Part shown: piece after piece, positions 1 through 64,000 of the stretch
Position numbering within the stretch: the stretch's first letter is position 1
How the letters are laid out: the number at the start of each line of letters is the position of its first letter
Notes under the pieces: model-generated
Told to the model about the DNA's origin: nothing
Seen by the model: the letters and a program-made list of their open reading frames with translations, nothing else
Database searches by the model: none
Program-made: the position numbers and the translations under genes
Assembly (NCBI GenBank): GCA_015062385.1
Contig: SUUT01000002.1
Location: 465-64,464 of the forward strand
Direction of reading: 5' to 3'
DNA: 64,000 nucleotides
Origin: Alphaproteobacteria bacterium
GTDB taxonomy: Bacteria; Pseudomonadota; Alphaproteobacteria; CAAHEQ01; UBA3637

Positions 1-18
1 CATATTAAAAAATTTAAA

Positions 19-36
19 CCGCTGAAAAATCAGCGG
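19..36 (-). terminator. Intrinsic terminator downstream of lexA
   Basis: 7-bp stem ccgctga/tcagcgg with a 4-nt loop. On the minus strand a T-rich run (tttaaatttttt) follows it. Confidence 0.5.
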
Positions 37-105
37 TAGGATTGAATTTATATTAGTCGTGTTAATAATGTTGTTTTTTTGAATAAAATATTTTTTGATG
101 TCCGT

Positions 106-768
106 CTAATGATACTGACGCATTAATCCGACAAGTTGTCCTTGTATTTCAACTCTGTCTGCTTCAAAAAAACGGGTTTCATATTCTGAATTTTCAGGAA
201 TTAATGCAATTCGGTTTCCTTTAACCTGAATTCGTTTTAATGTCACTTCATAGCCGTCAACCAATGCTACGGCAATTGTTCCATTGGGGACTTGAACGGT
301 GCGTTTAATAATAACTGTATCTCCGTCCATAATGCCGACATCTTTCATAGAATCCCCCTCAACGGTTAAAGCATAATGTTCTCCGCTACCCATCATTTGA
401 GCCGGTACACAAACCGTATCCGGATTTCTCACTGCTTCAATTGGTGTTCCACAGGCAATTTTGCCGTATAATGGAATATCTAATGCGTTATCATTTGCAA
501 CATTTTTAAATATTTCAGTTGATTTTTTGGATTTTGAGGGTTTGAGATATTTTTCATTCGGCAATGTTAAAATTTCTAAAGCACGTGCTTTATTAGGTAA
601 TCGGCGGATAAATTTACGCTCTTCCAAGGCATTGATAAGCCGATGAATACCCGATTTTGAATGTAAGCCTAAATGTTCTTTCATTTCATCATATGATGGA
701 CAGATACCTTCTTTTAATAATGTTTCGTTAATAAATATTAACAGTTGATATTGTTTTTTTGTAAGCAT
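106..768 (-). CDS. lexA: LexA SOS repressor (S24 peptidase)
   Basis: N-terminal winged-helix region (SYDEMKEHLGLHSKSGIHRLINALEERKFI). C-terminal autopeptidase motifs are present: VEGDSMKD (Ser nucleophile) and VTLKRI (Lys). Confidence 0.9.
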   Translation of the reverse strand: MLTKKQYQLLIFINETLLKEGICPSYDEMKEHLGLHSKSGIHRLINALEERKFIRRLPNKARALEILTLPNEKYLKPSKSKKSTEIFKNVANDNALDIPLYGKIACGTPIEAVRNPDTVCVPAQMMGSGEHYALTVEGDSMKDVGIMDGDTVIIKRTVQVPNGTIAVALVDGYEVTLKRIQVKGNRIALIPENSEYETRFFEADRVEIQGQLVGLMRQYH

Positions 769-792
769 TGTTTCTCTCCTTATTTAATAAAA

Positions 793-807
793 ATTCTCCT
801 TTTGTTC
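793..807 (-). promoter_or_regulatory. Possible LexA operator (near match to the alphaproteobacterial GAAC-N7-GAAC box)
   Basis: The minus strand reads GAACaaaaggaGAAT between a TTGACA -35 (plus 834-839) and the lexA start, overlapping the RBS. It has one mismatch to the direct-repeat consensus. Confidence 0.3.
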
Positions 808-1054
808 TGTTTTTAACACGGAAAAACTTGATTGTCAATGCTTTTTTTATTTAAACAGATTATTTCTTATTCATTTGAATTTCCTTTTGTTTTTTGGTGG
901 TTTGGAAAAGATATGTGTTGTTTTCTCTTTTAGATTTTTTTTATTTGTTTTCTGTGTATTAATTTTTGTTAGCGATATAATTGCTGATATTCTATCTTGT
1001 TTTTAGAATAAATTTCTTAAATTATCCATTTGTCAACTGTTCGTATATGGTCAC

Positions 1055-1476
1055 ATTGAACCAACGGTTCTCGTCAAGGCTAACGCCTTTAATTTACAAA
1101 AAAACCTCCCCAAAAGGAGGCTTTTTGTGAATGGCTGGGATATCAGGATTGCTCGGACAAAAATGTCCTCGTCTTCGGAATATCTTCCTCAGACCGTCCT
1201 ACGGACGTCTACTCGCACAGGCTCGTGACCGACCAACGGTTCTCGTCAAGGCTAACGCCTTCAATTCACAAAAAAACTTCCCCAAAAGGAGGCTTTTTGT
1301 GAATGGCTGGGATACCAGGATTGCTCGGACAAAAATGTCCTCGTCTTCGGAATATCTTCCTCAGACCGTCCTACGGACGTCCACTCGCACAGGCTCGTGA
1401 CCGAACCAACGGTTCTCGTCAAGGCTAACGCCTTCAATTCACAAAAAAACCTCCCCAAAAGGAGGCTTTTTGTGAA
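1055..1476. repeat. Tandem array of ~172-173 bp units (one truncated plus two full) 3' of tRNA-Gln; each full unit carries a copy of the tRNA 3' end and a terminator hairpin
   Basis: Full units are 1132-1303 and 1304-1476, with a truncated unit at ~1055-1131. Each full unit starts with tggctgggata(t/c)cagga, the complement of the last 17-18 nt of the tRNA. Each ends with the A-run/cctcc-ggagg hairpin/T-run. Confidence 0.9.
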
Positions 1477-1550
1477 TGGCTGGGATACCAGGACTCGAAC
1501 CTAGACTGACGGAATCAGAATCCGCTGTCCTACCATTAGACGATATCCCA
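1477..1550 (-). tRNA. tRNA-Gln (anticodon CUG), CCA encoded
   Basis: The reverse complement folds as a cloverleaf: acceptor TGGGATA/TATCCCA, anticodon arm GCGGA-TTCTGAT-TCCGT, T arm CTAGG-TTCGAGT-CCTGG, 3' GCCA. Length is 74 nt. Confidence 0.9.
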
Positions 1551-1568
1551 TTTAATTCTGATTTGTTT

Positions 1569-1597
1569 AATATATCCTTCTTTTCTTTAAATTGCAA
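1569..1597 (-). promoter_or_regulatory. Sigma70-type promoter of tRNA-Gln
   Basis: The minus strand reads TTGCAA-17 nt-TATATT, ending ~18 nt upstream of the tRNA 5' end. Confidence 0.55.
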
Positions 1598-1695
1598 GCC
1601 TTTTTTTTAAGTTGATTGTTTTTTCTAAAATATTTGTTTGAATGAATGATTTTTATTCAGATAAAGTCTTTTCCATTGATATGTATTTTTATCTT

Positions 1696-2769
1696 TTATT
1701 TAATGTATCGTCGCTCATAACGGGAAGCATGTCCTAAATTGTTTAATACTTCATACCCGATTGTTTTGCAATCGGCCCCAAAAGCATCTAAATCGTAAAA
1801 ATCATCAATTAACGTCATATATTGCGTATTGTTTAAGATGTTTTCCGGTATGTTGCTGACGTCACACATAATGTTATCCATAGAAACACGTCCGATAACG
1901 GGGGCTTTGAATATCGTATGTTCTGCCTGAATGCGTAATGCTCCGTTTTCTTGAAAATTTCTGAAAATGCCGTCAGCATAACCGATTGAAACTGTCGCAA
2001 TTTTTGTGGGGCGTTTAACCGTATAAGTTGCACTATACCCGACTGTTTCACCGGCTTGAACCGTTTTTATCTGCAAAATCGGAGCCGTTATTTTTACACA
2101 GTTCTTGACCTTTTTTTCTTCGTAAGGGGTTGTGTTAATGCCGTATAAAGCAGCACCAAGCCGCACCATATCAAAATGAAAATCTCGGCCTAAAAAAACA
2201 CCGTCCGAAGCACTTAATGAAAAGGGTGTATTCGGAAACACTGATTTAAATTGAAGGAGGGTGTTTTTTTGCTTTTCATTTAAATAGTGTTGGCATTCAT
2301 CAGCACAAGCCAGATGTGACAAAATCAAAGAAACAGGTAAATGAGCAATCTGTTTCGCCTCGTTTAAATCCAATCCCAAACGGTGTAAACCCGTTTCAAC
2401 CTGAATAGCCGGATGTTGCATATTTGCTGGATTTTTAAACCAATTATCAATAGCAAGTTGTGTTGGTAAAACCGGAATTAAATCAGCTTGCTGAAAAAAT
2501 GAACGTTCTTCTTCTCCAAATCCTTGTAAAACATAGATGCAACTGTTAGGAGCGACCTGTTTTAATTGTTGTCCTTCGCATCCGTAAGCAACAAAAAATG
2601 TATGACATCCATGGTCGTATAAAGCCCGACCGATTTGTTCAATTCCCAATCCGTAAGCATTGTTTTTTAACACACAAGTAGCGGTTATCGGATGAATATG
2701 ATTTTTGATAAACGTATAATTTTCACAAATAGTGGTTAAATTGATTTCCATTATCGGGCGTGTGTACAT
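1696..2769 (-). CDS. alr: Alanine racemase
   Basis: PLP-lysine motif region VLKNNAYGLG, and family-typical length and C-terminal motifs (VSMDNIMCDV, GYEVLNNLG). Confidence 0.85.
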   Translation of the reverse strand: MYTRPIMEINLTTICENYTFIKNHIHPITATCVLKNNAYGLGIEQIGRALYDHGCHTFFVAYGCEGQQLKQVAPNSCIYVLQGFGEEERSFFQQADLIPVLPTQLAIDNWFKNPANMQHPAIQVETGLHRLGLDLNEAKQIAHLPVSLILSHLACADECQHYLNEKQKNTLLQFKSVFPNTPFSLSASDGVFLGRDFHFDMVRLGAALYGINTTPYEEKKVKNCVKITAPILQIKTVQAGETVGYSATYTVKRPTKIATVSIGYADGIFRNFQENGALRIQAEHTIFKAPVIGRVSMDNIMCDVSNIPENILNNTQYMTLIDDFYDLDAFGADCKTIGYEVLNNLGHASRYERRYIK

Positions 2770-2811
2770 GATTTTGTTTCCTGTTATTTTGTTTGCATGA
2801 ATGGGGTTTTG

Positions 2812-4074
2812 CTAAATAAGTGTTCCAGTTTCTGTATGTAAGATGTTGTCACTGTATGTGTCAACTAGCTGTTGTGGAATTTGTTGTATTTCTGGACTTA
2901 CATTATCTGTAATTAAATTATTTTCTACCGATTTTAATTTGCGATTAACTGCTCTTGTCCGTCGTTCTGCTTCATCCAGTGTTTTGTGAGCTAGTTCAAT
3001 GTTTTTCTTTACCTTTTCTACCCAACCGGCATATTTTTCAAATTCAACTTTTACCTCGTTTAAAATTTGCCAGACTTCACCGGAACGTTTTTGAATAGCA
3101 AGTGTTCTGAATCCCATTTGTAAAGAATTTAAAAACGCCCCCAGTGTGCTGGGACCAGCAATGGATACCCGATATTTGTTTTGAATATCGGCAGCAATTC
3201 CCGGACGACGCATAATTTCGGCATATAAGCCTTCCGTCGGTAAAAACATAATGGCAAAATCGGTTGTTTTAGGGGGATAAATATATTTATCTGCAATCCG
3301 TTTTGCTTCCAATTTAATGCGTTTTTCTAATTCGTTTCCTGCTGTTTCAATGGCATTAATGTTTCCGTTATCTGTGGCCGTAATTAAGCGTTCATAATCT
3401 TCAATCGGAAATTTTGAATCAATCGGAATCAAAACGTCGCCATCCGGTAATTTTACGGCATATTCTACCACTTCTTGCACATTTTCTTTAATATGAGCAT
3501 TTTTAATAAATTGTTCGGCAGAAAGCATTTGTTCCAATAGTGCTCCCAGTTGAACTTCTCCCCAAGTACCACGGGCTTTTACGTTGGTTAAAACACGTTT
3601 TAATCCACCGACATCCGATGCCAGTGATTGCATTTCGCCTAATCCCTGATGAACTTTTTCCAGTCGTTCCGAAACCAAAGAAAATGATTCGCTAATTCGT
3701 TTTTCCAACGTATCATGTAGTTTTTCATCAACGGTTGAACGCATTTGCTCTAATTTCGTGGTGTTTTCCGTTCGCATTTGATCCATTTTGTTTTCAACGG
3801 TTTGTCGCATTTGATTTAAATTTAACGTGTTTTCGTTTCGCATCATATCAATGCGGTCAGATACACTTTTGCGAACGGAATCGTTAAATTGCAAAAGAGA
3901 TTGTCCCAATTCCTGGCGTAAACGCATGGATTCTTCCCGATTAAGGGCTTCTAAACGGGCTAAATCAGACGACATGTTGTTTTTTGATAAGTTCAGTTGC
4001 ATTAACTTGACGGTTAATAAAATAATAAACAGTGTCATAATGCCTAAAAAACCGAGAATAAAATAAAGTTCCAT
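2812..4074 (-). CDS. rmuC: DNA recombination protein RmuC
   Basis: N-terminal TM helix, a long coiled-coil, and a conserved RmuC C-terminal region (GTWGEVQLGALLE, FAIMFLPTEGLYAE). Confidence 0.85.
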   Translation of the reverse strand: MELYFILGFLGIMTLFIILLTVKLMQLNLSKNNMSSDLARLEALNREESMRLRQELGQSLLQFNDSVRKSVSDRIDMMRNENTLNLNQMRQTVENKMDQMRTENTTKLEQMRSTVDEKLHDTLEKRISESFSLVSERLEKVHQGLGEMQSLASDVGGLKRVLTNVKARGTWGEVQLGALLEQMLSAEQFIKNAHIKENVQEVVEYAVKLPDGDVLIPIDSKFPIEDYERLITATDNGNINAIETAGNELEKRIKLEAKRIADKYIYPPKTTDFAIMFLPTEGLYAEIMRRPGIAADIQNKYRVSIAGPSTLGAFLNSLQMGFRTLAIQKRSGEVWQILNEVKVEFEKYAGWVEKVKKNIELAHKTLDEAERRTRAVNRKLKSVENNLITDNVSPEIQQIPQQLVDTYSDNILHTETGTLI

Positions 4075-4133
4075 AAAAATATCCTTTGCAATTTACATCC
4101 AATTTTCGTATAGTGTAGCAAAAGGATTTTAAA

Positions 4134-4838
4134 ATGAAAGTTTTTTTTGCACTTTTTATGATTTTTTTTACAATTCCTGTTTTGGCGACCCAATATCAGG
4201 TAAAATATGTTGCAACCGGTTTAGGAATGGATTTGTTAACGGCCGATATGGTAATTGATATGACAAATACCGATTATACTATTCAAACAAATTCGGTTGC
4301 AAAAGGTATTTTATCGTTATTTATTCATAACAAAACCGCTTTTTATACAAAAGGAAAAATAGAAGGAAGTCGTCTGACGGTTTTAGAATCGTCTATGAAA
4401 AATACAGATGGTAAAAAAACGGATAAAACCATTTGGAATTTTGATGAAAAACAGGGATTTATAGATTATCAATCAGTTTTAATTCATTTAATGCGTTTAC
4501 AGAAAAATGGAACACAAGCCATTCGGGTAACAGATGGGAAACGGGATATGCTCATCACATTGACGGATGAGGGACAACGTAATTTAACGCAAATTCATCC
4601 GAATTTATCGGGAGAAGGGCAGGCTTATTCCGTTCGAATAAAAATTACAGGTGGCAAAAAAAGCGGATGGTTTTTTAAACGGATTCAAGAAGAAAAAATA
4701 TCACCGATGTGGTTATATATGCAAAAAGAAGAAAACGGACATTCTTTGGTGTTAAGTACTTTTGACACGGGTGTTATCGGACAATTATATATCATCCGAA
4801 AGGAATTTAAAAATGAAAAAAATCAGTCAAAAAATTAA
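4134..4838 (+). CDS. Secreted hypothetical protein (possibly DUF3108-like)
   Basis: N-terminal signal peptide (FFALFMIFFTIPVLA). No recognisable catalytic motif. The family assignment is only a resemblance. Confidence 0.35.
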   Translation: MKVFFALFMIFFTIPVLATQYQVKYVATGLGMDLLTADMVIDMTNTDYTIQTNSVAKGILSLFIHNKTAFYTKGKIEGSRLTVLESSMKNTDGKKTDKTIWNFDEKQGFIDYQSVLIHLMRLQKNGTQAIRVTDGKRDMLITLTDEGQRNLTQIHPNLSGEGQAYSVRIKITGGKKSGWFFKRIQEEKISPMWLYMQKEENGHSLVLSTFDTGVIGQLYIIRKEFKNEKNQSKN

Positions 4839-5487
4839 TTGGTTTTTAGGATTAATCAAATGGCCGATAGCTGTTTTAATGCTTGTGGCTTTGGTTCCTG
4901 CTTTTCAGGCAGATTTGTTCTTGCTTGAAAAATCAATGACTTCAAAAATGTTGTGGGAGTTTTGGTTGCCATTTGCCGTAACTGTACTGTTTTTTTTGAT
5001 TATGCCGGATTTAGGTGGTTCGTTTTTTACTATTGCCGAACATGAATTAACACATATGCTGTTTGCCGTTTTAACATTTCATAAACCAAAAGGATTAGAT
5101 ATTGAACAAGGAGTTGGGGGTTATTTTTCCTTTGAAGGGGAGGGTAATTGGTTGGTGGCATTAGCCCCATATTTTTTCCCGACATTTACGGTTGCATTGA
5201 TGCTGGGTTTTGGAATATATCAGCAGTTTGAACCGAAATTGCCTGATTTTTGGTTAATTTTATTCGGTGTTTTTATCGGTTATCATTTTATTGTGACATT
5301 GTTTGAAATTCATCCGAAGCAAACAGATTTTATTGTTGCCGGTCCGATTTTTACAATTTGTTTTATCCCAACGGCCAACTTGTTAATGTATGGGATGTTA
5401 TTGGCTTATATATTAAAGGGATGGGTTGGGATTCCGGCTTACTTTTTGTTGATTTTACAACAAGGGCAGAGATTGTTAGGATTGTAA
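4813..5487 (+). CDS. Polytopic membrane protein with an HExxH motif (putative M50-like membrane metalloprotease)
   Basis: Several predicted TM helices and an AEHELTHMLFA motif. The start is moved to MKKISQK (4813), which overlaps the upstream gene end, rather than the track start of 4762. Confidence 0.45.
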   Translation: MKKISQKINWFLGLIKWPIAVLMLVALVPAFQADLFLLEKSMTSKMLWEFWLPFAVTVLFFLIMPDLGGSFFTIAEHELTHMLFAVLTFHKPKGLDIEQGVGGYFSFEGEGNWLVALAPYFFPTFTVALMLGFGIYQQFEPKLPDFWLILFGVFIGYHFIVTLFEIHPKQTDFIVAGPIFTICFIPTANLLMYGMLLAYILKGWVGIPAYFLLILQQGQRLLGL

Positions 5488-5582
5488 ACAGAAAAAAACA
5501 GCAAAAAAGTGATATTGTTCTTGATTTTTAAAATGAAATAGAGTACTTTATTTCCCGTTGATTATTAGTAAAGGAGTTTTTT

Positions 5583-7349
5583 ATGCATCAATATCGTACA
5601 CATACTTGTGGAGCCTTGCGTTCAGTAGACGAAGGGCAGATTGTTCGTTTATCAGGATGGGTTCATCGCAAACGGGATCATGGAAATTTATTATTTGTTG
5701 ATTTGCGGGATAATTACGGCATTACACAGTGTGTGTTAGATACATCAGCTACTTCATTTGAATTGTTGGAAAAGGTACATCCGGAATCTGTTATTCGTAT
5801 TGATGGAAAGGTCATTTTAAGAACAAAAGAAACGGTTAATCCCAAAATGCCGACCGGCGAAATTGAAGTGTTGGTTGAAAACGCCGAAGTGCTTTCAGAA
5901 GCGGATGTTTTACCGATGCAGGTTGTTGCCAATACGGAAGATTTGTCCGAAGAACACCGTTTAACTTATCGCTTTTTGGATTTACGTCGTGAAAAACCAC
6001 ATGCGAATATTTTATTACGGAACAACTTTATTCGGGCTTGTCGTGAAAAAATGTGGGCTGCCGGATTTAATGAATTTCAAACACCGATTTTAACATCATC
6101 ATCTCCGGAAGGGGCTCGTGACTTTTTGGTTCCGTCTCGATTACATGCCGGTAAATTTTATGCTTTACCGCAAGCACCACAACAATTTAAACAATTATTG
6201 ATGGTTTCCGGTTTTGACAGATATTTTCAAATTGCCCCGTGTTTCCGTGATGAAGATGCTCGTGCAGATCGTTCTCCGGGGGAATTTTATCAATTAGATA
6301 TAGAAATGTCTTTTGTTACACAAGCTGAAATTTTTGCAACGGTTGAGCCGATTATCCACGATTTATTTGTTGAATTTGCACCGAATGCTGATGTTTCAGG
6401 TATGCCGTTTATTCAAATTCCGTATAAAACATCTATGATAAAATACGGAACGGACAAACCGGATTTAAGAAATCCGTTGATTATTGAAGATGTATCGGAA
6501 ATTTTTGCCGGATCATCTTTCGGCTTGTTTGCAAAACAAGTTGAAACAGGTGGATTTGTGCGAGCAATCAAAACAACAGGAACGGCATCACGTCCACGCA
6601 GTTGGTTTGATAAAATGAACGGGTTTGCCGTTGAAGCCGGTATGGGCGGATTAGGGTATATTTCTATTGCCGAAGAAGGAAATAAAGGTCCGATTGCCAA
6701 AAATTTAGATGCTGATCGTATTCAAGCCTTGTTTGAAAAAGTCGGAGCCAAAACAGGTGACAGTATTTTCTTTGTTTGTGGTAAAGGTGAAAAAACAGCT
6801 AAATTTACGGGACAGGTTCGTACGTTGTTAGGCGAAGAATTGCAATTGATTGATAAAAATCAATTTAAATTCTGTTGGATTACGGATTTCCCGTTCTATG
6901 AGCAAAATGAAGAGACGGGAGCGATTGAATTTTCACACAATCCGTTCTCAATGCCACAGGGCGAAATGGAAGCGTTAACAACCAAAAATCCGTTAGATAT
7001 TTATGCTTATCAATTTGATATGGTTTGTAACGGATATGAAATTTTATCAGGTGCTATTCGAAATCACCGTCCGGATATTATGTACAAGGCATTTGAAATT
7101 GCCGGTTATGGTCCGGAAGTCGTGGAACAAAAATTTGCCGGTATGTTAAATGCCTTTAAATACGGTGCTCCTCCTCACGGTGGTTGTGCTTTTGGTATTG
7201 ACAGGTTGGTTATGTTATTAACGGATGAATATTATATTCGTGAAGTAATTGCTTTCCCATTGACACAGCAAGGTGTTGATTTAATGATGAAAGCTCCGTC
7301 AAATGTGACAGAAAAACAATTACGGGAATTGCATATTAAGTTACGTTAA
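5583..7349 (+). CDS. aspS: Aspartate--tRNA ligase
   Basis: Class IIb aaRS: OB-fold N-terminus ([22 protein letters not shown]), motif 2 [19 protein letters not shown], motif 3 [12 protein letters not shown], and a bacterial insertion domain. Confidence 0.95.
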
Positions 7350-7373
7350 TAATGCTTTAATGTTTTAGAAAAA

Positions 7374-7409
7374 ACGGCAGTTGAAAAAATTCAGTTGCCG
7401 TTTTTTTTG
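7374..7409 (+). terminator. Intrinsic terminator after aspS
   Basis: Hairpin acggca...tgccgt followed by T8, with an A-run upstream, so it is probably bidirectional. Confidence 0.6.
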
Positions 7410-7429
7410 TTTTTTATATTTTGTTAATT

Positions 7430-7942
7430 TTAATTGTGTTTGTTTTCTAATACAGGGATAAAAAGTTTTACTCTTCCCGTAAAACAATTACAATTTGTAT
7501 CGTTTCCAAAACCAAAATGGCAATCTACATATATTTTATCACCGATTTTATGTAAAGGTTTTAATTCTAAGATGCCATAAAATAAATTGTTATCGATCTG
7601 TTTTTTAAATTTTACTTTTTCAAAATCTAAAATGTAAACCTTTCGTCTATTTTGATTAAAATAATCAGGTGTAATATTTTGATAAAAATCGAACATTTTT
7701 TCATTTATTCCACCAAGTAATTGCACATAAACCATTTGATTAAAACACATTAACGCTTCAATTGCATTAAAATGCCCAGAAGCAGGAGATAGATAGCAAG
7801 ATTCTTTAATTGAAAATGTTGCATTTAATTTGATAATATTATCTGATTGACTGATAGATGCAGTTGTTAAATATCGGGTGTTTTTTGCGGAATAAGTTAT
7901 TAAGGCTTTTTTTATAATTTCTTCTGATATAATTGTTTCCAT
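7430..7942 (-). CDS. Hypothetical protein, possible hotdog-fold (FcoT/AfsA-like) domain
   Basis: The SGHFNAIEALMCFNQMVY stretch resembles hotdog-fold thioesterase/dehydratase cores. The assignment is weak. Confidence 0.3.
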   Translation of the reverse strand: METIISEEIIKKALITYSAKNTRYLTTASISQSDNIIKLNATFSIKESCYLSPASGHFNAIEALMCFNQMVYVQLLGGINEKMFDFYQNITPDYFNQNRRKVYILDFEKVKFKKQIDNNLFYGILELKPLHKIGDKIYVDCHFGFGNDTNCNCFTGRVKLFIPVLENKHN

Positions 7943-7964
7943 AATTCAAAACTCCTTTTTTTTA

Positions 7965-8771
7965 CTATTCATGTGTTCGAGTATGGCTAATATTTTCCGT
8001 TGCTTGAACAGTCATTTGTCCTTTTTGAACCGTTGTGGGGTGGGATATTGTTTCCTGTTTTTTATCTGATTTATCTGAACAGGTATAAAGCAATGCAAAA
8101 GTTGCTAAACCGATTCCAATACGGAATAACCAAAATTTTGCTTTTTCTTTTTTACCTTCCGGTGTTAAGAATCTTTCTGTTACACCGCCTTCAAAATGTT
8201 TCATTTCATAAGTGTATTTATCTACTAATTGTATCATTCTGGCATTCATAAGTGGAGAAATTTGTTGACCTTTTTTATCAAAAAGCGTTGAGCCTAATTG
8301 ATTTTTAAGAATGATACAATCAGGTACATCCGGATGAATTTCAAAATTTTCTGTTAAAGCAAATAATTCTCCATTTCGTGTGCTGACCGCCAAAGCTGAT
8401 TGTGGAGAAAATTTTTCAATAACAAAATGTTTGGTTTGAATGGTTGAATTTTTACCGACAGAAGTGTACATTTGAGCATAAAGAGCATCTTCTGTATTTA
8501 ATGAAATATACAATTGATACGTTCCGTCCGGTTCTTGGTTAATTTTATAATCGGTTGCGTAGTGACTTTGAATTGAGCATCCGTTTACATCATAAAATTG
8601 TGTAAAAGAATTGGGCTTTAAATTATTTTTTACCTGAAAGAAGGGGGCATTATTATCTAATACTTCACATGTTAAATCTTCATTTGAATGAGCAGAAAAA
8701 ATAAGATTTCCTTTTTTATCACGAATAGTTTTGCCATTATCGGCAACATCAAAAAATTTATATGATTTCAT
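7965..8771 (-). CDS. Hypothetical protein with a C-terminal TM helix
   Basis: Long ORF with a hydrophobic segment FWLFRIGIGLATFALLY near the C-terminus. A predicted TTGACA-17-TATTAT promoter lies at plus 8801-8829. It is 22 nt upstream of the 7430..7942 gene, so the two are probably an operon. Confidence 0.5.
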   Translation of the reverse strand: MKSYKFFDVADNGKTIRDKKGNLIFSAHSNEDLTCEVLDNNAPFFQVKNNLKPNSFTQFYDVNGCSIQSHYATDYKINQEPDGTYQLYISLNTEDALYAQMYTSVGKNSTIQTKHFVIEKFSPQSALAVSTRNGELFALTENFEIHPDVPDCIILKNQLGSTLFDKKGQQISPLMNARMIQLVDKYTYEMKHFEGGVTERFLTPEGKKEKAKFWLFRIGIGLATFALLYTCSDKSDKKQETISHPTTVQKGQMTVQATENISHTRTHE

Positions 8772-8921
8772 ATTCCCATCCTTTCAGTTAATTTTTTTGT
8801 ATAATACCCATTTTTTAAGATTTTGTCAAATATTTTTTAATAAAAATGTAGGTCTTTATAAGATTGATAAAGAATGATTTTTATTAATTGTTTTAAGTGG
8901 AATTCAGGATGTTTGTGCAGT

Positions 8922-9699
8922 TGGTTGCGGGGGTGGGATTTGGAAATTCCCAAAATGATGAACATTTTGGGTCCCTTTCAGCTCGTAGGGCTTACATGTC
9001 GCAAGCTCGTGTTTGCCAACTATCGCTTGAACCGTCACGACCTCCTTGTCGGTCGTGAGGTTAATCCCGACCCCCATAAATAAAAAAAACACCCTTTCGG
9101 GTGCCTTTTTAATTTTGGTTGCGGGGGTGGAATTTGTAAATTCCCAAAATGACAAGCATTTTGGGTCCCTTTCAGCCCGTAAGGCTCACACATCGCAAGC
9201 TCGTGTTTGCCAACTATCGCTTGAACCGTCACGACCTCCTTGTCGGTCGTGAGGTTAATCTCGACCCCCATAAATAAAAAAAACACCCTTTCGGGTGCCT
9301 TTTTAATTTTGGTTGCGGGGGTGGGATTTGGAAATTCCCAAAATGATGAACATTTTGGGTCCCTTTCAGCTCGTAAGGCTCACACGTCGCAAGCTCGTGT
9401 TTGCCAACTATCGCTTGAACCGTCACGACCTCCTTGTCGGTCGTGAGGTTAATCCCGACCCCCATAAATAAAAAAAAACACCCTTTCGGGTGTCTTTTTA
9501 ATTTTGGTTGCGGGGGTGGGATTTGGAAATTCCCAAAATGATGAACATTTTGGGTCCCTTTCAGCCCGTAAGGCTCACACGTCACAAGCTCGTGTTCGCC
9601 AACTATCGCTTGAACCGTCACGACCTCCTTGTCGGTCGTGAGGTTAATCCCGCCCCCCATAAATAAAAAAAAACACCCTTTCGGGTGCCTTTTTAATTT
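8922..9699. repeat. Four tandem 194-195 bp structured units 3' of the initiator tRNA; each contains tRNA-derived segments and a terminator
   Basis: Units are 8922-9115, 9116-9309, 9310-9504 and 9505-9699. Each begins with tggttgcgggggtgg(g/a)atttg, the complement of the tRNA's last 21 nt. Each contains hairpins cccaaaatg/cattttggg and cacgacc/ggtcgtg and a sense-orientation T-arm-like ggtcgtgaggttaatccc(g)accccc. Each ends with A8-9/caccc-tttc-gggtg/T-run. Confidence 0.95.
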
Positions 9700-9777
9700 T
9701 GGTTGCGGGGGTGGGATTTGAACCTCACGACCTCCAGGTTATGAGCCTGGCAAGCTACCGGACTGCTCTACCCCGCG
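9700..9777 (-). tRNA. Initiator-type tRNA-Met (anticodon CAU), CCA encoded
   Basis: The reverse complement is CGCGGGG...CTCATAA...CCCCGCAACCA. It has a C1:A72 mismatch and an A11:U24 pair, both initiator hallmarks. Length is 78 nt, with an apparent extra A in the 5' strand of the T stem (GTGAGG vs CCCAC). Confidence 0.8.
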
Positions 9778-9790
9778 ATAGAATAAACAT

Positions 9791-9819
9791 AATATATTCC
9801 CTTTTTTTGTACTTGTCAA
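9791..9819 (-). promoter_or_regulatory. Sigma70-type promoter of the initiator tRNA
   Basis: The minus strand reads TTGACA-17 nt-TATATT, ~13 nt upstream of the tRNA 5' end. Confidence 0.6.
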
Positions 9820-9946
9820 TACCTTTTTTCTGTTTTTTTCATTTTTTTATTTTGCTCTCTAAAAAATATTCTTTTTTTGAAAAAAAATTGACTTTTTCCC
9901 GCTGTATGCTACACTTAATTATAAGCATTTTTTTAGGAGAGGGAGT

Positions 9947-10879
9947 ATGACCCAAATCAATTTACTTTCATCGGACAAATATAATTATTTAAAACAAAAT
10001 ATGCTGTCGGCTTGTCCAACCCTGTTTTCTGATGTTGCCGTTGAACATTTGATTTTTCCCGATAATGAACAATATTGGCGTATTAAAAATCCAACTCAAA
10101 TTTTAGGAAAACCGGCTGTTTATATTTGTGGAACTGTTGATGATACGGCGATATTTGAAGCCTATAATATGAGTTGTACACTCGTTCGGGAAGGATGTTC
10201 TGAACTGCATCTTGTTTTGCCGTATTTCGGATATTCAACAATGGAGCGTGCTGTTCAAGATGGTGAGATTGTTACGGCAAAAAATATTGCTCGATTGTTT
10301 AGCTCCATTCCTGTTTCAGCAAAAGGAAATCACATTTACATGGTAGATTTACACTCTGTTGGTACACAGTATTATTTTGAACGAGATATTCATCCCATTC
10401 ATTTGACAACTTGGCCCATTATTAAACAGATTATCGGACAGTTCGGGAAAGATGTTGTTTTGTCTTCTCCCGATATGGGACGTGCCAAATGGATTCAAAA
10501 AATGGGTATGGAACTTTGTTTAAGTACTGCTTATATTATGAAAAAGCGGTTATCCGGCTGTCAGACGGAAATTGTGGCATTAAATGCGGATGTTGCCGGA
10601 CGAGAAGTGATTATATTTGATGATATGATACGTTCGGGTAGCTCCATTATTAAAGCAGCACAAGGTTATAAAGAGGCCGGAGCCGAAAAAATATCGGTTG
10701 TTTGTGTGCATGGTGTTTTTGTTGCCGGAGCTGTTGAACAGCTTAAAAACAGTGGTTTGATTGATCGTGTTTATTGTACAAATTCACATTCTCGTACAAC
10801 ACAAATGAATGATTCATTTGTGCAAGTGTATGATATATCAAAAATCATTACAGATGGTATTTTAAAGTGTATCGGATAA
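9947..10879 (+). CDS. Ribose-phosphate pyrophosphokinase family protein (divergent)
   Basis: PRTase fold with PRPP-binding loop VIIFDDMIRSGSSI. The canonical PY(Y/F)GYARQDR flexible-loop motif is replaced by PYFGYSTMERA. Confidence 0.6.
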   Translation: MTQINLLSSDKYNYLKQNMLSACPTLFSDVAVEHLIFPDNEQYWRIKNPTQILGKPAVYICGTVDDTAIFEAYNMSCTLVREGCSELHLVLPYFGYSTMERAVQDGEIVTAKNIARLFSSIPVSAKGNHIYMVDLHSVGTQYYFERDIHPIHLTTWPIIKQIIGQFGKDVVLSSPDMGRAKWIQKMGMELCLSTAYIMKKRLSGCQTEIVALNADVAGREVIIFDDMIRSGSSIIKAAQGYKEAGAEKISVVCVHGVFVAGAVEQLKNSGLIDRVYCTNSHSRTTQMNDSFVQVYDISKIITDGILKCIG

Positions 10880-10885
10880 TGTTGT

Positions 10886-11512
10886 TTAGTTGTTTGTTCT
10901 GTTATTTTCCCGTAAGAAATCAGTTAAATTTAAATGATAAGAAGTTATCTGTTGCGGTGTGAATGGTGTGCTTTGTTCCGATATCTTTTTGAAGATTTCT
11001 TGTAAAAGATTAAATCTATTGAATGATGATGTTGTTGCTCTTGGATTTAATGAACAAAGAAATTTGTTTTCACCTGAAATTTGTACCAGATAGTGTTTGT
11101 CAAATATTATAAAAGACGGTATTTCTTTTCCTCCTTCTAAATCCAATAAACGAACGCTTGAAGCATAGGGTAATTCCGAGATTAACGGATGTGTTTCATT
11201 GAAATGTTCGTCTGTTTTAAACGGCATGGCTTGTGTCAGTTTTTCGTTGATTAAAACATCTTTTGTCACAATAAGAGACAAATTATTCATTTTTGTCGGC
11301 AAATATTTTTGAAAACATTCTAAATACGGATATATTTGGTCAAAATCGGCTTTGTTTAAAAACATTTTTACTTGATTACTTTGCTGTGTCAGTAAAAAAC
11401 ACATCAGTAATATACAGTTGTCATCGTATGAAATCGGAAATAGATCCTTATAATTTTGTTTAATGGCCTCTTGGTATGTTTTTATAATTTCGGTATCCTT
11501 CTTTGTTGACAT
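10886..11512 (-). CDS. Hypothetical protein, translationally coupled to the upstream Cys-rich gene
   Basis: The ATG lies 1 nt after the TAA of 11514..13520 (minus strand: ...AAATAATATGTCA). No recognisable motifs. Confidence 0.5.
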   Translation of the reverse strand: MSTKKDTEIIKTYQEAIKQNYKDLFPISYDDNCILLMCFLLTQQSNQVKMFLNKADFDQIYPYLECFQKYLPTKMNNLSLIVTKDVLINEKLTQAMPFKTDEHFNETHPLISELPYASSVRLLDLEGGKEIPSFIIFDKHYLVQISGENKFLCSLNPRATTSSFNRFNLLQEIFKKISEQSTPFTPQQITSYHLNLTDFLRENNRTNN

Positions 11513-11513
11513 A

Positions 11514-13520
11514 TTATTTTCTCACAGCTTTAAAAATACAAACGATAATGACGATTAATATTGTTAATGGGACAAGAATGATTAGTGCCGGCAGAATGAA
11601 AAAGCCAAAAAACATACTTGCCGAATATGAAAATTCAGACCACCATTTTTTTCTTTTTTGTGCCGAGATTTCTCGTTCAATGTTTCTTTTCCCGATTTTA
11701 GATGTTTCAACACCACTGAATTTAGTGTATGTTGCATCAATAACTGTTCTGTTAGGACATAATGTTGAAAGAGCATATCTATCATCAATCGGAATAATTG
11801 TTGGGTCATCGCAAGGGCGACATGTTCCTTTGAACGGAAATTGTCCTTTCGGGCAAGCACTGCATACGTCATCAATTAAATGCATATCCGGACACAGTGT
11901 TTCACAATCTGCCGGATTTAATGGATAGAAATATCCCATGTCATTTTTATTTTTGTGGAAATAAACATCTTGGTGCTGATAAAAACCACAGGATGTACAA
12001 ACGGGTTTTTTATACCATTTTTCAACAATCGGTTTGCTTGGTGTACATTTCGGTATAGAATAATCTGTTGCAATCATCCGAACGATTTGTCTGTTTTCAA
12101 ATTTATCTTGTGTTTCTTTATCTACCGGAACAGCTTTATCTGTTGTTACCGAATAACAGGTATAGTCCGTTGATTGTAAAGGTCTCTCAGCCGGGCATTC
12201 TTTTAATACGGAGTATGTTTTGTCGTCCATAGAAACAATTTGACGGTTTTCATATAAATTAGGCGTATTAGGAAGAACTTCAACGGGATGAATGTATGTT
12301 GCGGGTAGACAAAAACCTGAAATACTCATTAATGGCTTATCATCGGTACAATTCAAAACAGATTCATAACGGTACCCGTTTTTAATAATTTGACGATTAG
12401 GGAAAATATTTTTAGTATTTTTGTTGACTTCAATTTGTTGTGGTGTATCTGCGGGATAACAATCTCCGTCAACTGAACGTAACGGTTTATCTGGTGGACA
12501 TTTTAAATAAGAATAAATATAATCGTCATCTTTCACGATTTCTCGGTCGTTAAGTGTGTTGACGGCTGTTGGATGTAGCCATATCTTTTTTTCATCTGCC
12601 GAATGACATTTACCCCATTCATCCCTGATAGGTAATTCAGGCGGACATTTTAAAACAGAATAGTAATTTCTCCCGTATAAGAAAATAATTTCCCGATTGG
12701 GGAATCTGTTTTGCGTATGATCTTGTACTTGAACAAAATTTTCGGTGTCGGCAGAATGACATTTTTTTGTGTTGTCCATTAAGGGTTTGTCATCAGGACA
12801 TCTTAATGAAATATAATTTAAAGATGAATAATTACGAAACAAAGTTCTTGATGGACATGGATTTTCCTTATTTTCTACATATATTGTCTTGTTGCTGTCA
12901 CAAGCGAAACAATCAAATTTTTTGTTTTCAGCTAATTGACCGAAAATAGGTTTTTCAGGGGGACATATGAATTGAGATATTGTATTTCCATATTGATTAA
13001 CAGTATTTTTACGATAAGGACACACATCGGGGGATATATCGGGGGCTAATGTAATTTCTGCTGTTGTATTGCATGAATAACATTTTCCGAAATGAAGATC
13101 TCGTAACGGTTTTTCGGATGGACATTTGAGAGCCGAATAGAACATTTCATAATGTTGATAAATCGTTCTGTTCGGGCAGGGATTTATATAATCTTTTGAA
13201 ACAAATATATTTTTTTCATCATCACAATGATAACAAGTATCTTCATGATTTCTTATTGGTTTTTCAGAGGGACATTTTTTTAAAACAGTACCCCATCCGC
13301 TGCCGAAACTCACTTTTTTACGATTAGGACAAACAGTTAATACATCTACGTTGGGTTCATTACAGTTCAAGCATTGGAAAGCATAAATAATTTCGGGAGT
13401 ATCACAGGGCATACAACCTGTTAATGAAGGAATGGGTTTATCCTTTGGACAAGCAGACAAAGCCGGAACGGAAAAAATAAGTCCGGATAAAAGTGATAAG
13501 AAACTGATTTTAAAAAACAT
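11514..13520 (-). CDS. Cysteine-rich repeat surface protein with signal peptide and C-terminal membrane anchor
   Basis: Signal peptide MFFKISFLSLLSGLIFSVPALSA. About 11 units of ~50 aa follow, of the form CP(x)(E/D)KP(I/L)...C..(C/A)D...(C)PNR.I....Y..LK. C-terminal TM helix FFGFFILPALIILVPLTILIVIIVCIF. Confidence 0.8.
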   Translation of the reverse strand: MFFKISFLSLLSGLIFSVPALSACPKDKPIPSLTGCMPCDTPEIIYAFQCLNCNEPNVDVLTVCPNRKKVSFGSGWGTVLKKCPSEKPIRNHEDTCYHCDDEKNIFVSKDYINPCPNRTIYQHYEMFYSALKCPSEKPLRDLHFGKCYSCNTTAEITLAPDISPDVCPYRKNTVNQYGNTISQFICPPEKPIFGQLAENKKFDCFACDSNKTIYVENKENPCPSRTLFRNYSSLNYISLRCPDDKPLMDNTKKCHSADTENFVQVQDHTQNRFPNREIIFLYGRNYYSVLKCPPELPIRDEWGKCHSADEKKIWLHPTAVNTLNDREIVKDDDYIYSYLKCPPDKPLRSVDGDCYPADTPQQIEVNKNTKNIFPNRQIIKNGYRYESVLNCTDDKPLMSISGFCLPATYIHPVEVLPNTPNLYENRQIVSMDDKTYSVLKECPAERPLQSTDYTCYSVTTDKAVPVDKETQDKFENRQIVRMIATDYSIPKCTPSKPIVEKWYKKPVCTSCGFYQHQDVYFHKNKNDMGYFYPLNPADCETLCPDMHLIDDVCSACPKGQFPFKGTCRPCDDPTIIPIDDRYALSTLCPNRTVIDATYTKFSGVETSKIGKRNIEREISAQKRKKWWSEFSYSASMFFGFFILPALIILVPLTILIVIIVCIFKAVRK

Positions 13521-13548
13521 AAAAATACTCCATAAAATAGTAAAATGA

Positions 13549-13577
13549 AGTATATCTTACTTCTTAAAAATCGTCAA
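13549..13577 (-). promoter_or_regulatory. Sigma70-type promoter of the 668-aa Cys-rich gene
   Basis: The minus strand reads TTGACG-17 nt-TATACT, followed by RBS tggag and the ATG at 13520. Confidence 0.55.
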
Positions 13578-13594
13578 TCTATAAATATAGCCCC

Positions 13595-13750
13595 AAAAAA
13601 AGGGACGTATAAATGCAACACTTTTTTACACATTTTTGCATTTTTTTTGATTTTAAATAAATTATTCAACTAAAACAATAATCTTTCATTTTTTTTTAAA
13701 TCTGCTTCTTCCGATTCGAATAGGAAAAAAAAGGTCCCTTTTTTTATAAT
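13595..13750 (+). promoter_or_regulatory. Conserved IR-bounded 5' module, copy A (candidate invertible promoter element), plus adjacent TATAAT
   Basis: Perfect 12-bp inverted repeat: aaaaaaagggac (13595-13606) and gtcccttttttt (13734-13745). TATAAT lies at 13745-13750. The module is homologous to 33845-33989 and 52371-52518. Confidence 0.6.
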
Positions 13751-13784
13751 GCTCTTGTATGCAACTTTATTGTGAGAGGGGAAA

Positions 13785-14948
13785 ATGAAATTTTTTAAAT
13801 CAAATGAAAACGGGCGTTCAATGCTGGAAATACTGGGTGTATTGGCTGTTATAGGGGTGTTGAGTATAGCCGGCATCAGCGGTTATAAATATGGGATAAC
13901 AAAATATCAGGTCAATGAGTTAATTTATGATATGAATATATTGGCACAGGATATACGCATCTATTTAGAAAAATCAGAGTATGAATTACCCGAAAATTTA
14001 ACACAAGTTCAATCACGAGTTGGTCAGATGTTAGAAGCTCGTTTATTGGAAAATGATTATTTTGAAATTGCTTTAAATAGTTTACCGCAATCGCTGTGTA
14101 AGGGATTATTAACATCCGGATGGACTTTGCCGATAGAAATTTATGTCGGCACGCAAAAATACAATGGGCAAAATTTATGTATATCAGAAACATCTCCTCG
14201 TTTTAGTTTTGTTTTTGCACCGTTTGAAACAAATTCTACGGATGGGATTTTGCCGTCTATACCGAAAAATGACCGGTGTGAGGCAGACAAGGGATGTTCA
14301 CAATGTGAATCTTGTAAAAATAATATTTGTGTTGTAACAAAACCATTAAAAATCGGTAATAACTGTTATGCCTGTGATACACGGGAAACAGTGCGAGCTA
14401 ATCAAGCACAATGTGATGCCTGTCCCAATCGGATATACACGAAAAGTATGTGGATTGAATATTGTTTGTTACCTGAGGATGTTGATGATTGTAGTGGAAA
14501 ACAGGGTTCAGCTTGTGATTTAGCGGATGGAAAAGAATATAAAGGCATGTGTATGAGTGGCAAGTGTGTAGATTTAGGAGTTTGTCCAAGTGGTGTGACC
14601 GGTGAAATGGCGAAAAATTGGTGTGCAACACAAGGAGGAACAGCCAGTGTTGCCGAATTATCGGCTTTGGCATCATCTATAACGGTAACTGCGGAAACAA
14701 CAAAATGTAAGTCATCTTCTACTTATTTAACTTATGCAACAAATCCGGTTTGTCCGTCAGAAGATGAATTATCTTTATATGCCGGAAAGGCAAGTCAGAC
14801 TACTTGTGGTAGTGGAGCCATCTGGACGGCAGAAACTGATAAAAGATATCCGGATTATTTTCAAGTCAATTTATCTAATGGAGATATTTTAAATTATAAT
14901 TATTATGTTTACACAGCAAAAGCATTTTGTAAAAACTTTTTGCCATAA
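13785..14948 (+). CDS. Modular type IV pilin-like protein with a Cys-rich, lectin-like C-terminal module (387 aa)
   Basis: Prepilin-type leader MKFFKSNENG|RSMLEILGVLAVIGVLSIAG with Glu at +5. The ~150-aa pilin-like module has a Cys pair (LCKGLL...NLCIS). The C-terminal part is Cys-rich, with CDACPNR and a NWCATQGG motif. Confidence 0.75.
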   Translation: MKFFKSNENGRSMLEILGVLAVIGVLSIAGISGYKYGITKYQVNELIYDMNILAQDIRIYLEKSEYELPENLTQVQSRVGQMLEARLLENDYFEIALNSLPQSLCKGLLTSGWTLPIEIYVGTQKYNGQNLCISETSPRFSFVFAPFETNSTDGILPSIPKNDRCEADKGCSQCESCKNNICVVTKPLKIGNNCYACDTRETVRANQAQCDACPNRIYTKSMWIEYCLLPEDVDDCSGKQGSACDLADGKEYKGMCMSGKCVDLGVCPSGVTGEMAKNWCATQGGTASVAELSALASSITVTAETTKCKSSSTYLTYATNPVCPSEDELSLYAGKASQTTCGSGAIWTAETDKRYPDYFQVNLSNGDILNYNYYVYTAKAFCKNFLP

Positions 14949-15089
14949 CGTCATATAATTATCCCCCGATAACAACCTCGGGGGATAAAAATCATAAAAT
15001 GTTTTAATAATTTTCAATGCTTTCTTCATACATTTCAATACAGGCTTTTTCAAAAGAACGCGTGAACAATTCTGTATAGAAATGTTATA

Positions 15090-15482
15090 TTAAAGTTTTT
15101 GTTTTTTTATGGCTTCAATAAATGGACCGTCTGCCGGACAAAATGTATAATTATCCATTTCACTCGGAGATACCCATTTTACATCTTCATGTTCGTAAAG
15201 TTGTGGAATGATATCATTGTCACAGGTTGCCCAAAACGCATTTAAATGAAAATCACCTTTGTCGGCATAATGATATGTTTTATCCATAAAAAATTTGCCG
15301 ACTTGAATGGGTTTTTCAAATTCTTCCATAAATTCACGGGCAACACATTCTTGTAATGTTTCATTTGCTTCTAACTTTCCGCCGGGGAATTCCCACATAA
15401 ATTCCTGATGTTTCCCCTTTTTACGTTGAGCAATTAAAATTTTGCCGTTATGAACAACAATAGCCATTGAAATTTCAATCAT
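15090..15482 (-). CDS. NUDIX hydrolase (MutT-like)
   Basis: Nudix box GGKLEANETLQECVAREFMEEF. It lies 12 nt downstream of the giant gene on the same strand. Confidence 0.85.
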   Translation of the reverse strand: MIEISMAIVVHNGKILIAQRKKGKHQEFMWEFPGGKLEANETLQECVAREFMEEFEKPIQVGKFFMDKTYHYADKGDFHLNAFWATCDNDIIPQLYEHEDVKWVSPSEMDNYTFCPADGPFIEAIKKQKL

Positions 15483-15493
15483 TTTGTACCTCC

Positions 15494-18400
15494 TTATTCA
15501 TTTTGATTATCTTGATTGTGTTGCTGTTGTTTTAATCTGAGATAGAAATCGGATATCGAACCGGAGTTTCTTTTTTTATAATCTTCATACATTTTTTTAG
15601 TTATTATGTCTGTTTTATAATAGTCAAAAACAGGCAAGACATTGTTTTTATAAATTAATCTCAAATGTTTTAAAAATTTAAGGTAGTTCGGATTTGTTTT
15701 GATTTCCTTTTGTTGTCCTAAATCGTTTAACATCTGATAAAATTCATTTTCTCGAATGATAAAGGAATCAGCACCTTTTACTTTCTTTTCAAATAGAACT
15801 TCATCATCGGTTATGGTAATTTTGTACCATGTTCTGCCGGATTTTGCAATGATTTGATTGTCTTGACAAAGCGTTGCCGGAATGGAAAAGTTTTCCTGTG
15901 CCGGAATTTTAGTTTTATCACAGTATTTATTCATGTACATCATTTGCTGTGCATAATAGTGATAAACGTCTTGAATGGATGGGTATGAAGAGGCTGCTTG
16001 TGGATATAAGTTATCGCTATTTACAAAATCAGTGTAAATTTTTATTAATTTTTGTCCTAATTCAGTGGCTTGATCTTCATTTTTCAGCCATTCATTTAAC
16101 ATATTCAAGATGTATTTAGGCGGTAAAATTGTTTTTGTTTTTAACAGTAAATCTTGAACAACAAATTTTGGACGTTTCTCATCTAATGAGATTTGATAAA
16201 CAAATTTTCCTCTTTTTTCATATAATACATTATCGGCACACAAAACGGGTGGTATATCAAAAGATATAATATCTTCTCCTTGAAAATAGTTGGGTTTGCC
16301 CATTTTTATTTGTTGATGTCTTAAATATGTTTTATATAAATAATTAAAGTGGGGTTTTTGCTCGCTTTCAATGTAGAAATTATCCGTTAAAAATACTCCT
16401 CGGATTTCAGAACATATTTCGGGGCGAATTGTATCTGATATTGTTCCTGTATAAAGCAATCTCGGTGTTTCAAATTTAATAGGGGATAAAATATCATTTA
16501 ATATTTCTATTGAATCGATATCATCTTCTTCATTGTTTTGTTGTATAATCGGAAGAATTCGGTTGTGTTTTCTTCCCCAAGAAGCAATCCTAACCACCGG
16601 TTGTCTTTTGCTGGCTGTTGTTTGAATGGGCGTTGTTGGTATAGGTTGTTGAACCGTTTTTTCGGTTTGAACAATTGTTTCTTCTTGTTGAATAATAGGT
16701 TTTTCGGATACAGCATCAGGCTGATTAATCGGAATATCTTCTTTATGTACAATGGATTCTTGCATTGGAACAGACTGTTCTTCGGATGAATCAAGAGCGA
16801 CTTTAACAGGAGTTGTCAATTCATCATTTGAAATAATCGGATTTTTAACCGGAAGATCTTCTTTTCTTTGCAAGTCCGTTGTTTTTTCTGTTATTTGTAT
16901 TAATTCTGATGTATGTTGAGTGGTTGTATCAAAAATCAACGGTAAATTTAAAGTTGTTAATTGCATTAAATAATATTCATCATAAGATTGTTCTAAATCA
17001 GATAAAATATCATTTAATTCAGTACGGGACATCGATTCAATCGTATTGTTGTATAGTTTTTCAAAAGTGATCGTGCTTGACAAATCAATTTTGTAGTATA
17101 TACCATTTTTACGGGCATAAATACAATTATCGCCACAATGAATTGCCGGTATATCAACAGTATTGTTTTTGCCTGTTAGAATTTGAGAAAATAAAGGTAA
17201 TTCACTATATACAGGCGGAACATTTTTGTGAATAAATTCATTGAGTAATTTAACGGATTTTGATTCATAATAAGGTGATGGTTTAAACAATTTTGATTTT
17301 TGCGGACGAGCTTTTCCGATATAGGTATGCGTTCTGTAAAAGGCATTTTTTAATGTACTGATATTTATCTTTTTCAAATATCTATATATTTGATTTTTGG
17401 CAACATCCTGTAATATCCGATGAAATTCTTCTGCCGTCATATCTCGAATAACGCCGTTTTCCAAAACATCAAATGTCGGTGTTTCGGAGATGGTTATTCG
17501 GTAATAATTATTGTTATATTTTGCACAGAGCAAATTACCACTGCAAATATGTGTAATAATATCTTCTTCGGGTTCTATATGTTGTAATTGTGCTGATAAT
17601 TTTTGTTCTTCTTCAATTTGCTCAAAACGAGGGAATGTATAAATCGGATTTTTACGATTGTTTTTCTTTGCAAAAAATCCTTTGTATAAATTGGGTAATA
17701 TTCGTAATATTTTTTGACTTAATTCCGGATATGGTTTTAATGCTTCCGTTAAAATAGTTTTGACGTCTTCATACGGAATATGCCGTTGCTGTTTATTTAA
17801 AATATTACGAACGGAAAAGAATACATCACCGGAACGCAATGAAATAATATAATGATAAATCCCTTTTTTATAGTGAATCCGGTCGTCATTTGCCCAAACA
17901 GCCGGCATATCAAACGCATGATTTTCTTCATCTTTTAAATCAGGATTGTTGTTTTGAATAGCTCGTTTTAATGTTTCAATCCGAATTTGAGCATCAAAAT
18001 TAAAAGAATTCAGATTGTATTGATAGAATTCTGCTACTGCTGAATGACTGATATGTGTTGGGAATAAAGCCTTTTTTAATTCCTCAATATCATCATTTTC
18101 AAACATTTTGGGTTGATATTCGTACGGATTAAAATCATTTTTTTGTAATTCGCTCAAAATTTGGCGACTGCGTGTTTCCCGATTGGGTACTGTATAAGGT
18201 GTGGGTAAAATAATGTTTTCTGCTGTCCGGTTGAATTGTTCGGCAAAAAGAGACTGTTCCTTAAATGCTTTTTTTAAGTGTCTCATACTGATTTTATGTT
18301 GTATTTTACGTTCGTAAATGCCATTTAAAATCAGGTTAAATTCGTCTGCTGTTATTGAGCGGATTTGATTGTTTTCCAATGCTTCAAACGTTATCGGTTC

Positions 18401-21400
18401 TTTTATTTTGATTTTGTAATAAATTTGATTGTATCGGGCATAAATGATATTTCCGGCACATAAGCAGGGTAAAATAGTATCAGTTGGGATAGTCCCGTTT
18501 AATTGTGCCGTTAAATTGTCAAATTCTATTATCTGATCAAACCGGGGATAATCGGATTTTTGTGTTTTATATCGTTCGGGGCTAATCTGATATTTTTGAT
18601 ATAATTTATTCAGCATTTCAGATATTAGGCGGGTATCCGGATTATTTGCATCAAAATTATCGGTAATAAGTGTATTTAAATTTTCCACTTGGAAAAGAAT
18701 GGCTGTACCTGTTGCTTTTTTAAATTTAGAAAATGTCACATTTTTTTCATCTAACGAAAAAACATAATGATATTGATTGTCTAATGCATGTACTTTTCCA
18801 TCACTGCATAAAGTAGGGGGTAATATAATTTCATTTTCATCTTTTTGTGCAATTTTTTGCTTTAAAATCAAACTTTTTTGCAAAGTTAAAAAATCAGGAA
18901 AAGCAAATTCATCTTCAAAAAACGGTGTTGTTTCCTGCACGATATTTGTATCGTTTTTTGCTGTGTTTTTTATTGGGTTTAACGAACCGAAGATATTTTC
19001 GGTTTCATGTGTGCCTGCCTGTATTCCTGTTTCTTCGGATAATTGAACAATGTATTGTTGGATAGACGTTTGTTCTTGCTGATTGCTTACGAATGAATTA
19101 TTTGTTGCCGTATTGTCATACAAAACATTCAGAGGACGTTTATTTAGACCTAAATTATTTAATTTATAGCTTTTTATTGAGCGGAATAAATCGTTTATGA
19201 TTTTGTTTAATTCTGATTTTGTCATTCGCCGAATAATTCCGTTTTCCCAAGCTTCAAATACAGGGGATTCTTTATAGCGAAGTTTATAGAAAACATTATT
19301 GTATCGAGCCAAAATGGTGTTGTTTTCACATAAAACAGGCAAAATATCGCTTTGGGTATCTTGATTATTGAGTTCCAGTTGTTTTTCGGCTAATAAGAGA
19401 GCTTGTTTTAAAGATGGTTGTAAATGTTTGCTTTCCGGAGAAATAAAGTGTTGCGACATATAAGCTGTTGCAAATCGTGCCAATACAGTGTGTCCTGTTT
19501 CGATGTCGTTTTTAAAGATATCTAATACTGTTTTTTTTATAATAAACGGTGACATAATTCTATATGCTCTTGTTTTGATATCTTTTTCCAAAAATGAAGG
19601 GCGTTTTAAGTCTAAAGAAATATAGTACAGTTTTCGACCGTCTTTCCAATGTAAAAAATTATCCGGTGTAATAATCGGTTCATAAGAATATAATTGATTT
19701 TTTTCATCAAACAAATTAGGATTATGTGTTTCAATCGCATGCGTTAATGATTGAATTTGTTGATGATAGTAGGGATTGATTTGTAAAGTGTTTTCTTCTA
19801 AAAATGAATTTAAATTAAGAGATGAACCATAATTTATCGTTATTTTCGATTGTTGTTCAGTTAAAATTTCTTGTCGATTTTGAGCGGGAAAGCGTGTTTC
19901 AAATTCATATTCAAGGGAATGCTTGTTATTAAAATCAAGCAATTCAATAATTGGTGTATATTGAATTGATTCCGGAATTGTAAACACTGGTGTTTGTTGT
20001 TTGTTAATTTGTTGGAAATACTTGCTCTTTAACCCGTTTGCTTTTGTTTCTTGTAAAACCGGTTGATGATAAGTTCCTAATAATTCCTGATTGATTTTTT
20101 GAATTTCATCGGCATTCATCGGACGGATTTGACCGTTTTGTAATGCGGTAAATGTGAGGGTGGGGGATAATGTTATTTTGTATAAAACATTTCCTTTTTT
20201 TGCAATAATAATATTACCGGCACAAATGGTTGCCGAAATATCTGATAATTTTTCAGATGTTTGATTCAAATAATTAAATACTAAAACTTGTTTTGCCGTA
20301 GGCCAAGAACGCTTGTTGTTTCTGGCTCGAACTGATTGTGTCGTAAGTGATTTATACGCTTTTTGAAATTGCCGGATAATACTTTTTTTGTTTGATACAT
20401 TTGGAACAATGGTATTTAAAACTGTTTCAAAATCTGCAACAGGTATTTTTTTATTTGTACCATCTGCTACTTCTACTCGGTAATAAGGCATATTTAAGTC
20501 AAGGGAAATAATATATTTTTTTCCGTTTGCCGATGTATATAAGCAGTCATTTTGAGCAATATATGTTGTATTTATCGGTTGATAAATCTTTGTTGCGAGA
20601 TGGTGTTTTAAAGCTGTCTGTTCAATTTTTTCCTGATAACGGTTATCCGGTCGCAATTTGATGCTTTCTTGCCAAAAAGCGAGTGCTTGTCGAATTTCAT
20701 CTTCCTGTGTTTGTGGTGCAGAATATTGAATCGTACTTTCTGCTATTGTTTGGTGGGTTAAAGACGGAATTGTTTCTTCTTTTGAATGCGTAACCATTGA
20801 GTCTGTTAAAGCTGATTTAATAATTTGTTCAGATGAAGGTGTGGTTGCTTTATTGGTTTCAGAAGAGACTGTTTGTAATGGTACGGTTTTTAAAGCTGCG
20901 TGCAAATCGTTTGCAAAAGATAATGTTTGTTGGTTTGTTTGTTCTTGTTGCTCAAAAAATTTCTGTTGGGGGGATACGGTCTTTCCGTATCGTTCCAAAA
21001 GGGCATTTGCACCTGCTTTCATTAAATAAACGGCATTATATCGTTCGCTTAAATACCGACTGATAAATCGGACTTCATTTAATGTCATTTGACGGATTTT
21101 TCCATCTTGGTAAACACCGTATGACGGGGCTCCGTCTAATGTGATTTTATAAAAGGCATTTCCGTATTTTGCCATAATAATTTGATTAGCACAAATAATC
21201 GGATTGATATTTTGCAAAACTGTTTTTTCGGCAAGTAAACTTTGGTATTTTGCCGTTTCGATTACTTGTTGAACGGAAGGAAGTTGTTTTGCCTCTCGTT
21301 TTCTTTTATGCTTAATTTTGGAATAATATAATTTCTCAAAAAATTGTATGTATTTTTGGCACAGATGTGAATCCGGTATTACTTTTGTCAGAATTTGTTG

Positions 21401-23887
21401 AACTTCCACCCATTTAAGTGTTTGTTCGGTTCTGTTTTCCGTTTTCTTAATAAAAAACGGATGATCTTCATCTAATGAAAAAATATACGTTGTGTTGTTT
21501 TCTTTGTAGTAAAGACGATTCCTGCGGTCAATAATCGGATTTCTTATTTTAACAGAACCGGCATTTTCCGGGTATTTTTGTGCGTATTCGGTTTTTAGTT
21601 GATTAAGTTCATCTTCAGCTTTAAAGGAGGGTAAAATAAAATTCGGACCGAAAAAGAAATCTGCCGTTTCAAGTTCTGTTGTCATTGGTACTGTTGAATC
21701 GGGTGTTTCAAGTAAATTTGTTACTTTTATATATGGTCCTCTTGTGGATTTCGGTTGCTGTTTGATTCGAATGGTTGGATTGATTTCTTCAAAAGAAATA
21801 ATTTTTTGAGCCAAAGAGTATTGTGAAATATCTGTTTGTTCGGGCAGGGCAGTTTCATCTGTGTGTTCGGCAGAGATTTGTTGATTTGATGCAAAAAATT
21901 TGTTCTTTAATGCTTCGGCATTCACTTCTGCCAATTGTGCATAATTATATTGTCTGCGTAAATCTTTTAAAAAGATTTTAAACTCATTAACCGTCATTGG
22001 AGCACGTTTTCCGTTTTTGTATGTTTCAAATCGGAATGGTTGTTTTGTTGATACTTTATAATAAACATCATCATATCGGGCCAAAAGGATATTTCCGGCA
22101 CAAATAACCGGTAAAATGTCGGTTATCGGATATTTTTTGAATAAATTGATATAATAATGACGTTCCAAAACCTGTTTAACAGACGGATATGTACTTTTTG
22201 AAACTTTTGTCGGCAGTGTGGATGTATGAACCCTTTGTAAAATGGCTAAAACCTGTTCTTGTGTTTCCGATGATTCCGATTGGATAAGCGGTAAAATTAC
22301 TTCTTTGATTTCAGCAAAAGAAAGTGTTCTTTGTTTGCCTGTTATATTATCCCGAATAAAAGAGGTACTTTGTCGGGGATTTAATGAAATGATAATTTGA
22401 TAATTATTTTTTTGAAAGCTAAGCAGTTGATTGCTGAATATGTTTACAGAATGATCAACAAAGAGTTTTGAGTTAACATCCTTGATGTTTTTAATGCCAT
22501 TTTTGAGAGCATTTTTATATCTGTTGATTTCTGAAAAGGTATAAAATTCAGGAAGTTGACCTTTTGCATTATAAAAATCCAATACGTCCGATGTGATGGC
22601 AGAGAGGTAATTTTGTTGTGGTAATTGGTCGGTTTGTTCATCTTTGTAAAGTGACATGAATTCTGAAATGGATGGTAAAACCGAACGATTATCTTCAATC
22701 GGTTGTTTTGTTTCTTGGCTGTCTGTTGTTTGATTCGTACTAACAAGTGGTGTGTGAATAACGGCAGGTTGAATTAAATCTTTTTGCTTGTTTTCATCTG
22801 ATTTTGTCTCGGATTTTGTCACCGAAGTTATGTTATTCGAACGCATGTTTATTTCTTGTTGCGTGTTTTCTTCTGTTACTTCAAGACCATCAGCTTTTTT
22901 AAATTGAATAAAAGGTACATAATTTGATGATTTTTTGCGAGGTCGTCTGACCGGATTTGAAATCAAATCTGTTGTTTCTTGGCTTTGCCATTTTCGGTAC
23001 TCATTGCTTTTTTCTTTTGTATAAGAAATTTCATCTGTTTTTGCATCTTCCGATAAAATGATAGGTTCTGTTTCAATTAAAACAACATCAGCCGATATGG
23101 GTTTGATCGTTTCTGATATTATTGTTTGAGTCTCTTCAATAGAGGCAGATACTTGCGGTTGTTGAGTTGTTTGGGGTGGTGTGTCTATATTTTCTTTTCC
23201 CTGTTGATCGGTTGATTTATTCTTTTTCTTTTTGGGGCCGATTAAATCAAGTGTTCCGACTTCTCGCCATTTTTTTAATTGATCCATCATTTCTTGTGAA
23301 GAACGATTATGTGTAAAATTATTGTGTTGCGTAAACGATGCGGGACGTGGAGCTTGTGTTTTTTCTTGTCCTTGTGCCGATGCCGGTAATTGTGTCGATT
23401 CTAACATTGGAGAATGCCGTAAAATCGGTTTTGTTTTTTTTGAATCAGGTTGTGTTTGGGATTCTTTATTTGTTTTTAAGGCATTTTTATCAGCCCTGAT
23501 TTCTTTTTTTACAACGCTTTGAAAATTAGGACTTTCACAAATAATTTGGCAGGCTTTTTCATAAATAAATGGGGCTTGATTGTTGTCGATTGCTGGTTTG
23601 TTTTTGTTGAATTCTCTAAAAAATTGCGGAAAGTAAGAGAGTTTATCTTCAATATCTTCATTCATACTACAATAATTGTTCATAATACTGAAAATATCTT
23701 GTTCCGTCATCGGTTCTATTTTTGTTGGGGTCAAAACAAAAAAGGCTGGATGAGATGTGCTGAAAATTATCCGAAAGAGGCGATTGTTTTGTTTTGCAAA
23801 CAAAAAAGTTCTTTTGCCTTTTTTATAAACAATCGGATCAAAAGCTTCTAAGTTCTCAATTTGTTGAATAGCTGACATTTCATTCAT
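15494..23887 (-). CDS. Giant repeat protein (2797 aa) built from an unrecognised ~55-aa domain
   Basis: There is one uninterrupted ORF of 8.4 kb. At least a dozen diverged copies of two alternating module types are present, for example ICAGNIIIAKKGNVLYKITLSPTLTFTALQNGQIRPMNADEIQKI and NGKKYIISLDLNMPYYRVEVADGTNKKIPVADFETVL. Q/T/S/P-rich linkers separate them, and there is no N-terminal signal peptide. Confidence 0.8.
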   Translation of the reverse strand: MNEMSAIQQIENLEAFDPIVYKKGKRTFLFAKQNNRLFRIIFSTSHPAFFVLTPTKIEPMTEQDIFSIMNNYCSMNEDIEDKLSYFPQFFREFNKNKPAIDNNQAPFIYEKACQIICESPNFQSVVKKEIRADKNALKTNKESQTQPDSKKTKPILRHSPMLESTQLPASAQGQEKTQAPRPASFTQHNNFTHNRSSQEMMDQLKKWREVGTLDLIGPKKKKNKSTDQQGKENIDTPPQTTQQPQVSASIEETQTIISETIKPISADVVLIETEPIILSEDAKTDEISYTKEKSNEYRKWQSQETTDLISNPVRRPRKKSSNYVPFIQFKKADGLEVTEENTQQEINMRSNNITSVTKSETKSDENKQKDLIQPAVIHTPLVSTNQTTDSQETKQPIEDNRSVLPSISEFMSLYKDEQTDQLPQQNYLSAITSDVLDFYNAKGQLPEFYTFSEINRYKNALKNGIKNIKDVNSKLFVDHSVNIFSNQLLSFQKNNYQIIISLNPRQSTSFIRDNITGKQRTLSFAEIKEVILPLIQSESSETQEQVLAILQRVHTSTLPTKVSKSTYPSVKQVLERHYYINLFKKYPITDILPVICAGNILLARYDDVYYKVSTKQPFRFETYKNGKRAPMTVNEFKIFLKDLRRQYNYAQLAEVNAEALKNKFFASNQQISAEHTDETALPEQTDISQYSLAQKIISFEEINPTIRIKQQPKSTRGPYIKVTNLLETPDSTVPMTTELETADFFFGPNFILPSFKAEDELNQLKTEYAQKYPENAGSVKIRNPIIDRRNRLYYKENNTTYIFSLDEDHPFFIKKTENRTEQTLKWVEVQQILTKVIPDSHLCQKYIQFFEKLYYSKIKHKRKREAKQLPSVQQVIETAKYQSLLAEKTVLQNINPIICANQIIMAKYGNAFYKITLDGAPSYGVYQDGKIRQMTLNEVRFISRYLSERYNAVYLMKAGANALLERYGKTVSPQQKFFEQQEQTNQQTLSFANDLHAALKTVPLQTVSSETNKATTPSSEQIIKSALTDSMVTHSKEETIPSLTHQTIAESTIQYSAPQTQEDEIRQALAFWQESIKLRPDNRYQEKIEQTALKHHLATKIYQPINTTYIAQNDCLYTSANGKKYIISLDLNMPYYRVEVADGTNKKIPVADFETVLNTIVPNVSNKKSIIRQFQKAYKSLTTQSVRARNNKRSWPTAKQVLVFNYLNQTSEKLSDISATICAGNIIIAKKGNVLYKITLSPTLTFTALQNGQIRPMNADEIQKINQELLGTYHQPVLQETKANGLKSKYFQQINKQQTPVFTIPESIQYTPIIELLDFNNKHSLEYEFETRFPAQNRQEILTEQQSKITINYGSSLNLNSFLEENTLQINPYYHQQIQSLTHAIETHNPNLFDEKNQLYSYEPIITPDNFLHWKDGRKLYYISLDLKRPSFLEKDIKTRAYRIMSPFIIKKTVLDIFKNDIETGHTVLARFATAYMSQHFISPESKHLQPSLKQALLLAEKQLELNNQDTQSDILPVLCENNTILARYNNVFYKLRYKESPVFEAWENGIIRRMTKSELNKIINDLFRSIKSYKLNNLGLNKRPLNVLYDNTATNNSFVSNQQEQTSIQQYIVQLSEETGIQAGTHETENIFGSLNPIKNTAKNDTNIVQETTPFFEDEFAFPDFLTLQKSLILKQKIAQKDENEIILPPTLCSDGKVHALDNQYHYVFSLDEKNVTFSKFKKATGTAILFQVENLNTLITDNFDANNPDTRLISEMLNKLYQKYQISPERYKTQKSDYPRFDQIIEFDNLTAQLNGTIPTDTILPCLCAGNIIYARYNQIYYKIKIKEPITFEALENNQIRSITADEFNLILNGIYERKIQHKISMRHLKKAFKEQSLFAEQFNRTAENIILPTPYTVPNRETRSRQILSELQKNDFNPYEYQPKMFENDDIEELKKALFPTHISHSAVAEFYQYNLNSFNFDAQIRIETLKRAIQNNNPDLKDEENHAFDMPAVWANDDRIHYKKGIYHYIISLRSGDVFFSVRNILNKQQRHIPYEDVKTILTEALKPYPELSQKILRILPNLYKGFFAKKNNRKNPIYTFPRFEQIEEEQKLSAQLQHIEPEEDIITHICSGNLLCAKYNNNYYRITISETPTFDVLENGVIRDMTAEEFHRILQDVAKNQIYRYLKKINISTLKNAFYRTHTYIGKARPQKSKLFKPSPYYESKSVKLLNEFIHKNVPPVYSELPLFSQILTGKNNTVDIPAIHCGDNCIYARKNGIYYKIDLSSTITFEKLYNNTIESMSRTELNDILSDLEQSYDEYYLMQLTTLNLPLIFDTTTQHTSELIQITEKTTDLQRKEDLPVKNPIISNDELTTPVKVALDSSEEQSVPMQESIVHKEDIPINQPDAVSEKPIIQQEETIVQTEKTVQQPIPTTPIQTTASKRQPVVRIASWGRKHNRILPIIQQNNEEDDIDSIEILNDILSPIKFETPRLLYTGTISDTIRPEICSEIRGVFLTDNFYIESEQKPHFNYLYKTYLRHQQIKMGKPNYFQGEDIISFDIPPVLCADNVLYEKRGKFVYQISLDEKRPKFVVQDLLLKTKTILPPKYILNMLNEWLKNEDQATELGQKLIKIYTDFVNSDNLYPQAASSYPSIQDVYHYYAQQMMYMNKYCDKTKIPAQENFSIPATLCQDNQIIAKSGRTWYKITITDDEVLFEKKVKGADSFIIRENEFYQMLNDLGQQKEIKTNPNYLKFLKHLRLIYKNNVLPVFDYYKTDIITKKMYEDYKKRNSGSISDFYLRLKQQQHNQDNQNE

Positions 23888-23925
23888 TTTTTATCCTTAT
23901 ATTATTTTAGTTTTTTGATGCGTTT

Positions 23926-24714
23926 TTATTGGTTAATCCGTCCGTGACATAAAGTACGTTCCATCGGTGTAAAGGATTGTAACCCTTGTGCCAAATGTGT
24001 TCTGATTTGAGAATATAAGACAGATGCATAATGTTCTGATGGTTTTTCAACCGATATTGTTATAAATTTTTGATATAATTGAGCCAATTTATTGATTTCA
24101 GATTCTGCTTTTTGTGATTCACCGGTAAAATCGATAAATTCAGCAACTTCTTCCATAGACATCGGTTCTGCCTGATTAAGGGATACTTTCCAAAAGGCCG
24201 GTTTTTGTGCATTTAATGCAGCATAAAACAGATGACCGTTTAGTTTTGCACAAACAGCTATTGCATTATCTTGATTGTCACGAATTAAAACAGGACTGAT
24301 AGATGTATATTTATCCAGTAATTTTGATCGTTGTGTTGCTTTTCGCTGTGTTTCTTGCATATTGTTGTGCTTTTTGACAAAAACAGGTGTTGCTTTTATG
24401 CGTTCTTTTTCGGCTCTTTCCGCAGCAAATTTTTTGTCGGCCAATTCCTCTAAAATGGCTAGAATTTTTTTATCTTTGGGATGCATATGAATAGCAACAC
24501 GAGATAATAATTCTTTTACTTCCGTCTGCGTCATCGGAATGTGTCCTTTGTGCGGATGTGTAAAAGATTTATAAAAATATATTTGTGCCGGATTAATGGA
24601 GAATGTATAGTAATATTCCGGAAATTTTCCAACCACTTCCAAATTTTGTATGGAATCATTCATATAAACCATTGGCGGAACAAAATCGGCTCCTTTTTTT
24701 GTTTTTTTGCTCAT
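23926..24714 (-). CDS. Small paralog of the giant repeat protein (two modules)
   Basis: It contains one copy of each module type: YYYTFSINPAQIYFYKSFTHPHKGHIPMTQTEVKELL and AIAVCAKLNGHLFYAALNAQKPAFWKVSLNQAEPMSMEEVAEFI. Confidence 0.65.
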   Translation of the reverse strand: MSKKTKKGADFVPPMVYMNDSIQNLEVVGKFPEYYYTFSINPAQIYFYKSFTHPHKGHIPMTQTEVKELLSRVAIHMHPKDKKILAILEELADKKFAAERAEKERIKATPVFVKKHNNMQETQRKATQRSKLLDKYTSISPVLIRDNQDNAIAVCAKLNGHLFYAALNAQKPAFWKVSLNQAEPMSMEEVAEFIDFTGESQKAESEINKLAQLYQKFITISVEKPSEHYASVLYSQIRTHLAQGLQSFTPMERTLCHGRINQ

Positions 24715-24799
24715 TATTTATCCTTTTTATGCATAATAAATTGATTGAGACAGGATAACATAAAACGATTGTTTTGTCAATGTTTTTGAATGATGTGTT

Positions 24800-25297
24800 T
24801 TAAAAAAGTGTCTGATGATTTTTAAATAGAGTAATTATTTCGCTATGATGATTGTCTTTTGCAATATCAAGAGCTGTTAAGCCGTCATTATCTTTAATGT
24901 TTATATCGGCACCCGCACTTAACAACAGTCGAATAATATCGGTTCTGTTTGTAACGGTGGCTGTAATAAGTGCAGTTCCTCCGTCATTGTCAATGGCATT
25001 CACATCAGCATGGGCATTAATTAATTCTTGAACAATTGCAGTATGACCATTAAATGTTGCCGTCATTAAGGGGGTCCAGCCATCATCTTGCATGTTAACG
25101 TCTGCTCCGGCATCAATCAGTGTTTTGACAATATCCAAATTTCCGTGTTGAATGGCAATGAGTAGAATAGGGGTCTCATTTTCATCCCGTGCATTCACAT
25201 CAGCACCGGCATTAATAGCTGATTTTGCGGCATATAAATATTTTTTATGAATGGAATTAATTAATTCTTTTGTCGCTTTTTCATTAGTTTTTGTCAT
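24800..25297 (-). CDS. Ankyrin-repeat protein
   Basis: Four to five canonical ANK repeats (G.TPL..A...G...IV..L...GADVN). Confidence 0.9.
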   Translation of the reverse strand: MTKTNEKATKELINSIHKKYLYAAKSAINAGADVNARDENETPILLIAIQHGNLDIVKTLIDAGADVNMQDDGWTPLMTATFNGHTAIVQELINAHADVNAIDNDGGTALITATVTNRTDIIRLLLSAGADINIKDNDGLTALDIAKDNHHSEIITLFKNHQTLF

Positions 25298-25469
25298 TTT
25301 TTTATCCTATATTTAATCAAGTGAATATAATATAACAGAAATATCCGTAAAATCAAGAGAATTTCATATAAATGATGTAACGATGATAAAAAGCAGATAA
25401 TCCGGTTTTGTATGTAGGCCTATTAAAATTTGTTCAGAAAAGTTTGTTGAAATGATATCTTCTATATAA

Positions 25470-25497
25470 AACAAGCCGATACGAAATCCGCATCGGC
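25470..25497 (-). terminator. Intrinsic terminator after rpoD
   Basis: Stem gccgat/atcggc, followed on the minus strand by ttgtttta. Confidence 0.45.
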
Positions 25498-25520
25498 AAG
25501 TAATCTTTTTGTTCTATAAA

Positions 25521-27680
25521 TCAACTGTCTTCTAAGAAACTCCGTAATTTACGGGAGCGAGTCGGATGCTTTAATTTTCGTAAAGCTTTTGCTTCAATTT
25601 GCCGAATGCGTTCGCGTGTAACGGCAAATTGTACACCAACTTCTTCCAATGTATGATCGGAATTCATTCCAATGCCGAAACGCATACGTAAAACACGTTC
25701 TTCACGAGGAGAAAGCGTTGATAAGACAGCGGTACAAGATTGGCGTAAATTTGTTTGAATGGCTGCTTCCAATGGTTGAATGGTGTTCTTATCTTCAATA
25801 AAATCACCCAAATGTGAATCTTCTTCATCTCCGACCGGTGTTTCCAATGAAATCGGCTCTTTTGCAATTTTAAGAACTTTTTTAATTTTTTCAACGGATA
25901 AGTTAATGCGTGGGGCTAATTCTTCCGGAGTTGGTTCATGTCCTGTTTCCAACATCATTTGGCGACCGGTTTTCAGCATTTTATTGATTGTTTCAATCAT
26001 ATGAACCGGAATTCTAATTGTGCGTGCTTGATCGGCAATCGCCCGTGTAATAGATTGACGAATCCACCAGGTTGCATACGTTGAAAATTTATATCCCCGT
26101 TGATATTCAAATTTATCAACGGCTTTCATCAAACCAATGTTGCCTTCTTGAATCAAGTCCAAAAACTGTAATCCCCGATTGGTATATTTTTTTGAAATGG
26201 AAATCACTAAACGCAAGTTAGCTTCAATCATTTCCTGTTTTGCTTTGTTTGTTTCTTGTTTTCCTTTTTTAACGGTTGTTACTAAACGGCGATATTCGCT
26301 GATAGGAATTTTAACTTCATCCGCAATATTTTGAATGGCTGATAAAATTTCTTTTATTTCATCTCCGTGGATGTCTGCAAAAGTCTTCCATGATTTAGAG
26401 GATTGTTTAGCGGCTTTTTGTAACCAATTTGGTTCGAATTCGTTGTTTTGATAGAAGTTTAAGAATGTATCCCTGTCAATTTTGCAGGATGTAGCCAAGC
26501 GTAATAACCGACCTTCCAAAACGATTAAACGTTGATTAACTTCATTAATTTTTTCAATTAATTCTTCAATGCGTGCCGGATTTAAGTGAATGCTTTTTAA
26601 TTTTTTGGCTAATTGAGTTTTAATTGTCTGATGTTTTTTTTCTAATGTTTTAGGTGTGATTTTGTGGGCTGAAACATATTGCATCCGTTCTGTTTGAACT
26701 TGTTCCATCTGTTGATACAGTGTAGTTAAATCTTTAAATGTTTCAATCACTTGAGGTAATAATGTTTCCTCCATTTGTCCGATGGATAAGGTGTTTTCTT
26801 CGTAATCATCATCTTCATCATCGTATTCTTCTTCTTCCGCTTTCCCCGTTTTGGGTTTGGAAACGCCCAAAGCTTCCATATCATCTTCAATATCTTTTAA
26901 TTCATCCGAATCATCAAAATCCTCATCGGGCAAATTTGAAGTATCTTCATCATATGAATCATCAAAATCCTCATCGGATAATTTTTTTGTTTTCGATGCC
27001 GGTTTGATATCTGTTGCTTGACGGGATAAAATTTTATTTGCTTTTTCTAACTCAGCCAATTCAATCGTAGCACGTTTTTGAATTTGTTCGGCTTTTTCTA
27101 AATCTGCTTTGTCCGGATTTGAGTCAAAAGATGCTTCTAAATCGATGATTTCACGCAAATACATTGTGCCATCTAACAATTTTTGATGCCATTCGGTAAT
27201 GGATTTCATAGTTAAAGCACTTTCGGATAATCCGCTCATCATCACATTTGTGCCGGCACTGATTCGTTTTGCAATAGCAATTTCGCCTTCACGGGATAGA
27301 AGTTCAACCATGCCCATTTCTCGCAAGTACAAACGAACCGGATCACTTGCCCGACTGTTTAAATCTACATCCGCCAGAGCTTCTTCACTATCTTCCGAAA
27401 CAATTAATCCGTGTTGTCCAGACATGCTTTCCGTTAAATCGGTAATGTCTTCCGTTCCGTCAATAACGTTGATTCCCATATCGGTAAAAGAAGACATAAT
27501 CAATTCAAACGTTTCTTCGTTTTGAGATTCTGCCGGCATACATTTTTTTAATTCTATCATTGAAACAAAGCCACGTTCCTTGCTTTTTTCAATTAATTTT
27601 TTCATGGACATTTTTGATTCTGCCGCAGAAGACCCCGAACGATTGTTAGGTAAATCATTTTGGAAAGAATAAGAACTCAT
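25521..27680 (-). CDS. rpoD: RNA polymerase sigma factor RpoD (sigma70) with a long acidic insertion
   Basis: Regions 1.1 to 4.2 are recognisable ([52 protein letters not shown]; [26 protein letters not shown]). An acidic D/E-rich non-conserved region is present. Confidence 0.95.
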
Positions 27681-27764
27681 ATGTGCACACCCGTTCTAGA
27701 AAAAATAGAAAAAAAATAAAATTGAGCTTATTATATGCATTTTAATCTGAAATGTCAATCATTT

Positions 27765-29513
27765 TTATTCGGAGGTAGAGAGTTTTTCAATCTCTTTTTT
27801 TAAGGAATTGATTTCTTGCCATAATTCCATTGTTGAATTTTGGGCAAATGCTTTCAGTTTTTCGTCTTTTTCGGCAATTAAAGACTGTAATCGTAAAGTT
27901 TGTAACCATTTGTTCAACTCTTTTTCTACTTCTAAATCAGACCGATTTGATTTTTGTAACATTTCTACTTCGGTCGGTAAAGGAATTTCTTTTTGAATGA
28001 AAATAATATCTTTAATTTGTTCCGATGAATAATCCGGATTTTCAATTAATAATTCAATAATTTGAGATAATTGTTCTTGGGTTTGTGCTTCATTGAGTTG
28101 AATATCCGTCATTGTTTCCAACATATTTTGAGCAATATGCGGATAGCAAATCAAATACGCCAAAAGCATCCGACCTTCTTGTCGTCCGGCAAGCGGTTTT
28201 GAAATGGCTTGGGCTCCTTTGAATGAAAGTGTGCTTTTTTTGTTTTTAGTTTGATGTTCTAACTGCCATAGTTTGTTTTTTAAATCTTTTAAGTAATAAT
28301 TACGCACTTTTTCGTGTTTGATTGTTTCTATGATAGTTGTGGCATCTTTCTCTAATTTTGCCCGTCGTTCAGGGGTATCTAATGTTCTGTTTTCAATCAG
28401 TGAATTCCATAGGGTCCATGATAATGTTTTGGCTCCCGATAAAGCATCTTGAAATGCTTGGGGTGATTTTTTTCGAATCATATCATCCGGATCAAAAGAA
28501 TCGGGTAAAAAAACAAACTGTAATGATTTACCGGGAGTTAGTATGGGAATGGCTCGGTTCATTGCCCGAATGGCGGCTTTTCGGCCGGCTCCGTCCCCGT
28601 CAAAACAAATCAACGGTTCATCACACGATTGCCAAAGTAATTGTAGTTGGTTTTCGGTGAAAGCTGTTCCGAGCGGAGCAACGGCATTTGTAAATCCTGC
28701 ACTGTGCAAAGCAATCACATCCATATATCCTTCAACCAAAATGGCTTGATTTTTTTTGCGAATTGTTTCAATGGCATTGGCAAGAGCATATAATTGTTCT
28801 CCTTTATGAAATAAGGCTGTTTCCGGAGAGTTGAGATATTTGGGTTCGCCTTTTTCTAATAGTCGTCCCCCAAAAGCTATGACTTGTTTTCGCCTATTTA
28901 AAATTGGAAACATAACCCTGTCGTAAAAATAATCGTGTCGGGATTTTTTTTCCATATTTTCAACAATTAATCCCAAAGAGGCGGCTGTGTTTAATGATAA
29001 TCCTTTTTCTTTTAAACGAGCAGTTAAACCGGAGCCTCTTGGGGCGTATCCTAACCGAAATTGTTTGGCAATTTGTGCCGTAATCCCTCTATTTTTAAAG
29101 TAAGTGCGTGCTTTTTCACCCCGTTCGGAAAACAGTTGTTGTTGAAAATATAAACAGGCTTCTTCCATAATGGCTAATTCATTTTTGTGTGCTGTTTGCC
29201 GTTGCACTGCTTCGGGAGAGGATTGAGGCATACTTAATCCGGCCATGTGTGCCAAATATTCCACTGCTTCCAAAAACGGCATTTTTTCACAATCCGTTAA
29301 ATAACGAACAATATCCCCATGTGCTCCACAACCAAAACAATGATAAAATCCTTTATCGTCATTGATAGTAAAAGAGGGCGTTTTTTCATGATGAAACGGG
29401 CATAATCCGGTATATTCCCGTCCTCGTTTTGTCAGTTTTACTTTTTTACCGATAAGTTGGGACAGAAGTATCCGTTCACGCAATTCATCTAAAAATTGTG
29501 GCGGAAATGACAT
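27765..29513 (-). CDS. dnaG: DNA primase
   Basis: Zinc-ribbon CPFHHEKTPSFTINDDKGFYHCFGCGAHGD, a TOPRIM domain (EGYMDVIAL, FDGDGAGRKAA) and a C-terminal helicase-interaction region. Confidence 0.95.
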   Translation of the reverse strand: MSFPPQFLDELRERILLSQLIGKKVKLTKRGREYTGLCPFHHEKTPSFTINDDKGFYHCFGCGAHGDIVRYLTDCEKMPFLEAVEYLAHMAGLSMPQSSPEAVQRQTAHKNELAIMEEACLYFQQQLFSERGEKARTYFKNRGITAQIAKQFRLGYAPRGSGLTARLKEKGLSLNTAASLGLIVENMEKKSRHDYFYDRVMFPILNRRKQVIAFGGRLLEKGEPKYLNSPETALFHKGEQLYALANAIETIRKKNQAILVEGYMDVIALHSAGFTNAVAPLGTAFTENQLQLLWQSCDEPLICFDGDGAGRKAAIRAMNRAIPILTPGKSLQFVFLPDSFDPDDMIRKKSPQAFQDALSGAKTLSWTLWNSLIENRTLDTPERRAKLEKDATTIIETIKHEKVRNYYLKDLKNKLWQLEHQTKNKKSTLSFKGAQAISKPLAGRQEGRMLLAYLICYPHIAQNMLETMTDIQLNEAQTQEQLSQIIELLIENPDYSSEQIKDIIFIQKEIPLPTEVEMLQKSNRSDLEVEKELNKWLQTLRLQSLIAEKDEKLKAFAQNSTMELWQEINSLKKEIEKLSTSE

Positions 29514-29516
29514 TTT

Positions 29517-29972
29517 TTATGCAAGTAATCCTTTGATAATGCCCGAAGCACTACCCATATCCATTTGACCGGCATATTTTGTTTTTAAAGCCCCCATAAC
29601 TTTCCCCATATCTTTAATGGAAGAAGCATTTAATTCTTTGATAATGCTTTCAATGGCTGCTTTTGTATCAGCTTCACTCATTTGTTGCGGTAAAAATTCA
29701 TTGATAATATCAATTTCGGCTTGTTCTGCGGCAACTAAATCTTCCCGATTGCCTTGTTTATACATTTCAATGCTTTCTTTGCGTTGTTTAACCATGCTTT
29801 GCAACAAAGACAAAATAGCAGAATCGTCAATGCCATCTGTAATACCTTTGGGACGAGCTTCAATATCTTTGTCTTTAATAGCGGCGTTAATTAAACGAAT
29901 AGTAGCCGTTTTCTTTTCATTTTTTGTTTTTAAAGCCTCAACTAATGCTTTTTTTAAATCATCACGAATCAT
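29517..29972 (-). CDS. yqeY: GatB/YqeY domain protein
   Basis: Typical ~150-aa YqeY sequence (IRLINAAIKDKDIEAR, MGKVMGALKTKYAGQMDMG), located immediately upstream of dnaG. Confidence 0.85.
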   Translation of the reverse strand: MIRDDLKKALVEALKTKNEKKTATIRLINAAIKDKDIEARPKGITDGIDDSAILSLLQSMVKQRKESIEMYKQGNREDLVAAEQAEIDIINEFLPQQMSEADTKAAIESIIKELNASSIKDMGKVMGALKTKYAGQMDMGSASGIIKGLLA

Positions 29973-30078
29973 GTTATACTCCTTTTTTTATTTTATGTGT
30001 TAAACAGCATACGGTAAAAACTTTTTTTTCGCAAGTAATTTTTTGGGAATGTTTTTTATGCGAAGAACACTTTTTTTA

Positions 30079-30804
30079 TCACTCCAAAAAGTATTCAACC
30101 GTTGAAACAACCCGAACGGTTTTATCAATTTGTGCTGTTTCGCTCACTCCTGGGGCAGCATCTTGTGGTAAAATGGAAAAAACACCTTGATTGGCTTTGC
30201 GTATTTTGCCGACTTGTGCTTGTGAGTTTTTGGCAAATTCGGTAGCTGCCTGACGGGCATTTTGTGTTGCTTCTTCCAGCATAATCGGTTTGATTTGATT
30301 TAATCCCGTAAATAAATAACTAACAGGTTGTTCATATTCTAAATTGGCAAAGATAATTCCTTGTCCGACAAGATTGCCGATTTGTTCGCTGGCTTGTGCA
30401 ATATTGTGAACTTGATTAGAACGCACTTGAATACTTTGTGTTAAAATAAAGCGAGGTTGTGTATTTGTTTTTTCACGATACGGATTGGCATCTAAATCAT
30501 TTGTGTTGATTCGTCCGAGTGTTATTTCGCTTGTTCTAAATCCTTTTTCTTTTAAAAAAGCAACAATTAAATCTTTATGGGCATTGATTTTATTTTGTGT
30601 TTCGGTTAATTCGTTTCCGATGGTTTGAAACTTAATATTCCAGATAGCCAAATCAGCTTTAACAGGCATTTCAGCCAAACCCTTTACAATAACCGATCGG
30701 TTATTCATATGTGTTTGGTAATAACCGTTTCCAATAAAAAATCCACTGCCTGCTATACCTAATGCCAATACAAATGCCGAGATAAATGAAATTCCTTTTT
30801 CCAT
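30079..30804 (-). CDS. SIMPL/DUF541 family periplasmic protein (BP26-like)
   Basis: N-terminal TM/signal segment, size, and motifs consistent with the SIMPL family. Moderate confidence. Confidence 0.55.
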   Translation of the reverse strand: MEKGISFISAFVLALGIAGSGFFIGNGYYQTHMNNRSVIVKGLAEMPVKADLAIWNIKFQTIGNELTETQNKINAHKDLIVAFLKEKGFRTSEITLGRINTNDLDANPYREKTNTQPRFILTQSIQVRSNQVHNIAQASEQIGNLVGQGIIFANLEYEQPVSYLFTGLNQIKPIMLEEATQNARQAATEFAKNSQAQVGKIRKANQGVFSILPQDAAPGVSETAQIDKTVRVVSTVEYFLE

Positions 30805-30951
30805 AAATTCCTCCCTGTAAAAACATCTTCAAACAGAGTATAGGGCATTTTGCAAAAAAAAATCAAGTATCTTTCAAAAAAAATGAATCTGTTAATAATT
30901 TGATTACTATTATGCAGTAAAATGAACTCACCAATAAAACAAAAGAGGTAA

Positions 30952-32043
<1,092 letters not shown>

Positions 32044-32065
32044 ATCAATAAGAGGAGAAAAAACA

Positions 32066-32704
32066 ATGAAAAAACTTATTTTAACAGCTGTTATGTGCTC
32101 ATTTTTAGGAGCTTGTGCTACTAATCCATATACAGGAGAAAGTCAAACATCTAAAACTGTTTGGGGGACAGGTATCGGTGCCGCTGCCGGTGCGGGTGTC
32201 GGGGCGTTAATCGGTGGTAAAAAGGGTGCTTTAATCGGGGCCGGAGCCGGTGCATTAGTTGGTGGTGGTACAGGGGCATATATGGATGTTCAAGCCAAAA
32301 AATTGCGTGAAGAATTGGTTGGTACAGGTGTTCAAGTGGCTGTTCAAGACGGAAAAGTTTACTTGATTATGCCCGGAAATATTACGTTTGGCACAAATGA
32401 ATATGCTATTCAACCAGCTTTTCAACCGGTGTTAACATCTATTGCCAAAGTGATAAAAGAATACAACAAAACATTGGTGCAAGTGACGGGTTATACGGAT
32501 AGTACAGGGTCAGCTGCTTACAACAACACATTGTCATTGCAACGGGCAACAGCCGTTTCTAATTATTTAAGAATGCAAGGTGTTTCCGCTGATCGTTTAA
32601 TTGTGGATGGGGCCGGATCACGCAATCCGATAGCTTCCAATGCAACGCCAGCCGGTCGTGAACAAAACAGACGGGTTGAAATTGTTTTGTTAAATAAACA
32701 ATAA
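32066..32704 (+). CDS. OmpA-family lipoprotein with a glycine-zipper segment
   Basis: Lipobox LGAC (start taken at MKKLILTAVMCSFLGAC with RBS aggag). Gly-zipper GAAAGAGVGALIGG. OmpA C-terminal domain (GYTDSTGSAAYNNTLSLQRA...NRRVEIVL). Confidence 0.85.
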   Translation: MKKLILTAVMCSFLGACATNPYTGESQTSKTVWGTGIGAAAGAGVGALIGGKKGALIGAGAGALVGGGTGAYMDVQAKKLREELVGTGVQVAVQDGKVYLIMPGNITFGTNEYAIQPAFQPVLTSIAKVIKEYNKTLVQVTGYTDSTGSAAYNNTLSLQRATAVSNYLRMQGVSADRLIVDGAGSRNPIASNATPAGREQNRRVEIVLLNKQ

Positions 32705-32752
32705 AAAATTAAAATCCCCGCTTTTTAGCGGGGATTTAAAAGGAATTTTCTA

Positions 32753-33394
32753 ATGGATAAAACCATACAATTATTGCCGGACGGAACATTGACGGTAACG
32801 GAGTCAATACCGGATGGTTATAGAACAACACGTTATTTTGATTCCCGTCGTCAAATGCTTTTGACCGTTGTTGATAAAACTTCGGATAAAACAATTATTA
32901 CAAAATATGAACCGAACGGGCATTTTATCCAATCTGTAACGGTTGAACAAAAAAATAAAGTATCTGTTTATCAAAAGGATGGGAAAACACTCGTAAAAGA
33001 AAGAGAAGTTTTGCCGGATGGTAGTGAGCATGAAAATCTGTATCAGTCGGATGGAAAAACATTAAAACGGGTAACGCATTATCATATGGGGGGCAGTGTT
33101 TATACAACGGTTTATCAATCAGACGGGAAAACATTGGCACAGGTTATTGAACAAGATGATGTGGGTTTATCTAAAACAGTTGTGTATGATGCAGATGGAA
33201 AACAGATTGTAAAAAAAATTGAGGATTTAAGTGATGGTGCCTTTCGGATAACTGTTTATAAACCCCATACGGATAAAATTGCTTATGTCCAAACAGGGCC
33301 GTTAAAAGGGGAGTCTCATCCAAACACTTATCAACGAGATGAGTATGATGAAAATGGAAAAACAGTTCATACGGAAAAAATTGTTATACCATAA
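32753..33394 (+). CDS. Repeat protein with iterated YQ(S/K)DGKTL beta-hairpin-like motifs
   Basis: At least five copies of the motif (VYQKDGKTL, LYQSDGKTL, VYQSDGKTL, VYDADGKQI, and others). The family is not identified with confidence. Confidence 0.5.
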   Translation: MDKTIQLLPDGTLTVTESIPDGYRTTRYFDSRRQMLLTVVDKTSDKTIITKYEPNGHFIQSVTVEQKNKVSVYQKDGKTLVKEREVLPDGSEHENLYQSDGKTLKRVTHYHMGGSVYTTVYQSDGKTLAQVIEQDDVGLSKTVVYDADGKQIVKKIEDLSDGAFRITVYKPHTDKIAYVQTGPLKGESHPNTYQRDEYDENGKTVHTEKIVIP

Positions 33395-33844
33395 ATGTAT
33401 GTGATTTAATGAATCCGATAGCAGTATGATATTTTTTTTATAAAAACGGATGATATTTAAATTTTTTCGTCTGTTTTTTTGTTTTGTTGTGTTTTTATTG
33501 ATTTTTTTTAATAAAATTGGTAATATAAGTTATTCAATTAGAAGCATTTCATCAAAAAGCCCTTCAAACAGGTTGTTTTAGAGAAGGATTGGGTACAATT
33601 GTTCAACTGGAAAAATTGATTGAAGCACTTCAACGGGAACAGCAACGCCAACCGATTCTTATTATTTCGGCACAAGATAAAAACCAACAAACAGTTTCTG
33701 AAAATTCCAATAAAAATCGTATTCATATAAAAGATTGATTCATTTATCAGATATTTATTTCAGAACCGAAGACTATTTGAAGTTCTCCGGTTTTGTTATT
33801 TATATGTTTTAAAAGAGAGGCTTGTTTGTGTAAATATCAGTAAT

Positions 33845-33997
33845 AAAAGGGACGTATAATTGCAACAATTTTTTTCACTTTTTAGAATTTTTTTTAATTT
33901 TAGATAAATTACTCAAGTAAAACAATAATCTTTTATTTTCTCAAAAATCGGATTTTCCCGATTCGAAGCGGGAAAAAAAGGTCCCTTTTATTACACT
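33845..33997 (+). promoter_or_regulatory. Conserved IR-bounded 5' module, copy B
   Basis: The core IR is aaaagggac (33845-33853) and gtccctttt (33981-33989). It extends to 14 bp (gtaataaaagggac, 33840-33853 / gtcccttttattac, 33981-33994). The -10-like TACACT lies at 33992-33997. Confidence 0.55.
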
Positions 33998-34037
33998 CTC
34001 ATCATGAGAACAACTTTTAAGATGTGAGGAAAAAAAG

Positions 34038-36806
34038 ATGAAAATCAAATTCAATGAACTTGGTCGGAGTATGCTGGAAACGTTGTGCGTATTAGCTGTT
34101 ATCGGGGTATTAAGTGTTTCTGGTATTAGTGGATATCAATATGCAATGACTAAATATCAAACGAATGATATTATTAATTCTGTTAATATGCGTTCTTCGG
34201 ATATTTGGCATCGATATCAGCAAATTCCTCTTCCCAATGAAGAAACAAATGCTTTTCCGGAGTGGGAAACAAAAACATCAACCGGTTTTCCGATTATGAT
34301 AACATCTCATCCTGATGTAGCATTTCGCATTATTGTTGATGAAGTGCCGGAGCGGATTTGTAAAGATGTTTTAAATATGCATTTAAATGATTATGTTAAA
34401 GGGTTAAAGTTTGTTCAGGTTAATGATGTTAAATATATTAACAGTAATAACATTTGTTTATCCGATAGATTAAACAAAATTGTGTTTACTTCTTTTTTAA
34501 ATGTTGATGGTGGTTATAATCCAAACACAAATGGTATGAATAATGCTGAACCGTGTGTAGAAGATGCTGATTGTCATTCAAAATGTGCTGAAAAAATATG
34601 TAATTCCGAAACAATGATTTGTGATGATCAGTGTCCGGAATGGAATAAACCGGTACGCTTGGAAGAAACATGCGAATGTGTAGAGTGTGTTAAGAATAGT
34701 GATTGTAAATTTAAAGGAGATGGATATATTTGCAATGAGTTGGAATATAAATGCAGTAAACTGGAAAAACAATGCAAATCGAATCAATTCCGTACTCAAA
34801 ACGGAGCTTGTATTGATTGTGATAATGGCAGTAATTTTATTGTTTTGAAAGATGGAGAACCTTATCCGTTTACAAGTGATACGGTTGATGGTTATACAAT
34901 GTGTCAACAATGTGCTAATTCGGGAACTGAACGGCAATATGGAGCATTGATTGATGATGAAACAAAGGCGTATTGCTCGTTTATGTGTACTGCCGGATAT
35001 TCATATCAATCATTAAAAGACGGATGTGTATCTTGTGCCGATGAAACACCAAAATTCATTGCAAAAGACGATGTTTCAAAAAAACAATGTACATCTTGTC
35101 CTAACCATGCTTGGTATAGTGAGTATTGGTTTGATTATTATAATAAAGCAGTTCTTTGTCAAAAAAAGGTTGTTTGTGGAGATGATGAATTTGTGACAAC
35201 TGTGCGTGCTTCACATTATACCTGTGCAAAATGCAATTCTTCACGGAGTGCAAATGTTGGTGTTGGACATTATACAGCCGGTTATTCTGATAGTAAATTT
35301 TATCAATATCGTATTGATAAATGTAATAGTTGTCCGGAAAGGGATAGTGACGGAAATTATTCGGCTCGTTGGTTTGTTGGTAATGGAAACAGTGGTTCGT
35401 GTGCTCCTAAATGTGAACAACCTATCACAGGCAGTGAAGCTGACACAATTTGTAAAACAAATCCGTCAAGTGAAAAGTGTAAAAGAAAATGGCAAAATGC
35501 ATCAGGAACTTGTTTTGATTGCGATGCGGAAACAACATCCAATAATATAAAATATGGGACATCAGGAGCACAAGCAACCGATGCGGAATTAAAAAGACTT
35601 TGTTTGGCATGCGGACGAGAAGTGCAGGGCAATTATTGTATTTTACCCAAAACGAAAGATATTTGCGGAGTCGGCAAATTTTTAGGAAAAGATGGAAACT
35701 GTTATTTATGTAATAATGAAACACATGTTGAAATCGAATCAGATGCATTGTCCGGTTGTTTGAGTAATTGTAAAAAAAGTTCTGCAACAGCAACTGATTA
35801 TGTTTTAAACGGAACAGTTGATACTCGTCGTGTTTATACAATGAATGATCTTAATTATTGTGCTTTAAAGTGTTCTGACAATCAAATAAATCAAAGTGAC
35901 GGAAAATGTGTATCTTGTGGTAATCAAAATTCATTAAATACCATTACACCGGCGGTTGTGGGTGATTGCAATCTTTGTCAGTATAGAGAAATTTATGGCA
36001 ATGTTTGTGCCGTAAAAACATGTCCAACTTCATATTACAAGAATCATTCGGGGACTTGTAAGAAATGTTCCGAGCAAAATCCCGAACAGGAAACTTGGTC
36101 GAATGAATTAATACTTGGGGATATTAATTCATGCAATACCTGTGGTAACAGAATAGCTATTAAACGATATAATACAGATACAGGATTTTGGTGTACATAT
36201 ATTAATCCGGGGCAAATTGGTCTATGCAACAGTAAAGGAAATCAAGCACTTCCGGTAACAATGAATGAAACTCTTGTTGAAGCTGCTCAACCATATATAA
36301 ATTCACAACATGACGGTGAAAAATTTAGAGATCATTATGGATATTGTCGGAATTGTACGGATAGTGCTGATTATATTGCTGATGAAGAACAATGTTTATC
36401 ATGTAAAAATAGAAGATGGAGCAACAATACATGTATGAAAGGTCTGTGTGAAGAAAAATTACAGTTTTTATCCGGTTCATCTTGCTTGTCATGCTCTAAT
36501 GTTAATAAACCAATTGATCCGAGTAAGGATAACTTATGTTCCTCTTGTGAAAATAGACGTCAATTAGAAATCGGCACACCGGATACAACTTGGTCAGGAC
36601 TTTGTGTGGAAGAGTGTACGGGGACACAATGGCAGGATATTGATGGAAATTGCTTGTTCTGTTCTGAAGGAGGGGATAGAGCAATTGGAACAGATACAGA
36701 ATCTCGTCGTTTATGTAATGATGTTTGTAAAGATTATCGTCAGGAGGAAGCAATTTATTCGGCAGATGGCAAAACGGTAATCGGATATAAATGTGTTGAA
36801 AAATAG
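34038..36806 (+). CDS. Modular type IV pilin-like protein with a very large Cys-rich C-terminal region (922 aa)
   Basis: Leader MKIKFNELG|RSMLETLCVLAVIGVLSVSG. A pilin-like module with Cys pair ICKDVL...NICLS. About 750 aa follow with many C-x2-C pairs (CTSCPNH, CNSCPER, CNTCGNR, CLSCKNR, CSSCENR). Confidence 0.75.
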   Translation: MKIKFNELGRSMLETLCVLAVIGVLSVSGISGYQYAMTKYQTNDIINSVNMRSSDIWHRYQQIPLPNEETNAFPEWETKTSTGFPIMITSHPDVAFRIIVDEVPERICKDVLNMHLNDYVKGLKFVQVNDVKYINSNNICLSDRLNKIVFTSFLNVDGGYNPNTNGMNNAEPCVEDADCHSKCAEKICNSETMICDDQCPEWNKPVRLEETCECVECVKNSDCKFKGDGYICNELEYKCSKLEKQCKSNQFRTQNGACIDCDNGSNFIVLKDGEPYPFTSDTVDGYTMCQQCANSGTERQYGALIDDETKAYCSFMCTAGYSYQSLKDGCVSCADETPKFIAKDDVSKKQCTSCPNHAWYSEYWFDYYNKAVLCQKKVVCGDDEFVTTVRASHYTCAKCNSSRSANVGVGHYTAGYSDSKFYQYRIDKCNSCPERDSDGNYSARWFVGNGNSGSCAPKCEQPITGSEADTICKTNPSSEKCKRKWQNASGTCFDCDAETTSNNIKYGTSGAQATDAELKRLCLACGREVQGNYCILPKTKDICGVGKFLGKDGNCYLCNNETHVEIESDALSGCLSNCKKSSATATDYVLNGTVDTRRVYTMNDLNYCALKCSDNQINQSDGKCVSCGNQNSLNTITPAVVGDCNLCQYREIYGNVCAVKTCPTSYYKNHSGTCKKCSEQNPEQETWSNELILGDINSCNTCGNRIAIKRYNTDTGFWCTYINPGQIGLCNSKGNQALPVTMNETLVEAAQPYINSQHDGEKFRDHYGYCRNCTDSADYIADEEQCLSCKNRRWSNNTCMKGLCEEKLQFLSGSSCLSCSNVNKPIDPSKDNLCSSCENRRQLEIGTPDTTWSGLCVEECTGTQWQDIDGNCLFCSEGGDRAIGTDTESRRLCNDVCKDYRQEEAIYSADGKTVIGYKCVEK

Positions 36807-36926
36807 ATAGGATATATCTTTTGTAATTGTTAAAGCGGTATGTTTGATAAAAAGATATGCCGTTTTAAGCGTGTTTATATCTATTAAATGAGAAATTTTT
36901 TGGTTTTGTGATAATGTGTGTTATCA

Positions 36927-37568
36927 TTATCTTCTGTGTCGATGTTGGCGTTGTTTTTCACGCATTAAATACTGATGAACAAATTCATATGCGTATTCTT
37001 GTTTTGCTTCAATGGGTTCATCTATTTTTTTTATGGTGTTATTTTTTTTGATAAATTTTGTATAGTTTAACTTTTTGCAATCCTGTATGATAACATTAAA
37101 ATCATATATTCTTAGTTCTTCTAATAAATGGTAAAATCGATTGAAATCTTGTTTGATATTGTTTTCCATAAAATGTACAAAATTTGGATGTAATAATGCA
37201 GATAAATATTCATTTAAAGGATTTTTTTTCGCATGCTCTTTTAATAAAATAATATCTTCTTGTTCATCTTTTGGAAAATTTGTCGAATTGATGTTTAAAA
37301 CAGCTTTATGTTCTTGTTGTACTTCTTGCCATTGTAAGGGTAAATCTTTGTACTCAGCTTGTATAAATTTTGCAAAAGAACGTCCCATCATTAAATGTAA
37401 ATGTTTCATTGCCGATGTTTCAACCAATTGACTGGGAGGAGGCATTTTTTGAATGGGATATGTATAAACAATCAACGCATAAATATCATATTCCTTATTT
37501 TCGTTGTCTTTTAAGGGGAAAAAGAAAGGCATAACGGCTTTATAAGCTGACTTCTTTTCTTTTGACAT
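36927..37568 (-). CDS. Hypothetical protein
   Basis: Long ORF lying 3 nt downstream of 37572..38903 on the same strand. No motifs recognised. Confidence 0.45.
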   Translation of the reverse strand: MSKEKKSAYKAVMPFFFPLKDNENKEYDIYALIVYTYPIQKMPPPSQLVETSAMKHLHLMMGRSFAKFIQAEYKDLPLQWQEVQQEHKAVLNINSTNFPKDEQEDIILLKEHAKKNPLNEYLSALLHPNFVHFMENNIKQDFNRFYHLLEELRIYDFNVIIQDCKKLNYTKFIKKNNTIKKIDEPIEAKQEYAYEFVHQYLMREKQRQHRHRR

Positions 37569-37571
37569 ATT

Positions 37572-38903
37572 TTATCCGTTAGAAGTTGAATTATTTGAAG
37601 ACCGCAAAAGATTAATATCTGCAATAATTTCATCATGTGTATAAATACGTGTGGAATTACCGGCTAATCCGGAAGATGAATTGTCAGAATTGCTGTTTCC
37701 GGAGTTATTATTGTTATTAGTGCTATTATTACCGTTTTCGCTTAATTCGTTAATTTTATCCTGTAATGTAGAAACTTGTTCTTTTAAAGAATTAACTTCG
37801 TTTTTGGCTTCTTTTGTTTTTTTCTTTTGTTTTTTTAATAAGAAATAAGCCCCGATTGCAGCAGCTACAGCAGCAACGGCACCGATAATCCATTGCCAAT
37901 TGCGTTCCAAAAAGCTTTTTTGTTCAGCAGCTGCTTGTGCCGAAATGACAGAGTTTTCTGTTTCTTTTTTCTTTTCAGGGTCCTCCGTTGTTGCTTCGGG
38001 CGGAGCTACTTGTGTGCCCGGTGTTGTTGTTCCGGCAACGGGTGTTTGTGGTTGTACAGTTTTATCGGGTGTCTTCGGAGATGGGGTTGTTGTTCTTGTG
38101 GTTGGTGTTTGTGGAGATGGAGTTGTTCCTACGGCTGGTGTTTGCGGTTGTACCGTTTTGTCGGGTGTCTTCGGAGATGGGGTTGTTTGTGTACCAGATG
38201 TTGCCTGTTCGCTTGAGTTGTTGTTTGTATCATTTTCGGGTGTGGAAGTTGCATCATTAATGGATTCTAATGTGTCATCGTTCCCCGGAATAGGCGAGTC
38301 TTGTCCATTTTCGGGAGTGGTAGGTTGTTGTTCGGGATTAATTTCCGGTAATGCATCCTGCGTGTTTTCCGGTTGTTGTTGATTTAATTGATTTTGGATG
38401 GTTAATAACAATTCTTTGCCCACAGTATATGGATATTTTTCTTCATTCCAGCCATCTTTGACGATTTGCAACCAACCGTTAACAGTTGAAAAATCAAAAT
38501 TATAATCTTTTGTTTCATTAGACTTTTTTTTAAGAGTATTAAGATCTTCATGAAATTTCTGATTACAATTTGTTATTACAGTATCAGCAACGCTGCGGGA
38601 TTCTTCAGTGTTTGATTCATGTAATTTTAAGCATAACTCAACCAATTTCTTACGTTCATCCAAAGTCATTTCCTGCCAGGATTTTATGAATGTTAAGTTT
38701 TCGTTATAAGCATCGTCATCATACAGTGAATACTCATCTCTGCCAGGGACAATATCAAGCACTTGCCCAATGAAACTTCCACCTTCAAAATTGTTTCTTA
38801 ATCGTGTTTGTTCTTCGGGTGTTAATGTTGCACGGAATAATCCGTAATCATTATTATTACCAAAAAATATTTTTAAATGACCGCATAATGCTCCGTAATC
38901 CAT
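37572..38903 (-). CDS. Hypothetical membrane protein with a Pro/Thr-rich repeat linker, TM helix, coiled-coil and Asn-rich tail
   Basis: The repeated segment TPSPKTPDKTVQPQTP is encoded by ~52-nt direct repeats at 38041-38092 and 38137-38188. TM helix WQWIIGAVAAVAAAIGAYFLL. The tail is rich in N and S. Confidence 0.55.
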   Translation of the reverse strand: MDYGALCGHLKIFFGNNNDYGLFRATLTPEEQTRLRNNFEGGSFIGQVLDIVPGRDEYSLYDDDAYNENLTFIKSWQEMTLDERKKLVELCLKLHESNTEESRSVADTVITNCNQKFHEDLNTLKKKSNETKDYNFDFSTVNGWLQIVKDGWNEEKYPYTVGKELLLTIQNQLNQQQPENTQDALPEINPEQQPTTPENGQDSPIPGNDDTLESINDATSTPENDTNNNSSEQATSGTQTTPSPKTPDKTVQPQTPAVGTTPSPQTPTTRTTTPSPKTPDKTVQPQTPVAGTTTPGTQVAPPEATTEDPEKKKETENSVISAQAAAEQKSFLERNWQWIIGAVAAVAAAIGAYFLLKKQKKKTKEAKNEVNSLKEQVSTLQDKINELSENGNNSTNNNNNSGNSNSDNSSSGLAGNSTRIYTHDEIIADINLLRSSNNSTSNG

Positions 38904-39038
38904 CGTAAAAACTCCTTATAATGAATACCTATTAATTTACATTATATCATAAATAAGTAATTTTGCAATATAAAAGCGTATTTATTGTAAAAATTTGTTT
39001 CTGAACGAAAAACAAATAAAAATCATATTTTTAGAAAA

Positions 39039-39911
39039 TTATTTTTTCTTTTTTAAACTGTTAGCACCAGAAATAATATCAATTAACTCATCGGTAATTG
39101 CTGTTTGACGGTTTTGTGCAAAAATTAAGTTCAATTCTTCAAGTGAATCATCAATATTTTTTTCTGCTTGTTGCATATTTATCATACGGGTGTAATGTTC
39201 ACAGGCCAAAGAACTGATAATTGCCTGTGAAATAAGTGTTGTCAGGTATTCATGAATAAGAGATAAAAATAATTGATGAAAATCCATACTAATATAGGGA
39301 AAAGCCCGTTCCCGCCATCGTTTTTTTGTCGTGTCAAATAAAGAAACGGGGAAGGGAATTAACTGGCTTGATTGAATAACTGCCGATGTTTCTTCTTTTT
39401 GATTATAAAACAGTACAACTCGTTCAATTTTGCGTTTGTTTTTAATTTGTTCGATTTTAAGCAACAATTGTGAAGCAATATCGGCAATTTCTTCTATGGT
39501 ATTTGATATCGGGAATGATTCAGCTGGATTTAATCCGCTAAATTGAGCCATTGCACATAATTTGCGACCGATACAAATATATGTGATTTCTTCTGTTTGA
39601 TATGTTTTAAATGTTTTTTTTGCTGTTAACAAAATATTTTTATTAAAACTGCCAACCAGTCCGTTATCCGATCCGATTAAAACAGCTAATGTTTTAGGGA
39701 TATTACTTGTTTTTCCGATGCGAGTATTTAAATAGCCGTTTACATTTAAAGCCTTAAATCCGTCATATAAAACAGATAAATAATCTGATATTCCCTGTTG
39801 TGCCGTCATATATTGATTAACACTAACCGAAGACAACATTTTCATTGTAGATACAATGTTGCGTAAATCGGATGTTGTTTCAATTTGCCGGTTTAACTGT
39901 TCAAGAGTCAT
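39039..39911 (-). CDS. atpG: N-type ATPase gamma subunit
   Basis: It is the last gene of the atpDCQRBEFAG cluster. It is gamma-like, with N- and C-terminal helices (C-terminal ITDELIDIISGANSL). Confidence 0.8.
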   Translation of the reverse strand: MTLEQLNRQIETTSDLRNIVSTMKMLSSVSVNQYMTAQQGISDYLSVLYDGFKALNVNGYLNTRIGKTSNIPKTLAVLIGSDNGLVGSFNKNILLTAKKTFKTYQTEEITYICIGRKLCAMAQFSGLNPAESFPISNTIEEIADIASQLLLKIEQIKNKRKIERVVLFYNQKEETSAVIQSSQLIPFPVSLFDTTKKRWRERAFPYISMDFHQLFLSLIHEYLTTLISQAIISSLACEHYTRMINMQQAEKNIDDSLEELNLIFAQNRQTAITDELIDIISGANSLKKKK

Positions 39912-41419
39912 TTATCCTCCGATTTTAAAACGGATAAAGCTTTTTGGAAAGTTTCAATCATTTCGGCTGTTTCATTTTCGGTTGGTTTGTATTTTTTTTC
40001 AACTATTTTTTGTGCCAAAACACGATATTTTGCCTGAAATGTCCGAATGATGATTTCTTGTGCATCATTTATTTTATCTATTGGAATATCATCCAATAAA
40101 CCGGCATTCGTAGCTGTAAAAACAGCAATTTGATGAATTGCCGGCATCGGATGAAATAAACCTTGTAGCAAAACGGCACGAATAGCTTCGCCTCGTTTAA
40201 TTCGGCGGGAACTTTCCGCATCCAGTTGTGTGCTGAAACGGGCGAAAGATTCTAATTCTTCAAATTGAGCGTAAAACAGTTTTAACGGACCAACCAAAGA
40301 CCGATACGCTGGTAATTGAGCATCTCCGCCGACACGGGAAACAGAACGTCCCGTATCAATAGCCGGCAACATTCCTTTGTGAAAGGATTCGGCAGATAAA
40401 TAAATTTGTCCGTCTGTAATGGAAATAATGTTTGTTGGAATATAAGCCGATATATTGCCGGCTTCCGTAGATACAATCGGTAATGCCGTTAATGAACCGC
40501 CTCCGAATTGTTCTCTTAAATGAGTAGAACGTTCTAATAATCGTGCATGAATATAAAAAATATCCCCCGGAAACGCCTCTCGTCCCGGTGGTGTTCTTAA
40601 TAGTAACGATAATTGCCGATATGCACGAGCATGAGCCGTTAAGTCATCATAGATAATCAGAACGTCTTTTCCCTGTTCCATAAAATATTCCCCAATGGAG
40701 GTTGCAGCATAAGGGGCAACATATTGTAATCCGGCAGGAGAATCTCCACCGGCAACAATAATAACTGTTTTATGCATAACACCGGCACTCGTTAAATCAT
40801 TTATCACACGAGCAGTCGCAGTCGCTCTTTGTCCGATTGCACAATAAATACAAATAACATCAGTTTCTTTTTGATTAATAATTGTATCAACTGCAATAGC
40901 AGTTTTACCAGTTTGGCGATCACCTAAAATCAATTCTCGTTGTCCGCGTCCGATGGGAATAAATGAATCGATGGCTTTTATGCCCGTTTGTAAGGGTGTA
41001 TTAACAGGGGCTCGATGCATAATGGGGGTTGCGGGTCGTTCAATCGGATAAGAAGCTCTTGTAAGCGGAAAATCCAGTCCATCAAGCGGTTCTCCCAATG
41101 GATTGATGACACGACCGAGGAGTGCATCTCCCACAGGAACGCTTAATACCTGTTCTGTTCGATAAGCTTTATCGCCCGCCATTAATTCTTCCGGATTAGA
41201 TAAAAATACAACTCCGACTGAATTTTCATTTAATTTTTGAACCATGCCTTTAATATTGTTTTTGAAGGTTAAGACCTCATTCATTTGAGCAAACGGTAAC
41301 CCGTTAATTTCAGCAGTTCCTGCTGACAGAGATTGAATGATGCCGATTTCATCTACTTGTATATCAGAGGCGGATTTGTTTTTTACAGCTGATTTGAGGG
41401 TCTTTTTTTGTTCTGTCAT
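39908..41419 (-). CDS. atpA: N-type ATPase alpha subunit
   Basis: Walker A GDRQTGKT and other alpha-subunit motifs (ELILGDRQTGKTAIAVDTIINQ, YDDLTAHA). Confidence 0.95.
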   Translation of the reverse strand: MTEQKKTLKSAVKNKSASDIQVDEIGIIQSLSAGTAEINGLPFAQMNEVLTFKNNIKGMVQKLNENSVGVVFLSNPEELMAGDKAYRTEQVLSVPVGDALLGRVINPLGEPLDGLDFPLTRASYPIERPATPIMHRAPVNTPLQTGIKAIDSFIPIGRGQRELILGDRQTGKTAIAVDTIINQKETDVICIYCAIGQRATATARVINDLTSAGVMHKTVIIVAGGDSPAGLQYVAPYAATSIGEYFMEQGKDVLIIYDDLTAHARAYRQLSLLLRTPPGREAFPGDIFYIHARLLERSTHLREQFGGGSLTALPIVSTEAGNISAYIPTNIISITDGQIYLSAESFHKGMLPAIDTGRSVSRVGGDAQLPAYRSLVGPLKLFYAQFEELESFARFSTQLDAESSRRIKRGEAIRAVLLQGLFHPMPAIHQIAVFTATNAGLLDDIPIDKINDAQEIIIRTFQAKYRVLAQKIVEKKYKPTENETAEMIETFQKALSVLKSEDK

Positions 41420-42198
41420 TCGACCGTTTCTCCGTTTATTTTGTGTTTAATCTTTAAATTAAATTCTTCTTTCATCTTATTGAAATATGAGAAAATATTC
41501 CAGTTTGCAACAAAGGAGCCGGATTGAATCCGAAATCCAAAAGCCAATTCTTTGTTTAGGCTGAATTTAAATGTGTAGTGCTTCTCGTTTTTTAAGAATA
41601 ATTTTAAAATTTCTTGTAGTTTTTGTTTTTGTACGTCAGTTAATTTGATGGCACTTTCTATTTGAATTATGCCGAAGTTTTCTGCATTATGAGCAAATTG
41701 CTTTTTTTCATCGGCAGACAGATGTTTTAATTCTTTTTGAAAAAGAAGAAGAGTTTTTTCTGAAGATGTATCCACACCGAAATCTCGTGCAATTTGTTGC
41801 AACATAAAAAGAACGCTTTGCGTGCCGATTTCGGATAATTGGCTTTCAAACGTTTCTTTTTTTAAAATCAATTCTTGTTTTATCCGTTCTTCGCTTTCTT
41901 TTTTAAATTGGTGTAATTCGGCAGTTTTTTCGGCTTTTAAAGTTTTGACTTCATTTAACACGTTTTGAAGTTGCCGGTTTCGTTCATTTTCAAAATCCAA
42001 TTCTTTTTGACGGAGTTTTTCAGAAGCCTCCTGCCATTTTTTATATTCGGCATTTGCATCGGTAATTTTTTTTAAAATAGCCGATTGTCGTTTATCTACT
42101 GCCTGAATAATCGGTTTATATAAAAATCGTTTTAACAACCAAACCAATACAATCAGATTGATAATTTGTGCTACAAATGTAATCTTATCAATATCCAT
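41416..42198 (-). CDS. atpF: N-type ATPase b subunit (long form)
   Basis: N-terminal TM helix, a long charged helix, and an extra C-terminal domain. There is no separate delta gene in the operon. Confidence 0.75.
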   Translation of the reverse strand: MDIDKITFVAQIINLIVLVWLLKRFLYKPIIQAVDKRQSAILKKITDANAEYKKWQEASEKLRQKELDFENERNRQLQNVLNEVKTLKAEKTAELHQFKKESEERIKQELILKKETFESQLSEIGTQSVLFMLQQIARDFGVDTSSEKTLLLFQKELKHLSADEKKQFAHNAENFGIIQIESAIKLTDVQKQKLQEILKLFLKNEKHYTFKFSLNKELAFGFRIQSGSFVANWNIFSYFNKMKEEFNLKIKHKINGETVE

Positions 42199-42211
42199 TG
42201 TCTATCCTTAT

Positions 42212-42490
42212 CTATTTTGCAACGGCCTCGATGGCATAGTTCCAAAACGGATTAAAGTATAAAATTAAAACTGTAATCACAAAGGAATAAATAGCTGTTG
42301 ATTCAATCATTGCCATAGCAATAAACAATGTTCGTGTAATGGTTGATGTTTCATCCGGTTGTTGAGCAATTGCCCGTAAGGCACTGGCGGCAACGTTTCC
42401 TTCCCCAATAGCGGAACCGATACCACCGATTGAAATACATAATCCGGCTGCTAAAACCGAAAAAGCCCCGATAAGTGTAATTGCATCCAT
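42212..42490 (-). CDS. atpE: N-type ATPase c subunit with Na+-site signature
   Basis: Two-helix hairpin. Helix 1 carries GSAIGEGN and helix 2 carries IESTAIYS (the E-S-T...Y ligand set). Confidence 0.9.
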   Translation of the reverse strand: MDAITLIGAFSVLAAGLCISIGGIGSAIGEGNVAASALRAIAQQPDETSTITRTLFIAMAMIESTAIYSFVITVLILYFNPFWNYAIEAVAK

Positions 42491-42511
42491 TTCTAATTCT
42501 CCTTTCTTTAA

Positions 42512-43201
42512 TTATTCCAAATCAGTAAATACATATGGTTCGGCAGGACTAACCGCCGAAATATAAACAATAGATAATAAGGCAAAAATATATGCCTGAA
42601 TTGTTCCGGTTAGTAAGCCCAAAATCTGCATGGGTAATGGTAATAAAAATGGGGCAAGCATAATCATTACCGAACCGATAACAGCTCCGCTTAAAACGTT
42701 TCCGTATAACCGGAAAGACAATGAAAACATTGAAGAAAAATCACTTAAAATATTCATTGGTAACATAAACGGAGTTGGGTCAATATATTTTTTTAAATAT
42801 CCGATAACACCGGCATTACGAATACCGTAATAAGGCATTGCTAAAAATACACATGAGGCGAAGGCAATTGTTGTTGTTAAAGAGGCTGTTGGTGCTCTAA
42901 ATCCAGGAATAATCGTTAATAAATTACTCATGCCGATAAACAGAAAAAAAGTGCCGATAACAGGTAAATATTTTGCCGGATTATCCTGACTGACTTCATA
43001 AATTTGTTTGCGAATACCCAAAACAATCATTTCTAACACAATCTGTAAACGGGAAACTTTTTGTGTATCCTTTAAATTGCGGGTTACAAAAATGGAAATT
43101 AAACATAAAACAAACATAACAATCCATGTAAAAAAGATAGTTGCATTTATTGGAAACGGCCCAATATAAAAAAGTATCATTTTATCTAAATCTTCAATCA
43201 T
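42512..43201 (-). CDS. atpB: N-type ATPase a subunit
   Basis: Polytopic membrane protein with the conserved Arg region LSFRLYGNVLSG. Confidence 0.9.
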   Translation of the reverse strand: MIEDLDKMILFYIGPFPINATIFFTWIVMFVLCLISIFVTRNLKDTQKVSRLQIVLEMIVLGIRKQIYEVSQDNPAKYLPVIGTFFLFIGMSNLLTIIPGFRAPTASLTTTIAFASCVFLAMPYYGIRNAGVIGYLKKYIDPTPFMLPMNILSDFSSMFSLSFRLYGNVLSGAVIGSVMIMLAPFLLPLPMQILGLLTGTIQAYIFALLSIVYISAVSPAEPYVFTDLE

Positions 43202-43218
43202 GGCTTATTTCCGTTATT

Positions 43219-43602
43219 TTATTTCTTTTTTCTGGTTTTTGTTGTTGATTTTTTTGTGCTTTTTTTTGCGATTGGCTTGTCATCATGATACACAATTTCA
43301 CTTTTTTTTAGTTGTGTTTTTAATGTCGGTTTTGTGATTTTTAATAATAAAAAGCGGGTAAGCATAAAGGCACAAAAAATCAGTAAAAAGCGGGCAAGAT
43401 TATTTTGTGCCATAACCAATGCAGTAAAAATCAGTAAAAAAATTCTGAATGCACCGGATAAAAATAATAGTAATGCGGGATTTTTGGCCTTGGGTACCAA
43501 TTGAACCGTTCGCCACAACAAATAAAAATAAATCAAACATAAAACAATGCCCGTTGTCAGTGAAACCCATATATCTGTAGTTGTCAATGTGATGTTATTC
43601 AT
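43219..43602 (-). CDS. atpR: N-ATPase AtpR subunit
   Basis: Small three-TM protein between atpQ and atpB. Its position and hydrophobic pattern (LLWRTV..., GAFRIFLL) fit AtpR. Confidence 0.7.
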   Translation of the reverse strand: MNNITLTTTDIWVSLTTGIVLCLIYFYLLWRTVQLVPKAKNPALLLFLSGAFRIFLLIFTALVMAQNNLARFLLIFCAFMLTRFLLLKITKPTLKTQLKKSEIVYHDDKPIAKKSTKKSTTKTRKKK

Positions 43603-44028
43603 TTTTTGTCCTTTGTTTCTTTATTCGTAATGGTTGAATTATGTTTTTGTGTTTGTCGTTTCATTTTTTGTGAAACTGATATTTTGAGAGTATTCATTTT
43701 TTGTATTTTACGTTCTTCCCGTTCAGCATTTCTTTTTTGACGTAAATGTAAAAGCAATTCTTTACGTTCTTTACGCATCCAATAATGAATACCGACAAAA
43801 CTGAATGCAAATCCGATACCAATACAACTTAATGTCCACGAAAAATCATTAAGGGGAATATGTTTGTCGGCAAATCGGCCAAGAGCTATTCCGATGAGAA
43901 CGGGAGCACACATATACCATCCGAAAACACTTAATACAGTTATGCGAATTTGAATGGATGAATCACGTGATTTACCCTTTAATTTTTGAGCTTTTTTAAT
44001 CAATAGCTTTTCTGTTTCACGATTAGGA

Positions 44029-44042
<14 letters not shown>
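43599..44042 (-). CDS. atpQ: N-ATPase AtpQ (AtpZ/AtpI-like) subunit
   Basis: Small membrane protein with the VFGWYMCAPVLIGIALGRFAD motif typical of the AtpZ/AtpI family, positioned after atpC. Confidence 0.7.
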
Positions 44043-45868
<1,826 letters not shown>

Positions 45869-46250
45869 TTATAGTGAATATTTTAATAGAGGTCAAGCAT
45901 TTTTTGATGCATTTTAAGGATTATCGGTTGTATCAATGGTAATTGATTTTCTAATTTTGAATAAGGGAAAAAGATACATCTTTGCGTAAATAAAACAGCT
46001 TTATTTTTTTTCTTGTTAAAAATTTTTTTCGGTATCATTACTGGTTCTGTTTGGATATTTACAAGGGGAAGACTTTATGCAAACAATAATTAATTATTAC
46101 CTGTTAACAGCTCAAAATCTAATGAAGTTGACCTTTTATGGTTCATTTTTCAGTTGGTTCTGATGTATGAAGTTGCAAATTTTTCGAAATGCTGATTTAG
46201 TTGTTATTTTCGTATTACAAAAAAAGCCTCGCTTACACGAGACTTTTAAA

Positions 46251-46326
46251 TGGTGCCTGGGGACGGAATCGAACCGCCGACACAGGGATTTTCAGTCCCT
46301 TGCTCTACCAACTGAGCTACCCAGGC
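46251..46326 (-). tRNA. tRNA-Phe (anticodon GAA), CCA encoded
   Basis: The reverse complement is GCCTGGGTAGCTCAGTTGGTAGAGCAAGGGACTGAAAATCCCTGTGTCGGCGGTTCGATTCCGTCCCCAGGCACCA. A terminator hairpin gcctcg/cgagac with a T-run follows on the minus strand. No tandem units are present here. Confidence 0.92.
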
Positions 46327-46417
46327 AACCGATATGCTTACTTATACACGAAGAAAATTTAAATGTCCAGCATTTTTTTGAAAAAAAATATTTTTTTTTA
46401 TAACCTGTTATTTTATA

Positions 46418-46612
46418 TTAATTATTTTTATGGGGATTATCTTCGTTTTCAAGGAAATTTTCGCTGTCTTGTGGCGTTTCATTTGTGTGAATAACATAAT
46501 TCCCTTTTAACCATCGCCCTAAGTCAATATCAGCACAATGTTTTGAACAAAATGGTTTATATTTTTCATCTATCGGTTTGCCGCAAATCGGACATTTTTT
46601 TTCAGTTTGCAT
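46418..46612 (-). CDS. yacG: DNA gyrase inhibitor YacG (zinc finger)
   Basis: CPICGKP...FCSKHCADIDLGRWL, a canonical YacG zinc-ribbon. Confidence 0.9.
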   Translation of the reverse strand: MQTEKKCPICGKPIDEKYKPFCSKHCADIDLGRWLKGNYVIHTNETPQDSENFLENEDNPHKNN

Positions 46613-47573
46613 TGTTTCCGTAAACTCCTGTTAAAGTGTATTCATCAATAGAAAAATTCGGATTTGTTTTTATAACACAATATGTATAAAAATCTTCCGG
46701 TAATTGTGGTTTAACGACCGGATGAACCGTTAATGTTTGTAGTCCACCGACAAAGTGGGTAATGCGTTCCCATATTTCCAATATTAACAGCGGAACTCCT
46801 TTTTTGCCGTCTGATGTTAAATAAATATCCGGTAATGAAGGGGCAGTATGTGTTCGTTTTAACTCCATTAGTCGGGCAGGGGTAAAACCGGTAATTTCCG
46901 TGCTTTTATCGGAAAATAATCGCTGTAACATCAACAACATCAGTTTTTCTTGTTCTTTTTCGGTCTTGGGACCGGCAAAATCGATTAAAATAACTCCGCT
47001 GATATTTTTTAATAAGATTTGACGAGCAATTTCATCGACAGCTTCTTGATTGATTCTTTCCAGTGGCAAGGTTGATTGTGCTGAATCTACATCAAAAGTC
47101 CAACAAGCGTGTGTTCGTTCAAGTCTGATTTTGGCTCCTTGTGCAATAGGGTGTACTGTTTCCAATGCTTCTTCAATAAATGCCGCAGTAATAATATTGT
47201 TTTTATCGGCAGAAACGGGATATCCAATCTGACGAGATATAATTAAACCCAAATCAGGATAATAATTTTCTTCACGGTTTTTTAATATAATTCCGGTGGC
47301 ATCTTTTCCCAAACGTGCCCCTTTTTTTATTTTAACGGAAACCGATTCGCCAATATTATATTGATGCGTTGTTTGTGCAAAAACAGGGAGTTTTTTATCT
47401 GTTTCAATAAAATATCCTTTTAATGTGTTGTTTTTATGAGTGATTTTCCCCTGAACGACTTCCCCAACATTTAAAATGTTTTGACTTTGAGCCATAATCC
47501 TTAGCGGTGTATTGTCAATATCAACAAAAACAACAATATCCTGACCGCAAATACTTTTATGATAGAGTTTCAT
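46602..47573 (-). CDS. Ribonuclease E/G-like protein (short form)
   Basis: S1-like N-terminus (VGEVVQGKITHKNNTLKGYFIE) and the maf-rne/rng-like-yacG arrangement seen in alphaproteobacteria. Confidence 0.55.
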   Translation of the reverse strand: MKLYHKSICGQDIVVFVDIDNTPLRIMAQSQNILNVGEVVQGKITHKNNTLKGYFIETDKKLPVFAQTTHQYNIGESVSVKIKKGARLGKDATGIILKNREENYYPDLGLIISRQIGYPVSADKNNIITAAFIEEALETVHPIAQGAKIRLERTHACWTFDVDSAQSTLPLERINQEAVDEIARQILLKNISGVILIDFAGPKTEKEQEKLMLLMLQRLFSDKSTEITGFTPARLMELKRTHTAPSLPDIYLTSDGKKGVPLLILEIWERITHFVGGLQTLTVHPVVKPQLPEDFYTYCVIKTNPNFSIDEYTLTGVYGNNAN

Positions 47574-48160
47574 GTGCCGGCAATTCCACGCATAATTTGT
47601 ACGACCTCGTATGTCGGTAGTCCAACTACACTATCATACGAACCACACATTTGTTTAACAAAAGCAGCAATAATGCCTTCAATCCTATATCCGGCAACAT
47701 GCTGCCACTCATTTGATTTTAAAATAAACTGTATATCTGTTTCAGATAGTTTCTTTAAAATAATGGCCGTTGAATTTACACGAATGATTTCTTTCCCCGC
47801 TGGCGTAATAATGCATAAACCTGTTATAACGTGATGCTTACGACCGGAAAGTAACAGTAAATGACTTTTAGCTTCGTTTTCATCCGTAGCTTTGCGAATA
47901 ATTCGTCTGCCAACAGCTAAAACGGTATCGGCAGCTAAAACACAGGTATTGGGATATTGTTTAGCAACAGCTCTTGCTTTTTGAATGGCAATTCTTTGAA
48001 CATAACGTCTCGGTAATTCATTAGGTAATAATTCTTCACATATGTCCGGCGAAACAATTTTGTCGGGAACCAATCGAACTCGCTCCAACAAAGCTTTCCG
48101 TTGCGGAGAACCAGAAGCTAAAATAAATCCATGTTTTAACTGCCAATAATTATTTGTCAT
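47570..48160 (-). CDS. maf: Maf-like nucleoside triphosphate pyrophosphatase
   Basis: ILASGSPQRKALL and YRIEG motifs. The start is placed at MTNNYWQL (48160) rather than the track start of 48205. Confidence 0.85.
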   Translation of the reverse strand: MTNNYWQLKHGFILASGSPQRKALLERVRLVPDKIVSPDICEELLPNELPRRYVQRIAIQKARAVAKQYPNTCVLAADTVLAVGRRIIRKATDENEAKSHLLLLSGRKHHVITGLCIITPAGKEIIRVNSTAIILKKLSETDIQFILKSNEWQHVAGYRIEGIIAAFVKQMCGSYDSVVGLPTYEVVQIMRGIAGT

Positions 48161-48572
48161 CCGCTTGCGTTTTTTCTTTTCTTTCGTGACGTTCTTGTGC
48201 TTCAATACACAATGTTGTGACTGGGCGGGCTTCTAAACGACCCAAACCGATGGGTTCGCCTGTTTCTTCGCAATAACCATATGTGCCATCAGCAATCCGT
48301 GCCAAAGCAGCATCTATTTTTTTTATTAATTTACGCATTCTGTCACGAGTTCTTAATTCCAAAAACTGGTCTGTTTCGGCACTGGCCCGATCATTTAAGT
48401 CAGATTCTTGCAGGCTGGTTTCTTTTAAATCATTTAATGTAAATTCCGATTCTTTTAACAATTCAGCTTTCCAATCAGTTAACTTTTTATGGAAATAAGC
48501 TAAATGAGCTTCGCACATATATTCTTCGTTTTGTGACGGTTTATAGTCGGGGGGTAAAGTTATTAATGGCAT
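48150..48572 (-). CDS. dksA: RNA polymerase-binding transcription factor DksA
   Basis: Coiled-coil with acidic tip, and C-terminal YGYCEETGEPIGLGRLEARPVTTLCIEAQERHE. The start is placed at MPLITL behind RBS gaggagg. Confidence 0.88.
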   Translation of the reverse strand: MPLITLPPDYKPSQNEEYMCEAHLAYFHKKLTDWKAELLKESEFTLNDLKETSLQESDLNDRASAETDQFLELRTRDRMRKLIKKIDAALARIADGTYGYCEETGEPIGLGRLEARPVTTLCIEAQERHERKEKTQADDK

Positions 48573-48705
48573 GTAATCCTCCTCGCTTGTGTTGTTTAAA
48601 TAATATCCAAGATAGCGAAATAAAAACCAAAAGTCAAGTGTTGTTTTTTCTTGCCATTTGTTTTTGTATTTGCTATATCCTATTGTCATAAAGGAGAATT
48701 TAAAA

Positions 48706-50085
48706 ATGCGGTTTGTTTGTTTTGCTTTTTTTACAGGGGTTTGTTTATGTGCTCTTTCGGTTTGGAGTTTTGATTTTGAAAAATGTGAAACCGAATTAAT
48801 GCAATTAGAAGAAAAAACGGATATAGTTGATAATAGGACGTTGTATGATGCTTGCGGTTTTGCAAATGAACAAACAGTATGGCGTAAATGGGCACCATTT
48901 GCCTCTCGTAAAAATGCAAGAAAAATGCTTTATGAAATCTGTTATCGTTATCCGAAACATACTTATCATCAAATGTATTGTGATAAAGCCTTTCACACTG
49001 GATATGGTCCGGCTGTTGCATATAAAGCAATTAAGTTGTTAAAACAAAATAATGGAGATTTAGGCTTGCGTGTTGCGGCGGTTGCAGCTGAAAGCGGTGA
49101 ATTGAATTTGGAGCAGTCAGGTTCCTTATCTGAGGCTGTTGCAGTGTATTATTTAAAGCAAAATAATGAACGATTTAAAGATTATTTACAACTGGCTACG
49201 GCACAGCGTTCCGCTTTGGCAAATCATATATCGGGTGTTTTATTGTATCAATCATCCGATGGAACACTTGAAAATTCAAGACAGGCCTTTGATCATATTT
49301 GGAGAGCCATTTTATTGGGTTGTGTGGCGGCACAGGAGAATTTGGGTTTGTTTCATTTGGTTTTGCAGAAAAAAATTGATATCAAATTAGCAAAAGATAT
49401 AATGAAACGACAGATGTTTTCATGTGACGGAACGGTTTTTGAAGAACAGGAAATTTTTGATGAAGTATTATATGCTTGTCAATGTAAAAGCGTGTTAACA
49501 ACAGAACGAAGATTTCGGGAGAAACCGTTTTTAATGAAATCAAGTACGGGAGAACGGGCCATTTTGGCAGATAAAGACGGGATAGAATATAATGTTGGGG
49601 TAGGGGATAATCTGCCTAATCAGGGAACGGTTGCCGAAGTGCATAAAACGGGTGTTGTTTTAACGTATCCTAATGAGCGGGTTGTTTTGAATCTTTATCA
49701 AGAAAATCAATGTGTTCCCTTTTGTAAAAAATATCAGATTAATGAAAATTTAACACCTGAACAAATGAAAGAAAAATTATCAGGACAAACTATGCGTATA
49801 AAACCGTATCGGATAACATTTACCGATAAAGAATGTCAGGATATTGCTTATTATGCTCCGTATTATGTAGATGTAAATTTACCGTATTTCGGTAAAACGG
49901 AATGTCAGGCTGCTGGGCAGAATTTCAATCAGGAAGATTTATTACTTAAATCATTACAATCAAGTGGAATAACCGATATTGACGTGAATGAAGAAACGAT
50001 ACAAATTCAAAAACCGGAAGAATTGTCGGATGAAAGTCGCAGACAGTTATATCAATTAGGTAATGATTTGATAAATAGTAAGTAA
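48706..50085 (+). CDS. Secreted protein with possible Sel1-like repeats
   Basis: Signal peptide MRFVCFAFFTGVCLCALSVWS behind RBS aaggag. The central region has SLR-like A/L/G periodicity. Weak family call. Confidence 0.45.
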   Translation: MRFVCFAFFTGVCLCALSVWSFDFEKCETELMQLEEKTDIVDNRTLYDACGFANEQTVWRKWAPFASRKNARKMLYEICYRYPKHTYHQMYCDKAFHTGYGPAVAYKAIKLLKQNNGDLGLRVAAVAAESGELNLEQSGSLSEAVAVYYLKQNNERFKDYLQLATAQRSALANHISGVLLYQSSDGTLENSRQAFDHIWRAILLGCVAAQENLGLFHLVLQKKIDIKLAKDIMKRQMFSCDGTVFEEQEIFDEVLYACQCKSVLTTERRFREKPFLMKSSTGERAILADKDGIEYNVGVGDNLPNQGTVAEVHKTGVVLTYPNERVVLNLYQENQCVPFCKKYQINENLTPEQMKEKLSGQTMRIKPYRITFTDKECQDIAYYAPYYVDVNLPYFGKTECQAAGQNFNQEDLLLKSLQSSGITDIDVNEETIQIQKPEELSDESRRQLYQLGNDLINSK

Positions 50086-50120
50086 TTTAAGCATAAACAC
50101 TTAAAAATACAAAAAAAGAC

Positions 50121-50149
50121 TTGATTTTTAAAAAAAATATATGTATAAT
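50121..50149 (+). promoter_or_regulatory. Sigma70-type promoter of rpsF-rpsR-rplI
   Basis: TTGATT-17 nt-TATAAT, leaving a ~115-nt leader that contains the hairpin ccttg...caagg. Confidence 0.6.
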
Positions 50150-50268
50150 AAACCCGATTCCGATTAAATCCTTGCTCTTGCTATCGGACAAGGGCTATGT
50201 TTCAGGCATTTATTCATGGGGAATATTTGTTATAACCGAAACGAGAAAAACCAAAAGGAGAGGATATT

Positions 50269-50649
50269 ATGCCTTTTTATGAAAACGTCTTTATTGCACG
50301 TCAAGATTTAACACCGGCAAAAGTTTCCGAATTAACAGACAAATATGCTTCTGTTATCGAAAACAACGGTGGTAAAGTTTCAAAACGTGAAAACTGGGGC
50401 TTACGTACATTAGCCTACAAAATCCAAAAAAACCGCAAAGGTTATTATATGTTAATGAACATTGATGCACCGGCAGCTGCTGTTGTTGAAATGGAACGTT
50501 TAATGCGTTTGGATGAAAATTTATTACGCTATTTAACTGTAAAAGTTGATGCTTTGGAAGAAGGTCCGTCTGTTATGATGGAACCGAAATCACGCAAAGC
50601 AAAAACAGAAGACAAATATGATGTTGAAATTGCGGAAGGAGATATGTAA
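50269..50649 (+). CDS. rpsF: 30S ribosomal protein S6
   Basis: [14 protein letters not shown]...[34 protein letters not shown]. Confidence 0.97.
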
Positions 50650-50879
50650 TGGCTGAAAAAAGTTCATTTTATCGTCATAAAAAATCATGTCAGTTTTGCT
50701 CAAGCGAAGTAACTGAAATTGATTATAAAGATGTTAAATTATTAAGCCACTTTATCACAGAACGTGGTAAAATGGTTCCATCCCGTGTTTCTGCTACATG
50801 TGCAAAACACCAACGCAGTTTATCAAAAGCAATTAAACGTGCACGTTTCTTAGCTTTATTGCCTTTTGTTGCTGATTAA
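50649..50879 (+). CDS. rpsR: 30S ribosomal protein S18
   Basis: [50 protein letters not shown]. Confidence 0.97.
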
Positions 50880-50893
50880 GAAAGGGGAATAAA

Positions 50894-51415
50894 ATGGAAG
50901 TTATTTTATTAGAACGAATTGAACGTTTAGGACAAATGGGTGACGTGGTTAACGTTAAAAATGGTTATGCCCGTAACTATTTGTTGCCTCAAAAGAAAGC
51001 CTTACGTAAAACAAAAGACAACATGGCTTTATTTGAATCAAAACGGAAAGAGTATGAAGCATACAACTTAAAATTAAAATCCGAAGCTGAAGATTTGGCT
51101 CATAAAATGGAAAATTTATCAGTTGTTATTGTTCGTCAAGCTGCTGAAACAGGTCAATTATATGGTTCTGTTACGGTTCGTGACATTTGTGATGCTGTTC
51201 GTGAAGCCGGCTTCAAGATTGAACGTCGTCAAATTGATTTAGGACAACCATTCAAAAATTTAGGTATTTTTGATGTTCGTTTGTCTTTGCATCCGGATGT
51301 TGCTCAAACTGTTCGTGTTAACATTGCACGTTCTGCTGATGAAGCAAAACGGGCAGCTAACAAGCAAAAGAAAGCTGAAGAAGCTGTTGCCGCTGCTGAA
51401 ACTGTTGAAGCTTAA
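50894..51415 (+). CDS. rplI: 50S ribosomal protein L9
   Basis: MEVILLERIERLGQMGDVVNVKNGYARNYLLPQKKA. Confidence 0.97.
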   Translation: MEVILLERIERLGQMGDVVNVKNGYARNYLLPQKKALRKTKDNMALFESKRKEYEAYNLKLKSEAEDLAHKMENLSVVIVRQAAETGQLYGSVTVRDICDAVREAGFKIERRQIDLGQPFKNLGIFDVRLSLHPDVAQTVRVNIARSADEAKRAANKQKKAEEAVAAAETVEA

Positions 51416-51441
51416 TCCGTTTGAACAGATAGAATCTGTAT

Positions 51442-51476
51442 ATACCACCTCTTATTTAAGGGGTGGTATTTTATTT
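51442..51476 (+). terminator. Intrinsic terminator after rplI
   Basis: 8-bp stem ataccacc/ggtggtat followed by tttatttc. Confidence 0.65.
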
Positions 51477-51960
51477 CTTATGTCATATTTTTTACAAATT
51501 CCGTTGTTTTGTCCGAAATCTTGTTACGTAATAGCCCTATTGTTCATGTTTGTTTTATGCAAGATGGCGGACTAAATTCGGTATAACAATGTAGAGTGAA
51601 ACCGTTACTTTATATCCTTTGTATTCCCATCATCATCGTCACTTCGGACTTAATCCGGAGTAGTGTTACAATAATTGTTATTTAAAGTATGGTATAATAG
51701 CATCGGAAGCAGATGATTGTTTCAGAGTAGAACATACAGTTCGTCGTCATCTTAATTTCCGCTTCCTTTTATACTTGTCACTTGATGGGGTGTTTGTACC
51801 ATTTGTTCACGAGTGTGTACGTTAATAATTGTAAGTACAAGGAGTATTATAATACAAAACACTTTAAAGTTCAATCATTTTTTAGGTGACGTATTTAAAA
51901 ACAAACTAGATATTTATGATACAAAAACAAAGACTTATATAAAGGTTTCCAATACTTAAA

Positions 51961-52290
51961 GTGTTTATCAAAACACAAACACCGACCTCGGATTTATTAG
52001 TTGTCATTGACTTAAAGAGTGGCTATGAGCAAAAAGCCGCGGATCTTTTTTATCAAGCGGGTTTTTGCGTTTACAGAGTCGAAGGAAGTCGTGTCAAATA
52101 CTTTTTACGAGTTATCGGACAGAATGCCAAAACCGATAAAATAGATGTCAAAGGGTTGGCTCTTTCTGCCCTAAAAACACAAGAAATGCTACAATTATAC
52201 ACTCCGATAAATGGGTAGTTATTAGCGTTATTCGGTATTTAGCGGATTTAAACAAATACTTGAACAGGCAATTAATCGTTATCAAACGAT
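51961..52290 (+). pseudogene. IS110-family (DEDD) transposase remnant
   Basis: The 85-aa fragment has VVIDLKSG...YQAGFCVYRVEGSRVKYFLRVIGQNAKTDKIDVKGLA, the IS110 N-terminal domain signature with an internal deletion. A frameshifted continuation (IRYLADLNKYLNRQL) follows. No C-terminal catalytic Ser domain is present. Confidence 0.6.
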
Positions 52291-52370
52291 GACGGTTGGG
52301 GTAAAAAGAATATAGTAATAAATATAATGAACATGATAACACGAATTGTATAAAAGTATCTATCCGCAAT

Positions 52371-52523
52371 AAAAGGGACGTATAAATGCAACACTTTTTT
52401 TCACTTTTTGAGATTTTTTTTGATTTTAATTAACTTATTAAATTAAAACAATAATCTTTCATTTCTGTAAAAATCAGATTTTTCTATTTTGAATAGGAAA
52501 AAAAAGGTCCCTTTTTTTATAAT
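52371..52523 (+). promoter_or_regulatory. Conserved IR-bounded 5' module, copy C, plus adjacent TATAAT
   Basis: IR aaaagggac (52371-52379) and gtccctttt (52507-52515). TATAAT lies at 52518-52523. The ends are nearly identical to copy A. Confidence 0.55.
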
Positions 52524-52559
52524 CATTTCATAAATGCAACTTTATGATGTGAGGAAAAT

Positions 52560-54506
52560 ATGCAAACTAAAATAAATGAACTTGGTCGTTCAATGGTGGA
52601 AATGCTGGGGGTTCTGGCAATTATCGGTGTATTATCTGTTGCCGGTGTTGCTACTTACCAATATGCGTTAACGGCTTATCAAGCCGGAAAAGTACAGGAT
52701 GTTCTCGGAAAAGCCAAAACATTGGCACAAACAGATTCTCGGGCATCCCATGCGTTAGAAGTTAATCGGTTTATTAAATCAGCACTTCCTGAATATGTCC
52801 CTGATGACAAAAAATCCATGGTCAAGCTCGTTGACGGTAATTATCAGGTAACGACATTTAAAGTACTTTATAAAGTATGTGAAAAACTCTTGCAAAAAGA
52901 ACGTATTTTAAATGATATAGGTATTTCTGTTTTAACAAGAACGTGCGGAAATCCAAACAGCAAAACAAATATGGTGTTTTCTTTTAATGCAATTCCAGTT
53001 GTTAATTCAGACAGTCATTTCGGCGGAACCACTGAAACAGAAACGGATAATCCCAATATTGAACCGCAATCCTGCCCTGATAAAATGGTATGGCGACAAA
53101 AAGAAGATGGCACTTATGGTTGTGTTTGTCGGCACGCTTTTGAGTATGGAGACAATTGCGAACGATGTGAATATCCAAGAGAATGGAAAAATGATTCGTG
53201 TCAATGTCCGGCTTTAACTCCGTATTATGACGGCGAAAAATGTATCACATGTACGGAAGCAACCGACGGGACACAACCATATTTTGATAACGGTGTTTGT
53301 GTTGGTGGTCGATTTTGTCTTTCATTTGATGCAACAGCAGACAAAAACACTTGTATGACATGTGATGATACAACGGGACAATTATTGGAAAAACCAAACG
53401 GAGAAGTCTGTTCCATTAAAGGATTGGAAGGAACATGTATCAACGGAGAATGTCTTATCCCCTGTGACACACAAGACGATTGTGGTGGTATTCATAGTGA
53501 TTTTTATTGCCATTATGAATTTAACGAGCCGGTGTATGGTATTGTCTGTCGAACACCATTAAATCCAGCGGATAGAAAAAGATATTGTGTATCAAAAGAA
53601 CGGGCAACACAATCTATTTCCTCAACAGCAGCAGATTCCATTAAACAATATAAAATATCAAAAGAAAGAATGAATTGGTATGATGCCGAAAATTTCTGTA
53701 AATCTTGGGGTATGCGAATGCCAACTTATGCGGATTTTGGATGTTCATTCCATCCACACAACACTTGTGCAACCACTCCAATTGTAGAATTAGGCCAGAC
53801 ATTTGGCAGTAATTATATATGGATTAATCAAAACGATGGTCGTTGCCAGCATATGTCATTTCAGATGGGGAATGGGAAAATGGCTTCATGGGTATATGGT
53901 GCACTCGGTTGTCTTACAGTTTGCATTACAGATAATTCTATAGAGAAAACAGAAAATCCCTGTTCTTCAACAATAACATCTGATTGTCAAATTTGCAATC
54001 CGGAAACACAAGAAACTACCTTTTTGCCAAACGGGGATGAATGTGCATTGGATACAGGCGGAAAAGGTATTTGTCAAAATGGAGTTTGTATTTTGACCGG
54101 TCAGGGATGTAATGAAAACACAGATTGCAATACTGGTGAATATTGCCGTTATACAACTTGGGATATATCTACACACTCTCCGATTATCAATGAAGCAACA
54201 GGATACAAAGGCGTTTGTCGCATTGCTGTAAAGGAGCAAAAAGCATCAGATAAACCGGTGGAAACATCAGTGGAAGATTTAGATTGGTACAGTGCCAATA
54301 ATTTCTGCAAGGCATTGGGATTAACTCAAATTCAAAGTTGGTTTTGTGGTATGGATCGGTTTTGCTCAAATACCTATTTTAGCAATTTTACCAATAATTT
54401 TGGACAATCCGTTTTTTGGTGTGGTCCAAATTGTGGTATTTCTTACGGTAGCTACGTTTCCACATCAATATGGCCAGATAATACCTATAAACCATATTGT
54501 TATTAA
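52560..54506 (+). CDS. Modular type IV pilin-like protein with duplicated Cys-rich and C-type-lectin-like modules (648 aa)
   Basis: Leader MQTKINELG|RSMVEMLGVLAIIGVLSVAG. A pilin-like module with Cys pair VCEKLL...RTCGN. There are two copies of G(T/I)C.NG.C...DC..G.YC followed by W(Y).A.NFCK..G (NWYDAENFCKSWGMRMP and DWYSANNFCKALGLTQ). Confidence 0.75.
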   Translation: MQTKINELGRSMVEMLGVLAIIGVLSVAGVATYQYALTAYQAGKVQDVLGKAKTLAQTDSRASHALEVNRFIKSALPEYVPDDKKSMVKLVDGNYQVTTFKVLYKVCEKLLQKERILNDIGISVLTRTCGNPNSKTNMVFSFNAIPVVNSDSHFGGTTETETDNPNIEPQSCPDKMVWRQKEDGTYGCVCRHAFEYGDNCERCEYPREWKNDSCQCPALTPYYDGEKCITCTEATDGTQPYFDNGVCVGGRFCLSFDATADKNTCMTCDDTTGQLLEKPNGEVCSIKGLEGTCINGECLIPCDTQDDCGGIHSDFYCHYEFNEPVYGIVCRTPLNPADRKRYCVSKERATQSISSTAADSIKQYKISKERMNWYDAENFCKSWGMRMPTYADFGCSFHPHNTCATTPIVELGQTFGSNYIWINQNDGRCQHMSFQMGNGKMASWVYGALGCLTVCITDNSIEKTENPCSSTITSDCQICNPETQETTFLPNGDECALDTGGKGICQNGVCILTGQGCNENTDCNTGEYCRYTTWDISTHSPIINEATGYKGVCRIAVKEQKASDKPVETSVEDLDWYSANNFCKALGLTQIQSWFCGMDRFCSNTYFSNFTNNFGQSVFWCGPNCGISYGSYVSTSIWPDNTYKPYCY

Positions 54507-54751
54507 TAAATAATAGTATTCTTTGAATACGAATAATTGCTAATTTTTGAGCATTTATATCATGTCTGCCAGGTAAAGAAATTTTCGGATTTCGAGTTTT
54601 TATATAAAATATTGGCAAATTTTTTGTTTTCTATAAAATAGTTTTCGCTAGCTTGTACTCGTAGCATCATTTTTTTTACAAGTTTGTTTAGTCCTATAAT
54701 TTTGTATGCCATCGGTTGGACTGCATTATTTTCATTATCCTGAAATATTCG

Positions 54752-54788
54752 CAAAAAAACCACCGACAAATGTCGGTGGCTTTTTTTA
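54752..54788. terminator. Bidirectional intrinsic terminator between the pilin-like gene C and ppdK
   Basis: A7 run, then stem ccaccgaca/tgtcggtgg, then a T7 run. Confidence 0.7.
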
Positions 54789-54802
54789 GCGTGTATCAGT
54801 TC

Positions 54803-57466
54803 TTATTTTTCATTACGAACTGCGGCTTGTGCAGCAGCTAAACGAGCAATAGGAACACGATACGGAGAACATGATACGTATGTTAATCCGACACGATGAC
54901 AGAAGTCAATTGTTTTCGGATCACCACCGTGTTCACCGCAAATACCTAATTTGATATTCGGGCGGGTTGCTTTACCTTTTTGAACGGCAATATCAACCAA
55001 TGCACCAACACCTTCTTGATCCAAAGAAGCAAACGGATCTTGTTCGTAAATGCCTTTTTGGACATATTCAGGTAAGAAGGAACCAGCATCATCACGGCTC
55101 ATACCCAAAGTTGTTTGAGTTAAGTCGTTTGTACCAAAGCTGAAGAATTCTGCAGATTCTGCGATTTTATCAGCTGTAATGGCGGCACGTGGCAATTCAA
55201 TCATTGTACCAATATGGTATTCGAATGTTTTGCCTGTTTCTGCCATAACGGCATCAGCAACGCTGACAACAACTGATTTAGCTAAATCTAATTCTTTCTT
55301 TGTACCGACTAATGGAATCATAATTTCCGGAACAATTGTTTTGCCTGTTTTGTTCATCACTTCAACAGCAGCTTCAAAAACAGCACGAGCTTGCATTTCA
55401 TTAATTTCCGGATATGTTACGCCTAAACGGCAACCACGGTGACCCAACATCGGGTTGGCTTCGTGTAATTTTGCCGTACGTGCAGCGATTTCTTCAACGG
55501 AAACACCTAATTCACGTGCGATTTCAGCTTGTTCTTCTTTTTTGTTCGGTAAGAATTCATGCAAAGGCGGATCCAAGAAACGAATTGTTACCGGTAAACC
55601 TTCCATAATTGTGAACAAATCAATAAAGTCTTGACGTTGATACGGTAATAATTTGTTCAACGCTTTCCGACGATCTTCAACTGTGTGAGATAAAATCATT
55701 TCACGCATATGGTTAATACGAGCCGGATCAAAGAACATATGTTCTGTACGGCACAAACCAATACCTTCAGCACCAAATTGACGAGCTGTTTTAGCATCTA
55801 ACGGTGTTTCAGCATTTGTACGAACGCCTAATGTGCGGATTTCATCAACCCAACCCATAAATTCACCGAAATCACCAGTCATTTCAGGTAAAACTAATTT
55901 TAAAGCACCAGCCATTACTTCACCGGTTGTACCATCAATAGAAAGCATTTCGCCTTCTTTAATGATTGTTTCGCCGACTTTTAAGAATTTGGCATCATAA
56001 TCAATGCGTAAGTCTGAAACACCGGAAACACAAGGTTTACCCATACCACGAGCAACAACGGCTGCGTGAGATGTCATACCGCCACGAGCTGTTAAAATAC
56101 CTTGTGAAACGTGCATACCGGCAATATCTTCCGGAGATGTTTCAACACGAACCAAAATAACTTTTTTGCCTTCTTCTGCTGCTTTTTCAGCATCTTCAGC
56201 TGAGAAAACAACTTGACCGACGGCAGCCCCCGGAGATGCAGGTAAACCAGCTGTTAAAACAGTGCGTTTTTCTGCTTTGTCAAACATCGGGTGTAATAAT
56301 TGATCTAATTGACCTGCTTCAACACGCATAATAGCTGTTTTTTTGTCAATTAAACCTTCTTTAACCATTTCAACGGCAATGCGTAAAGCAGCTGTACCAG
56401 TGCGTTTACCATTACGTGTTTGTAACATCCACAATTTTCCGTCTTGGATTGTGAATTCCATATCTTGCATATCTTTATAGTGTGCTTCTAATTTTGCACG
56501 AATATCACACAATTCTTTAAAGACAACCGGGAATTCTTCTTCCATACATGGTAAATCTGTACCACTGCGTTCTTTAACGAGTTTTGTCATCGGTTGTGGC
56601 GTACGAATACCGGCAACAACGTCTTCACCTTGTGCATTTTTCAAATATTCACCATAGAAATAATTTTCACCTGTTGCAGGGTCACGAGAGAAGCAAACAC
56701 CTGTTGCAGATGTATCACCATAGTTTCCGAAGACCATTGTTTGAACGTTAACGGCTGTACCCCAATCGCTTGGAATGTTGTTCAGTTTGCGGTAGTAGAT
56801 AGCACGATCAACCATCCAAGAACCAAACACAGCACCAATACCCCCCCATAATTGTTCAACAGGGTCTTGTGGCAACGGATGACCGTCTTTTTCGCAGATT
56901 TCTTTATATTCTTTAATGACTTCTTTTAATTGTTCAACAGTCATTTGATTGTCAAATTGATAACCGTTTTCTTCACGAACACGATCTAAAACAGCTTCAA
57001 ATTTTGAACTGTGAACGCCCATAACAACGTCACCATACATTTGAATGAAACGACGATAACTGTCATAAGCAAATTTCGGATTACCTGATTTTTCAGCTAA
57101 ACCGACAACTGTTTCATCGTTTAAACCAAGGTTTAAAACCGTATCCATCATACCCGGCATGGAAACACGAGCACCGGAACGAACGGAGAATAACAACGGA
57201 TTGGACGGATCACCGAATTTTTTACCCATTGTTTTTTCAATTTCAGCCAAGGCTTCCATAACCTGATCTTTTAAATCGGCAGGATAGGAATTGTTGTTGG
57301 CATAATAATATGTACAAACTTCTGTTGTAATGGTGAAACCCGGAGGAACAGGAACACCGACACGGCTCATTTCAGCCAAATTGGCACCTTTACCACCTAA
57401 TAAATTACGCATGCTGGCATCGCCTTGAGCCGCACCGTCACCAAAAGTATAAACCCATTTTGTCAT
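54803..57466 (-). CDS. ppdK: Pyruvate, phosphate dikinase
   Basis: 887 aa with an ATP-grasp N-terminus, the phosphohistidine swivel motif [13 protein letters not shown], and the PEP-utilising TIM barrel ([11 protein letters not shown]). Confidence 0.97.
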
Positions 57467-57605
57467 TATTTATCCTTTTTTTTTAAGTTTAACAAAACCA
57501 CTAAAGAATATATATAGTGGAAAATTTTATTTTTTCACTTCGTTTGTTTATCACTTTTTCATATTGATTGCAAGTGCTTTTTTTTTCTTGAAAGATATAA
57601 AATTC

Positions 57606-57633
57606 TTGACAAAATTTTAAAAATCAGTACAAT
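57606..57633 (+). promoter_or_regulatory. Sigma70-type promoter of the ankyrin gene
   Basis: TTGACA-16 nt-TACAAT, ~35 nt upstream of the ATG. Confidence 0.5.
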
Positions 57634-57668
57634 TAGTTAAAAATTGGTAATGATTGAAGGAAAAATGA

Positions 57669-58580
57669 ATGATAAGTAAAAATATATGGCGTTTTTTTAA
57701 GGCTGATTTGATTAGAAAATATAAGGAGCAAATCAGTAAAAAAGTATATTTTAAAAATAATGGTTCTTTATTAAGTATAGCTCTTAAAACGGATAATAAA
57801 GCATTATTTAATGATATTATGATTTCACCATACGTTCAGGAAGCCTTGGCAGAGCTGGATTTATACGGATATTCTCCATTACATTATGCTTTATTTAAAA
57901 TGGATGATTCTTTTGAGAGAATGACAAAAAAACAACAAGATTTAATGTCTATTGATGAATTTGGGGCTCCGTTTTTATTGACGTGTTATCAGCATTTGCA
58001 AAAAAATGCTACAACCTATATGATGCCCAAATATCACAAGATTTACAATCGTATTAAAGATGCTCTAAAAAATGTGAAAAATGTTGATATTCAAACAGAT
58101 GATGGAGAAACATTTTTAACAACGGCTTTAAAATATAATGATGCTAGAATGTGTCGCTTATTGTTAGATAAAGGGGCTTCTCCTCTTCAGGGAGCTGTCC
58201 GGATTCGAGGTGATAAATTAAATGCTTTGGAATATGCATTATATCAAAATGAACTGTATACAGCTCAATATTTAGCTAAACGTGCAAATATCAGTGATGT
58301 GGAATACACCTTCGCTCTCAACAAGGCAGAACGTTTGAAAAATTTAAAACGTGTTATCTTTTCAGAGTTGCAATCGTATTTGATTGTTGCAGGTATTTTT
58401 ATTTTAAGTGGTGGTATTATGCATATAAATCAGCAGATTAAATCATCTTCCTCTCAAAAGTCTGAAACGGTTGAAACAAAGCTAGATGTATCGACTGCAA
58501 CCAATAATAAAGCAAAAAAAATAAAAACGCATTTACCTAAGCAACTGAATGATGATACAAACGGGCGGACCGGTCGTTAA
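57669..58580 (+). CDS. Ankyrin-repeat protein with a C-terminal TM helix
   Basis: Degenerate ANK repeats (GYSPLHYALF, GETFLTTALKYNDARMCRLLLDKGASP) and a hydrophobic helix YLIVAGIFILSGGIM. Confidence 0.7.
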   Translation: MISKNIWRFFKADLIRKYKEQISKKVYFKNNGSLLSIALKTDNKALFNDIMISPYVQEALAELDLYGYSPLHYALFKMDDSFERMTKKQQDLMSIDEFGAPFLLTCYQHLQKNATTYMMPKYHKIYNRIKDALKNVKNVDIQTDDGETFLTTALKYNDARMCRLLLDKGASPLQGAVRIRGDKLNALEYALYQNELYTAQYLAKRANISDVEYTFALNKAERLKNLKRVIFSELQSYLIVAGIFILSGGIMHINQQIKSSSSQKSETVETKLDVSTATNNKAKKIKTHLPKQLNDDTNGRTGR

Positions 58581-58700
58581 AAATATATTGTTAAAATTAA
58601 TATATTTTAATTGTTTCTAAAATAATTCTTTTTTTTCTTTCTTTTTCTGTATAAATAGTGCTATATACTTAAACAGATATAATAGTAAAGGGGAGAAAAA

Positions 58701-60956
58701 ATGATATCAGTACTATCGGTTAATACAGTAGATGCTATTTGTCGGGGACAATATTACGGTGATATTTTTGCCGTTTTGGGAATGCATCGTTCTGTTGATG
58801 AAGATAATCAATCGTTTATTTGTATTCGTACGTTTCAGCCACAGGCAAAAAATGTGACGGTTGTTCGGTTGGATACAAAAGAATTGTTACCGATGAAACG
58901 TATCCATGCGGATGGCTTGTTTCAATTGGATATTCCATCAACGGAATTTTTTGCCTATTATTTTAAAATAGAATTACATTCCGGTTTGATTTATGATACC
59001 GAAGATGCCTATCGTTTTTTGCCTGTTTTGGGTGAAATGGATTTGTATTTATATAATGAAGGAAATCATAAAGATATTTATGAAAAATTAGGCTCTCACT
59101 TAATCACACATCAAGGAGTAAACGGTGTAAGTTTTGCTGTTTGGGCACCAAATGCAAAACGAGTCAGTGTTGTCGGTAATTTTAATGATTGGGATGGTCG
59201 GCGGCATATGATGCGTCAGCGAGGCAGTTCCGGTATTTGGGAAATTTTTATTCCGCATTTGCCGGAATGGAGTATTTATAAATACGAAATTATCGGTGCC
59301 GATGGTAGATTGCTACCATTAAAAATTGATCCGTTTGGTTCTGTTTTTGAAATGCGACCAAAAACAGGAACACTTGTTTTTGATTCAAAACGTTATCAAT
59401 GGAAAGATTCACTTTGGATGGGGCAGGGTAGATACAAAGCTAATTCGCCCTCTGAACCGATTTCAATTTATGAAGTTCATCTGGGGTCTTGGCGTCGTAA
59501 TTCTACCGAAGATAATCGTTGGCTGACTTATCGTGAAATGGCAGAAGAATTACCGAATTATGTTAAAAATCTCGGATTTACACATGTTGAATTTTTACCG
59601 CTTTCTGAATATCCCTTTGACGGTTCATGGGGATATCAGGTGACGGGTATGTATGCTCCGACTAGCAGATATGGTACACCGGATGATTTTAAATATCTGA
59701 TTGATTCGTTACACCAGGCCGGTATCGGTGTTATTATGGATTGGGTTCCGGCTCACTTTCCGAAAGATGCGTTCGGCTTGGCTGAATATGATGGAACGGC
59801 TTTGTATGAGCATCAGGACCCTCGTAAAGGTGAGCATAAAGATTGGGGAACAAAAATTTATAATTATGGGCGGAATGAGGTATCCAATTTTTTATTAGCA
59901 AATGCGTTGTTTTGGATTCGTGAATATCATATTGATGCTTTGCGGGTAGATGCTGTTGCCAGTATGCTTTATTTAGATTATTCCCGTCAGGACGGAGAAT
60001 GGATACCTAATCAATATGGTGGACGGGAAAATTTGGAAGCTATCTCTTTTTTACGTCGTTTAAATGAGTGGGTTTACGGGGAAAATGCCGGAGCAACCAC
60101 GTTTGCCGAAGAATCAACCGCTTGGCCGATGGTTTCTAAACCGACATATATTGGTGGATTAGGTTTTGGATATAAATGGAATATGGGTTGGATGCATGAT
60201 ACGTTGGAATACATGCATTATGATTCCATTTATCGTAAATACCATCAAAATGAATTAACATTTAGTTTCTTATACGCTTTTTCGGAGAATTTTACACTGC
60301 CTCTTTCGCATGATGAAGTTGTGCATGGTAAAGGACCAATGTATGATAAAATGCCAGGGGATAATTGGCAAAAATTAGCTAATTTGCGGTTGTATTATGC
60401 GTATATGTTTATGCACCCCGGTAAAAAATTGCTTTTTATGGGGAATGAGTTGGGTGTAAAACGTGAATGGAATTATGCGGATAGTTTAGATTGGAGTTTA
60501 TTAGCTGATGCAGGGCATGCCGGATTGAATAAGTTGATTGGCGAATTAAATCATTTTTATCGTTCTCATCCGGAATTATATGATTACGATTTTGATGAAA
60601 AAGGCTTTGAATGGATTGATGGGAGTGATGTTCAAAATTCCGTATTTACGTTTATGCGTAAAAGTAAAACAGGAAAAACCTTAATTGTTGCTTGTAATTT
60701 TACGCCGGTTATTCGCAAAAATTATCGGATAGGTGTCAATGAAGAAGGGACTTATCAGGAAATTTTAAATACGGATGATAAACAATTCGGCGGGTCCGGT
60801 TTAAAAAATACGCAATTATTAAAAACGGGGGCTGGTTGGAATTTTAAACCGTATGCCATTACAACGGATTTACCACCGTTAGCTGTTGTTGTTTTTGAGT
60901 TGACAGACTCTAAAAATGCATTATATGAAAGGAATACTTCACAAAAAGAGGGATAA
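58701..60956 (+). CDS. glgB: 1,4-alpha-glucan branching enzyme
   Basis: GH13 motifs (DWVPAHF, GFRVDAV-like IDALRVDAVASMLY, FAEESTAWP) and a CBM48 region. Confidence 0.95.
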   Translation: MISVLSVNTVDAICRGQYYGDIFAVLGMHRSVDEDNQSFICIRTFQPQAKNVTVVRLDTKELLPMKRIHADGLFQLDIPSTEFFAYYFKIELHSGLIYDTEDAYRFLPVLGEMDLYLYNEGNHKDIYEKLGSHLITHQGVNGVSFAVWAPNAKRVSVVGNFNDWDGRRHMMRQRGSSGIWEIFIPHLPEWSIYKYEIIGADGRLLPLKIDPFGSVFEMRPKTGTLVFDSKRYQWKDSLWMGQGRYKANSPSEPISIYEVHLGSWRRNSTEDNRWLTYREMAEELPNYVKNLGFTHVEFLPLSEYPFDGSWGYQVTGMYAPTSRYGTPDDFKYLIDSLHQAGIGVIMDWVPAHFPKDAFGLAEYDGTALYEHQDPRKGEHKDWGTKIYNYGRNEVSNFLLANALFWIREYHIDALRVDAVASMLYLDYSRQDGEWIPNQYGGRENLEAISFLRRLNEWVYGENAGATTFAEESTAWPMVSKPTYIGGLGFGYKWNMGWMHDTLEYMHYDSIYRKYHQNELTFSFLYAFSENFTLPLSHDEVVHGKGPMYDKMPGDNWQKLANLRLYYAYMFMHPGKKLLFMGNELGVKREWNYADSLDWSLLADAGHAGLNKLIGELNHFYRSHPELYDYDFDEKGFEWIDGSDVQNSVFTFMRKSKTGKTLIVACNFTPVIRKNYRIGVNEEGTYQEILNTDDKQFGGSGLKNTQLLKTGAGWNFKPYAITTDLPPLAVVVFELTDSKNALYERNTSQKEG

Positions 60957-62993
60957 ATGCCGTATCAAGTATTAAAAGGCTTGCCCTATCCACTGGGGGC
61001 ACAATATGATGGAAAAGGCGTTAATTTCGCTTTATTTTCCGCTCATGCAACAAAAGTTGAATTGTGCCTGTTTGATATAACGGAAAAAAAGGAAGAACGA
61101 ATTGTTCTTCCGGAATATACAGATGAAGTTTTCCACGGTTATGTTGTCGGAATAAAACCGGGGCAAAGATACGGATATCGGGTGTACGGACCCTACTGTC
61201 CGGAACAGGGAATGCGATTTAATCCCAATAAATTATTAATAGATCCGTATGCTCGTCAACTAACGGGACCGATAACGGCTCATAATGCAATGTTAGGCTA
61301 TACGGTTGGTTCCCCGCAGACAGATTTGTCATTTTCCCGTCGCAATTCGGCTCAGTTTGTTCCAAAATGCATTGTGGTAGATGATAATGCGTTTGATTGG
61401 AAAAATATTCAAAAACCCTGTATTCCTTGGGATGAAGAACTGATTTATGAAACGCATTTAAAAGGTTTTACAGCCCGTAATCCGGAAATTGATATGGCTT
61501 TACGAGGAACGTTTGCTGGTATGAGTAGTAAAGCCGCTGTTAGTTATATTAAATCATTGGGTGTGAAGAGTATAGAATTATTACCAATTGCTTCGTTTAT
61601 GACTTCCGGATTTTTGCAGGAAAAGGGATTAACCAATTATTGGGGATATGATCCGATTGCTTTTATGGCTCCGCATGCTCCGTATTTATCCAGTCAAAAT
61701 TTAAATGAAATGAAACATATGGTTCGTGTATTTCACGAAGCTTGTGTTGAAGTGTTGCTTGATGTGGTTTATAATCATACAGGTGAGGGGAATCAAATGG
61801 GGCAAACCTTGTGTTATCGAGGGATAGATAATGCTGTTTATTATCGCTTGAATAAAGATAATCCCCGTTATTATGAAGATACAACCGGTTGCGGGGCTTC
61901 TTTTAATTTAGGACATCCACGTGTTTTGCAATTAGTCATGGATTCATTACGTTATTGGGCAAATTTAGTTCAAATTGACGGATTTAGATTCGATTTAGCG
62001 ACAACACTTGCTCGGGATAATAACAATCAATATGCTATTAACAGTGACTTTTTGGCAACTGTTCAACAAGATCCAACCTTGCAACGTTTAAAGTTAATTG
62101 CTGAACCATGGGATTTAGGATGGGGAGGCTATCAGGTTGGCTCATTTCGTCCCGGTTGGGCTGAATGGAATGATAAGTTTCGAGATACAATGCGTCGCTT
62201 TTGGAAAGGAGATGAGGGACAGGCCAAGGATTTTGCTTTTCGTTTAACCGGTTCATCGGACGTTTATCGCCGGCGAGGTAGAAAACCGTGGGAATCTGTT
62301 AATTTTATTACGGCACACGATGGTTTTTCTTTATGTGATTTAGTTTCTTATAACCAAAAACATAATGAAGCAAATGGCGAAAATAATAAGGATGGGACAA
62401 ATCATAATGTTTCATGGAATAGTGGGGTAGAGGGTAAAACAACCAAGCGAGCCGTTTTGAAAAATCGAGAACAACGAGCAAGAGCTTTAATGGCAACTTT
62501 ATTGTTATCGTTTGGGACTCCGATGATACGGGGTGGGGATGAAATCTTGTTTTCTCAGGAAGGAAATAATAATACCTATGCACAGGATAATCATTTGTCA
62601 TGGGTTAATTGGGTAAATATCAAACTGGAGGGAAAACGGATGTTAAAATTGGTAAAGGATTTGATTAAATTCCGTCATTCGCATCCTGTTATGAATTACA
62701 GTTATTTTTTTGATGTTGAAAAATGCGTTTGGTATCGACCGGATGCACAGCCGATGTCTGAAACAGATTGGGCTCATTTTGTGCGTTCTGTTTCGTGTTT
62801 AATATATAATGAAAACAATTTATTGTATTTTGTTTTTAATGCTTTTAATGAAGAAATAAAATATCAGTTACCACCCCCTAAAAATCATCAATGGAAATTG
62901 GTTTTAGATACAACGGATACGTTATCGACTAATGCCGTATATAATGAATTTTTGGCACCGGCATGGAGTGTTTTGGTTTTTGAAGAAGAATAA
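60957..62993 (+). CDS. glgX: Glycogen debranching enzyme
   Basis: GH13 subfamily motifs (YNHTGEG, DGFRFDLATTLAR, AEPWDLG, FITAHDGFSL). Confidence 0.93.
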   Translation: MPYQVLKGLPYPLGAQYDGKGVNFALFSAHATKVELCLFDITEKKEERIVLPEYTDEVFHGYVVGIKPGQRYGYRVYGPYCPEQGMRFNPNKLLIDPYARQLTGPITAHNAMLGYTVGSPQTDLSFSRRNSAQFVPKCIVVDDNAFDWKNIQKPCIPWDEELIYETHLKGFTARNPEIDMALRGTFAGMSSKAAVSYIKSLGVKSIELLPIASFMTSGFLQEKGLTNYWGYDPIAFMAPHAPYLSSQNLNEMKHMVRVFHEACVEVLLDVVYNHTGEGNQMGQTLCYRGIDNAVYYRLNKDNPRYYEDTTGCGASFNLGHPRVLQLVMDSLRYWANLVQIDGFRFDLATTLARDNNNQYAINSDFLATVQQDPTLQRLKLIAEPWDLGWGGYQVGSFRPGWAEWNDKFRDTMRRFWKGDEGQAKDFAFRLTGSSDVYRRRGRKPWESVNFITAHDGFSLCDLVSYNQKHNEANGENNKDGTNHNVSWNSGVEGKTTKRAVLKNREQRARALMATLLLSFGTPMIRGGDEILFSQEGNNNTYAQDNHLSWVNWVNIKLEGKRMLKLVKDLIKFRHSHPVMNYSYFFDVEKCVWYRPDAQPMSETDWAHFVRSVSCLIYNENNLLYFVFNAFNEEIKYQLPPPKNHQWKLVLDTTDTLSTNAVYNEFLAPAWSVLVFEEE

Positions 62994-63005
62994 CGGAGGG
63001 TATAT

Positions 63006-64000
63006 ATGCCGTATGATGAAACAAAACTGAATGAGTTATCGGAGAAATTAGGGATACTGTTATCATTTACCGATTTTGGTACCGGTATGGTTTATATAGC
63101 TGACAGCAAATCCAAACGAGCAATTTGTACGGCAATGGGGTATCCGGCACAAACAAATAAAGCTGTTTTGAAATCTTTGGAAAAGTATGAGAAAGAACAA
63201 TGGTTATGTCAAACAGCTCCGACAGATGTTGTATATGATACACAAATCAGTCCGTTTATTTTTGAAATGAGCTTGCCCAAAGCTTATGAACAAGATAAAA
63301 TTTTATTTCAGCTAAAACGGGAAGACGGGACTTATTTTGACGGTTATTTCTTTTTTAAAGATATGCCTTTGATTGCAGAAAAAAACATTGATGAGACTAT
63401 TTATCAAAAACGACGAATTTATTTATTTATAGAGGTATCGCTTGGGTATCATTCTATGCACTTTCAATTAAGGGATGGAACTTGTTTTGATAAATACTTA
63501 ATTGTTGTTCCGAAACAATGTTATCAACCGGCATTTGTTCAAGAAGGCAAACATATTTATGGATTTCCGTTGCAACTGTATGCGTTACGTTCCCAAAAAA
63601 ATTGGGGAATAGGTGATTTTTCGGATTTAAAATCATTTATTCCGATTGCTGAGAAGGTTGGAGCGGATGTAATTGGCGTTAATCCGTTAAATGTATTATT
63701 TGCGGATACACCGGAAGATGCTAGTCCATATTGTGCATCCTCCCGTCTGTTTTTAAATCCGCTATATGCCGATATAACGGCAATATCCGAAATACAAGAT
63801 TTAAAAGAATCCGAACGAATAGGTATGACGGAATATATTCAGTCTTTGCAAAATAATCTGCAGGTGCAGTATACAGCTGTTTCTTCTTTAAAGGAAGTAT
63901 ATTTTGAAAAATTGTATCGGATATTTTGCGAAAAAAATTTTGATGAGACAGGTCAGCCTATAACAAAAAGAGGAACGGATTTTATTTCTTTTTGTCATGA
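63006..64000 (+). CDS. malQ: 4-alpha-glucanotransferase (amylomaltase), 5' part; runs off the window
   Basis: It is not in the ORF track because no stop is reached. The ATG at 63006 lies behind RBS ggaggg. I read the frame codon by codon from 63006 to ~63570 and found no stop; the rest to 64000 was not checked in the same way. It contains GFPLQLYALRSQKNWGIGDFSDL...GVNPLNVLFADTPEDASPYCASSRLFLNPLY. Confidence 0.85.
   Translation, partial: MPYDETKLNELSEKLGILLSFTDFGTGMVYIADSKSKRAICTAMGYPAQTNKAVLKSLEKYEKEQWLCQTAPTDVVYDTQISPFIFEMSLPKAYEQDKILFQLKREDGTYFDGYFFFKDMPLIAEKNIDETIYQKRRIYLFIEVSLGYHSMHFQLRDGTCFDKYLIVVPKQCYQPAFVQEGKHIYGFPLQLYALRSQKNWGIGDFSDLKSFIPIAEKVGADVIGVNPLNVLFADTPEDASPYCASSRLFLNPLYADITAISEIQDLKESERIGMTEYIQSLQNNLQVQYTAVSSLKEVYFEKLYRIFCEKNFDETGQPITKRGTDFISFCH

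Follow-up and report, generated by a model that had tools for sequence, protein, structure and literature searches.

Repeats downstream of the tyrT gene of E. coli were reportedly described by Egan and Landy in 1978, and Rudd is said to have described the E. coli tRNA-linked repeats (TLRs) in 1999. The class is catalogued in Rfam as RtT (RF00391), which covers rttR, the 178-bp tyrT/tyrV repeats and the serX, proK, lys and arg operons. E. coli carries 22 TLR copies at 10 loci, with 1-5 copies per locus, and the final 18-19 nt of each copy match exactly the 3′ terminus of the tRNA or 5S gene that precedes it. One core is found behind Tyr, Ser, Lys, Arg and Pro tRNAs as well as 5S rRNA (PMC8144298). 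Since 1978 no function has been accepted for TLRs; the sole early functional claim was withdrawn, and an E. coli strain devoid of all 22 of them has been made (PMC8144298). In rrnA, rrnB and rrnD the TLR follows 5S rRNA; these three, named RrA, RrB and RrF, contain GGA motifs, and they bind both CsrA and Hfq, whereas the tRNA-linked TLRs score < 0.01 for CsrA binding; in rrnB the TLR lies between the terminators T1 and T2 (PMC8144298).

We use TLR here for a structured element of 100-190 nt that directly follows, and is co-oriented with, a tRNA or 5S gene, in 1-5 tandem copies, with its last 17-21 nt equal to the T-loop-to-CCA stretch of the gene and its start often equal to a copy of the terminator of the gene. 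The E. coli units that we extracted have the same design, with one core over five tRNA types (tyrT/V, serX, lysT-Q, argV-Q and proK), and a terminator copy opens the serX, proK and lysQ units. The two arrays described below lie in a window of 64 kb (the whole stretch of DNA that was analysed) from an uncultured gut alphaproteobacterium of 35% G+C, in contrast to the reports that we located, all of which concern Gammaproteobacteria. These arrays look like distant TLR relatives, the Met units in overall layout only. TLR-like units in this host are new, while the class itself is already known from E. coli.

Two arrays behind tRNA genes

Both arrays begin within a tRNA gene and extend downstream on the tRNA strand, and arrays of this design are present at two of the four tRNAs seen in the organism. 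TRF places the tRNA-Gln array at 1058-1493 (period 172, 2.5 copies, 96% identity) and the tRNA-fMet array at 8921-9720 (period 194, 4.1 copies, 95% identity). Read in the orientation of the tRNA, Gln and Met units alike run from a strong terminator, predicted to work in both directions, through a structured core to a repeat of the T-loop-to-CCA part of the tRNA. This 3′ block measures 17 nt in the Gln unit (TCCTGGTATCCCAGCCA) and 21 nt in the Met unit (CAAATCCCACCCCCGCAACCA). The G+C content of the units is 47-54% as compared to 20-28% in the neighbouring intergenic DNA. The features are as follows.

1569-1597 (-): promoter-like site of tRNA-Gln, TTGCAA-17-TATATT, from a consensus scan, alone no proof of function
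1477-1550 (-): tRNA-Gln gene (CTG), found by ARAGORN, 60.4 bits with the Rfam tRNA model; the first array is attached here
1304-1476 (-): Gln unit 1, 173 nt
1443-1471 (-): terminator of Gln unit 1
1421-1434 (-): hairpin of Gln unit 1
1399-1420 (-): folded-back T-arm copy of Gln unit 1
1323-1399 (-): TLR core of Gln unit 1, hairpins P3-P6
1382-1399 (-): P3
1364-1381 (-): P4
1343-1366 (-): P5, with insert
1327-1340 (-): P6
1318-1326 (-): junction of Gln unit 1, GAGCAATCC
1304-1320 (-): tRNA block of Gln unit 1
1132-1303 (-): Gln unit 2, 172 nt
1058-1131 (-): partial third Gln unit with terminator, hairpin and folded-back copy, stopping directly after GGTTC
9791-9819 (-): promoter-like site of tRNA-fMet, TTGACA-17-TATATT, 11/12
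9700-9777 (-): initiator tRNA-Met gene (CAT), with a C1-A72 mismatch and an extra A in the T-stem
9505-9699 (-): Met unit 1, 195 nt
9310-9504 (-): Met unit 2, 195 nt
9470-9499 (-): terminator of Met unit 2
9451-9464 (-): complement of the block in Met unit 2
9418-9450 (-): folded-back T-arm hairpin of Met unit 2
9383-9399 (-): P3-like hairpin of Met unit 2
9368-9381 (-): hairpin A of Met unit 2
9337-9359 (-): hairpin B of Met unit 2
9310-9330 (-): tRNA block of Met unit 2
9116-9309 (-): Met unit 3, 194 nt
8922-9115 (-): Met unit 4, 194 nt; the CCA at 8922 is the exact array end

The block of Gln unit 2 carries one change and reads TCCTGATATCCCAGCCA, and the junction of Met unit 3 is a perfect palindrome, GGAATTT-AC-AAATTCC, which two changes have created. 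As a side observation, the arrays break short-read assemblies and yield spurious ORF calls in annotation.

Comparison with the E. coli repeats

Like the RtT members, the window units lie directly behind a tRNA and are co-oriented with it. Their copy numbers per locus (2.5 for Gln, 4.1 for Met) fall inside the E. coli range of 1-5, their blocks of 17 nt (Gln) and 21 nt (fMet) are close to the 18-19 bp of E. coli, and each unit contains a folded-back T-arm copy and opens with a terminator, as do some of the E. coli types. The proK array of E. coli stops just after GGTTCGACTCGA and the Gln array likewise stops after GGTTC. Hairpins P3-P6 and the junction CGAG-Y-AATCC are kept in the Gln units in the E. 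coli order, and the junction of the Gln unit reads AATCC like the E. coli consensus, whereas tRNA-Gln itself reads AGTCC. Unlike in the E. coli TLRs, the 5′ strand of the closing stem is missing from the Gln unit and P5 holds an insert of 14 nt. The arrangement recalls RrA, RrB and RrF, in which a structured element with a terminator on either side also follows a highly expressed gene for a stable RNA, 5S rRNA in those cases and a tRNA here.

A covariance model built from six E. coli TLRs only (R1), searched against both strands of the window, ranked Gln unit 1 first (1304-1427, full length, 21.3 bits, E = 0.0014) and Gln unit 2 second (11.8 bits, E = 0.37), and it recovered the E. coli lys and arg TLRs that were left out of its training. 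Model R3, also built from E. coli only, was confined to the core, with all tRNA-derived parts removed. Over the 128 kb searched with R3 the two Gln cores rank first and are the sole matches below E = 1, with 20.4 bits and E = 0.0067 for a full-length match to the core of unit 1, and 15.5 bits and E = 0.08 for that of unit 2 (1151-1227); the E-values of R1 and R3 are rough, and the best background match of R3, in 84 kb of related MAG DNA, has 15.0 bits, which is the level of the second Gln match. In the TLR family structure 90.7% of the cells are paired, as compared to 37-46% when the partners are slid, and both sides have changed in 16 of 30 pairs. The Rfam RtT model lists neither array, at its gathering threshold (45 bits) or at E up to 10, unlike the E. 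coli tyr, proK, lys and serX TLRs, which the same library scores at 46-137 bits; an nhmmer profile of the E. coli TLRs finds no match to the window units, and plain alignment of E. coli units with window units stays at chance level. From the covariance-model searches, the Gln units appear to carry the E. coli-type core P3-P6 with the CGAG-Y-AATCC junction and so to belong to the family.

The Met units were detected by none of the models R1, R2 and R3, which include a TLR model containing a Gln unit, and their core is not recognisably that of the E. coli TLRs. They have in common with TLRs the closing stem, the folded-back T-arm copy, the T-loop-to-CCA block, the terminator and a P3-like motif. 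The minimum-energy fold of the Met unit is closed by a stem of the block complement and the block, and the unit contains additional copies of the T-arm region of its tRNA, antisense (z = 9.5) as well as sense (z = 8.8); the same antisense T-arm copy is seen in the E. coli tyrV unit (z = 5.8). A diverged core is enclosed in the Met units by the outer frame of a TLR, formed by the block-complement/block stem and the folded-back T-arm copy, and the link of these units to the family runs through layout and a short hairpin motif. Taken together, both arrays are probably tRNA-linked repeats of the class catalogued as RtT.

Similarity between the Gln and Met units

An earlier note on this DNA had proposed that the Gln and Met units align over a conserved core of 60-70 nt and form one element family retargeted to different tRNAs. 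The sequences it quoted are present as written, at about 1355-1410 (+) for the Gln unit and about 9361-9407 (+) for the Met unit. The alignment itself gave p = 0.015-0.22 over four scoring schemes, with p = 0.011-0.6 for the reverse-complement controls; local alignment under strict gap costs gave p = 0.027-0.04 against dinucleotide shuffles, and global alignment of the hand-picked segments gave 38 identities in 58 columns (p = 0.0002), with end points picked post hoc. The similarity over 60-70 nt is therefore marginal, barely above chance and not robust. The solid common part is one short hairpin motif of 13-15 nt, CACGAGC-N2-4-GCGA, with 5 occurrences in the window as against 0.01 expected, although just two of these are independent and the motif was picked after inspection. 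In a scan of the window it is confined to the two arrays and to the tRNA strand. Two of the shared blocks listed earlier, CAC..CGCA and GCTCGTG, are indeed present, but they are the two strands of this single hairpin.

The idea of a constant structured core combined with an end matching the adjacent tRNA proved correct, and it fits the already known E. coli TLRs and Rfam RtT. Membership of a single family across tRNAs holds for the Gln units by the covariance-model search, and the Met units, which escape every TLR model, may belong to it by layout and the short hairpin motif. Retargeting of units to different tRNAs may be supposed from this arrangement; our search for a mechanism of unit mobility found none.

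Probable array turnover and alternative explanations

Full units per assembly of the same organism number 0-2 for Gln and 1-4 for Met, counts in which short-read assemblies can collapse repeats. A form with zero Gln units (L041) retains the same 74 nt as the partial third Gln unit, and in it the first-unit version of the terminator segment is joined to the terminal junction, as predicted by unequal crossing-over. The homology between the Gln repeat and its flank extends over 89-91 nt (the block plus the 74 nt). In relatives at 61-68% protein identity no arrays were found, and in a relative at 80% identity the terminal Met unit is decaying toward A+T, a pattern compatible with selection being weak or absent for some of the copies at least. 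Neither the rest of the 64 kb nor 184 kb of further loci, taken from this organism and its relatives, contained unit copies. A MITE or small transposon was also considered and rejected: in the Met unit the block and its complement do form an inverted pair, but there are no dispersed copies in the 64 kb and 184 kb.

If the units behave like E. coli rttR and RrA/B/F, some transcripts from the strong tRNA promoter would read past the first terminator, although every unit opens with a strong one, and the tRNA-like 3′ block would let tRNA 3′-end processing enzymes act (RNase E/G type cleavage, trimming), which would release a stable structured RNA with a CCA end. Among RNA runs sharing words with the region, the matches were only to generic tRNA-fMet of other organisms. 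Such a product would resemble sRNAs of the 3′ETS-leuZ type in being a non-tRNA RNA from a tRNA transcript, beyond the CCA end, but the latter come from spacers that are single, not repeated, and lack a tRNA 3′-end copy (PMC8144298). To judge from the assembly forms, the arrays probably gain and lose units through slippage or unequal homologous recombination involving the block-plus-terminator repeats, and a core could be transferred to a new tRNA by recombination in the near-universal flanking T-loop sequence (GGTTCGA / AATCC).

Three other explanations were weighed against TLRs. The units might be scars or miniature satellites of tRNA-targeting integrative elements, moved in trans by a tyrosine integrase, each unit then consisting of two attachment-site arms and a tRNA-identity block. 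The stretch from T-loop to CCA is a typical target of tRNA-targeting tyrosine integrases and is also what the repeated block duplicates, the Met array ends exactly at CCA, and unit copy number varies between assemblies. In one assembly (L042) a 5.9-kb island encoding a 648-aa DUF6538 plus Phage_integrase protein and two resolvases sits exactly at the same tRNA-Gln, bounded by the 20-nt repeat GAGTCCTGGTATCCCAGCCA, with the Gln array beyond its far end; its attachment site is the very T-loop-to-CCA segment of tRNA-Gln that the units repeat. Related integrases occur elsewhere, about 90 nt behind tRNA-Val and tRNA-Ser. However, the arms of this island on both sides of the 20-nt repeat show no relation to either the core or the terminator of the units, the five loci with related integrases by tRNA-Val and tRNA-Ser have no tandem arrays within their 10-kb flanks, and no recombinase is present in the window or near tRNA-fMet. 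For the unit cores, searches of viral contigs, phage records and plasmids gave no match; the core resembles E. coli TLRs, and these include members located behind 5S rRNA genes. Furthermore, the homology of the Gln repeat with its flank reaches far beyond an attachment core and fits homologous recombination, and a circle of 172-195 bp is an improbable integration substrate. Such an origin is in our view quite unlikely.

We consider it very unlikely that the arrays are ordinary tandem duplications downstream of each tRNA, of no common ancestry, whose likenesses come from chance and tRNA-derived sequence. The marginal Gln/Met similarity with its comparable reverse-complement controls, the empty Rfam RtT and nhmmer searches, the absence or decay of arrays in close relatives and the 95-96% identity of the copies, as after recent duplication, would all agree with it. 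On the other hand, two of four tRNAs carry arrays of the same design that both start in the T-loop, R3 places the Gln cores first even without tRNA-derived columns, and the unusual antisense-plus-sense T-arm copy is common to the Met unit and the E. coli TLRs; simple duplication of native flank is also contradicted because 80-130 nt per unit are absent from the unrepeated form. It seems highly improbable that the selected feature is the repeated terminator, with stacked intrinsic terminators shielding co-directional downstream genes (lexA and a 268-aa gene) from the tRNA promoters. Every unit has its strong two-way terminator, each array separates a tRNA promoter from a same-strand gene with its own promoter, and the rrnB TLR of E. 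coli is likewise flanked by T1 and T2 (PMC8144298). Nevertheless, the conserved structured core and the tRNA block would be left unaccounted for, a single terminator suffices ahead of co-directional genes at tRNA-Phe and tRNA-Thr, and forms with zero or one unit exist.

Within the preferred assignment to TLRs, a further proposal, which we hold to be unlikely, is that TLRs are not vertically inherited but are horizontally spreading, retargetable elements that install themselves behind stable-RNA genes via the copied T-loop-to-CCA end, for example through recombination at the universal T-loop sequence or through some enzyme. If true, it would explain the presence of a G+C-rich E. coli-type core in an A+T-rich alphaproteobacterium and its absence from the relatives at 61-68% identity. 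A distant TLR relative in such a host shows which features survive very large divergence, namely the T-loop-to-CCA block, the folded-back T-arm copy, P3 (a hairpin with an internal GA/GA loop), P4-P6 and the CGAG-Y-AATCC junction. This set provides concrete targets for mutagenesis, and its survival over such divergence argues that the TLR structure, or the process producing it, is under constraint.

Tandem arrays behind two tRNA genes

Three tRNA genes are present in the window (G+C 35%), all on the minus strand, and two of them, those for tRNA-Gln and initiator tRNA-Met (fMet), are followed by tandem repeats, here called Gln units and Met units.

tRNA genes and arrays (arrays from Tandem Repeats Finder)
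1477-1550, minus strand: tRNA-Gln(CTG)
9700-9777, minus strand: initiator tRNA-Met
46251-46326, minus strand: tRNA-Phe
1058-1493: Gln array, period 172, 2.5 copies, 96% identity
8921-9720: Met array, period 194, 4.1 copies, 95% identity

Read in the orientation of the tRNA, each unit consists of an intrinsic terminator, which begins a few bases 3' of the preceding CCA, followed by 110-135 nt rich in hairpins and a tRNA block, which repeats the tRNA exactly from the T-loop to the CCA. This block is 17 nt long in the Gln units (TCCTGGTATCCCAGCCA, from tRNA-Gln) and 21 nt in the Met units (CAAATCCCACCCCCGCAACCA, from tRNA-fMet). The CCA at 8922 is the exact end of the Met array; the Gln array ends at 1058, directly after GGTTC and 74 nt past a CCA. 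Promoter-like sites are located only 5' of the tRNAs, with none within the units. Both tRNA-Phe and the tRNA-Thr gene just left of the window carry a plain terminator and no unit, and no further unit copies are found elsewhere in the window.

Initiator tRNA-Met measures 78 nt; one additional A is present on the 5' side of its T-stem (GUG-A-GG / CCCAC), and it has the usual C1-A72 mismatch. In Met unit 3 (9116-9309), two changes at the junction of core and block (GGGAATTTCCAAATCCC), one of which falls in the tRNA-identity block, give the perfect palindrome GGAATTT-AC-AAATTCC.

ORFs of 83-143 aa cross the arrays (1131-1400 on the plus strand; 8904-9155, 9035-9286 and 9229-9660 on the minus strand), and one of 143 aa is called as a gene in JGI records. 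We rejected them as genes; they appear to be by-products of the repeats, comparable to the 29-aa tpr ORF annotated within the E. coli tyrT repeat. We also dropped the idea that the plus strand of the array has an antisense function or provides a primer-binding site, as that strand has no promoter and the tRNA-sense copy accounts for its complementarity to the tRNA.

Comparison with the tRNA-linked repeats of E. coli

The tRNA-linked repeats of E. coli (TLRs; RtT in Rfam, RF00391) occur in K-12 as 22 copies at 10 loci, one to five at each, in tRNA and rRNA operons, and their last 18-19 bp match the 3' end of the upstream gene exactly (PMC8144298). With the exception of RrA/B/F, which follow 5S genes and bind both Hfq and CsrA, the TLRs are described as having 'thus far no known function'; the rtT claim of 1991 was withdrawn in 1994, and a strain deleted for all 22 TLRs appears in the strain table (PMC8144298). 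At the tyrT locus, a 178-nt repeat is present in 3.1 copies, ends with 19 nt of tRNA-Tyr from the T-loop and forms an array which stops exactly at CCA. The copied CCA is also the 3' limit of the annotated sRNA rttR. The proK locus (L036:772-1100) contains 1.6 TLR copies, not one, and the second stops after GGTTCGACTCGA, a position that corresponds to the end of the Gln array. This second copy abuts a REP-type element (Rfam naRNA4 match). A copy of the terminator stands at the start of the serX, proK and lysQ units.

The TLR family has a conserved structure. Units extracted from serX, lys, arg, proK and tyr have one core in common, in which P3, with an internal GA/GA loop, is accompanied by hairpins P4 and P5. 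The outer part of the consensus consists of a closing stem, formed by the block and its complement, and a folded-back T-arm hairpin. P6, a hairpin of variable sequence, was included in the core-only model R3 and left out of the counted consensus structure. In the model alignment, which includes Gln unit 1, 90.7% of the cells are paired as compared to 37-46% with slid partners, and 16 of the 30 pairs are altered on both sides.

Covariance models relate the Gln units to this core. Six E. coli TLRs were the sole input for the model R1. Applied to the entire window without filters, it has Gln unit 1 as its top match, at full length (1304-1427, 21.3 bits, E = 0.0014), and Gln unit 2 as its second (E = 0.37), followed by matches of at most 11 bits; these E-values and those of R3 rest on a shortened calibration. 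R1 also recovers the lys and arg TLRs of E. coli, which are absent from its training set. For R3, ten E. coli cores were used and all tRNA-derived columns removed; its only matches at E < 1 are the two Gln cores, and across 84 kb of DNA from related MAGs the highest background score is 15.0 bits.

Matches of R3 in the window
1323-1399: Gln core, 20.4 bits, E = 0.0067
1151-1227: Gln core, 15.5 bits, E = 0.08

The elements of the E. coli TLRs and the Gln unit align in the same order. The junction of the Gln unit, AATCC, has the E. coli form, while tRNA-Gln itself has AGTCC.

Elements of E. coli TLRs and the Gln unit
P3: E. coli CUC-GA-GC...GC-GA-GAG; Gln unit CAC-GA-GC...GC-GA-GUG, a compensatory pair
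P4: present in both
P5: E. coli CCC-GAA-GGG; Gln unit GUCU[14]AGAC
P6: sequence variable in both
Junction: CGAG-Y-AAUCC in both

Rfam searches of the arrays, at the gathering threshold and at E up to 10, returned tRNAs only, and the RtT model, which covers these E. coli TLR loci, remained silent. A nhmmer profile of E. coli TLRs gave no match in the arrays, and plain alignment of E. coli with window units stayed at chance level. These failures count against membership of the TLR family.

Met units are missed by all TLR models, including R2, which is iterated and contains a Gln unit. They carry significant extra copies of their own T-arm region, one antisense (GGGGGTCGGGATTAACCTCACGACC, z = 9.5) and one sense (GGAGGTCGTGACGGTTCAA, z = 8.8). 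It follows that the Met unit repeats the 3' third of the tRNA in folded-back form, interrupted in the T-loop by an insert of about 85 nt. The same antisense T-arm copy is present in the E. coli tyrV unit (z = 5.8). The fold of the Met unit closes on a stem of block complement and block, which is the outer frame of long E. coli TLRs, and its hairpin CACG-A-GC-UU-GC-GA-CGUG is P3-like. Comparison of these features thus indicates that the E. coli TLR features found in the Gln units are a different subset from those found in the Met units.

An earlier note had proposed that the two unit types share a conserved core, as one element family retargeted to different tRNAs. The strings it quoted are correct, but formal tests of similarity are weak. 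The best local alignment spans 30 columns (p = 0.027-0.04; reverse-complement controls, p = 0.03-0.08), and four scoring schemes give p = 0.015-0.22 on the same strand against 0.011-0.6 in the control. Global alignment of hand-picked segments matches 38 of 58 columns (p = 0.0002), with end points picked post hoc. The motif CACGAGC-N2-4-GCGA, picked after inspection, has five matches, confined to the two arrays, against 0.01 expected, which amount to two independent occurrences. The direct likeness of Gln and Met units is limited to P3. Both the observation and its interpretation hold in part.

Integrase island and neighbouring features

In L042, an assembly from the same organism or a close relative, with an identical LexA protein, a 5.9-kb island (L042:3337-9296; near window position 1477, between alr and lexA) lies at the 3' end of tRNA-Gln, with the repeat array after its far end. 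It encodes a 648-aa DUF6538 and Phage_integrase protein, two resolvases and an ankyrin protein. Since this island at tRNA-Gln is bounded by the 20-nt repeat GAGTCCTGGTATCCCAGCCA, the T-loop-to-CCA stretch is a live attachment site.

Use of this same stretch of tRNA-Gln by the island raises the possibility, which we rank second, that the units derive from tRNA-targeting integrative elements. However, units and island arms show no relationship, related integrases adjoining tRNA-Val and tRNA-Ser elsewhere are without arrays, and the window contains no recombinase. The cores are also without match in viral, phage and plasmid collections: a scan of a viral contig collection with both cores gave zero matches, and phage and plasmid BLAST matched only Salmonella chromosome pieces with proK TLRs. 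Such a derivation therefore seems unlikely. We consider it rather probable that the repeats are a new, distant member of the known but unexplained TLR family.

Several other features were observed. A protein of the RNase E/G family is encoded in the window. Three otherwise unannotated plus-strand proteins of 387, 922 and 648 aa (13785-14948, 34038-36806 and 52560-54506) have a near-identical, prepilin-type signal-like N-terminus, NE(L/N)GRSM(L/V)E.LGVLA(V/I)IGVLS, and a similar one adjoins tRNA-Gln in the relative L011. A 2797-aa ORF (15494-23887, minus strand) has no Pfam match on record. Ankyrin-repeat proteins (24800-25297, minus strand; 57669-58580, plus strand; more in the assemblies L040 and L042) are consistent with a host-associated lifestyle. 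Just left of window position 1 (L040:11146-12355), a gene beside lexA contains a 480-nt tandem repeat in 2.5 copies, and its length varies by assembly (763, 603 and 443 aa). An 85-aa ORF (51961-52218, plus strand) with a faint DEDD_Tnp_IS110 (IS110-type transposase) match on record is possibly a transposase remnant.

Population forms and evolution of the arrays

The organism, an alphaproteobacterium of the gut, is uncultured, and its sequence occurs in runs from faecal, sheep and other gut metagenomes. Its nearest relatives in genome collections (61-68% prs identity; human, mouse and other gut MAGs) have plain tRNA-plus-terminator loci without arrays, with synteny followed via the prs protein. 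Relatives with 78-80% neighbouring-protein identity carry Met-type units in the same place; only terminal units are visible because contigs break inside the Met array, and one terminal unit lacks the block and has drifted toward A+T. Units have a G+C of 47-54% as compared to 20-28% in nearby intergenic DNA.

Variation among units is small (five Gln and six Met variants). Two C-to-U changes in stems of L042, on the tRNA strand, yield G-U pairs, which is no more than suggestive. A metagenome pattern scan for Gln-type cores gave four chance matches, in G+C-rich contigs without tRNAs, and did not return the organism's own contigs; transcripts of this organism were not found in RNA runs.

In assemblies whose neighbouring proteins are identical, full Gln units number 0, 1 or 2 and Met units between 1 and 4, figures (window arrays; L001-L008 and L040-L043) which short-read collapse may affect. 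Many contigs break within the Met array. The zero-unit Gln form (L041) retains the terminator and the folded-back segment, and in it the first-unit variant is joined to the terminal junction, as predicted by unequal crossing-over. From the forms seen across assemblies, it seems plausible that the arrays expand and contract by unequal homologous recombination. More speculatively, recombination within the near-universal T-loop sequence on its flanks may carry the core to a different tRNA.

Follow-up and report, generated by a model that had tools for sequence, protein, structure and literature searches.

Behind the initiator tRNA gene of an alphaproteobacterial contig lies a series of repeats that carry pieces of that same tRNA. 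Are these repeats a mobile element accreted at the tRNA 3' end, or copies of a gene for a structured RNA? Genomic islands insert chiefly at the 3' ends of tRNA genes, and remnants found there are usually dismissed as att-site debris. The preliminary description of the locus had offered both readings, an integrase-less CIME-like mini-element and an array of tRNA-derived structured RNAs. Each is partly supported by the analysis given here, and neither is settled. The units are best explained as a small, tandemly repeated cassette that contains no gene and is anchored at a tRNA 3' end. Neither earlier reading had foreseen a general class at many tRNAs, unit ends matched to the tRNA, or a body placed in a split T-loop copy behind an antisense T-arm.

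Structure of the Met array

The window comprises 64,000 nucleotides of contig SUUT01000002.1 (assembly GCA_015062385.1). Four tandem units had been described behind the initiator tRNA, and TRF and BLAST returned them at the positions listed in Table 1. TRF identified a single array at 8921-9720 (period 194, 4.1 copies, 95% matches, score 1474), and BLAST with unit 3 as query gave four copies with 94.9-100% identity. All six parts previously listed for a unit were found, including the T-arm/acceptor-like stretch that forms an inverted repeat of the 21-nt complement.

Table 1. Positions in the window of the two tRNA genes, their arrays and the sub-parts of unit 3, the representative Met unit
Feature	Position	Strand	Basis or remarks
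tRNA-Gln(CTG)	1477..1550	-	ARAGORN; Rfam
Promoter-like TTGCAA-17-TATATT upstream of tRNA-Gln	1569-1597	-	
Gln array	1058..1476	-	TRF period 172, 2.5 copies, 96%
tRNA-Met(CAT), initiator type (C1xA72), 78 nt	9700..9777	-	ARAGORN; Rfam RF00005, 58.2 bits
Promoter-like TTGACA-17-TATATT upstream of tRNA-Met	9791..9819	-	11/12 matches
Met array, four tandem units	8922..9699	-	TRF, BLAST, alignment
Unit 4, nearest tRNA-Met, 195 bp	9505..9699	-	97.4% identical to unit 3
Unit 3, 195 bp	9310..9504	-	Sequence, fold, BLAST
Unit 2, 194 bp, most diverged	9116..9309	-	Alignment, BLAST
Unit 1, distal, 194 bp	8922..9115	-	Sequence, alignment, BLAST
Unit 3 bidirectional intrinsic terminator (A-run, GGCACCC/GGGTG stem, T-run)	9472..9499	.	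Both strands
Unit 3 antisense copy (aT) of tRNA positions ~47-71	9439..9463	-	Sequence; MFE fold
Unit 3 hairpin H1 (cacgacc/ggtcgtg)	9424..9445	-	Sequence; fold
Unit 3 sense copy T5': variable loop, T-stem 5' strand, T-loop start (GGAGGTCGTGACGGTTCA)	9416..9433	-	
Unit 3 body	9360..9417	-	Sequence motifs; fold
Unit 3 9-bp hairpin CCCAAAAUG/CAUUUUGGG	9337..9359	-	Alignment
Unit 3 sense copy T3' of tRNA positions 56-76 (CAAATCCCACCCCCGCAACCA)	9310..9330	-	Sequence; alignment

In the tRNA sense, a Met unit runs from a terminator through an antisense copy of the T-arm and acceptor 3' strand and a sense copy of the T-stem 5' strand and T-loop start to a hairpin body and the T-loop-to-CCA block. To judge from its sequence, each unit looks like an incomplete copy of the tRNA whose T-loop has received the body as an insert. 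The 21-nt T-loop-to-CCA block is present in five copies, one in each of the four units and one at the 3' end of tRNA-Met itself. In unit 3, aT on the plus strand is ggtcgtgaggttaatcccgaccccc versus ggtcgtgaggttcaaatcccaccccc in tRNA-Met, T5' was identified by comparison with the tRNA-Met sequence, and H1 arises from the T-stem 5' region, present there as an antisense and a sense copy. The body contains a CAAGC/GCUUG stem in which G.A occurs in tandem; it also has the mini hairpin GUU-GGCA-AAC and GTTGG..CACGAGC, a shared motif. The 9-bp hairpin has an unchanged stem and a loop that is altered in unit 2 and in the relative L176; the T3' copy of unit 2 is CAAATTCC. The 3'-end copy of unit 1 borders unrelated flank and lacks a terminator.

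The same bidirectional terminator follows tRNA-Met and recurs within each unit, as had been claimed, and it was identified on both strands. The terminator ahead of every unit is strong, with a G+C-rich stem of about 6 bp and 8-9 T. Together with the tRNA 3' half and the antisense copy it makes a long palindrome centred on the terminator, next to which H1 forms a second palindrome. The statement that the tRNA possesses a promoter and the units no recognisable one also held, the sole match in the units being a weak one of 9/12 in unit 2. ORFs inside the repeats gave no Pfam match.

In the MFE fold, aT of unit 3 base-pairs with the 3' end of the unit, and the antisense segment pairs with both T5' and T3'. 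The folded unit is shown by this model as a rod that would mimic the double-stranded T-arm region of the tRNA gene, the body branching at the T-loop. Compared with shuffles, the Met unit gave z = -6.6 on the sense strand and -4.6 on the opposite strand. There are 16 variable columns among the four units, of which 8 fall in the 132 paired and 8 in the 63 unpaired columns. Two of the changes in pairs produce G.U and four break the pair, and none is compensatory; the suggestion that substitutions lie in loops or improve pairing is thus only weakly true.

Independent assemblies and copy number

Three independent JGI metagenome contigs reproduced the four Met units with unique sequence on both flanks. 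One MEGAHIT contig carried 2 Met units and 1.4 Gln units, which may reflect either true copy-number variation or repeat collapse. Further contigs, reached through the 268-aa protein encoded downstream, end inside the array. Short-read metagenome assemblies often mis-handle repeats, and the two-unit MEGAHIT contig and the many contigs ending inside could be taken as signs of an assembly artefact, but the recurrence of the same four units with their unit-specific substitutions on JGI contigs from different samples makes this virtually untenable.

No empty site was seen among the 23 + 23 contigs examined. The boundary of the repeat is the T-loop-to-CCA block, which is 21 nt for Met and 17 nt for Gln and Lys. 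The Met array has a length of n units plus one block, and the Gln array of n units plus a longer terminal block.

A second array behind tRNA-Gln

The preliminary description had proposed to ask whether other tRNAs carry arrays; this proved to be so, both in the window and in relatives, where the layout was found behind further tRNAs. The second window array lies behind tRNA-Gln and was absent from that description. It consists of two 172-bp units (1305-1476 and 1133-1304) and a 75-bp partial copy (1058-1132). The layout is that of the Met units, made here from the T-arm and last 17 nt of tRNA-Gln. An antisense T-arm copy, CCTTGACGAGAACC, is followed by the sense copy GTTGGTTCG, and the terminator comes directly after CCA, as in the Met units. 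On all three defining points, the Met and Gln units belong to one class ordered as terminator, antisense T-arm, T5', body and T3'. Their T3' is an exact tRNA copy from T-loop to CCA, of 21 nt for Met and 17 nt for Gln.

The layout at other tRNAs and in other bacteria

Behind tRNA-fMet, 86 non-tRNA units were found in 73 of the 120 returned loci from many phyla, at a spacing of 172-202 nt that was imposed by the search pattern in the other phyla. An inverted T-arm copy scored above shuffles in about half of the 42 units evaluated. A core pattern independent of the tRNA identified 32 metagenome loci behind tRNA-Met, Pro(GGG), Pro(CGG) and Gly. The set was extended to Ala and Lys by R1, a covariance model built here from conserved-core units of gut and rumen Alphaproteobacteria, in which helices H1, P, H2 (GNRA) and H3 stand in register after GGTTCA. 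R1 scored 55-105 bits on L008 (Lys) and on more than 60 other units. Among isolates, Insolitispirillum peregrinum (L080) is one in which units occur.

In the gut and rumen Alphaproteobacteria, the ends of a unit match its own tRNA while the core stays constant, and in the well-sampled relatives the ends were re-fitted to at least seven different tRNAs. Single contigs with units at two different tRNAs showed a nearly identical sub-hairpin and different ends. The units always have the orientation of the tRNA and sit directly after its terminator, to be followed by another terminator. In several Alphaproteobacteria, tRNA-fMet is the last gene of the rRNA operon. Distal 3'-end copies are often degenerate at the core-pattern loci. 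In one close relative, the body and 3' copy of the last unit have decayed with an AT bias and the tRNA-derived antisense/hairpin part is kept at 100%.

Comparison of all fetched loci yielded no close relative of the window-type body. A plasmid search with two units and a search of viral contigs with the core pattern both gave no match. The literature searched contained no description of such units, which does not disprove that one exists. Gene order around Prs, followed in relatives by a synteny walk from the neighbouring Prs protein, was not conserved; a tRNA-Lys unit was met by chance during this walk.

Conserved core

The core of the best-sampled relatives has 88.2% of its cells paired, compared with 27-39% when the partners are slid; for the slid controls taken together, the range is 27-46%. 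Both sides change in 15 of the 23 pairs, and a larger alignment agrees. G.T outnumbers A.C by 11 to 5, and 45 G.A cells occur on the sense strand. The body of these relatives comprises four covarying helices, tandem sheared G.A pairs and purine-rich hairpin loops on the tRNA-sense strand, and the GNRA tetraloops GGAA, GUGA and GCAA.

Neither R1 (no match at E<=10 with filters off) nor the core HMM recognised the window arrays or units, which have only short motifs in common with the core family (CAAGCGAUAG, GCGA/CGAGC and GCGACGU). Membership of the window bodies in that family was suggested by an nhmmer E of ~2e-7 and was rejected: the score was driven by the terminator and the tRNA-derived parts, and the core-only HMM and CM were silent. 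In sequence, the window bodies appear to share the layout and not a demonstrable core homology, so that the evidence from covariation comes from relatives with which they have only the layout and short motifs in common.

Genomic context

No integrase, transposase or reverse transcriptase was detected beside the units or among the window ORFs tested. The 40 neighbouring or window ORFs searched against Pfam are housekeeping or accessory genes. An adjacent integrase was considered and set aside, as the single one found is part of a separate 3.6-kb element in L087; the L001 gene calls and scanned ORFs contained no integrase domain. Neither a full-length parent element nor an excised circle was found, and no transcript was seen.

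In related bacteria, the tRNA-fMet flank is a variable hot spot with mixed unit types and one-gene cassettes bounded by the last 8 nt of the tRNA. Where the upstream genes are syntenic, loci differ in how units, units of other types and one-gene cassettes succeed one another. The genes downstream are variable and accessory-looking, and at three loci they include a VirB4-like gene.

Comparison with known systems

The units were compared with tRNAs and tRNA pseudogenes, and no RF00005 match was obtained inside them even at E<=10. The Infernal/tRNAscan check put forward in the preliminary description, made here with Rfam and ARAGORN, called only the three true tRNAs and left the units unmatched. 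For the window and 38 related loci, Rfam 15 gave no family for the units at gathering score, only tRNA, rRNA and unrelated families, and permissive scans of the window arrays and one canonical unit returned chance-level matches alone. Hammerhead and other self-cleaving ribozymes were rejected; CUGA/GAAA-like strings are present and no model matched. Like tmRNA, mascRNA and viral tRNA-like structures, the units have a 3' end made of the tRNA acceptor 3' strand and CCA, paired with a 5' segment, and like the 3' external transcribed spacer RNAs of tRNA operons they sit in the tRNA 3' trailer. They differ in possessing neither a tRNA-derived acceptor 5' strand nor an intact T-arm, in the terminator between tRNA and unit, and in being called neither tRNA nor tmRNA by ARAGORN and Rfam.

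CIMEs accrete in tandem at tRNA att sites, as in ICESt1/CIME of Streptococcus thermophilus. The units resemble them in that direct tRNA 3'-end repeats flank each unit with no integrase inside, in their tandem stacking at a tRNA, and in their place at a flank known as a hot spot for integrative elements. They differ in being 172-195 bp long and gene-less, in the antisense copy of the T-arm and in the body that splits a copy of the T-loop; hairpins covary in their relatives, and no parent ICE or integrase was identified.

Integron cassettes, attC sites and CALINs likewise form arrays of short structured site-like units and one-gene cassettes, sometimes without a nearby integrase, and in both the fold is strand-specific and better conserved than the sequence. 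By boundaries, fold and anchor, the units were nevertheless set apart from them: their boundaries are the tRNA 3' ends ...GCAACCA and ...CAGCCA and not GTTRRRY core sites. The fold is branched and not an R/L-box rod, and the anchor is a tRNA gene in place of attI/intI. CTX-phage attP is single-stranded and folded, and its tandem arrays are typical. By sequence logic, the units contain the same arrangement of two opposed partial target copies, ~100 nt apart, that would fold into a target-like duplex. Here the target is a tRNA T-arm and not dif, there are no phage genes, and any role for Xer would be hypothetical.

REPINs and BIMEs are also short, non-coding palindromic units that lie in tandem near terminators and fold as single strands. 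They are dispersed in hundreds of copies and not made from a neighbouring gene, whereas the units occur only behind tRNA genes and copy the tRNA sequence. A MITE was rejected: inverted ends are present, but 6/6 motif matches lie inside the two arrays and no short duplication is evident. Type III toxin-antitoxin RNA arrays have repeats of ~36 nt and a toxin gene. The period here is 194 or 172 nt, and the genes downstream are LexA and the 268-aa protein, which has its own promoter, so that this arrangement was not found. The analogy with bridge RNA and omega RNA was discarded, as the tRNA-matched segments are paired with one another and are not exposed in open loops, and neither an IS110 nor a TnpB gene turned up.

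Origin of the units

The reading favored here, with rather less than even confidence, is a non-autonomous cassette that recombines at the tRNA T-loop/3' end, is amplified in tandem and functions in single-stranded form. The T-loop-to-CCA sequence is the classic identity block of T-loop/3'-end integrases, and its repetition supports an integrative mini-element. So do the array length of n units plus an extra 3'-end copy and the variable tRNA-fMet flank with its mixed units, cassettes and VirB4-like gene. Degenerate distal 3' copies are expected of displaced tRNA ends. Copy number (four versus two units), contigs broken inside the array, the recurrence of the layout elsewhere, tRNA-matched ends around a constant core and a covarying single-strand fold were also counted in its favor.

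Such a cassette would enter by recombination within the T-loop/3'-end block, with an enzyme acting in trans, most simply the tyrosine integrase of an element using the same tRNA. The inserted copy would supply a working tRNA 3' end and terminator, the displaced 3' end staying at the far border. Either repeated insertion or unequal exchange among the 3'-end block repeats could add further copies. The tRNA-derived segments would be kept matched through gene conversion by the neighbouring tRNA gene, which fits the relative in which the antisense/hairpin part is kept while the body decays. The active form would be the strand-specific fold, either as a single-stranded DNA recombination substrate, as with integron attC and CTX-phage attP, or as a transcript. 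If the units are recombination substrates, the principle of the folded single strand known from integrons and CTX phage would extend to tRNA sites, and tandem accretion would be explained.

Several results weigh against the cassette. The repeat structure of the earlier CIME-like reading and, in relatives, a hot-spot flank were found, but the integrase and empty site were not, nor were a circle and parent element. The attP of a classical integrase is double-stranded and would not be expected to have covarying hairpins, GNRA loops or tandem G.A pairs, features that suit an RNA at least as well. A simple crossover in the T-loop leaves unexplained, by itself, the match of the antisense and T5' segments to every new tRNA. 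The window bodies are unrecognised and their copies free of compensatory changes, and the search-imposed spacing weakens the evidence from other phyla.

The main rival, possible though on the doubtful side, is that each unit encodes a structured non-coding RNA of ~150 nt, transcribed by read-through from a strong tRNA or rRNA-operon promoter and trimmed by tRNA-maturation enzymes. Its paired ends and 3' GCAACCA/NCCA tail would imitate an acceptor/T-arm minihelix, the arrays would be ordinary tandem duplications, and the RNA could act as a decoy or in regulation connected with the cognate tRNA. The four covarying helices, GNRA tetraloops, sheared G.A pairs and purine-rich loops on the tRNA-sense strand speak for it, as do the constant orientation between terminators, the housekeeping neighbours and a fold far better than shuffles, above all on the sense strand. 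Read-through is plausible where tRNA-fMet ends the rRNA operon. For the RNA reading of the preliminary description, then, covarying helices were found in the best-sampled relatives, but the four window copies contributed no compensatory change. GNRA-type loops and tandem G.A pairs are stable in single-stranded DNA too. With a strong terminator before each promoterless unit, later copies of an array would barely be transcribed. Duplication alone poorly explains three segments retargeted to seven tRNAs and the mosaic sharing of sub-hairpins; the decayed last unit and the intermixing with gene cassettes that have this same tRNA end as their border also argue against an RNA gene. Were the units RNAs, they would form a new tRNA-linked class expressed from some of the strongest promoters of the cell.

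An extension of the cassette reading, which we consider improbable, is a widespread and undescribed class of programmable mobile elements. A conserved structured core (RNA or folded single-stranded DNA) would carry exchangeable segments, copied from the target T-arm in both orientations, which steer insertion to a place beside any tRNA gene and leave that gene intact. Such cassettes would in effect work like an integron or a guide system with tRNA genes as its anchors.

It is slightly less probable still that the units are non-functional by-products of template switching at the highly transcribed tRNA-terminator hairpin, giving a direct-inverted-direct copy of the tRNA 3' part that then multiplied by slippage or unequal crossing-over. 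The two adjacent palindromes, the non-compensatory changes within the array and the AT-biased decay in one relative speak for it. It does not account for the strong covariation of the core across genera and tRNAs, the recurrence of the layout in several phyla or the sub-hairpins common to units at different tRNAs of one genome.

Very unlikely is a self-spreading RNA whose tRNA-matched segments guide or prime a trans-acting enzyme, either an RNA-guided recombinase or target-primed reverse transcription at a T-loop nick, that copies the cassette into the T-loop. The combination of a conserved core and tRNA-specific ends is reminiscent of guide RNAs, and the segment order would be compatible with T-loop-primed synthesis. 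The matched segments nevertheless pair with each other and not in open loops, neither a reverse transcriptase nor an RNA-guided recombinase was seen in any examined locus, and we know of no bacterial precedent for the RNA-mediated spread of such cassettes.

What would pass for debris at a tRNA flank has a recurrent, ordered design, in which a split T-loop copy holds a body and an antisense T-arm stands ahead of it. Whether the units are recombination substrates or RNAs, they cause systematic contig breaks in metagenomes and spurious ORF calls.

Array behind the initiator tRNA

The tRNA-Met(CAT) detected by ARAGORN and Rfam is assigned to the initiator type because its 5′ C faces A72. Behind it, TRF reported a single array (8921–9720; period 194, 4.1 copies, 95% matches, score 1474), and BLAST with unit 3 as query returned four copies at 94.9–100% identity. 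Past 8921 the sequence is unrelated to the units. The four tandem units of about 194 bp proposed in the preliminary description were thus borne out. So were its terminator, repeated from the genuine tRNA in each unit as an A-run, hairpin and T-run that score as a terminator on both strands, and its TTGACA-17-TATATT promoter at the tRNA, inspection of the array having given no convincing promoter in the units.

The four units recur with identical unit-specific substitutions on three JGI contigs that stem from different samples. Because these contigs agree, the array is real, and an assembly artefact as its source is excluded for practical purposes. One MEGAHIT contig holds two units, and many contigs end within the array. 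The suggestion that substitutions avoid stems is favoured only weakly: 8 of the 16 variable columns fall in the 63 unpaired columns and 8 in the 132 paired ones, where two changes yield G·U pairs, four break pairs and none is compensatory. Two ORFs run through the repeats, and the public annotation (contig L001) calls the longer one a gene, together with another ORF within the array. None of the ORFs inside the array matches Pfam, so those crossing the repeats are probably spurious.

Coordinates of the tRNA genes, units, cassettes and other features (window unless a contig handle, L followed by a number, is given)
Feature	Location	Strand	Remarks
tRNA-Met(CAT)	9700–9777	minus	ARAGORN, Rfam
Met units 4, 3, 2, 1	9505–9699; 9310–9504; 9116–9309; 8922–9115
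ORFs through Met repeats	9229–9660; 8904–9155	minus	143 aa; 83 aa
tRNA-Gln(CTG)	1477–1550	minus
Gln array	1058–1476		two 172-bp units, 75-bp partial copy
tRNA-Phe(GAA)	46251–46326	minus	terminator, no unit
2797-aa ORF	15494–23887	minus
DNA methylase gene	30955–32043	plus
Lys unit locus	L008 11400–11651
Pseudo-tRNA copies with T-loop hairpin	L055 579–758; L068 126–317; L118 5592–6221; L031 86–269
Group I intron	L044 689–885	minus	Rfam, 71.8 bits
Window-type units upstream of 268-aa gene	L174 1–130; L176 1–50		related species
One-gene cassettes	L024 486–1240; L141 1195, 2254; L140 686; L149 3003; L151 6269; L157 9951; L160 281
Second unit type	L078 7656–7852; L095 3129–3320; L059 825–1013		parts in L132, L144, L156, L160
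VirB4/TrbE-like gene	L024 5316–7736; L059 4888–7305; L155 7625–10045		type IV secretion

Unit anatomy and the second array

Read in the tRNA sense (minus strand), the Met unit has five parts: the terminator; an antisense copy of tRNA positions ~47–71; a short loop and, after it, the variable loop, the 5′ strand of the T-stem and the beginning of the T-loop, copied in sense (GGAGGTCGTGACGGTTCA; T5′); a hairpin body of ~85 nt; and a sense copy of positions 56–76 (CAAATCCCACCCCCGCAACCA; T3′). With this order of parts, the unit amounts to a partial tRNA copy (~44–76) with its T-loop split by the body and its own antisense in front. The tRNA 3′ half, terminator and antisense copy make up a long palindrome. 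The minimum-energy fold (−68.2 kcal/mol, z = −6.6; other strand, z = −4.6) joins the antisense segment to each of the two sense segments; this predicts a rod that reproduces the gene's double-stranded T-arm region and from which the body branches off at the T-loop.

The array behind tRNA-Gln(CTG) (TRF: period 172, 2.5 copies, 96%) has units with the same order of parts, made from the T-arm and last 17 nt of tRNA-Gln. Its distal partial copy ends exactly after GGTTC, the T5′/body junction. The motif GTTGG-N(4–6)-CACGAGC is common to Met and Gln units; its six occurrences in the window all lie within the two arrays (0.01 expected). As tRNA-Phe lacks a unit, not every tRNA of this genome has one.

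Conserved core in related units

In units of gut and rumen Alphaproteobacteria, GGTTCA is followed by a conserved core. Its 5-bp stem P (GCGAA/UGAGC with tandem G·A, or fully Watson–Crick variants) encloses hairpin H2 (tandem G·A, GNRA loop), GGU and the variable hairpin H3; past P come GCAGNGG and the variable hairpin H4. A core pattern independent of the tRNA was run on viral contigs, where it had no match, and on metagenomes, where it found 32 loci. These units sit behind tRNA-Met, Pro(GGG), Pro(CGG) and Gly(GCC), and the antisense, T5′ and T3′ segments of each match its own tRNA.

When 21 units were aligned with MAFFT, the four core helices came out 88.2% paired, compared with 27–39% when partners are slid; both sides have changed in 15 of 23 core pairs, and the covariation score is 0.445 versus ~0.06. 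The covariance model built from this alignment added units behind tRNA-Ala(CGC) and tRNA-Lys, including arrays that reached three or four units, and a 46-hit core alignment gave the same statistics. None of the Rfam families matches the core-family units. The non-canonical cells are mostly G·A (45), and G·T outnumbers A·C (11 versus 5), which points to a core fold on the tRNA-sense strand. The covariation is strand-specific and so reveals selection on a single-stranded form in these relatives of the window units, which are what the covariation evidence concerns.

The whole-unit HMM matches the window units at E~2e-7, a score owed to the terminator and tRNA-derived parts. Neither a core-only HMM nor the covariance model run with filters off detected them, and membership in the conserved-core family was rejected. 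By eye, the window units keep CAAGCGAUAG, a P-like stem with tandem G·A (CAAGCGA/CGAGCUUG), GCGACGU after it, which also occurs in the Lys unit described below, and a mini hairpin GUU-GGCA-AAC. The window units are therefore placed in the architectural class but outside the family.

Distribution in other bacteria

A relative with a 71%-identical Prs has tRNA-Lys(CTT), a terminator, a single unit of ~176 nt (55 bits with the family model) and a repeat of the final 17 nt of that tRNA, then a scaffold gap. One genome per species was scanned for two initiator-tRNA end copies spaced 172–202 nt, a spacing that is set by the search pattern and therefore says nothing about a preferred unit size. At least 120 loci matched, about half being ordinary tandem tRNA genes. 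Among the matches listed, at least 86 tRNA-free units occurred in at least 73 loci (Alphaproteobacteria, Acidobacteriota, Clostridia, Saccharibacteria, Gracilibacteria, Spirochaetia, Margulisbacteria and others), and 22 of 42 evaluable units had an inverted T-arm copy just past the terminator, above all shuffles. Other scanned units were plain duplications of the 3′ half, such as anticodon-loop integrases leave behind.

The copy behind tRNA-fMet takes another form in Rhizobiales and an acidobacterium: it is a pseudo-tRNA of nearly full length that has a hairpin inserted into its T-loop and no antisense T-arm. An unclassified bacterial MAG contig (L044, bin BP9.bin16) has a unit resembling those of Saccharibacteria; the group I intron on it is unrelated to that unit. 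Window-type units occupy the corresponding position in two related species, in which the downstream 268-aa protein is 78–80% identical. In one (L176), the 9-bp hairpin stem is kept and its loop changed; in the other (L174), the body and 3′ copy of the last unit have decayed towards A+T, and the antisense/H1/T5′ part, H1 being the antisense/T5′ hairpin, is identical.

Signs of exchange between units, and variation at tRNA-fMet

On single contigs, units at two different tRNAs are nearly identical in H4 but unlike in H2/H3 and in all tRNA-matched segments, and the H4 in a Pro(CGG) unit is that of a Met unit in a different genome. The rRNA operon ends with tRNA-fMet in several Alphaproteobacteria. 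Seven loci with LpxC, LpxK and DUF374 upstream differ downstream of tRNA-fMet, carrying conserved-core units, a second unit type or one-gene cassettes (cargo: GNAT acetyltransferases and others). Most of these cassettes end in a conserved ~30-nt motif, GGCTCGAGAACTGCACAC(ACTG/CGAG)CACAACCA, then a terminator; several continue with CCAATACCTACAAAAAGTT, extended to ...CGAAAG in L024, L141 and L143. The second unit type, which has a different body with a long AAATTTGTA/TACAAATTT stem, takes up the same position and is also found fused to conserved-core units in mixed arrays.

At three loci a VirB4/TrbE-like gene lies a few kb past tRNA-fMet, which suggests an integrated conjugative element there in some relatives. 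The genes downstream of tRNA-fMet in other species are variable and accessory-looking. Imperfections are frequent in the distal 3′-end copies, with CAAAAC in place of CAAATCC, CTTTGGCCA in place of CGCAACCA, or truncation; in such units the antisense segment continues to agree with the true tRNA.

Possible origin of the units

Going by what is established for tRNA-targeting integrases, the repeated T-loop-to-CCA block is the identity block expected of recombinases with a crossover point within or past the T-loop. The array arithmetic, hot-spot context and degenerate distal copies fit a cassette that would supply a fresh tRNA 3′ end and terminator, the old end being displaced. The fold mimics the target and has the body where exchange would putatively take place, in parallel with the attC sites of integrons and CTX phage's folded attP. 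Given these features and the strand-specific covariation, we tentatively favor a non-autonomous cassette that would recombine at the T-loop/3′ end of the tRNA. Unequal exchange or further rounds of insertion would add copies, and gene conversion would hold the parts derived from the tRNA in line with it; in this scheme we infer an enzyme, an exchange of strands and an intermediate in single-stranded form.

The main rival, a structured RNA that tRNA-processing enzymes would trim, draws on the GNRA loops, tandem G·A pairs and purine-rich loops; it is somewhat less probable, and against it stand the strong terminator ahead of each promoterless unit, the mosaic exchange between tRNAs and the unit decay in a relative. 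The cassette and RNA readings are not exclusive. A passive by-product of replication would leave the conserved core unexplained and is improbable, while RNA-guided or reverse-transcription-based spread, for which there is no supporting enzyme, is more improbable still.

Rfam 15 had no match to the units, and no description of such units was found in the literature searched; the sole tRNA-linked note in Weinberg 2017 (PMC5737381) concerns GOLLD and ROOL RNAs, which are much larger and lie near tRNAs. The closest known systems are CIME-type integrase-less elements in tandem accretion, integron cassettes/CALINs and folded single-strand att sites. What sets the units apart from each of these is their size, their construction out of both orientations of the adjacent tRNA and their split T-loop design. 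There is a minority chance that they are a new class of tRNA-directed programmable element.

Genomic context of the window

No integrase domain was found in the public gene calls of L001 or the scanned window ORFs. The neighboring genes are housekeeping ones (LexA, alanine racemase, RmuC, AspRS, Prs, ATP synthase and an RNase E/G-like protein), and Prs homologues are labelled alphaproteobacterial MAGs. G+C is ~35%, and the units look markedly richer. The 2797-aa ORF has no Pfam family on record. The methylase gene encodes an N6/N4 DNA methylase with a RAMA domain at its C-terminus.

Follow-up and report, generated by a model that had tools for sequence, protein, structure and literature searches.

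Inverted-repeat modules upstream of pilin-like genes as candidate invertible split promoters in uncultured ruminant-gut Alphaproteobacteria

Pilin-like genes and the modules upstream of them

The stretch of DNA analysed here (64 kb, referred to as the window) contains three genes for pilin-like proteins, all on the plus strand, encoding a 387-aa protein with a GRSMLE N-terminus and a Cys-rich C-terminal part (13785-14948), a 922-aa protein (34038-36806) and a 648-aa protein (52560-54506). These are the window's only three genes of the GRSM(L/V)E pilin-like type, and each has a short module bounded by inverted repeats directly upstream. The N-terminal signature, G-RSM(L/V)E followed by LGVLA(V/I)IGVLS, was invariant across 38 homologues. 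No Pfam or NCBIfam match was obtained for the window proteins; the homologue P0008 scored 14.8 bits on TIGR02532, below the cut-off of 16.3 bits, some homologues carry precomputed PF05307 or PF08805 matches or are named pilin or T2SS protein in their source, and the best sequence match in the PDB was a fimbrial protein (E = 0.011). An AlphaFold model of the N-terminal 147 aa of the third protein (pLDDT 84.7) contained a helix at residues 8-58 and four strands forming a small beta-sheet domain; the top Foldseek matches to this model were type IVb pilins (3fhu and 9iuf; E = 0.06-0.13, TM 0.35-0.47), and no match was found at E <= 0.001.

The original prediction placed a perfect 12-nt inverted repeat upstream of the first gene, and the left arm (AAAAAAAGGGAC, 13595-13606) and right arm (GTCCCTTTTTTT, 13734-13745) were indeed found at these positions, 100% complementary and separated by an interior of 127 bp (13607-13733). 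Directly interior to the left arm lies gtataaATGCAAca, and the minus strand there reads TTGCAT (13613-13618), a -35-type hexamer that points away from the gene in the present orientation. It is followed by four phased T-tracts (13622-13654), by a conserved palindrome of the TTCCGATTCGAATAGGAA type near the right end (13706-13729), detected by a repeat search, and, outside the interior, by the -10-type hexamer TATAAT (13745-13750, plus strand). Homologous modules had been claimed for the other two genes, and both were recovered: module 2 (33840-33994) has 14-nt repeats (33840-33853 and 33981-33994, 100% complementary) around an interior of 127 nt (33854-33980) with a palindromic TTGCAA at 33860-33865, and module 3 (52368-52518) has 12-nt repeats (52368-52379 and 52507-52518, 92% complementary) around an interior of 127 nt (52380-52506) with a bottom-strand TTGCAT at 52386-52391. 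Their fixed hexamers are TACACT (33992-33997) and TATAAT (52518-52523), both on the plus strand. The repeats of all three modules share a GGGAC/GTCCC core, and the distance from GTCCC to the ATG is 47-53 nt; the segment totals 137 bp, made up of the 127-bp interior and the two 5-bp cores, within inverted repeats of 9-14 bp.

The T-tracts recur with a period of 9.5-10 bp (p <= 0.004 against shuffles), and three module blocks of 20-22 nt are each present at exactly three places in the window, where chance would give 0.01-0.03. Identity among the modules is 81-85%, compared with 55-66% for the first 137 nt of coding sequence past the GRSM motif, 20-31% for the following 137 nt and 33-43% for the left flanks, bearing out the earlier impression that the module is better conserved than the 5' coding sequence. 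Judged by these sequence comparisons, the non-coding module is under strong constraint, whereas the genes diverge to random levels.

Module copies in related genomes

A search for further copies of the module, already envisaged in the original prediction, yielded ten more in assemblies of related uncultured ruminant-gut Alphaproteobacteria, and these were compared with the three window copies (W1-W3). The 13 copies aligned with a mean column identity of 90% and a sole gap of 1 nt, located in L003, in which the interior measures 126 nt instead of the 127 nt of the other 12. TGCAAC was invariant in all copies. The 9-bp repeat core AAAAGGGAC was symmetric in every copy, one G:T pair and one compensatory pair included, and the module can be written as AAAAGGGAC...GTCCCTTTT. 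In L018, a contig at very low coverage, the repeats read GGTAC...GTACC, a compensatory change in both arms. Across the alignment, 88.5% of cells paired in register 0, compared with 42-67% in slid registers; covariation was modest, both partners having changed in 3 pairs where shuffles gave 1.7, and 25 of 500 shuffles reached the observed count. The palindrome near the right end, retained as CGATTCGAAGCGGG in most copies and containing a GANTC site in 10 of the 13, is possibly a protein-binding site. The module sequences also look mosaic when copies are compared with one another, as in L020 and W3.

A pilin-like gene lies downstream of every copy, including all five in MAG RGIG7750, and homology runs on past the module into the proximal flank, the 5'UTR and the signal peptide. 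At the other end, the left flanks of the window, L020 and L003 part ways exactly at the left repeat, giving three unrelated flanks next to an identical gene and module. Loci L009-L012, which belong to P0008 of another species, have a different leader. A scan of viral contigs for the module gave no match, and the one metagenome match of the 20-mer AAGGGACGTATAAWTGCAAC fell in a coding region of an unrelated high-GC contig and was set aside as chance.

As the original prediction stated, the window holds no recombinase gene: when essentially every ORF from about 90 aa upwards was scanned against Pfam, the sole related sequence was a degenerate fragment of the IS110/Piv family, and the flanks of the related loci likewise yielded no recombinase gene. 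The fragment (about 51870-52300, plus strand) is a frameshifted remnant of a DEDD recombinase that ends about 70 nt left of module 3. It matched DEDD_Tnp_IS110 over profile positions 42-136 only (E = 1e-5, 25.8 bits, below the 29-bit Pfam cut-off), and with only the N-terminal domain, no C-terminal domain and a broken frame it does not qualify as an intact DEDD recombinase. A homologue search with the remnant returned the fragment itself only and no intact close homologue.

Promoter layout and orientation

In the present orientation of module 1, AGGAAA (13722-13727) occupies the slot 17 nt ahead of TATAAT and, like gtataaATGCAAca and TATAAT, was found where it had been predicted. Inversion about the repeats carries ATGCAA (13613-13618) exactly onto 13722-13727 and creates TTGCAT-17-TATAAT, the junction that had been proposed; the mirror mapping is exact, and in-silico inversion of modules 2 and 3 reproduces the same geometry. 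The division itself, with the -35 hexamer and A-tracts inside the invertible segment and the -10 hexamer fixed outside, already formed part of the original prediction. A TAnnnT hexamer (TATAAT, TACACT, TATAGT or TATACT) occupies the fixed -10 position in the gene-proximal flank of all 13 copies, and after in-silico inversion each of them reads A-tracts, TTGCA(A/T), 17 nt and TA(T/C)A(A/C/G)T, the ON junction beside the gene being expected to read ...GTTGCAWTTATACGTCCCTTTT(T/A)TTA.... The OFF -35 slot is CGGGAA, AGGGAA or AGGAAA across the copies; in the three window copies it is AGGAAA or CGGGAA, with which the OFF call for these copies is consistent.

The layout obtained by inversion is that of promoters native to the window. 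The tRNA-Gln promoter reads TTGCAA-17-TATATT, in agreement with the match claimed earlier, and A-tracts followed by a -35 hexamer are found at the tRNA-Met, tRNA-Gln and tRNA-Phe promoters. A composite pattern (A5+, a TTG-type -35, 16-18 nt and TAnnnT) occurs six times in the window, against 1.7 +/- 1.6 in shuffles, each time in front of a gene (tRNA-Met, tRNA-Gln, rpoD, prs and two others); all three window modules gain this pattern only after in-silico inversion. Because the ON layout equals that of the organism's own sigma-70 promoters, RNA polymerase with RpoD, the gene for which is present in the window, should transcribe the pilin-like gene from it. A generic promoter scanner did not call the ON junction, TTGCAA/TACACT scoring 8/12 and TTGCAT only 3/6 in the first hexamer.

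Other promoters were considered and rejected. Sigma-54 promoters are common for pilins, and inspection of the three window module sequences revealed no GG-N10-GC element. An internal promoter directed towards the gene in the OFF orientation (TTGCAA-17/18-TAGAAT or TATATT) occurs only in copies with the palindromic TTGCAA, is absent in W1 and W3 and has an unconserved -10-like hexamer; it is probably fortuitous. A leftward promoter in the OFF state would need a -10 hexamer in the distal flank, and no TAnnnT was present at the required spacing in the distal flanks examined (W1-W3, L015, L016 and the gene-less side of L004a).

The inverted junction was found to exist naturally. In L004a, on contig L004 of MAG RGIG7750 (JAFZGR01, from a water-buffalo rectum sample), the segment homologous to the interior of module 1 is inverted precisely between the repeats, and both outer flanks are kept. 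Its junction, TTGCAA-ttatacgtcccttttat-TACACT with a 17-nt spacer, has the TTGCA(A/T)-17-TAnnnT form foreseen in the original prediction and is followed by GGAGAGAAGG, with a ribosome-binding site before the ATG, and by a pilin-like gene of 693 aa. The comparison with the tandem paralogous unit L004b sets two paralogous loci of a single MAG contig side by side and does not concern different cells of a population; the outer flanks are homologous on both sides, and the interiors are 35% identical when aligned directly and 88% identical after in-silico inversion. The -10 hexamer TACACT and the flank GTCCCTTTTATTACACTCTC of module 2 are identical to those of L004a. A diverged relative (L013/L014) has decayed repeats and carries TTGCAA-17-TACAAT, with TTGCAA in the -35 slot itself.

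All other copies (12 of the 13) have the window orientation. The three loci of the window are represented in seven further assemblies from at least five samples (L001, L002, L019, L020, L021, L023 and L024), all of them OFF; with near-identical places merged, 2-4 contigs per window gene were readable, and all were OFF. Contig starts at or inside the module (L014, L018, L022, L025, L026 and L027) were discarded as a sign of heterogeneity, since repeats present in several copies interrupt assemblies too. L004a, a single copy in a genome and at a locus other than those of the window, could represent a rare fixed evolutionary inversion and not frequent switching. The ORFs behind the OFF copies are intact (387-922 aa), which argues against permanent silencing.

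A putative promoter switch, its alternatives and known systems

We regard it as probable that the modules are invertible split-promoter switches for the adjacent pilin-like genes and that they are OFF at all three window loci; the earlier proposal of an invertible promoter in the OFF orientation gains support from the inverted copy L004a and is consistent with an OFF slot that reads AGGAAA or CGGGAA. Each 137-bp module would control the pilin-like gene immediately downstream, by means of a promoter split across the right-hand recombination site. The -10 hexamer would stay fixed outside the switch, and the -35 hexamer TTGCA(A/T), together with helically phased, UP-element-like A-tracts, would be carried by the invertible segment at its far end. 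With the switch OFF, the -35 slot would be filled by AGGAAA or CGGGAA, and the real -35 would face away from the gene, into a flank without a -10. After inversion, the T-tracts would become A-tracts just upstream of TTGCA(A/T), followed by 17 nt holding the right repeat and then by TAnnnT. Inversion would presumably be performed by a site-specific recombinase that is encoded elsewhere in the genome and acts in trans on all copies, and the phased tracts and the strict 127-bp length probably help synapsis of repeats only 132 bp apart. The anatomy of the modules, its conservation, the natural inverted copy and the match to native promoters are observed; promoter activity, judged from sequence, is inferred, and so are reversibility, switching frequency and the identity of the recombinase.

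We think it unlikely that the modules are instead static: conserved regulatory DNA of a paralogous gene family, duplicated along with the genes and kept uniform by gene conversion, the genes being expressed in the present orientation. An activator might then bind the palindromes at the right end, whose centre lies about 40 bp before the start, and drive expression in what we call the OFF orientation. The repeats would serve as an operator or have a structural role, and the inversion in L004a would be an isolated evolutionary event that belongs to no regulatory cycle. The single orientation of 12 of 13 copies and of all seven other assemblies of the window loci would then be expected, as would the conserved palindromes AAAATCnGATTTT and CGATTCGAAGCG just upstream of the present -35 slot; the mosaic look of L020 against W3 fits gene conversion, and the ORF scans of the window turned up no recombinase. 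However, a static region leaves unexplained why the most invariant part of the module, TGCAAC together with the phased T-tracts, sits at the exact mirror of the -35 slot, why a native promoter layout arises only after inversion, and how L004a came to be inverted precisely from repeat to repeat with both flanks kept. Nor does it account for the compensatory change in both repeat arms of L018, or for the occurrence of TTGCAA at the -35 slot only in the relative with decayed repeats.

A distinctly improbable variant holds that the modules are recombination sites of a genome-wide system, of the Piv/IS110 type (possibly RNA-guided) or otherwise trans-acting, that both flips the promoter and exchanges flanks or cassettes between loci. 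The hints in this direction are the three unrelated left flanks that diverge at the left repeat and the truncated Piv-family remnant beside module 3. If this were true, promoter inversion would go together with relocation, in the manner of a shufflon, within a large family of giant pilin-like adhesins. The same two observations could also be read as traces of a MITE or a small terminal-inverted-repeat cassette with multiple insertions, in both orientations, ahead of pilin-like genes, as could the AT-rich, multi-copy nature of an element of about 150 bp with terminal inverted repeats and the opposite orientation of L004a. We hold this to be very improbable: every copy is tied to a pilin-like gene, with homology continuing into the proximal flank, 5'UTR and signal peptide, the repeats are not surrounded by a target-site duplication, a fixed -10 lies outside the element at a conserved distance, and the common flanks of L004a and L004b would require a transposon to re-enter at exactly the same base pair with its orientation reversed. 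Finally, a structured RNA (a leader, attenuator or small RNA) with the inverted repeat as a terminal stem before a U-run is scarcely credible, although a T-run follows the repeat and the predicted fold closes a 12-bp stem: the fold z-scores are weak (-1.9 for the plus and -2.1 for the minus strand) and owe most of their value to the repeat, no Rfam match was found, only three tRNAs reaching the gathering score in the window, the only conserved helix of the interior is a small palindrome, a stem with 127 nt between its arms is not an intrinsic terminator and a terminator scan of the gene strand was negative, the left flanks are unrelated and so offer no conserved promoter upstream of the left repeat, and L004a would put the complementary strand into the transcript.

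The split-promoter switch that we favour can be set beside several characterized systems. Invertible promoters are a main route for surface variation in gut bacteria and have been characterized mostly in Bacteroidales, enterobacteria, clostridia and mollicutes. Synapsis at fimS needs DNA bending within the switch, which is provided by IHF and Lrp. In E. coli, the promoter segment upstream of the fimbrial subunit gene is bounded by a 9-bp inverted repeat, which serves inversion (PMC3047005), and the system undergoes ON/OFF phase variation (PMC3047005, PMC11868660). The fimS element measures 314 bp, contains a complete promoter, has the genes of its recombinases FimB and FimE next to it and occurs at a single locus, whereas the modules described here measure 137 bp, apparently carry an intrinsic bend in the form of phased A/T-tracts and lie at several loci with no adjacent recombinase found. 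In Bacteroides, dispersed invertible promoters are under the control of the global invertase Mpi, which acts in trans on many sites (PMC11868660; PMC11602134, citing Coyne et al. 2003). The modules resemble these invertons in belonging to a gut bacterium, in their putative service to surface structures at multiple loci and in being mostly OFF in the consensus assembly. In contrast to the complete Bacteroidetes-type promoters, other repeat consensus and polysaccharide-locus targets of Bacteroides, they would combine a sigma-70-type split promoter with pilin-like targets in an alphaproteobacterium.

The degenerate fragment beside module 3 recalls Piv of Moraxella, a DEDD recombinase related to IS110/IS1111 transposases that performs the site-specific inversion governing type IV pilin expression (PMC11187229). 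Moraxella Piv inverts a 2-kb pilin coding segment and swaps C-terminal cassettes, and piv is intact and adjacent to its target, whereas the remnant described here is frameshifted and below the Pfam cut-off. A junction promoter is also formed in the circle of IS1111-family elements (PMC11187229), and the modules resemble such hybrid promoters of insertion sequences, in which the end of a mobile DNA supplies a -35 at the correct spacing from a resident -10. Those promoters differ in arising by transposition or circularisation and not by reversible inversion of a resident segment.

In the mpl system of Mycoplasma penetrans, about 30 mpl genes have invertible promoter regions with 12-bp repeats on either side, and the tyrosine recombinase MYPE2900, encoded elsewhere, switches these promoters individually (PMC3047005 citing Horino et al. 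2009). Similarly, the modules would give paralogous surface-protein genes (P35-family lipoproteins in the case of mpl) a private, very short invertible region each, and both systems occupy several loci, with elements of similar size and repeats of about 12 bp; the host phylum and the gene family differ. The mpl element, studied by Horino and colleagues in 2003, reportedly contains the whole promoter. Here, the segment holds only the -35 and the upstream tracts, and the fixed -10 lies beyond it. To our knowledge, a recombination site inside the promoter spacer, flipping the -35 and UP-like tracts against a fixed -10, is a layout undescribed among the systems compared, and a segment of 137 bp with strictly conserved length and a built-in DNA bend appears to be an unusual design. 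Such switches could escape inverton finders that require a complete promoter between the repeats or apply a lower limit to repeat or segment length. If our reading is true, the modules form a multi-locus switch family in uncultured ruminant-gut Alphaproteobacteria for large Cys-rich proteins with pilin-type N-termini, and the 13 copies, 90% identical, make up a compact, sequence-defined family suited to the identification of the recombinase and to the study of short-segment inversion.

Pilin-like genes and their upstream modules

The window is ordinary chromosomal DNA, with lexA, alr, aspS, prs, rpoD, dnaG and a CcrM-like methylase gene, as well as an N-type ATPase operon, rpsF, rplI and ppdK. 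Identical copies of window genes are present in gut metagenome assemblies from JGI and ENA, and the 20-mer AAGGGACGTATAAWTGCAAC matches one GTDB representative genome, the Alphaproteobacteria MAG RGIG7750, whose source was a water-buffalo rectum, on four of its contigs. Only three window genes (starts at 13785, 34038 and 52560) encode the N-terminus GRSM(L/V)E...LGVLA(V/I)IGVLS, and each of them is preceded by a module. The three encoded proteins have no match in Pfam or NCBIfam; the N-terminal motif is invariant in 38 homologues, some of which have Bundlin or PilS_N matches or are named pilin or T2SS protein at their source. The best PDB sequence match is a fimbrial protein (E = 0.011), and an AlphaFold model of residues 1-147 (pLDDT 84.7) consists of a 50-residue helix and a four-stranded sheet, the best fold matches of which are type IVb pilins, below significance. 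The label 'pilin-like', which draws on these sequence and model comparisons, is reasonable but not formally established. Pilin-like gene 1 is adjoined on one side by an ORF of 2797 aa (15494-23887, minus strand) and on the other by ORFs of 668 and 208 aa (10886-13520), none of which has a Pfam match.

The original prediction had placed a homologous, inverted repeat-bounded module upstream of each of these genes, and our analysis confirmed this observation, as the repeats, the spacing and the homologous copies were all found in the window. In module 1, the left repeat AAAAAAAGGGAC (13595-13606) and the right repeat GTCCCTTTTTTT (13734-13745) are 100% complementary and 127 nt apart, and exactly 127 nt also lie between the arms of module 2 (33840-33994; 14-nt repeat, 100%) and module 3 (52368-52518; 12-nt repeat, 92%). 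For each of three distinct 20-22-nt blocks of module sequence, the window contains exactly three occurrences, compared with 0.01-0.03 expected by chance. Homology between the window copies begins at the left repeat; the left flanks are 33-43% identical and the modules 81-85%. As had been proposed by eye for the module ends, the modules are better conserved than the coding sequence, for which identity is at best 55-66% (the best-conserved 137 nt) and falls to 20-31% in the following 137 nt. The T-tracts of the module are phased at 9.5-10 bp (p <= 0.004).

Near the right end of the module lie two conserved palindromes, AAAATCnGATTTT and CGATTCGAAGCG, the second of which includes a GANTC site; they could be sites for a recombinase or accessory protein, or an activator site for the present orientation. 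At 13714-13721 and 33961-33968 in the window, towards the right end of the module, is the palindrome CGATTCGAA(G/T)C, in which 10 of 13 copies have GANTC. CcrM methylates this motif, and a CcrM-like methyltransferase gene lies in the window at 30955-32043; a tie between GANTC or CcrM and the control of module orientation or expression is speculative. In addition, ATAAATGCAAC (ATGCAAC in module 1) occurs twice, once directly inside the left repeat and once in the 5'UTR, in modules 1 (13609-13619 and 13763-13770) and 3 (52382-52392 and 52532-52542) and in the related contigs L003 and L008. The two elements are direct repeats in the window orientation (OFF), and inverted repeats around the core promoter would result from inversion of the segment (ON).

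A naturally inverted copy and the promoter it is predicted to form

A genome scan combined with protein homologues yielded 13 full copies of the module from several genomes, namely the window modules W1-W3 and, on related contigs, L003, L004a, L004b, L005, L006, L008 and L015-L018. Their alignment has a mean column identity of 90% and needs one 1-nt gap, located in L003, whose interior is 126 nt long; the other 12 copies have an interior of exactly 127 nt. Relative to the gene, twelve copies lie as in the window; the exception, L004a, is inverted. Read along the strand of its gene, the junction is GTGTTGCAA-ttatacgtcccttttat-TACACT, with GGAGAGAAGG and ATG after it; thus, the predicted inverted junction exists naturally. 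L004a and L004b belong to two module-gene units arranged in tandem downstream of groEL in MAG RGIG7750 (contig L004, 2610-5140, minus strand), the first ON and the second, in the usual orientation, OFF. Their distal and proximal flanks are homologous, and their interiors are 35% identical when compared directly versus 88% after in-silico inversion of a 137-bp segment, a pattern characteristic, in sequence terms, of recombination at the repeats.

We considered whether L004a was a repeat-caused assembly artefact and rejected this; the repeat arms are shorter than any assembly k-mer, and therefore the contig path must have read support. One of the five copies in MAG RGIG7750 is ON, and seven other assemblies of the three window loci are all OFF. 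The ORFs behind the OFF copies (387, 922 and 648 aa) are long and intact. Six short metagenome contigs (L014, L018, L022, L025, L026 and L027) start at or within the module, which fits either repeat-caused breaks or mixed orientations in the sample.

The inversion geometry that had been proposed proved exact: ATGCAA (13613-13618) is carried to 13722-13727, 17 nt upstream of the fixed TATAAT (13745-13750), and the -35 element maps in the same way at the other two loci. Each of the 13 copies, once inverted in silico, presents phased A-tracts, 3 nt, TTGCA(A/T), 17 nt and TA(T/C)A(A/C/G)T; in the window orientation, the -35 slot is occupied by CGGGAA, AGGGAA or AGGAAA. By sequence, the inverted junction has the same layout as the organism's own strong promoters, those of tRNA-Met (AAAAAAggtaTTGACA-17-TATATT), tRNA-Gln (AAAAAAAAggcTTGCAA-17-TATATT, the TTGCAA-17-TATATT to which the junction had originally been likened) and tRNA-Phe (AAAAAAAtgcTGGACA-17-TATAAG). 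The composite promoter pattern occurs six times in the window, every time upstream of a gene, against 1.7 +/- 1.6 in shuffles, and all three window modules gain it only after in-silico inversion. The ON junction was not called by a simple promoter scanner. TAnnnT is absent at the equivalent position from the distal flanks checked, so the outward-facing -35 would be partnerless when OFF. In the ON state the phased tracts may act as an UP-like element, and the tracts and the fixed length of 127 bp plausibly combine to supply the bend and helical phase for synapsis of repeats 132 bp apart.

Repeat symmetry, alternative readings and possible flank exchange

With inverted repeats and both orientations in existence, we consider the module to be probably an invertible promoter switch, as predicted from its sequence, because a natural inverted copy carries the predicted junction and the promoter layout agrees. 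A static regulatory region that underwent a one-off inversion has a small chance of being the correct account; it leaves unexplained the mirror-image position of the invariant -35/A-tract block and two further observations. The first is a compensatory repeat change in L018, a low-coverage contig, where GGTAC...GTACC replaces GGGAC...GTCCC at mirrored positions. In the repeat register, 88.5% of cells pair versus 42-67% when the register is slid; the covariation statistics are modest, the observed count being reached in 25 of 500 shuffles. The second is a more distant relative from another species, represented by two independent assemblies (L013 25-235 and L014 1-75), in which the repeats have decayed (AAACGTAC versus GTATCTTT) and the -35 slot holds a complete, fixed TTGCAA-17-TACAAT. 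This module looks like a locked-ON derivative, which would support the -35 slot as the decider of expression. It is unlikely that the module is a MITE, given that target-site duplications are absent, no copy occurs apart from a pilin-like gene and both flanks are common to L004a and L004b. A structured RNA is likewise unlikely, with no Rfam match, z-scores of about -2 and a transcribed strand that would change in the inverted copy.

Another alphaproteobacterial species has a different conserved leader upstream of its pilin-like gene P0008 (L009 5800-5965, also L010-L012), identical in all four assemblies, with a terminator-like GGGCGGATGT...ACATCCGCCC and T-run and a second, interleaved repeat, AACCTAATG...CATTAGGTT.

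No recombinase gene was found in the 64-kb window or in the readable flanks of related loci. A frameshifted IS110/Piv-family DEDD gene fragment comprising the N-terminal domain (51870-52300, plus strand) stops some 70 nt to the left of module 3 and matches Pfam at E = 1e-5 and 25.8 bits, under the 29-bit cut-off; a homologue search with it returned no intact close homologue. Piv is the Moraxella pilin invertase and a relative of the IS110/IS1111 transposases (PMC11187229). In the window, the left flank of the W3-type gene contains this IS110 remnant; in another strain (L020 1-1306) it contains an HD-domain gene and, as a third version, in L003 (1-1364) a 425-aa ORF. L020 has an identical W3 protein, a 98%-identical module and a wholly different left flank, and its homology to the window ends at 52366, which places the breakpoint exactly at the left inverted repeat. 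The module of L020 differs from W3 in five places, each matching variants of other copies, a pattern that suggests gene conversion. Recombination at the left repeat could also swap flanks between loci, and the differing left flanks could equally reflect unrelated insertions or deletions. Elsewhere in the window, tandem arrays adjoin tRNA-Met (8921-9720, 194 bp x 4.1) and tRNA-Gln (1058-1493, 172 bp x 2.5), each unit including a stretch of about 20 nt that is identical to the adjoining tRNA gene's 3' end; repeated integrase-type recombination at tRNA genes may have left these arrays as its footprints.

Relation to known invertible promoters

The closest match in function and layout is the mpl system of Mycoplasma penetrans, in which each of about 30 surface-lipoprotein genes has its own short promoter region between 12-bp repeats, and these regions are inverted by one recombinase encoded elsewhere (PMC3047005). 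Other relatives are fimS (PMC11868660) and the Bacteroides invertons, which the global invertase Mpi controls (PMC11868660; PMC11602134). Invertons in Alphaproteobacteria have already been predicted computationally (PMC11602134), so the taxon alone is not novel. In contrast to mpl, fimS and the Bacteroides invertons, the predicted switch serves another target gene family in another host, its segment is very short, of fixed length and apparently intrinsically bent, and its promoter would be split: the segment would carry the -35 and UP-like tracts, the -10 would lie beyond it, and the repeat would fall within the spacer.

Follow-up and report, generated by a model that had tools for sequence, protein, structure and literature searches.

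A Large Family of Modular Type IVb Pilin-Like Proteins, Probably Pilus-Displayed and Switched by Promoter Inversion, in a Gut Alphaproteobacterium

Introduction

Type IV pili usually consist of one major pilin and a handful of minor pilins, and the known type IVb systems have one minor pilin. A 64,000-nucleotide stretch of an alphaproteobacterial contig (hereafter the window; the contig is C9 of its assembly) carries three genes for proteins of 387, 922 and 648 aa that begin like prepilins and continue into long Cys-rich sequence. The organism is known from metagenome bins only. This locus raises the question of whether such proteins are pilins, which machine could take them up, and what a bacterium would do with them. 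A first-pass annotation, made from the letters of the window, had called them very large modular pilin-like proteins with a non-canonical leader. Here, we follow that proposal through the window, the rest of the genome and related genomes.

Results

The window features discussed below are the following, with positions counted from the first letter of the window.

13595..13745, no strand assigned: cassette 5' of P0001; inverted repeats 13595-13606 and 13734-13745 with 127 bp between; OFF
13785..14948, + strand: P0001, 387-aa paralog; ORF with an N-terminal profile match at E = 1.4e-40
33840..33994, no strand assigned: candidate invertible promoter cassette 5' of P0002; inverted repeats 33840-33853 and 33981-33994 with 127 bp between; OFF
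34038..36806, + strand: P0002, 922-aa modular pilin-like gene; ORF call; main subject of this study
34038..34064, + strand: P0002 leader peptide MKIKFNELG, residues 1-9, Gly(-1) last; predicted prepilin peptidase cut after G9
34065..34502, + strand: P0002 pilin module, residues 10-155; alpha-1 helix to residue 59 in the model, then beta-sheet; Cys108/Cys140 pair
34503..34583, + strand: P0002 low-confidence linker, residues 156-182; pLDDT <50 at residues 156-172 and 180-182
34584..36803, + strand: P0002 Cys-rich repeat region, residues 183-922; units of ~50-60 residues
52368..52518, no strand assigned: cassette 5' of P0003; inverted repeats 52368-52379 and 52507-52518 with 127 bp between; OFF
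52560..54506, + strand: P0003, 648-aa paralog; ORF with an 83% identical paralog on contig C7
53649..53990, + strand: P0003 possible C-type-lectin-like module, residues 364-477; tentative, from below-significance matches

All three window proteins open with a leader of 9-10 residues that ends in NE-x-G and is followed by RSM(L/V)E and ~20 hydrophobic residues, as had been described. Leaders across the family span 5-10 residues, with a few of up to 18. Across 34 aligned, non-redundant N-termini of the genome's family members, G9, R10, S11, M12, E14 and C108 were invariant and C140 nearly so, the two Cys being the pair noted in the first-pass annotation; the hydrophobic consensus following E14 (position +5) was LGVLAVIGVLSVGGI. 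Gly(-1) was present in all ~97 family ORFs, including the 34 representatives, and the +1 residue was always Arg, save for one His variant. Third codon positions varied in the leader region while G(-1), R(+1) and E(+5) stayed invariant, which places the constraint at the protein level. Gene conversion at the 5' ends, considered as the source of the leader conservation, was discarded because these third positions vary freely.

None of the three window proteins matched PF07963 (N_methyl) or TIGR02532 at E <= 1, and Pfam and NCBIfam searches with the three returned nothing significant. A short pilin of the same family reached 16.2 bits against a curated pilin signature model, under the cut-off of 21.2, and the genome as a whole yielded no canonical prepilin signal. 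The label 'non-canonical' was correct, since N_methyl and TIGR02532 miss the large proteins, which also carry Arg at +1. To our knowledge, Arg at this position has been described for no studied prepilin. Our literature search found no report of the G↓RSMxE motif (↓, predicted cut) or of these features in combination.

The N-terminal module is homologous to pilins and has their fold. A profile of the 34 N-termini, searched against 177,635 PDB sequences, matched type IV pilins only, with TcpA (E = 1.5e-4) and CofA (E = 0.0046) as best matches, and the alignment extended beyond the helix, up to the first D-region Cys. Aligned to mature TcpA and CofA, the conserved Gly falls at -1, R10 at +1 and E14 at +5, which is the register that the first-pass annotation had read as a class III signal. 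The AF2 model of the P0002 N-terminus (pLDDT 88.1, pTM 0.76) comprises helices at residues 6-59 and 105-113 and strands at 85-91, 95-103 and 146-149. Every one of its 12 best Foldseek matches was a type IVb pilin (TcpA, CofA or Salmonella Typhi PilS), and several reached probability 1.0, among them TcpA 8uhf_D (TMq 0.67) and CofA (TMq 0.60). The full-length P0002 model (pLDDT 80.1, pTM 0.62) gave the same pilin matches. The pilin-like fold that had been put forward for a modelling check is therefore predicted, in a Cys-paired module of ~145 aa (against the ~150 aa first estimated) in which Cys108 and Cys140 would form a disulfide.

The three paralogs exist as ORFs just as annotated; their number does not describe the family, which comprises about 100 genes (~97-103 ORFs with the same leader) and takes up 8.9% of the 1.81-Mb genome. 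Because it heads so many ORFs, the leader is not a product of chance. About 85 members are large paralogs (median 675 aa, largest 3845 aa), scattered over most contigs and never found inside the pilus cluster of contig C8 described below, and short pilins of 145-180 aa bear the same leader. Family members were present in 24 of 24 sampled genomes of the same bacterial family, with numbers of matches that varied strongly (8 to 100 per genome). Public data hold >5000 cluster representatives, all unnamed, and the 38 full-length homologs of P0002, which come from Alphaproteobacteria MAGs, are all unnamed or labeled 'hypothetical protein'. The lineage is widespread in the gut of ruminants, rabbits, primates and non-industrial humans. 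Paralogs within the genome are 31-36% identical, and the best matches in other genomes, which we take to be orthologs, share 45-98% identity and keep the Cys columns. Judging from these identities, individual paralogs appear to be old and conserved and to persist across species.

Matches to Peptidase_A24, T2SSE and the secretin all lie on contigs other than C9, in keeping with the earlier remark that no assembly genes are visible in the window; the prepilin peptidase and assembly machinery that it suggested seeking in the genome were both found. The sole A24 peptidase match (236 aa, contig C3:29360-30070; E = 5.6e-14) has a GAGDVK motif and both catalytic Asp motifs, and its gene is directly 3' of two short pilins that bear the same G↓RSMVE leader. 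An N-terminal A24 methyltransferase-type domain was not detectable in this peptidase, and processing may consequently differ from that by PilD. Contig C8 carries an R64/Tcp-like type IVb cluster, which we regard as complete, encoding a TcpQ-domain lipoprotein (PilL-like), a secretin with a lipobox-like N-terminus as read by eye (PilN-like), PAP_PilO (PF06864), a T2SSE ATPase and a T2SSF platform protein. Of 40 other genomes from the same bacterial family, 37 have PAP_PilO in one copy. Two further T2SSE ATPases are isolated or adjoin a 2190-aa ORF. The secretin gave only one match in the genome; with just this one and one A24 peptidase match, we rejected the idea that the true partner is another pilus or a type II secretion system.

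The tails are Cys-rich, as stated at the outset: P0001, P0002 and P0003 contain 22, 77 and 45 Cys, respectively, and family proteins are 8-10% Cys. Beyond residue 160, P0002 is 9.7% Cys with 19 CxxC motifs. Its repeat unit reads CxxC, ~16 residues, CxxC-x-(N/G)R and then C-x4-C; the Cys columns are invariant among the 38 homologs, and pLDDT in the repeat region is mostly 80-90. This region had no confident Pfam, PDB-sequence or Foldseek match (for Foldseek, megalin at probability 0.09). PDB profile matches of the C-terminal part in the full-length alignment, to the NrfB cytochrome (E = 0.011) and a CXXC zinc finger, were set aside as chance CxxC similarity only, and a multihaem reading was dropped because no His stands behind any of the 19 CxxC motifs. 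Other paralogs carry EGF-like (for example a 518-aa member), Ephrin_rec_like (ephrin-receptor-like) or Beta_helix modules. In P0003, a module common to 2-3 paralogs only is tentatively C-type-lectin-like; it gave a weak full-domain alignment to convulxin beta, including a W-x-DAE-x-FC motif, that is not significant (E = 0.42), and residues 371-393 gave a weak FGE-sulfatase match, also not significant. The genome encodes two DsbA-like proteins with a CGWC motif, which, together with the Cys content and the module types, fits an extracytoplasmic location of the family proteins. DsbB was not found in it, which counts against the reading of these proteins as disulfide-rich pilins.

All three window genes are preceded by the element AAAGGGAC-N127-GTCCCTTT. 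The arms of the P0002 cassette (14 nt) are 100% complementary. As assembled, this cassette offers no -35 box, and flipping it places TTGCAA 17 nt upstream of a fixed TACACT at 33992-33997; the P0001 cassette, when flipped, gives TTGCAT-17-TATAAT. The promoter is of sigma-70 type and split, with the -35 inside the cassette and a fixed -10 outside it. Across the genome we found 66 such cassettes, 59 of which sit 45-120 bp upstream of family genes. As assembled, 58 of these 59 lack a promoter, and all 58 gain TTGCA(T/A)-17-TAnnnT on flipping; the remaining one is flipped and bears that promoter. With relaxed matching over 73 large genes, ~68 were OFF and 4 ON, so that four paralogs are in the ON state in the assembly, while the three window genes are all OFF. 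Most short pilin genes have no cassette. The flanks of the near-identical paralogs C26_97369 and C33_54851 are the same and their cassettes face opposite ways, as would be expected of active inversion, for which two ~195-aa tyrosine recombinases (contig C12:71102-71698 and 131553-132134) are candidate invertases. The cassettes became clear after alignment and an inverted-repeat search, whereas an ungapped upstream scan anchored on the Gly codon gave only faint T-run/A-run signals.

Discussion

We consider it likely that P0001, P0002 and P0003 are members of a modular type IVb pilin family, about 100 strong, whose proteins are made as prepilins, switched by invertible cassettes and displayed on a pilus. 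The single A24 prepilin peptidase would cut behind the invariant Gly, so that the mature protein starts with Arg(+1) and has Glu at +5. The alpha-1 helix and the small TcpA/CofA-like globular module would then admit the protein to the single R64/Tcp-like type IVb pilus, most likely as a tip-located or low-abundance minor pilin like TcpB, CofB and R64 PilV, with the short (145-180 aa) pilins bearing the same leader forming the filament body. The large disulfide-rich C-terminal module would be held off the cell as a binding surface, which, depending on the paralog, may be the novel CxxC repeat or an EGF-like, ephrin-receptor-like, beta-helix or possibly lectin-like module. Which paralogs are expressed would be chosen gene by gene through the 127-bp inverted-repeat cassette; one orientation (ON) would bring the TTGCA(T/A) -35 box 17 nt upstream of the fixed -10 and the other would be OFF. 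Because most of the large members are behind a flip-able promoter, they look like interchangeable sticky tips of one conserved pilus.

Several points stand against this reading. The standard pilin models do not recognize the large proteins, Arg at +1 is unusual and the family genes are scattered, outside the pilus operon. Modules of 100-400 kDa would also need passage through the secretin, and the tip proteins known to set a precedent reach only the size of PilY1, roughly 115-125 kDa. The prepilin signal could instead serve as an export and anchoring device only, the cleaved proteins forming pseudopilus-like stubs or released cargo, and thus a surface coat or secreted products as opposed to subunits of long pili. 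Modules of up to 3845 aa are awkward at a pilus tip, one machine would have to handle ~85 large paralogs, and the leader is short, unlike type IVb leaders; secretion is also a function of type IVb machines, which export TcpF and CofJ, for example. However, the type IVb-secreted substrates that we know of carry Sec signals, not prepilin signals. Glu(+5) and a full disulfide-bearing pilin globular module are kept invariant, which filament packing needs and which goes beyond the needs of cleavage, and the fold matches that of pilins that polymerize, so we regard this alternative as unlikely. We give less weight still to a third account, in which these are ordinary N-terminally anchored inner-membrane or periplasmic proteins inserted by Sec/YidC, with a pilin likeness that is a relic and no link to a pilus. 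It would suit the missing Pfam N_methyl match, the atypical Arg at +1 and the family genes being unlinked to pilus genes, but a relic is difficult to reconcile with G(-1), E(+5) and the pilin fold being kept in ~100 paralogs and >5000 cluster representatives, or with the identical signal on the short pilins that adjoin the peptidase. Additionally, the family and PAP_PilO each occur in nearly all sampled genomes of the same bacterial family, and phase-variable promoters together with eukaryote-like adhesion modules suggest surface exposure.

A further alternative concerns the purpose of the repertoire, not the mechanism of its display: the proteins could be mainly antigenic or phage-evasion decoys, with variation as its own end like that of the variant surface proteins of eukaryotic parasites, and not adhesins with distinct ligands. 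This has some force, as each gene has its own ON/OFF switch with few ON, the number of matches per genome ranges from 8 to 100, and the CxxC-rich make-up recalls Giardia VSPs, by analogy only. Against it, single paralogs seem to be retained from species to species along with their Cys frameworks (45-98% identity versus 31-36% between paralogs), and the modules differ in kind (EGF-like, ephrin-receptor-like, beta-helix and possibly lectin-like). For these two reasons distinct binding functions fit better than decoys, a role that we hold to be the less probable one, albeit a more credible alternative than the two above.

Taken as switchable, pilus-displayed modular pilins, the family can be set against several known systems. 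Modular type IV pilins include PilB (with a vWA module) and PilC (with a lectin module) of Streptococcus sanguinis. Like these two, the proteins described here have an N-terminal pilin module, a linker and a grafted functional module, which the filament presents there and would present here. The survey by Raynaud et al. (2021; PMC8179133), which selected on IPR012902, found >1200 modular pilins in 264 architectures, the most extreme being 860 aa long. Unlike the surveyed set, this family is missed by the Pfam/TIGRFAM models equivalent to IPR012902, and against the survey's maximum of 860 aa stand a median large member of 675 aa and a largest of 3845 aa. S. sanguinis is a monoderm with type IVa-like pili, whereas here there are ~100 members per genome, of type IVb, with Arg at +1 and a promoter switch per gene.

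The machinery (TcpQ domain, secretin) resembles that of Vibrio cholerae TCP and ETEC CFA/III, whose major pilins TcpA and CofA are also the best sequence and fold matches of our N-terminal module. In those two systems the minor pilins TcpB and CofB are large, carry C-terminal domains, occupy the pilus tip and initiate assembly. The large pilins described here may likewise be located at the tip, initiate assembly or adhere; however, those systems have a single operon-encoded minor pilin with a long (15-30 aa) leader, as opposed to ~85 scattered genes with leaders of 5-10 residues. TcpB and CofB themselves turned up in neither the sequence nor the fold comparisons, and the C-terminal Cys-rich modules are unrelated to theirs.

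The best match in gene set to the C8 cluster is the R64/ColIb-P9 thin pilus (PilL, N, O, P, Q, R, S, U, V). In the R64 shufflon, one pilus is given alternative PilV adhesin C-termini, chosen by site-specific DNA inversion. There, inversion reshuffles the C-terminal segments of a single pilV, whereas here whole genes would be switched by invertible promoters, with a repertoire about ten times larger, and R64 is a plasmid conjugation pilus while the present system is encoded on the chromosome and conserved throughout a bacterial family. In Mycoplasma penetrans, each gene of the mpl/P35 lipoprotein family has an invertible promoter of its own, and invertible promoters also occur in E. coli fimS and Bacteroides capsule loci. 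As in mpl/P35, a segment bounded by inverted repeats completes or breaks the promoter of each gene, which would allow combinatorial ON/OFF expression of surface proteins. Unlike in mpl/P35, fimS and the Bacteroides capsule loci, the genes behind the cassettes here encode pilin-like proteins of a Gram-negative type IVb pilus and the promoter is split across the cassette edge. Giardia VSPs and ciliate surface antigens are large CxxC-rich surface families of gut or aquatic microbes, with few members expressed at once. That likeness is an analogy without a claim of homology, and both the anchoring (pilin versus transmembrane/GPI) and the switching differ.

A broader reading, which we put forward tentatively but as a serious possibility, is that a family of gut Alphaproteobacteria with reduced genomes equips a single conserved type IVb pilus from a phase-variable stock of giant tip pilins, 10 to ~100 in number and interchangeable. 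Their eukaryote-like modules (EGF-like, ephrin-receptor-like, possibly C-type-lectin-like, and beta-helix) would serve combinatorial adhesion or host mimicry, with a logic like that of variant surface protein families in eukaryotic parasites, by way of an Arg(+1) prepilin signal unseen by current models. On the same tentative footing, modular pilins would be systematically under-counted, because this signal is invisible to those models.

Spending ~9% of a 1.8-Mb genome on ~100 pilin-headed proteins for apparently one pilus machine is unusual in scale. The invariant G↓RSMxE signal means that current signature models miss whole pilin clades, and the Cys-rich modules include a repeat without a Pfam or PDB match. 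If these proteins are displayed, no larger set of alternative pilus adhesins would be known, and the concept of modular pilins would broaden from one grafted module to a library that can be switched. Display would also provide a handle on how an uncultured gut lineage attaches to its hosts, to food particles or to other microbes.

Three window genes share a non-canonical prepilin-like leader

The first-pass annotation had described three genes with a pilin-like head and a Cys-rich tail, and both coordinates and description proved correct by ORF listing, translation and a six-frame motif scan. The scan returned exactly three N-termini in the window with NE-x-G-RSM(L/V)E ahead of a hydrophobic stretch:

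13785-14948 (+), P0001, 387 aa, 22 Cys
34038-36806 (+), P0002, 922 aa, 77 Cys
52560-54506 (+), P0003, 648 aa, 45 Cys

P0002, the main subject here, contains 19 CxxC motifs; beyond residue 160, Cys makes up 9.7% of its sequence. The N_methyl/TIGR02532 prepilin motif went unrecognised in all three proteins by Pfam and NCBIfam, searches that gave sub-threshold matches only (DUF7107 and, in the 648-aa protein, an FGE-sulfatase fragment). The genes are interspersed among core genes and form no island; the housekeeping context includes:

25521-27680 (-), RpoD-type sigma-70 (Pfam)
30955-32043 (+), CcrM-like DPPY adenine methyltransferase (by eye only)
39039-42198 (-), ATP synthase subunit genes (by eye only)
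54803-57466 (-), pyruvate phosphate dikinase (Pfam)

A 2797-aa giant ORF without a Pfam match at E ≤ 0.001 lies near the 387-aa member at 15494-23887 (-), and a 443-aa protein at 37572-38903 (-) has repeats rich in Pro and Thr (TPSPKTPDKTVQPQTP), a single transmembrane helix and a tail rich in Asn and Ser, its sole match being a weak DUF948. At 32753-33394 (+), ~640 bp upstream of the 922-aa gene and ~450 bp upstream of the promoter cassette of that gene (see below), is a 213-aa protein with YQSDGKTL-type repeats (DUF2963, E = 5.5e-7).

The head is predicted to be a type IVb pilin and the outer modules are diverse

Profile homology and structure prediction identify the N-terminal module as a type IVb pilin. 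When all PDB sequences were searched with a profile of 34 N-termini, the 14 matches at E ≤ 10 were all type IV pilins, led by TcpA (8uhf, E = 1.5e-4) and CofA (9iuf, E = 0.0046). The profile Glu aligns with Glu5 of mature TcpA and CofA, which places Gly at -1 and Arg at +1, and the alignment runs on through the globular part up to the first D-region cysteine. An AlphaFold2 model of residues 1-150 of P0002, built on the N-termini alignment (pLDDT 88.1, pTM 0.76), shows residues 6-59 as a helix, with strands and a short helix after it. Its top 12 Foldseek PDB matches are all type IVb pilins, several at probability 1.0, and include TcpA (TMq 0.67), CofA (0.60) and Salmonella Typhi PilS. In the full-length P0002 model, built on 38 homologs (pLDDT 80.1, pTM 0.62), the same lollipop-shaped head is joined by a low-confidence linker (residues 156-182) to confidently modelled Cys-rich hairpin and short-helix repeats that extend to residue 922; type IVb pilins were the only confident fold matches.

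Beyond the linker, residues 183-922 of P0002 consist of ~50-60 residue units (CxxC, ~16 residues, CxxC-x-(N/G)R, then C-x4-C) that gave nothing significant in Pfam, PDB sequences or PDB folds. Haem binding by these repeats was excluded because His follows no CxxC. Pfam runs on eight family members outside the window revealed Teneurin-type EGF repeats in a 518-aa member (E = 9e-27), Ephrin_rec_like repeats above threshold in 982-aa and 1061-aa members, and a right-handed beta-helix/NosD in a 3845-aa giant. P0003 gave a weak whole-domain alignment to a C-type-lectin-like snake venom protein (E = 0.42, including a W-x-DAE-x-FC motif), from which we tentatively assign it a C-type-lectin-like module.

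About 100 genes carry the leader in a genome with one type IVb machine

Across the source genome (1.81 Mb, 45 contigs, 99% complete), the same leader heads 97 ORFs, or ~103 with a relaxed motif, and family ORFs cover ~162 kb (8.9% of the genome). Large members number 73 (274-3845 aa, median 675, Cys 8-10%), and of the 11 short complete members (121-181 aa, two Cys), most are paired in tandem on contigs C3 and C11. Another 13 members are interrupted by contig ends, which indicates that the shared 5' end breaks assembly. P0002 has eight full-length paralogs in the genome, at merely 31-36% identity.

Among 34 aligned non-redundant N-termini, the cleavage-site and polymerisation residues are invariant (G9, R10, S11, M12, E14), as is C108, and C140 is nearly so. 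Third codon positions are free to vary across this stretch, so the conservation reflects selection on the peptide, and recent gene conversion is ruled out as its source. The genome yielded no canonical G↓(F/M)-T-L-x-E prepilin (arrow, predicted cleavage site); every class III-like signal was G↓RS(M/I/L)xE, plus one GHSMIE variant.

The first-pass annotation had tied the pilin reading to a prepilin peptidase, assembly machinery and a pilin-like fold; all three were checked and found, the first two outside the window. The single Peptidase_A24 gene (236 aa) lies directly downstream of two short pilins with identical MKKNESG↓RSMVE leaders; by eye, its product has a GAGDVK motif with an LLPD motif upstream, and the A24 N-terminal domain was undetected in it. 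A compact cluster on contig C8 encodes a TcpQ-domain lipoprotein, a secretin (N-terminus lipoprotein-like by eye), PAP_PilO (PF06864, E = 3.8e-28), a coiled-coil protein, a 704-aa T2SSE ATPase and a T2SSF platform protein, the gene complement that R64 thin pili and Tcp/Cof-type type IVb pili also have. The contexts of the two other T2SSE-type ATPases were not pilus-like. PAP_PilO is single copy in 37 of 40 other sampled genomes of the same taxonomic family, and was found in 0 of 14 control genomes.

Nine short pilin genes (144-181 aa; C3:28028-29085 and C11:9561-27148), mostly in tandem pairs and mostly without a cassette, have almost the same sequence over the first ~55 residues but divergent C-terminal halves, and may be major pilins in multiple variants. 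The genome encodes two DsbA-like proteins (C18:15489-16370 and C38:10557-11432), both membrane-anchored and with CGWC in the active site, that could oxidise the many cysteines of the family (up to ~200 per protein); DsbB was not found in the genome.

Candidate invertible cassettes occur in both promoter states

Upstream regions of the three window genes align with a mean column identity of 82%, and in each a AAAGGGAC-N127-GTCCCTTT cassette sits 46-52 bp before the start codon:

13595-13606 and 13734-13745, inverted repeats upstream of P0001
33840-33853 and 33981-33994, inverted repeats upstream of P0002
52368-52379 and 52507-52518, inverted repeats upstream of P0003

Genome-wide there are 66 cassettes, 59 of them 45-120 bp upstream of family genes. 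As assembled, 58 of these 59 have no TTGnnn-N16-18-TAnnnT promoter across the gene-proximal repeat, and all 58 would, if flipped, gain TTGCA(T/A)-17-TA(C/T)A(C/A)T. The remaining one, upstream of the 1061-aa member C26_97369, is flipped and has this promoter; upstream of its near-identical paralog C33_54851 the flanks are the same and the cassette is in the opposite orientation. Relaxing the match criteria puts 4 of the 73 large genes in the ON state and ~68 in the OFF state, and leaves most short pilin genes without a cassette. Loci fetched from related genomes likewise show both orientations.

Among the candidate invertases are two tyrosine recombinases of ~195 aa (C12:71102-71698 and C12:131553-132134), which comprise just a catalytic domain, are about the size of FimB/FimE and lie within a few kb of family genes. 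Seven cassettes adjoin no recognised family gene (C3:34642, C31:17778, C32:17287, C35:16032, C36:29277, C43:12550 and C44:31915), some of them at contig ends, and the switch may control further genes. Upstream of a 70% identical P0002 ortholog in a related genome (JAZUBA010000026.1, locus positions 1-210), there is an intact TTGCAA-17-TACAAT promoter whose TTGCAA is part of a longer inverted repeat (CCCTTTATTTGCAAC / GTTGCAAATAAAGGG); the switch may thus follow another logic in this species.

An old, gut-associated family that would extend the modular pilin concept

Full-length homologs of P0002 number 38, at 27-98% identity; the few with a name are called 'hypothetical protein' and come from Alphaproteobacteria MAGs. 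In a buffalo-rectum MAG the ortholog is 96% identical and has the same gene downstream. A search of 1.84 billion cluster representatives with the N-terminal profile gave 6409 matches at E ≤ 1e-3, 5269 of them at E ≤ 1e-10. Species-representative genomes contain the peptide pattern in at least 575 stretches; the 79 loci among the matches listed are all from uncultured Alphaproteobacteria (one labelled Pseudomonadota), and where a title states the source, it is the gut of buffalo, deer, sheep, goat or rabbit or of Hadza or Nepali people. Within the same taxonomic family, each of the 24 genomes sampled has these genes, at 8 to 100 matches per genome; of genomes from other families of the class, 1 of 16 does. 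From this distribution the paralogs are old, and each seems to be kept across species, a pattern more in line with distinct functions than with pure hypervariation.

The concept of modular pilins is established: a survey that relied on the IPR012902 signature catalogued >1200 proteins in 264 architectures, with an extreme of 860 aa (PMC8179133). The Pfam and TIGRFAM equivalents of that signature do not recognise the present family, and the literature searched held no mention of a G↓RSMxE-type motif or of the same feature combination. The family is not a strict member of the TcpB/CofB/PilV class, because its genes differ from that class in operon location, copy number and leader length; by analogy, it plausibly works in a similar way.

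Such a mechanism is made difficult mainly by modules that are large for a secretin channel and by the Arg at +1, which to our knowledge is unprecedented in a prepilin. We file the family as type IVb modular minor pilins, organized as a putatively phase-variable library of ~100 genes with a new signal variant and partly novel, eukaryote-like modules. After the predicted cleavage at G↓R, the head would insert into the pilus that the short pilins form, most probably at its tip or in low abundance as for TcpB, CofB and PilV, and would display its Cys-rich module as an adhesin; with cassettes flipping, each cell would show a small, changing subset.
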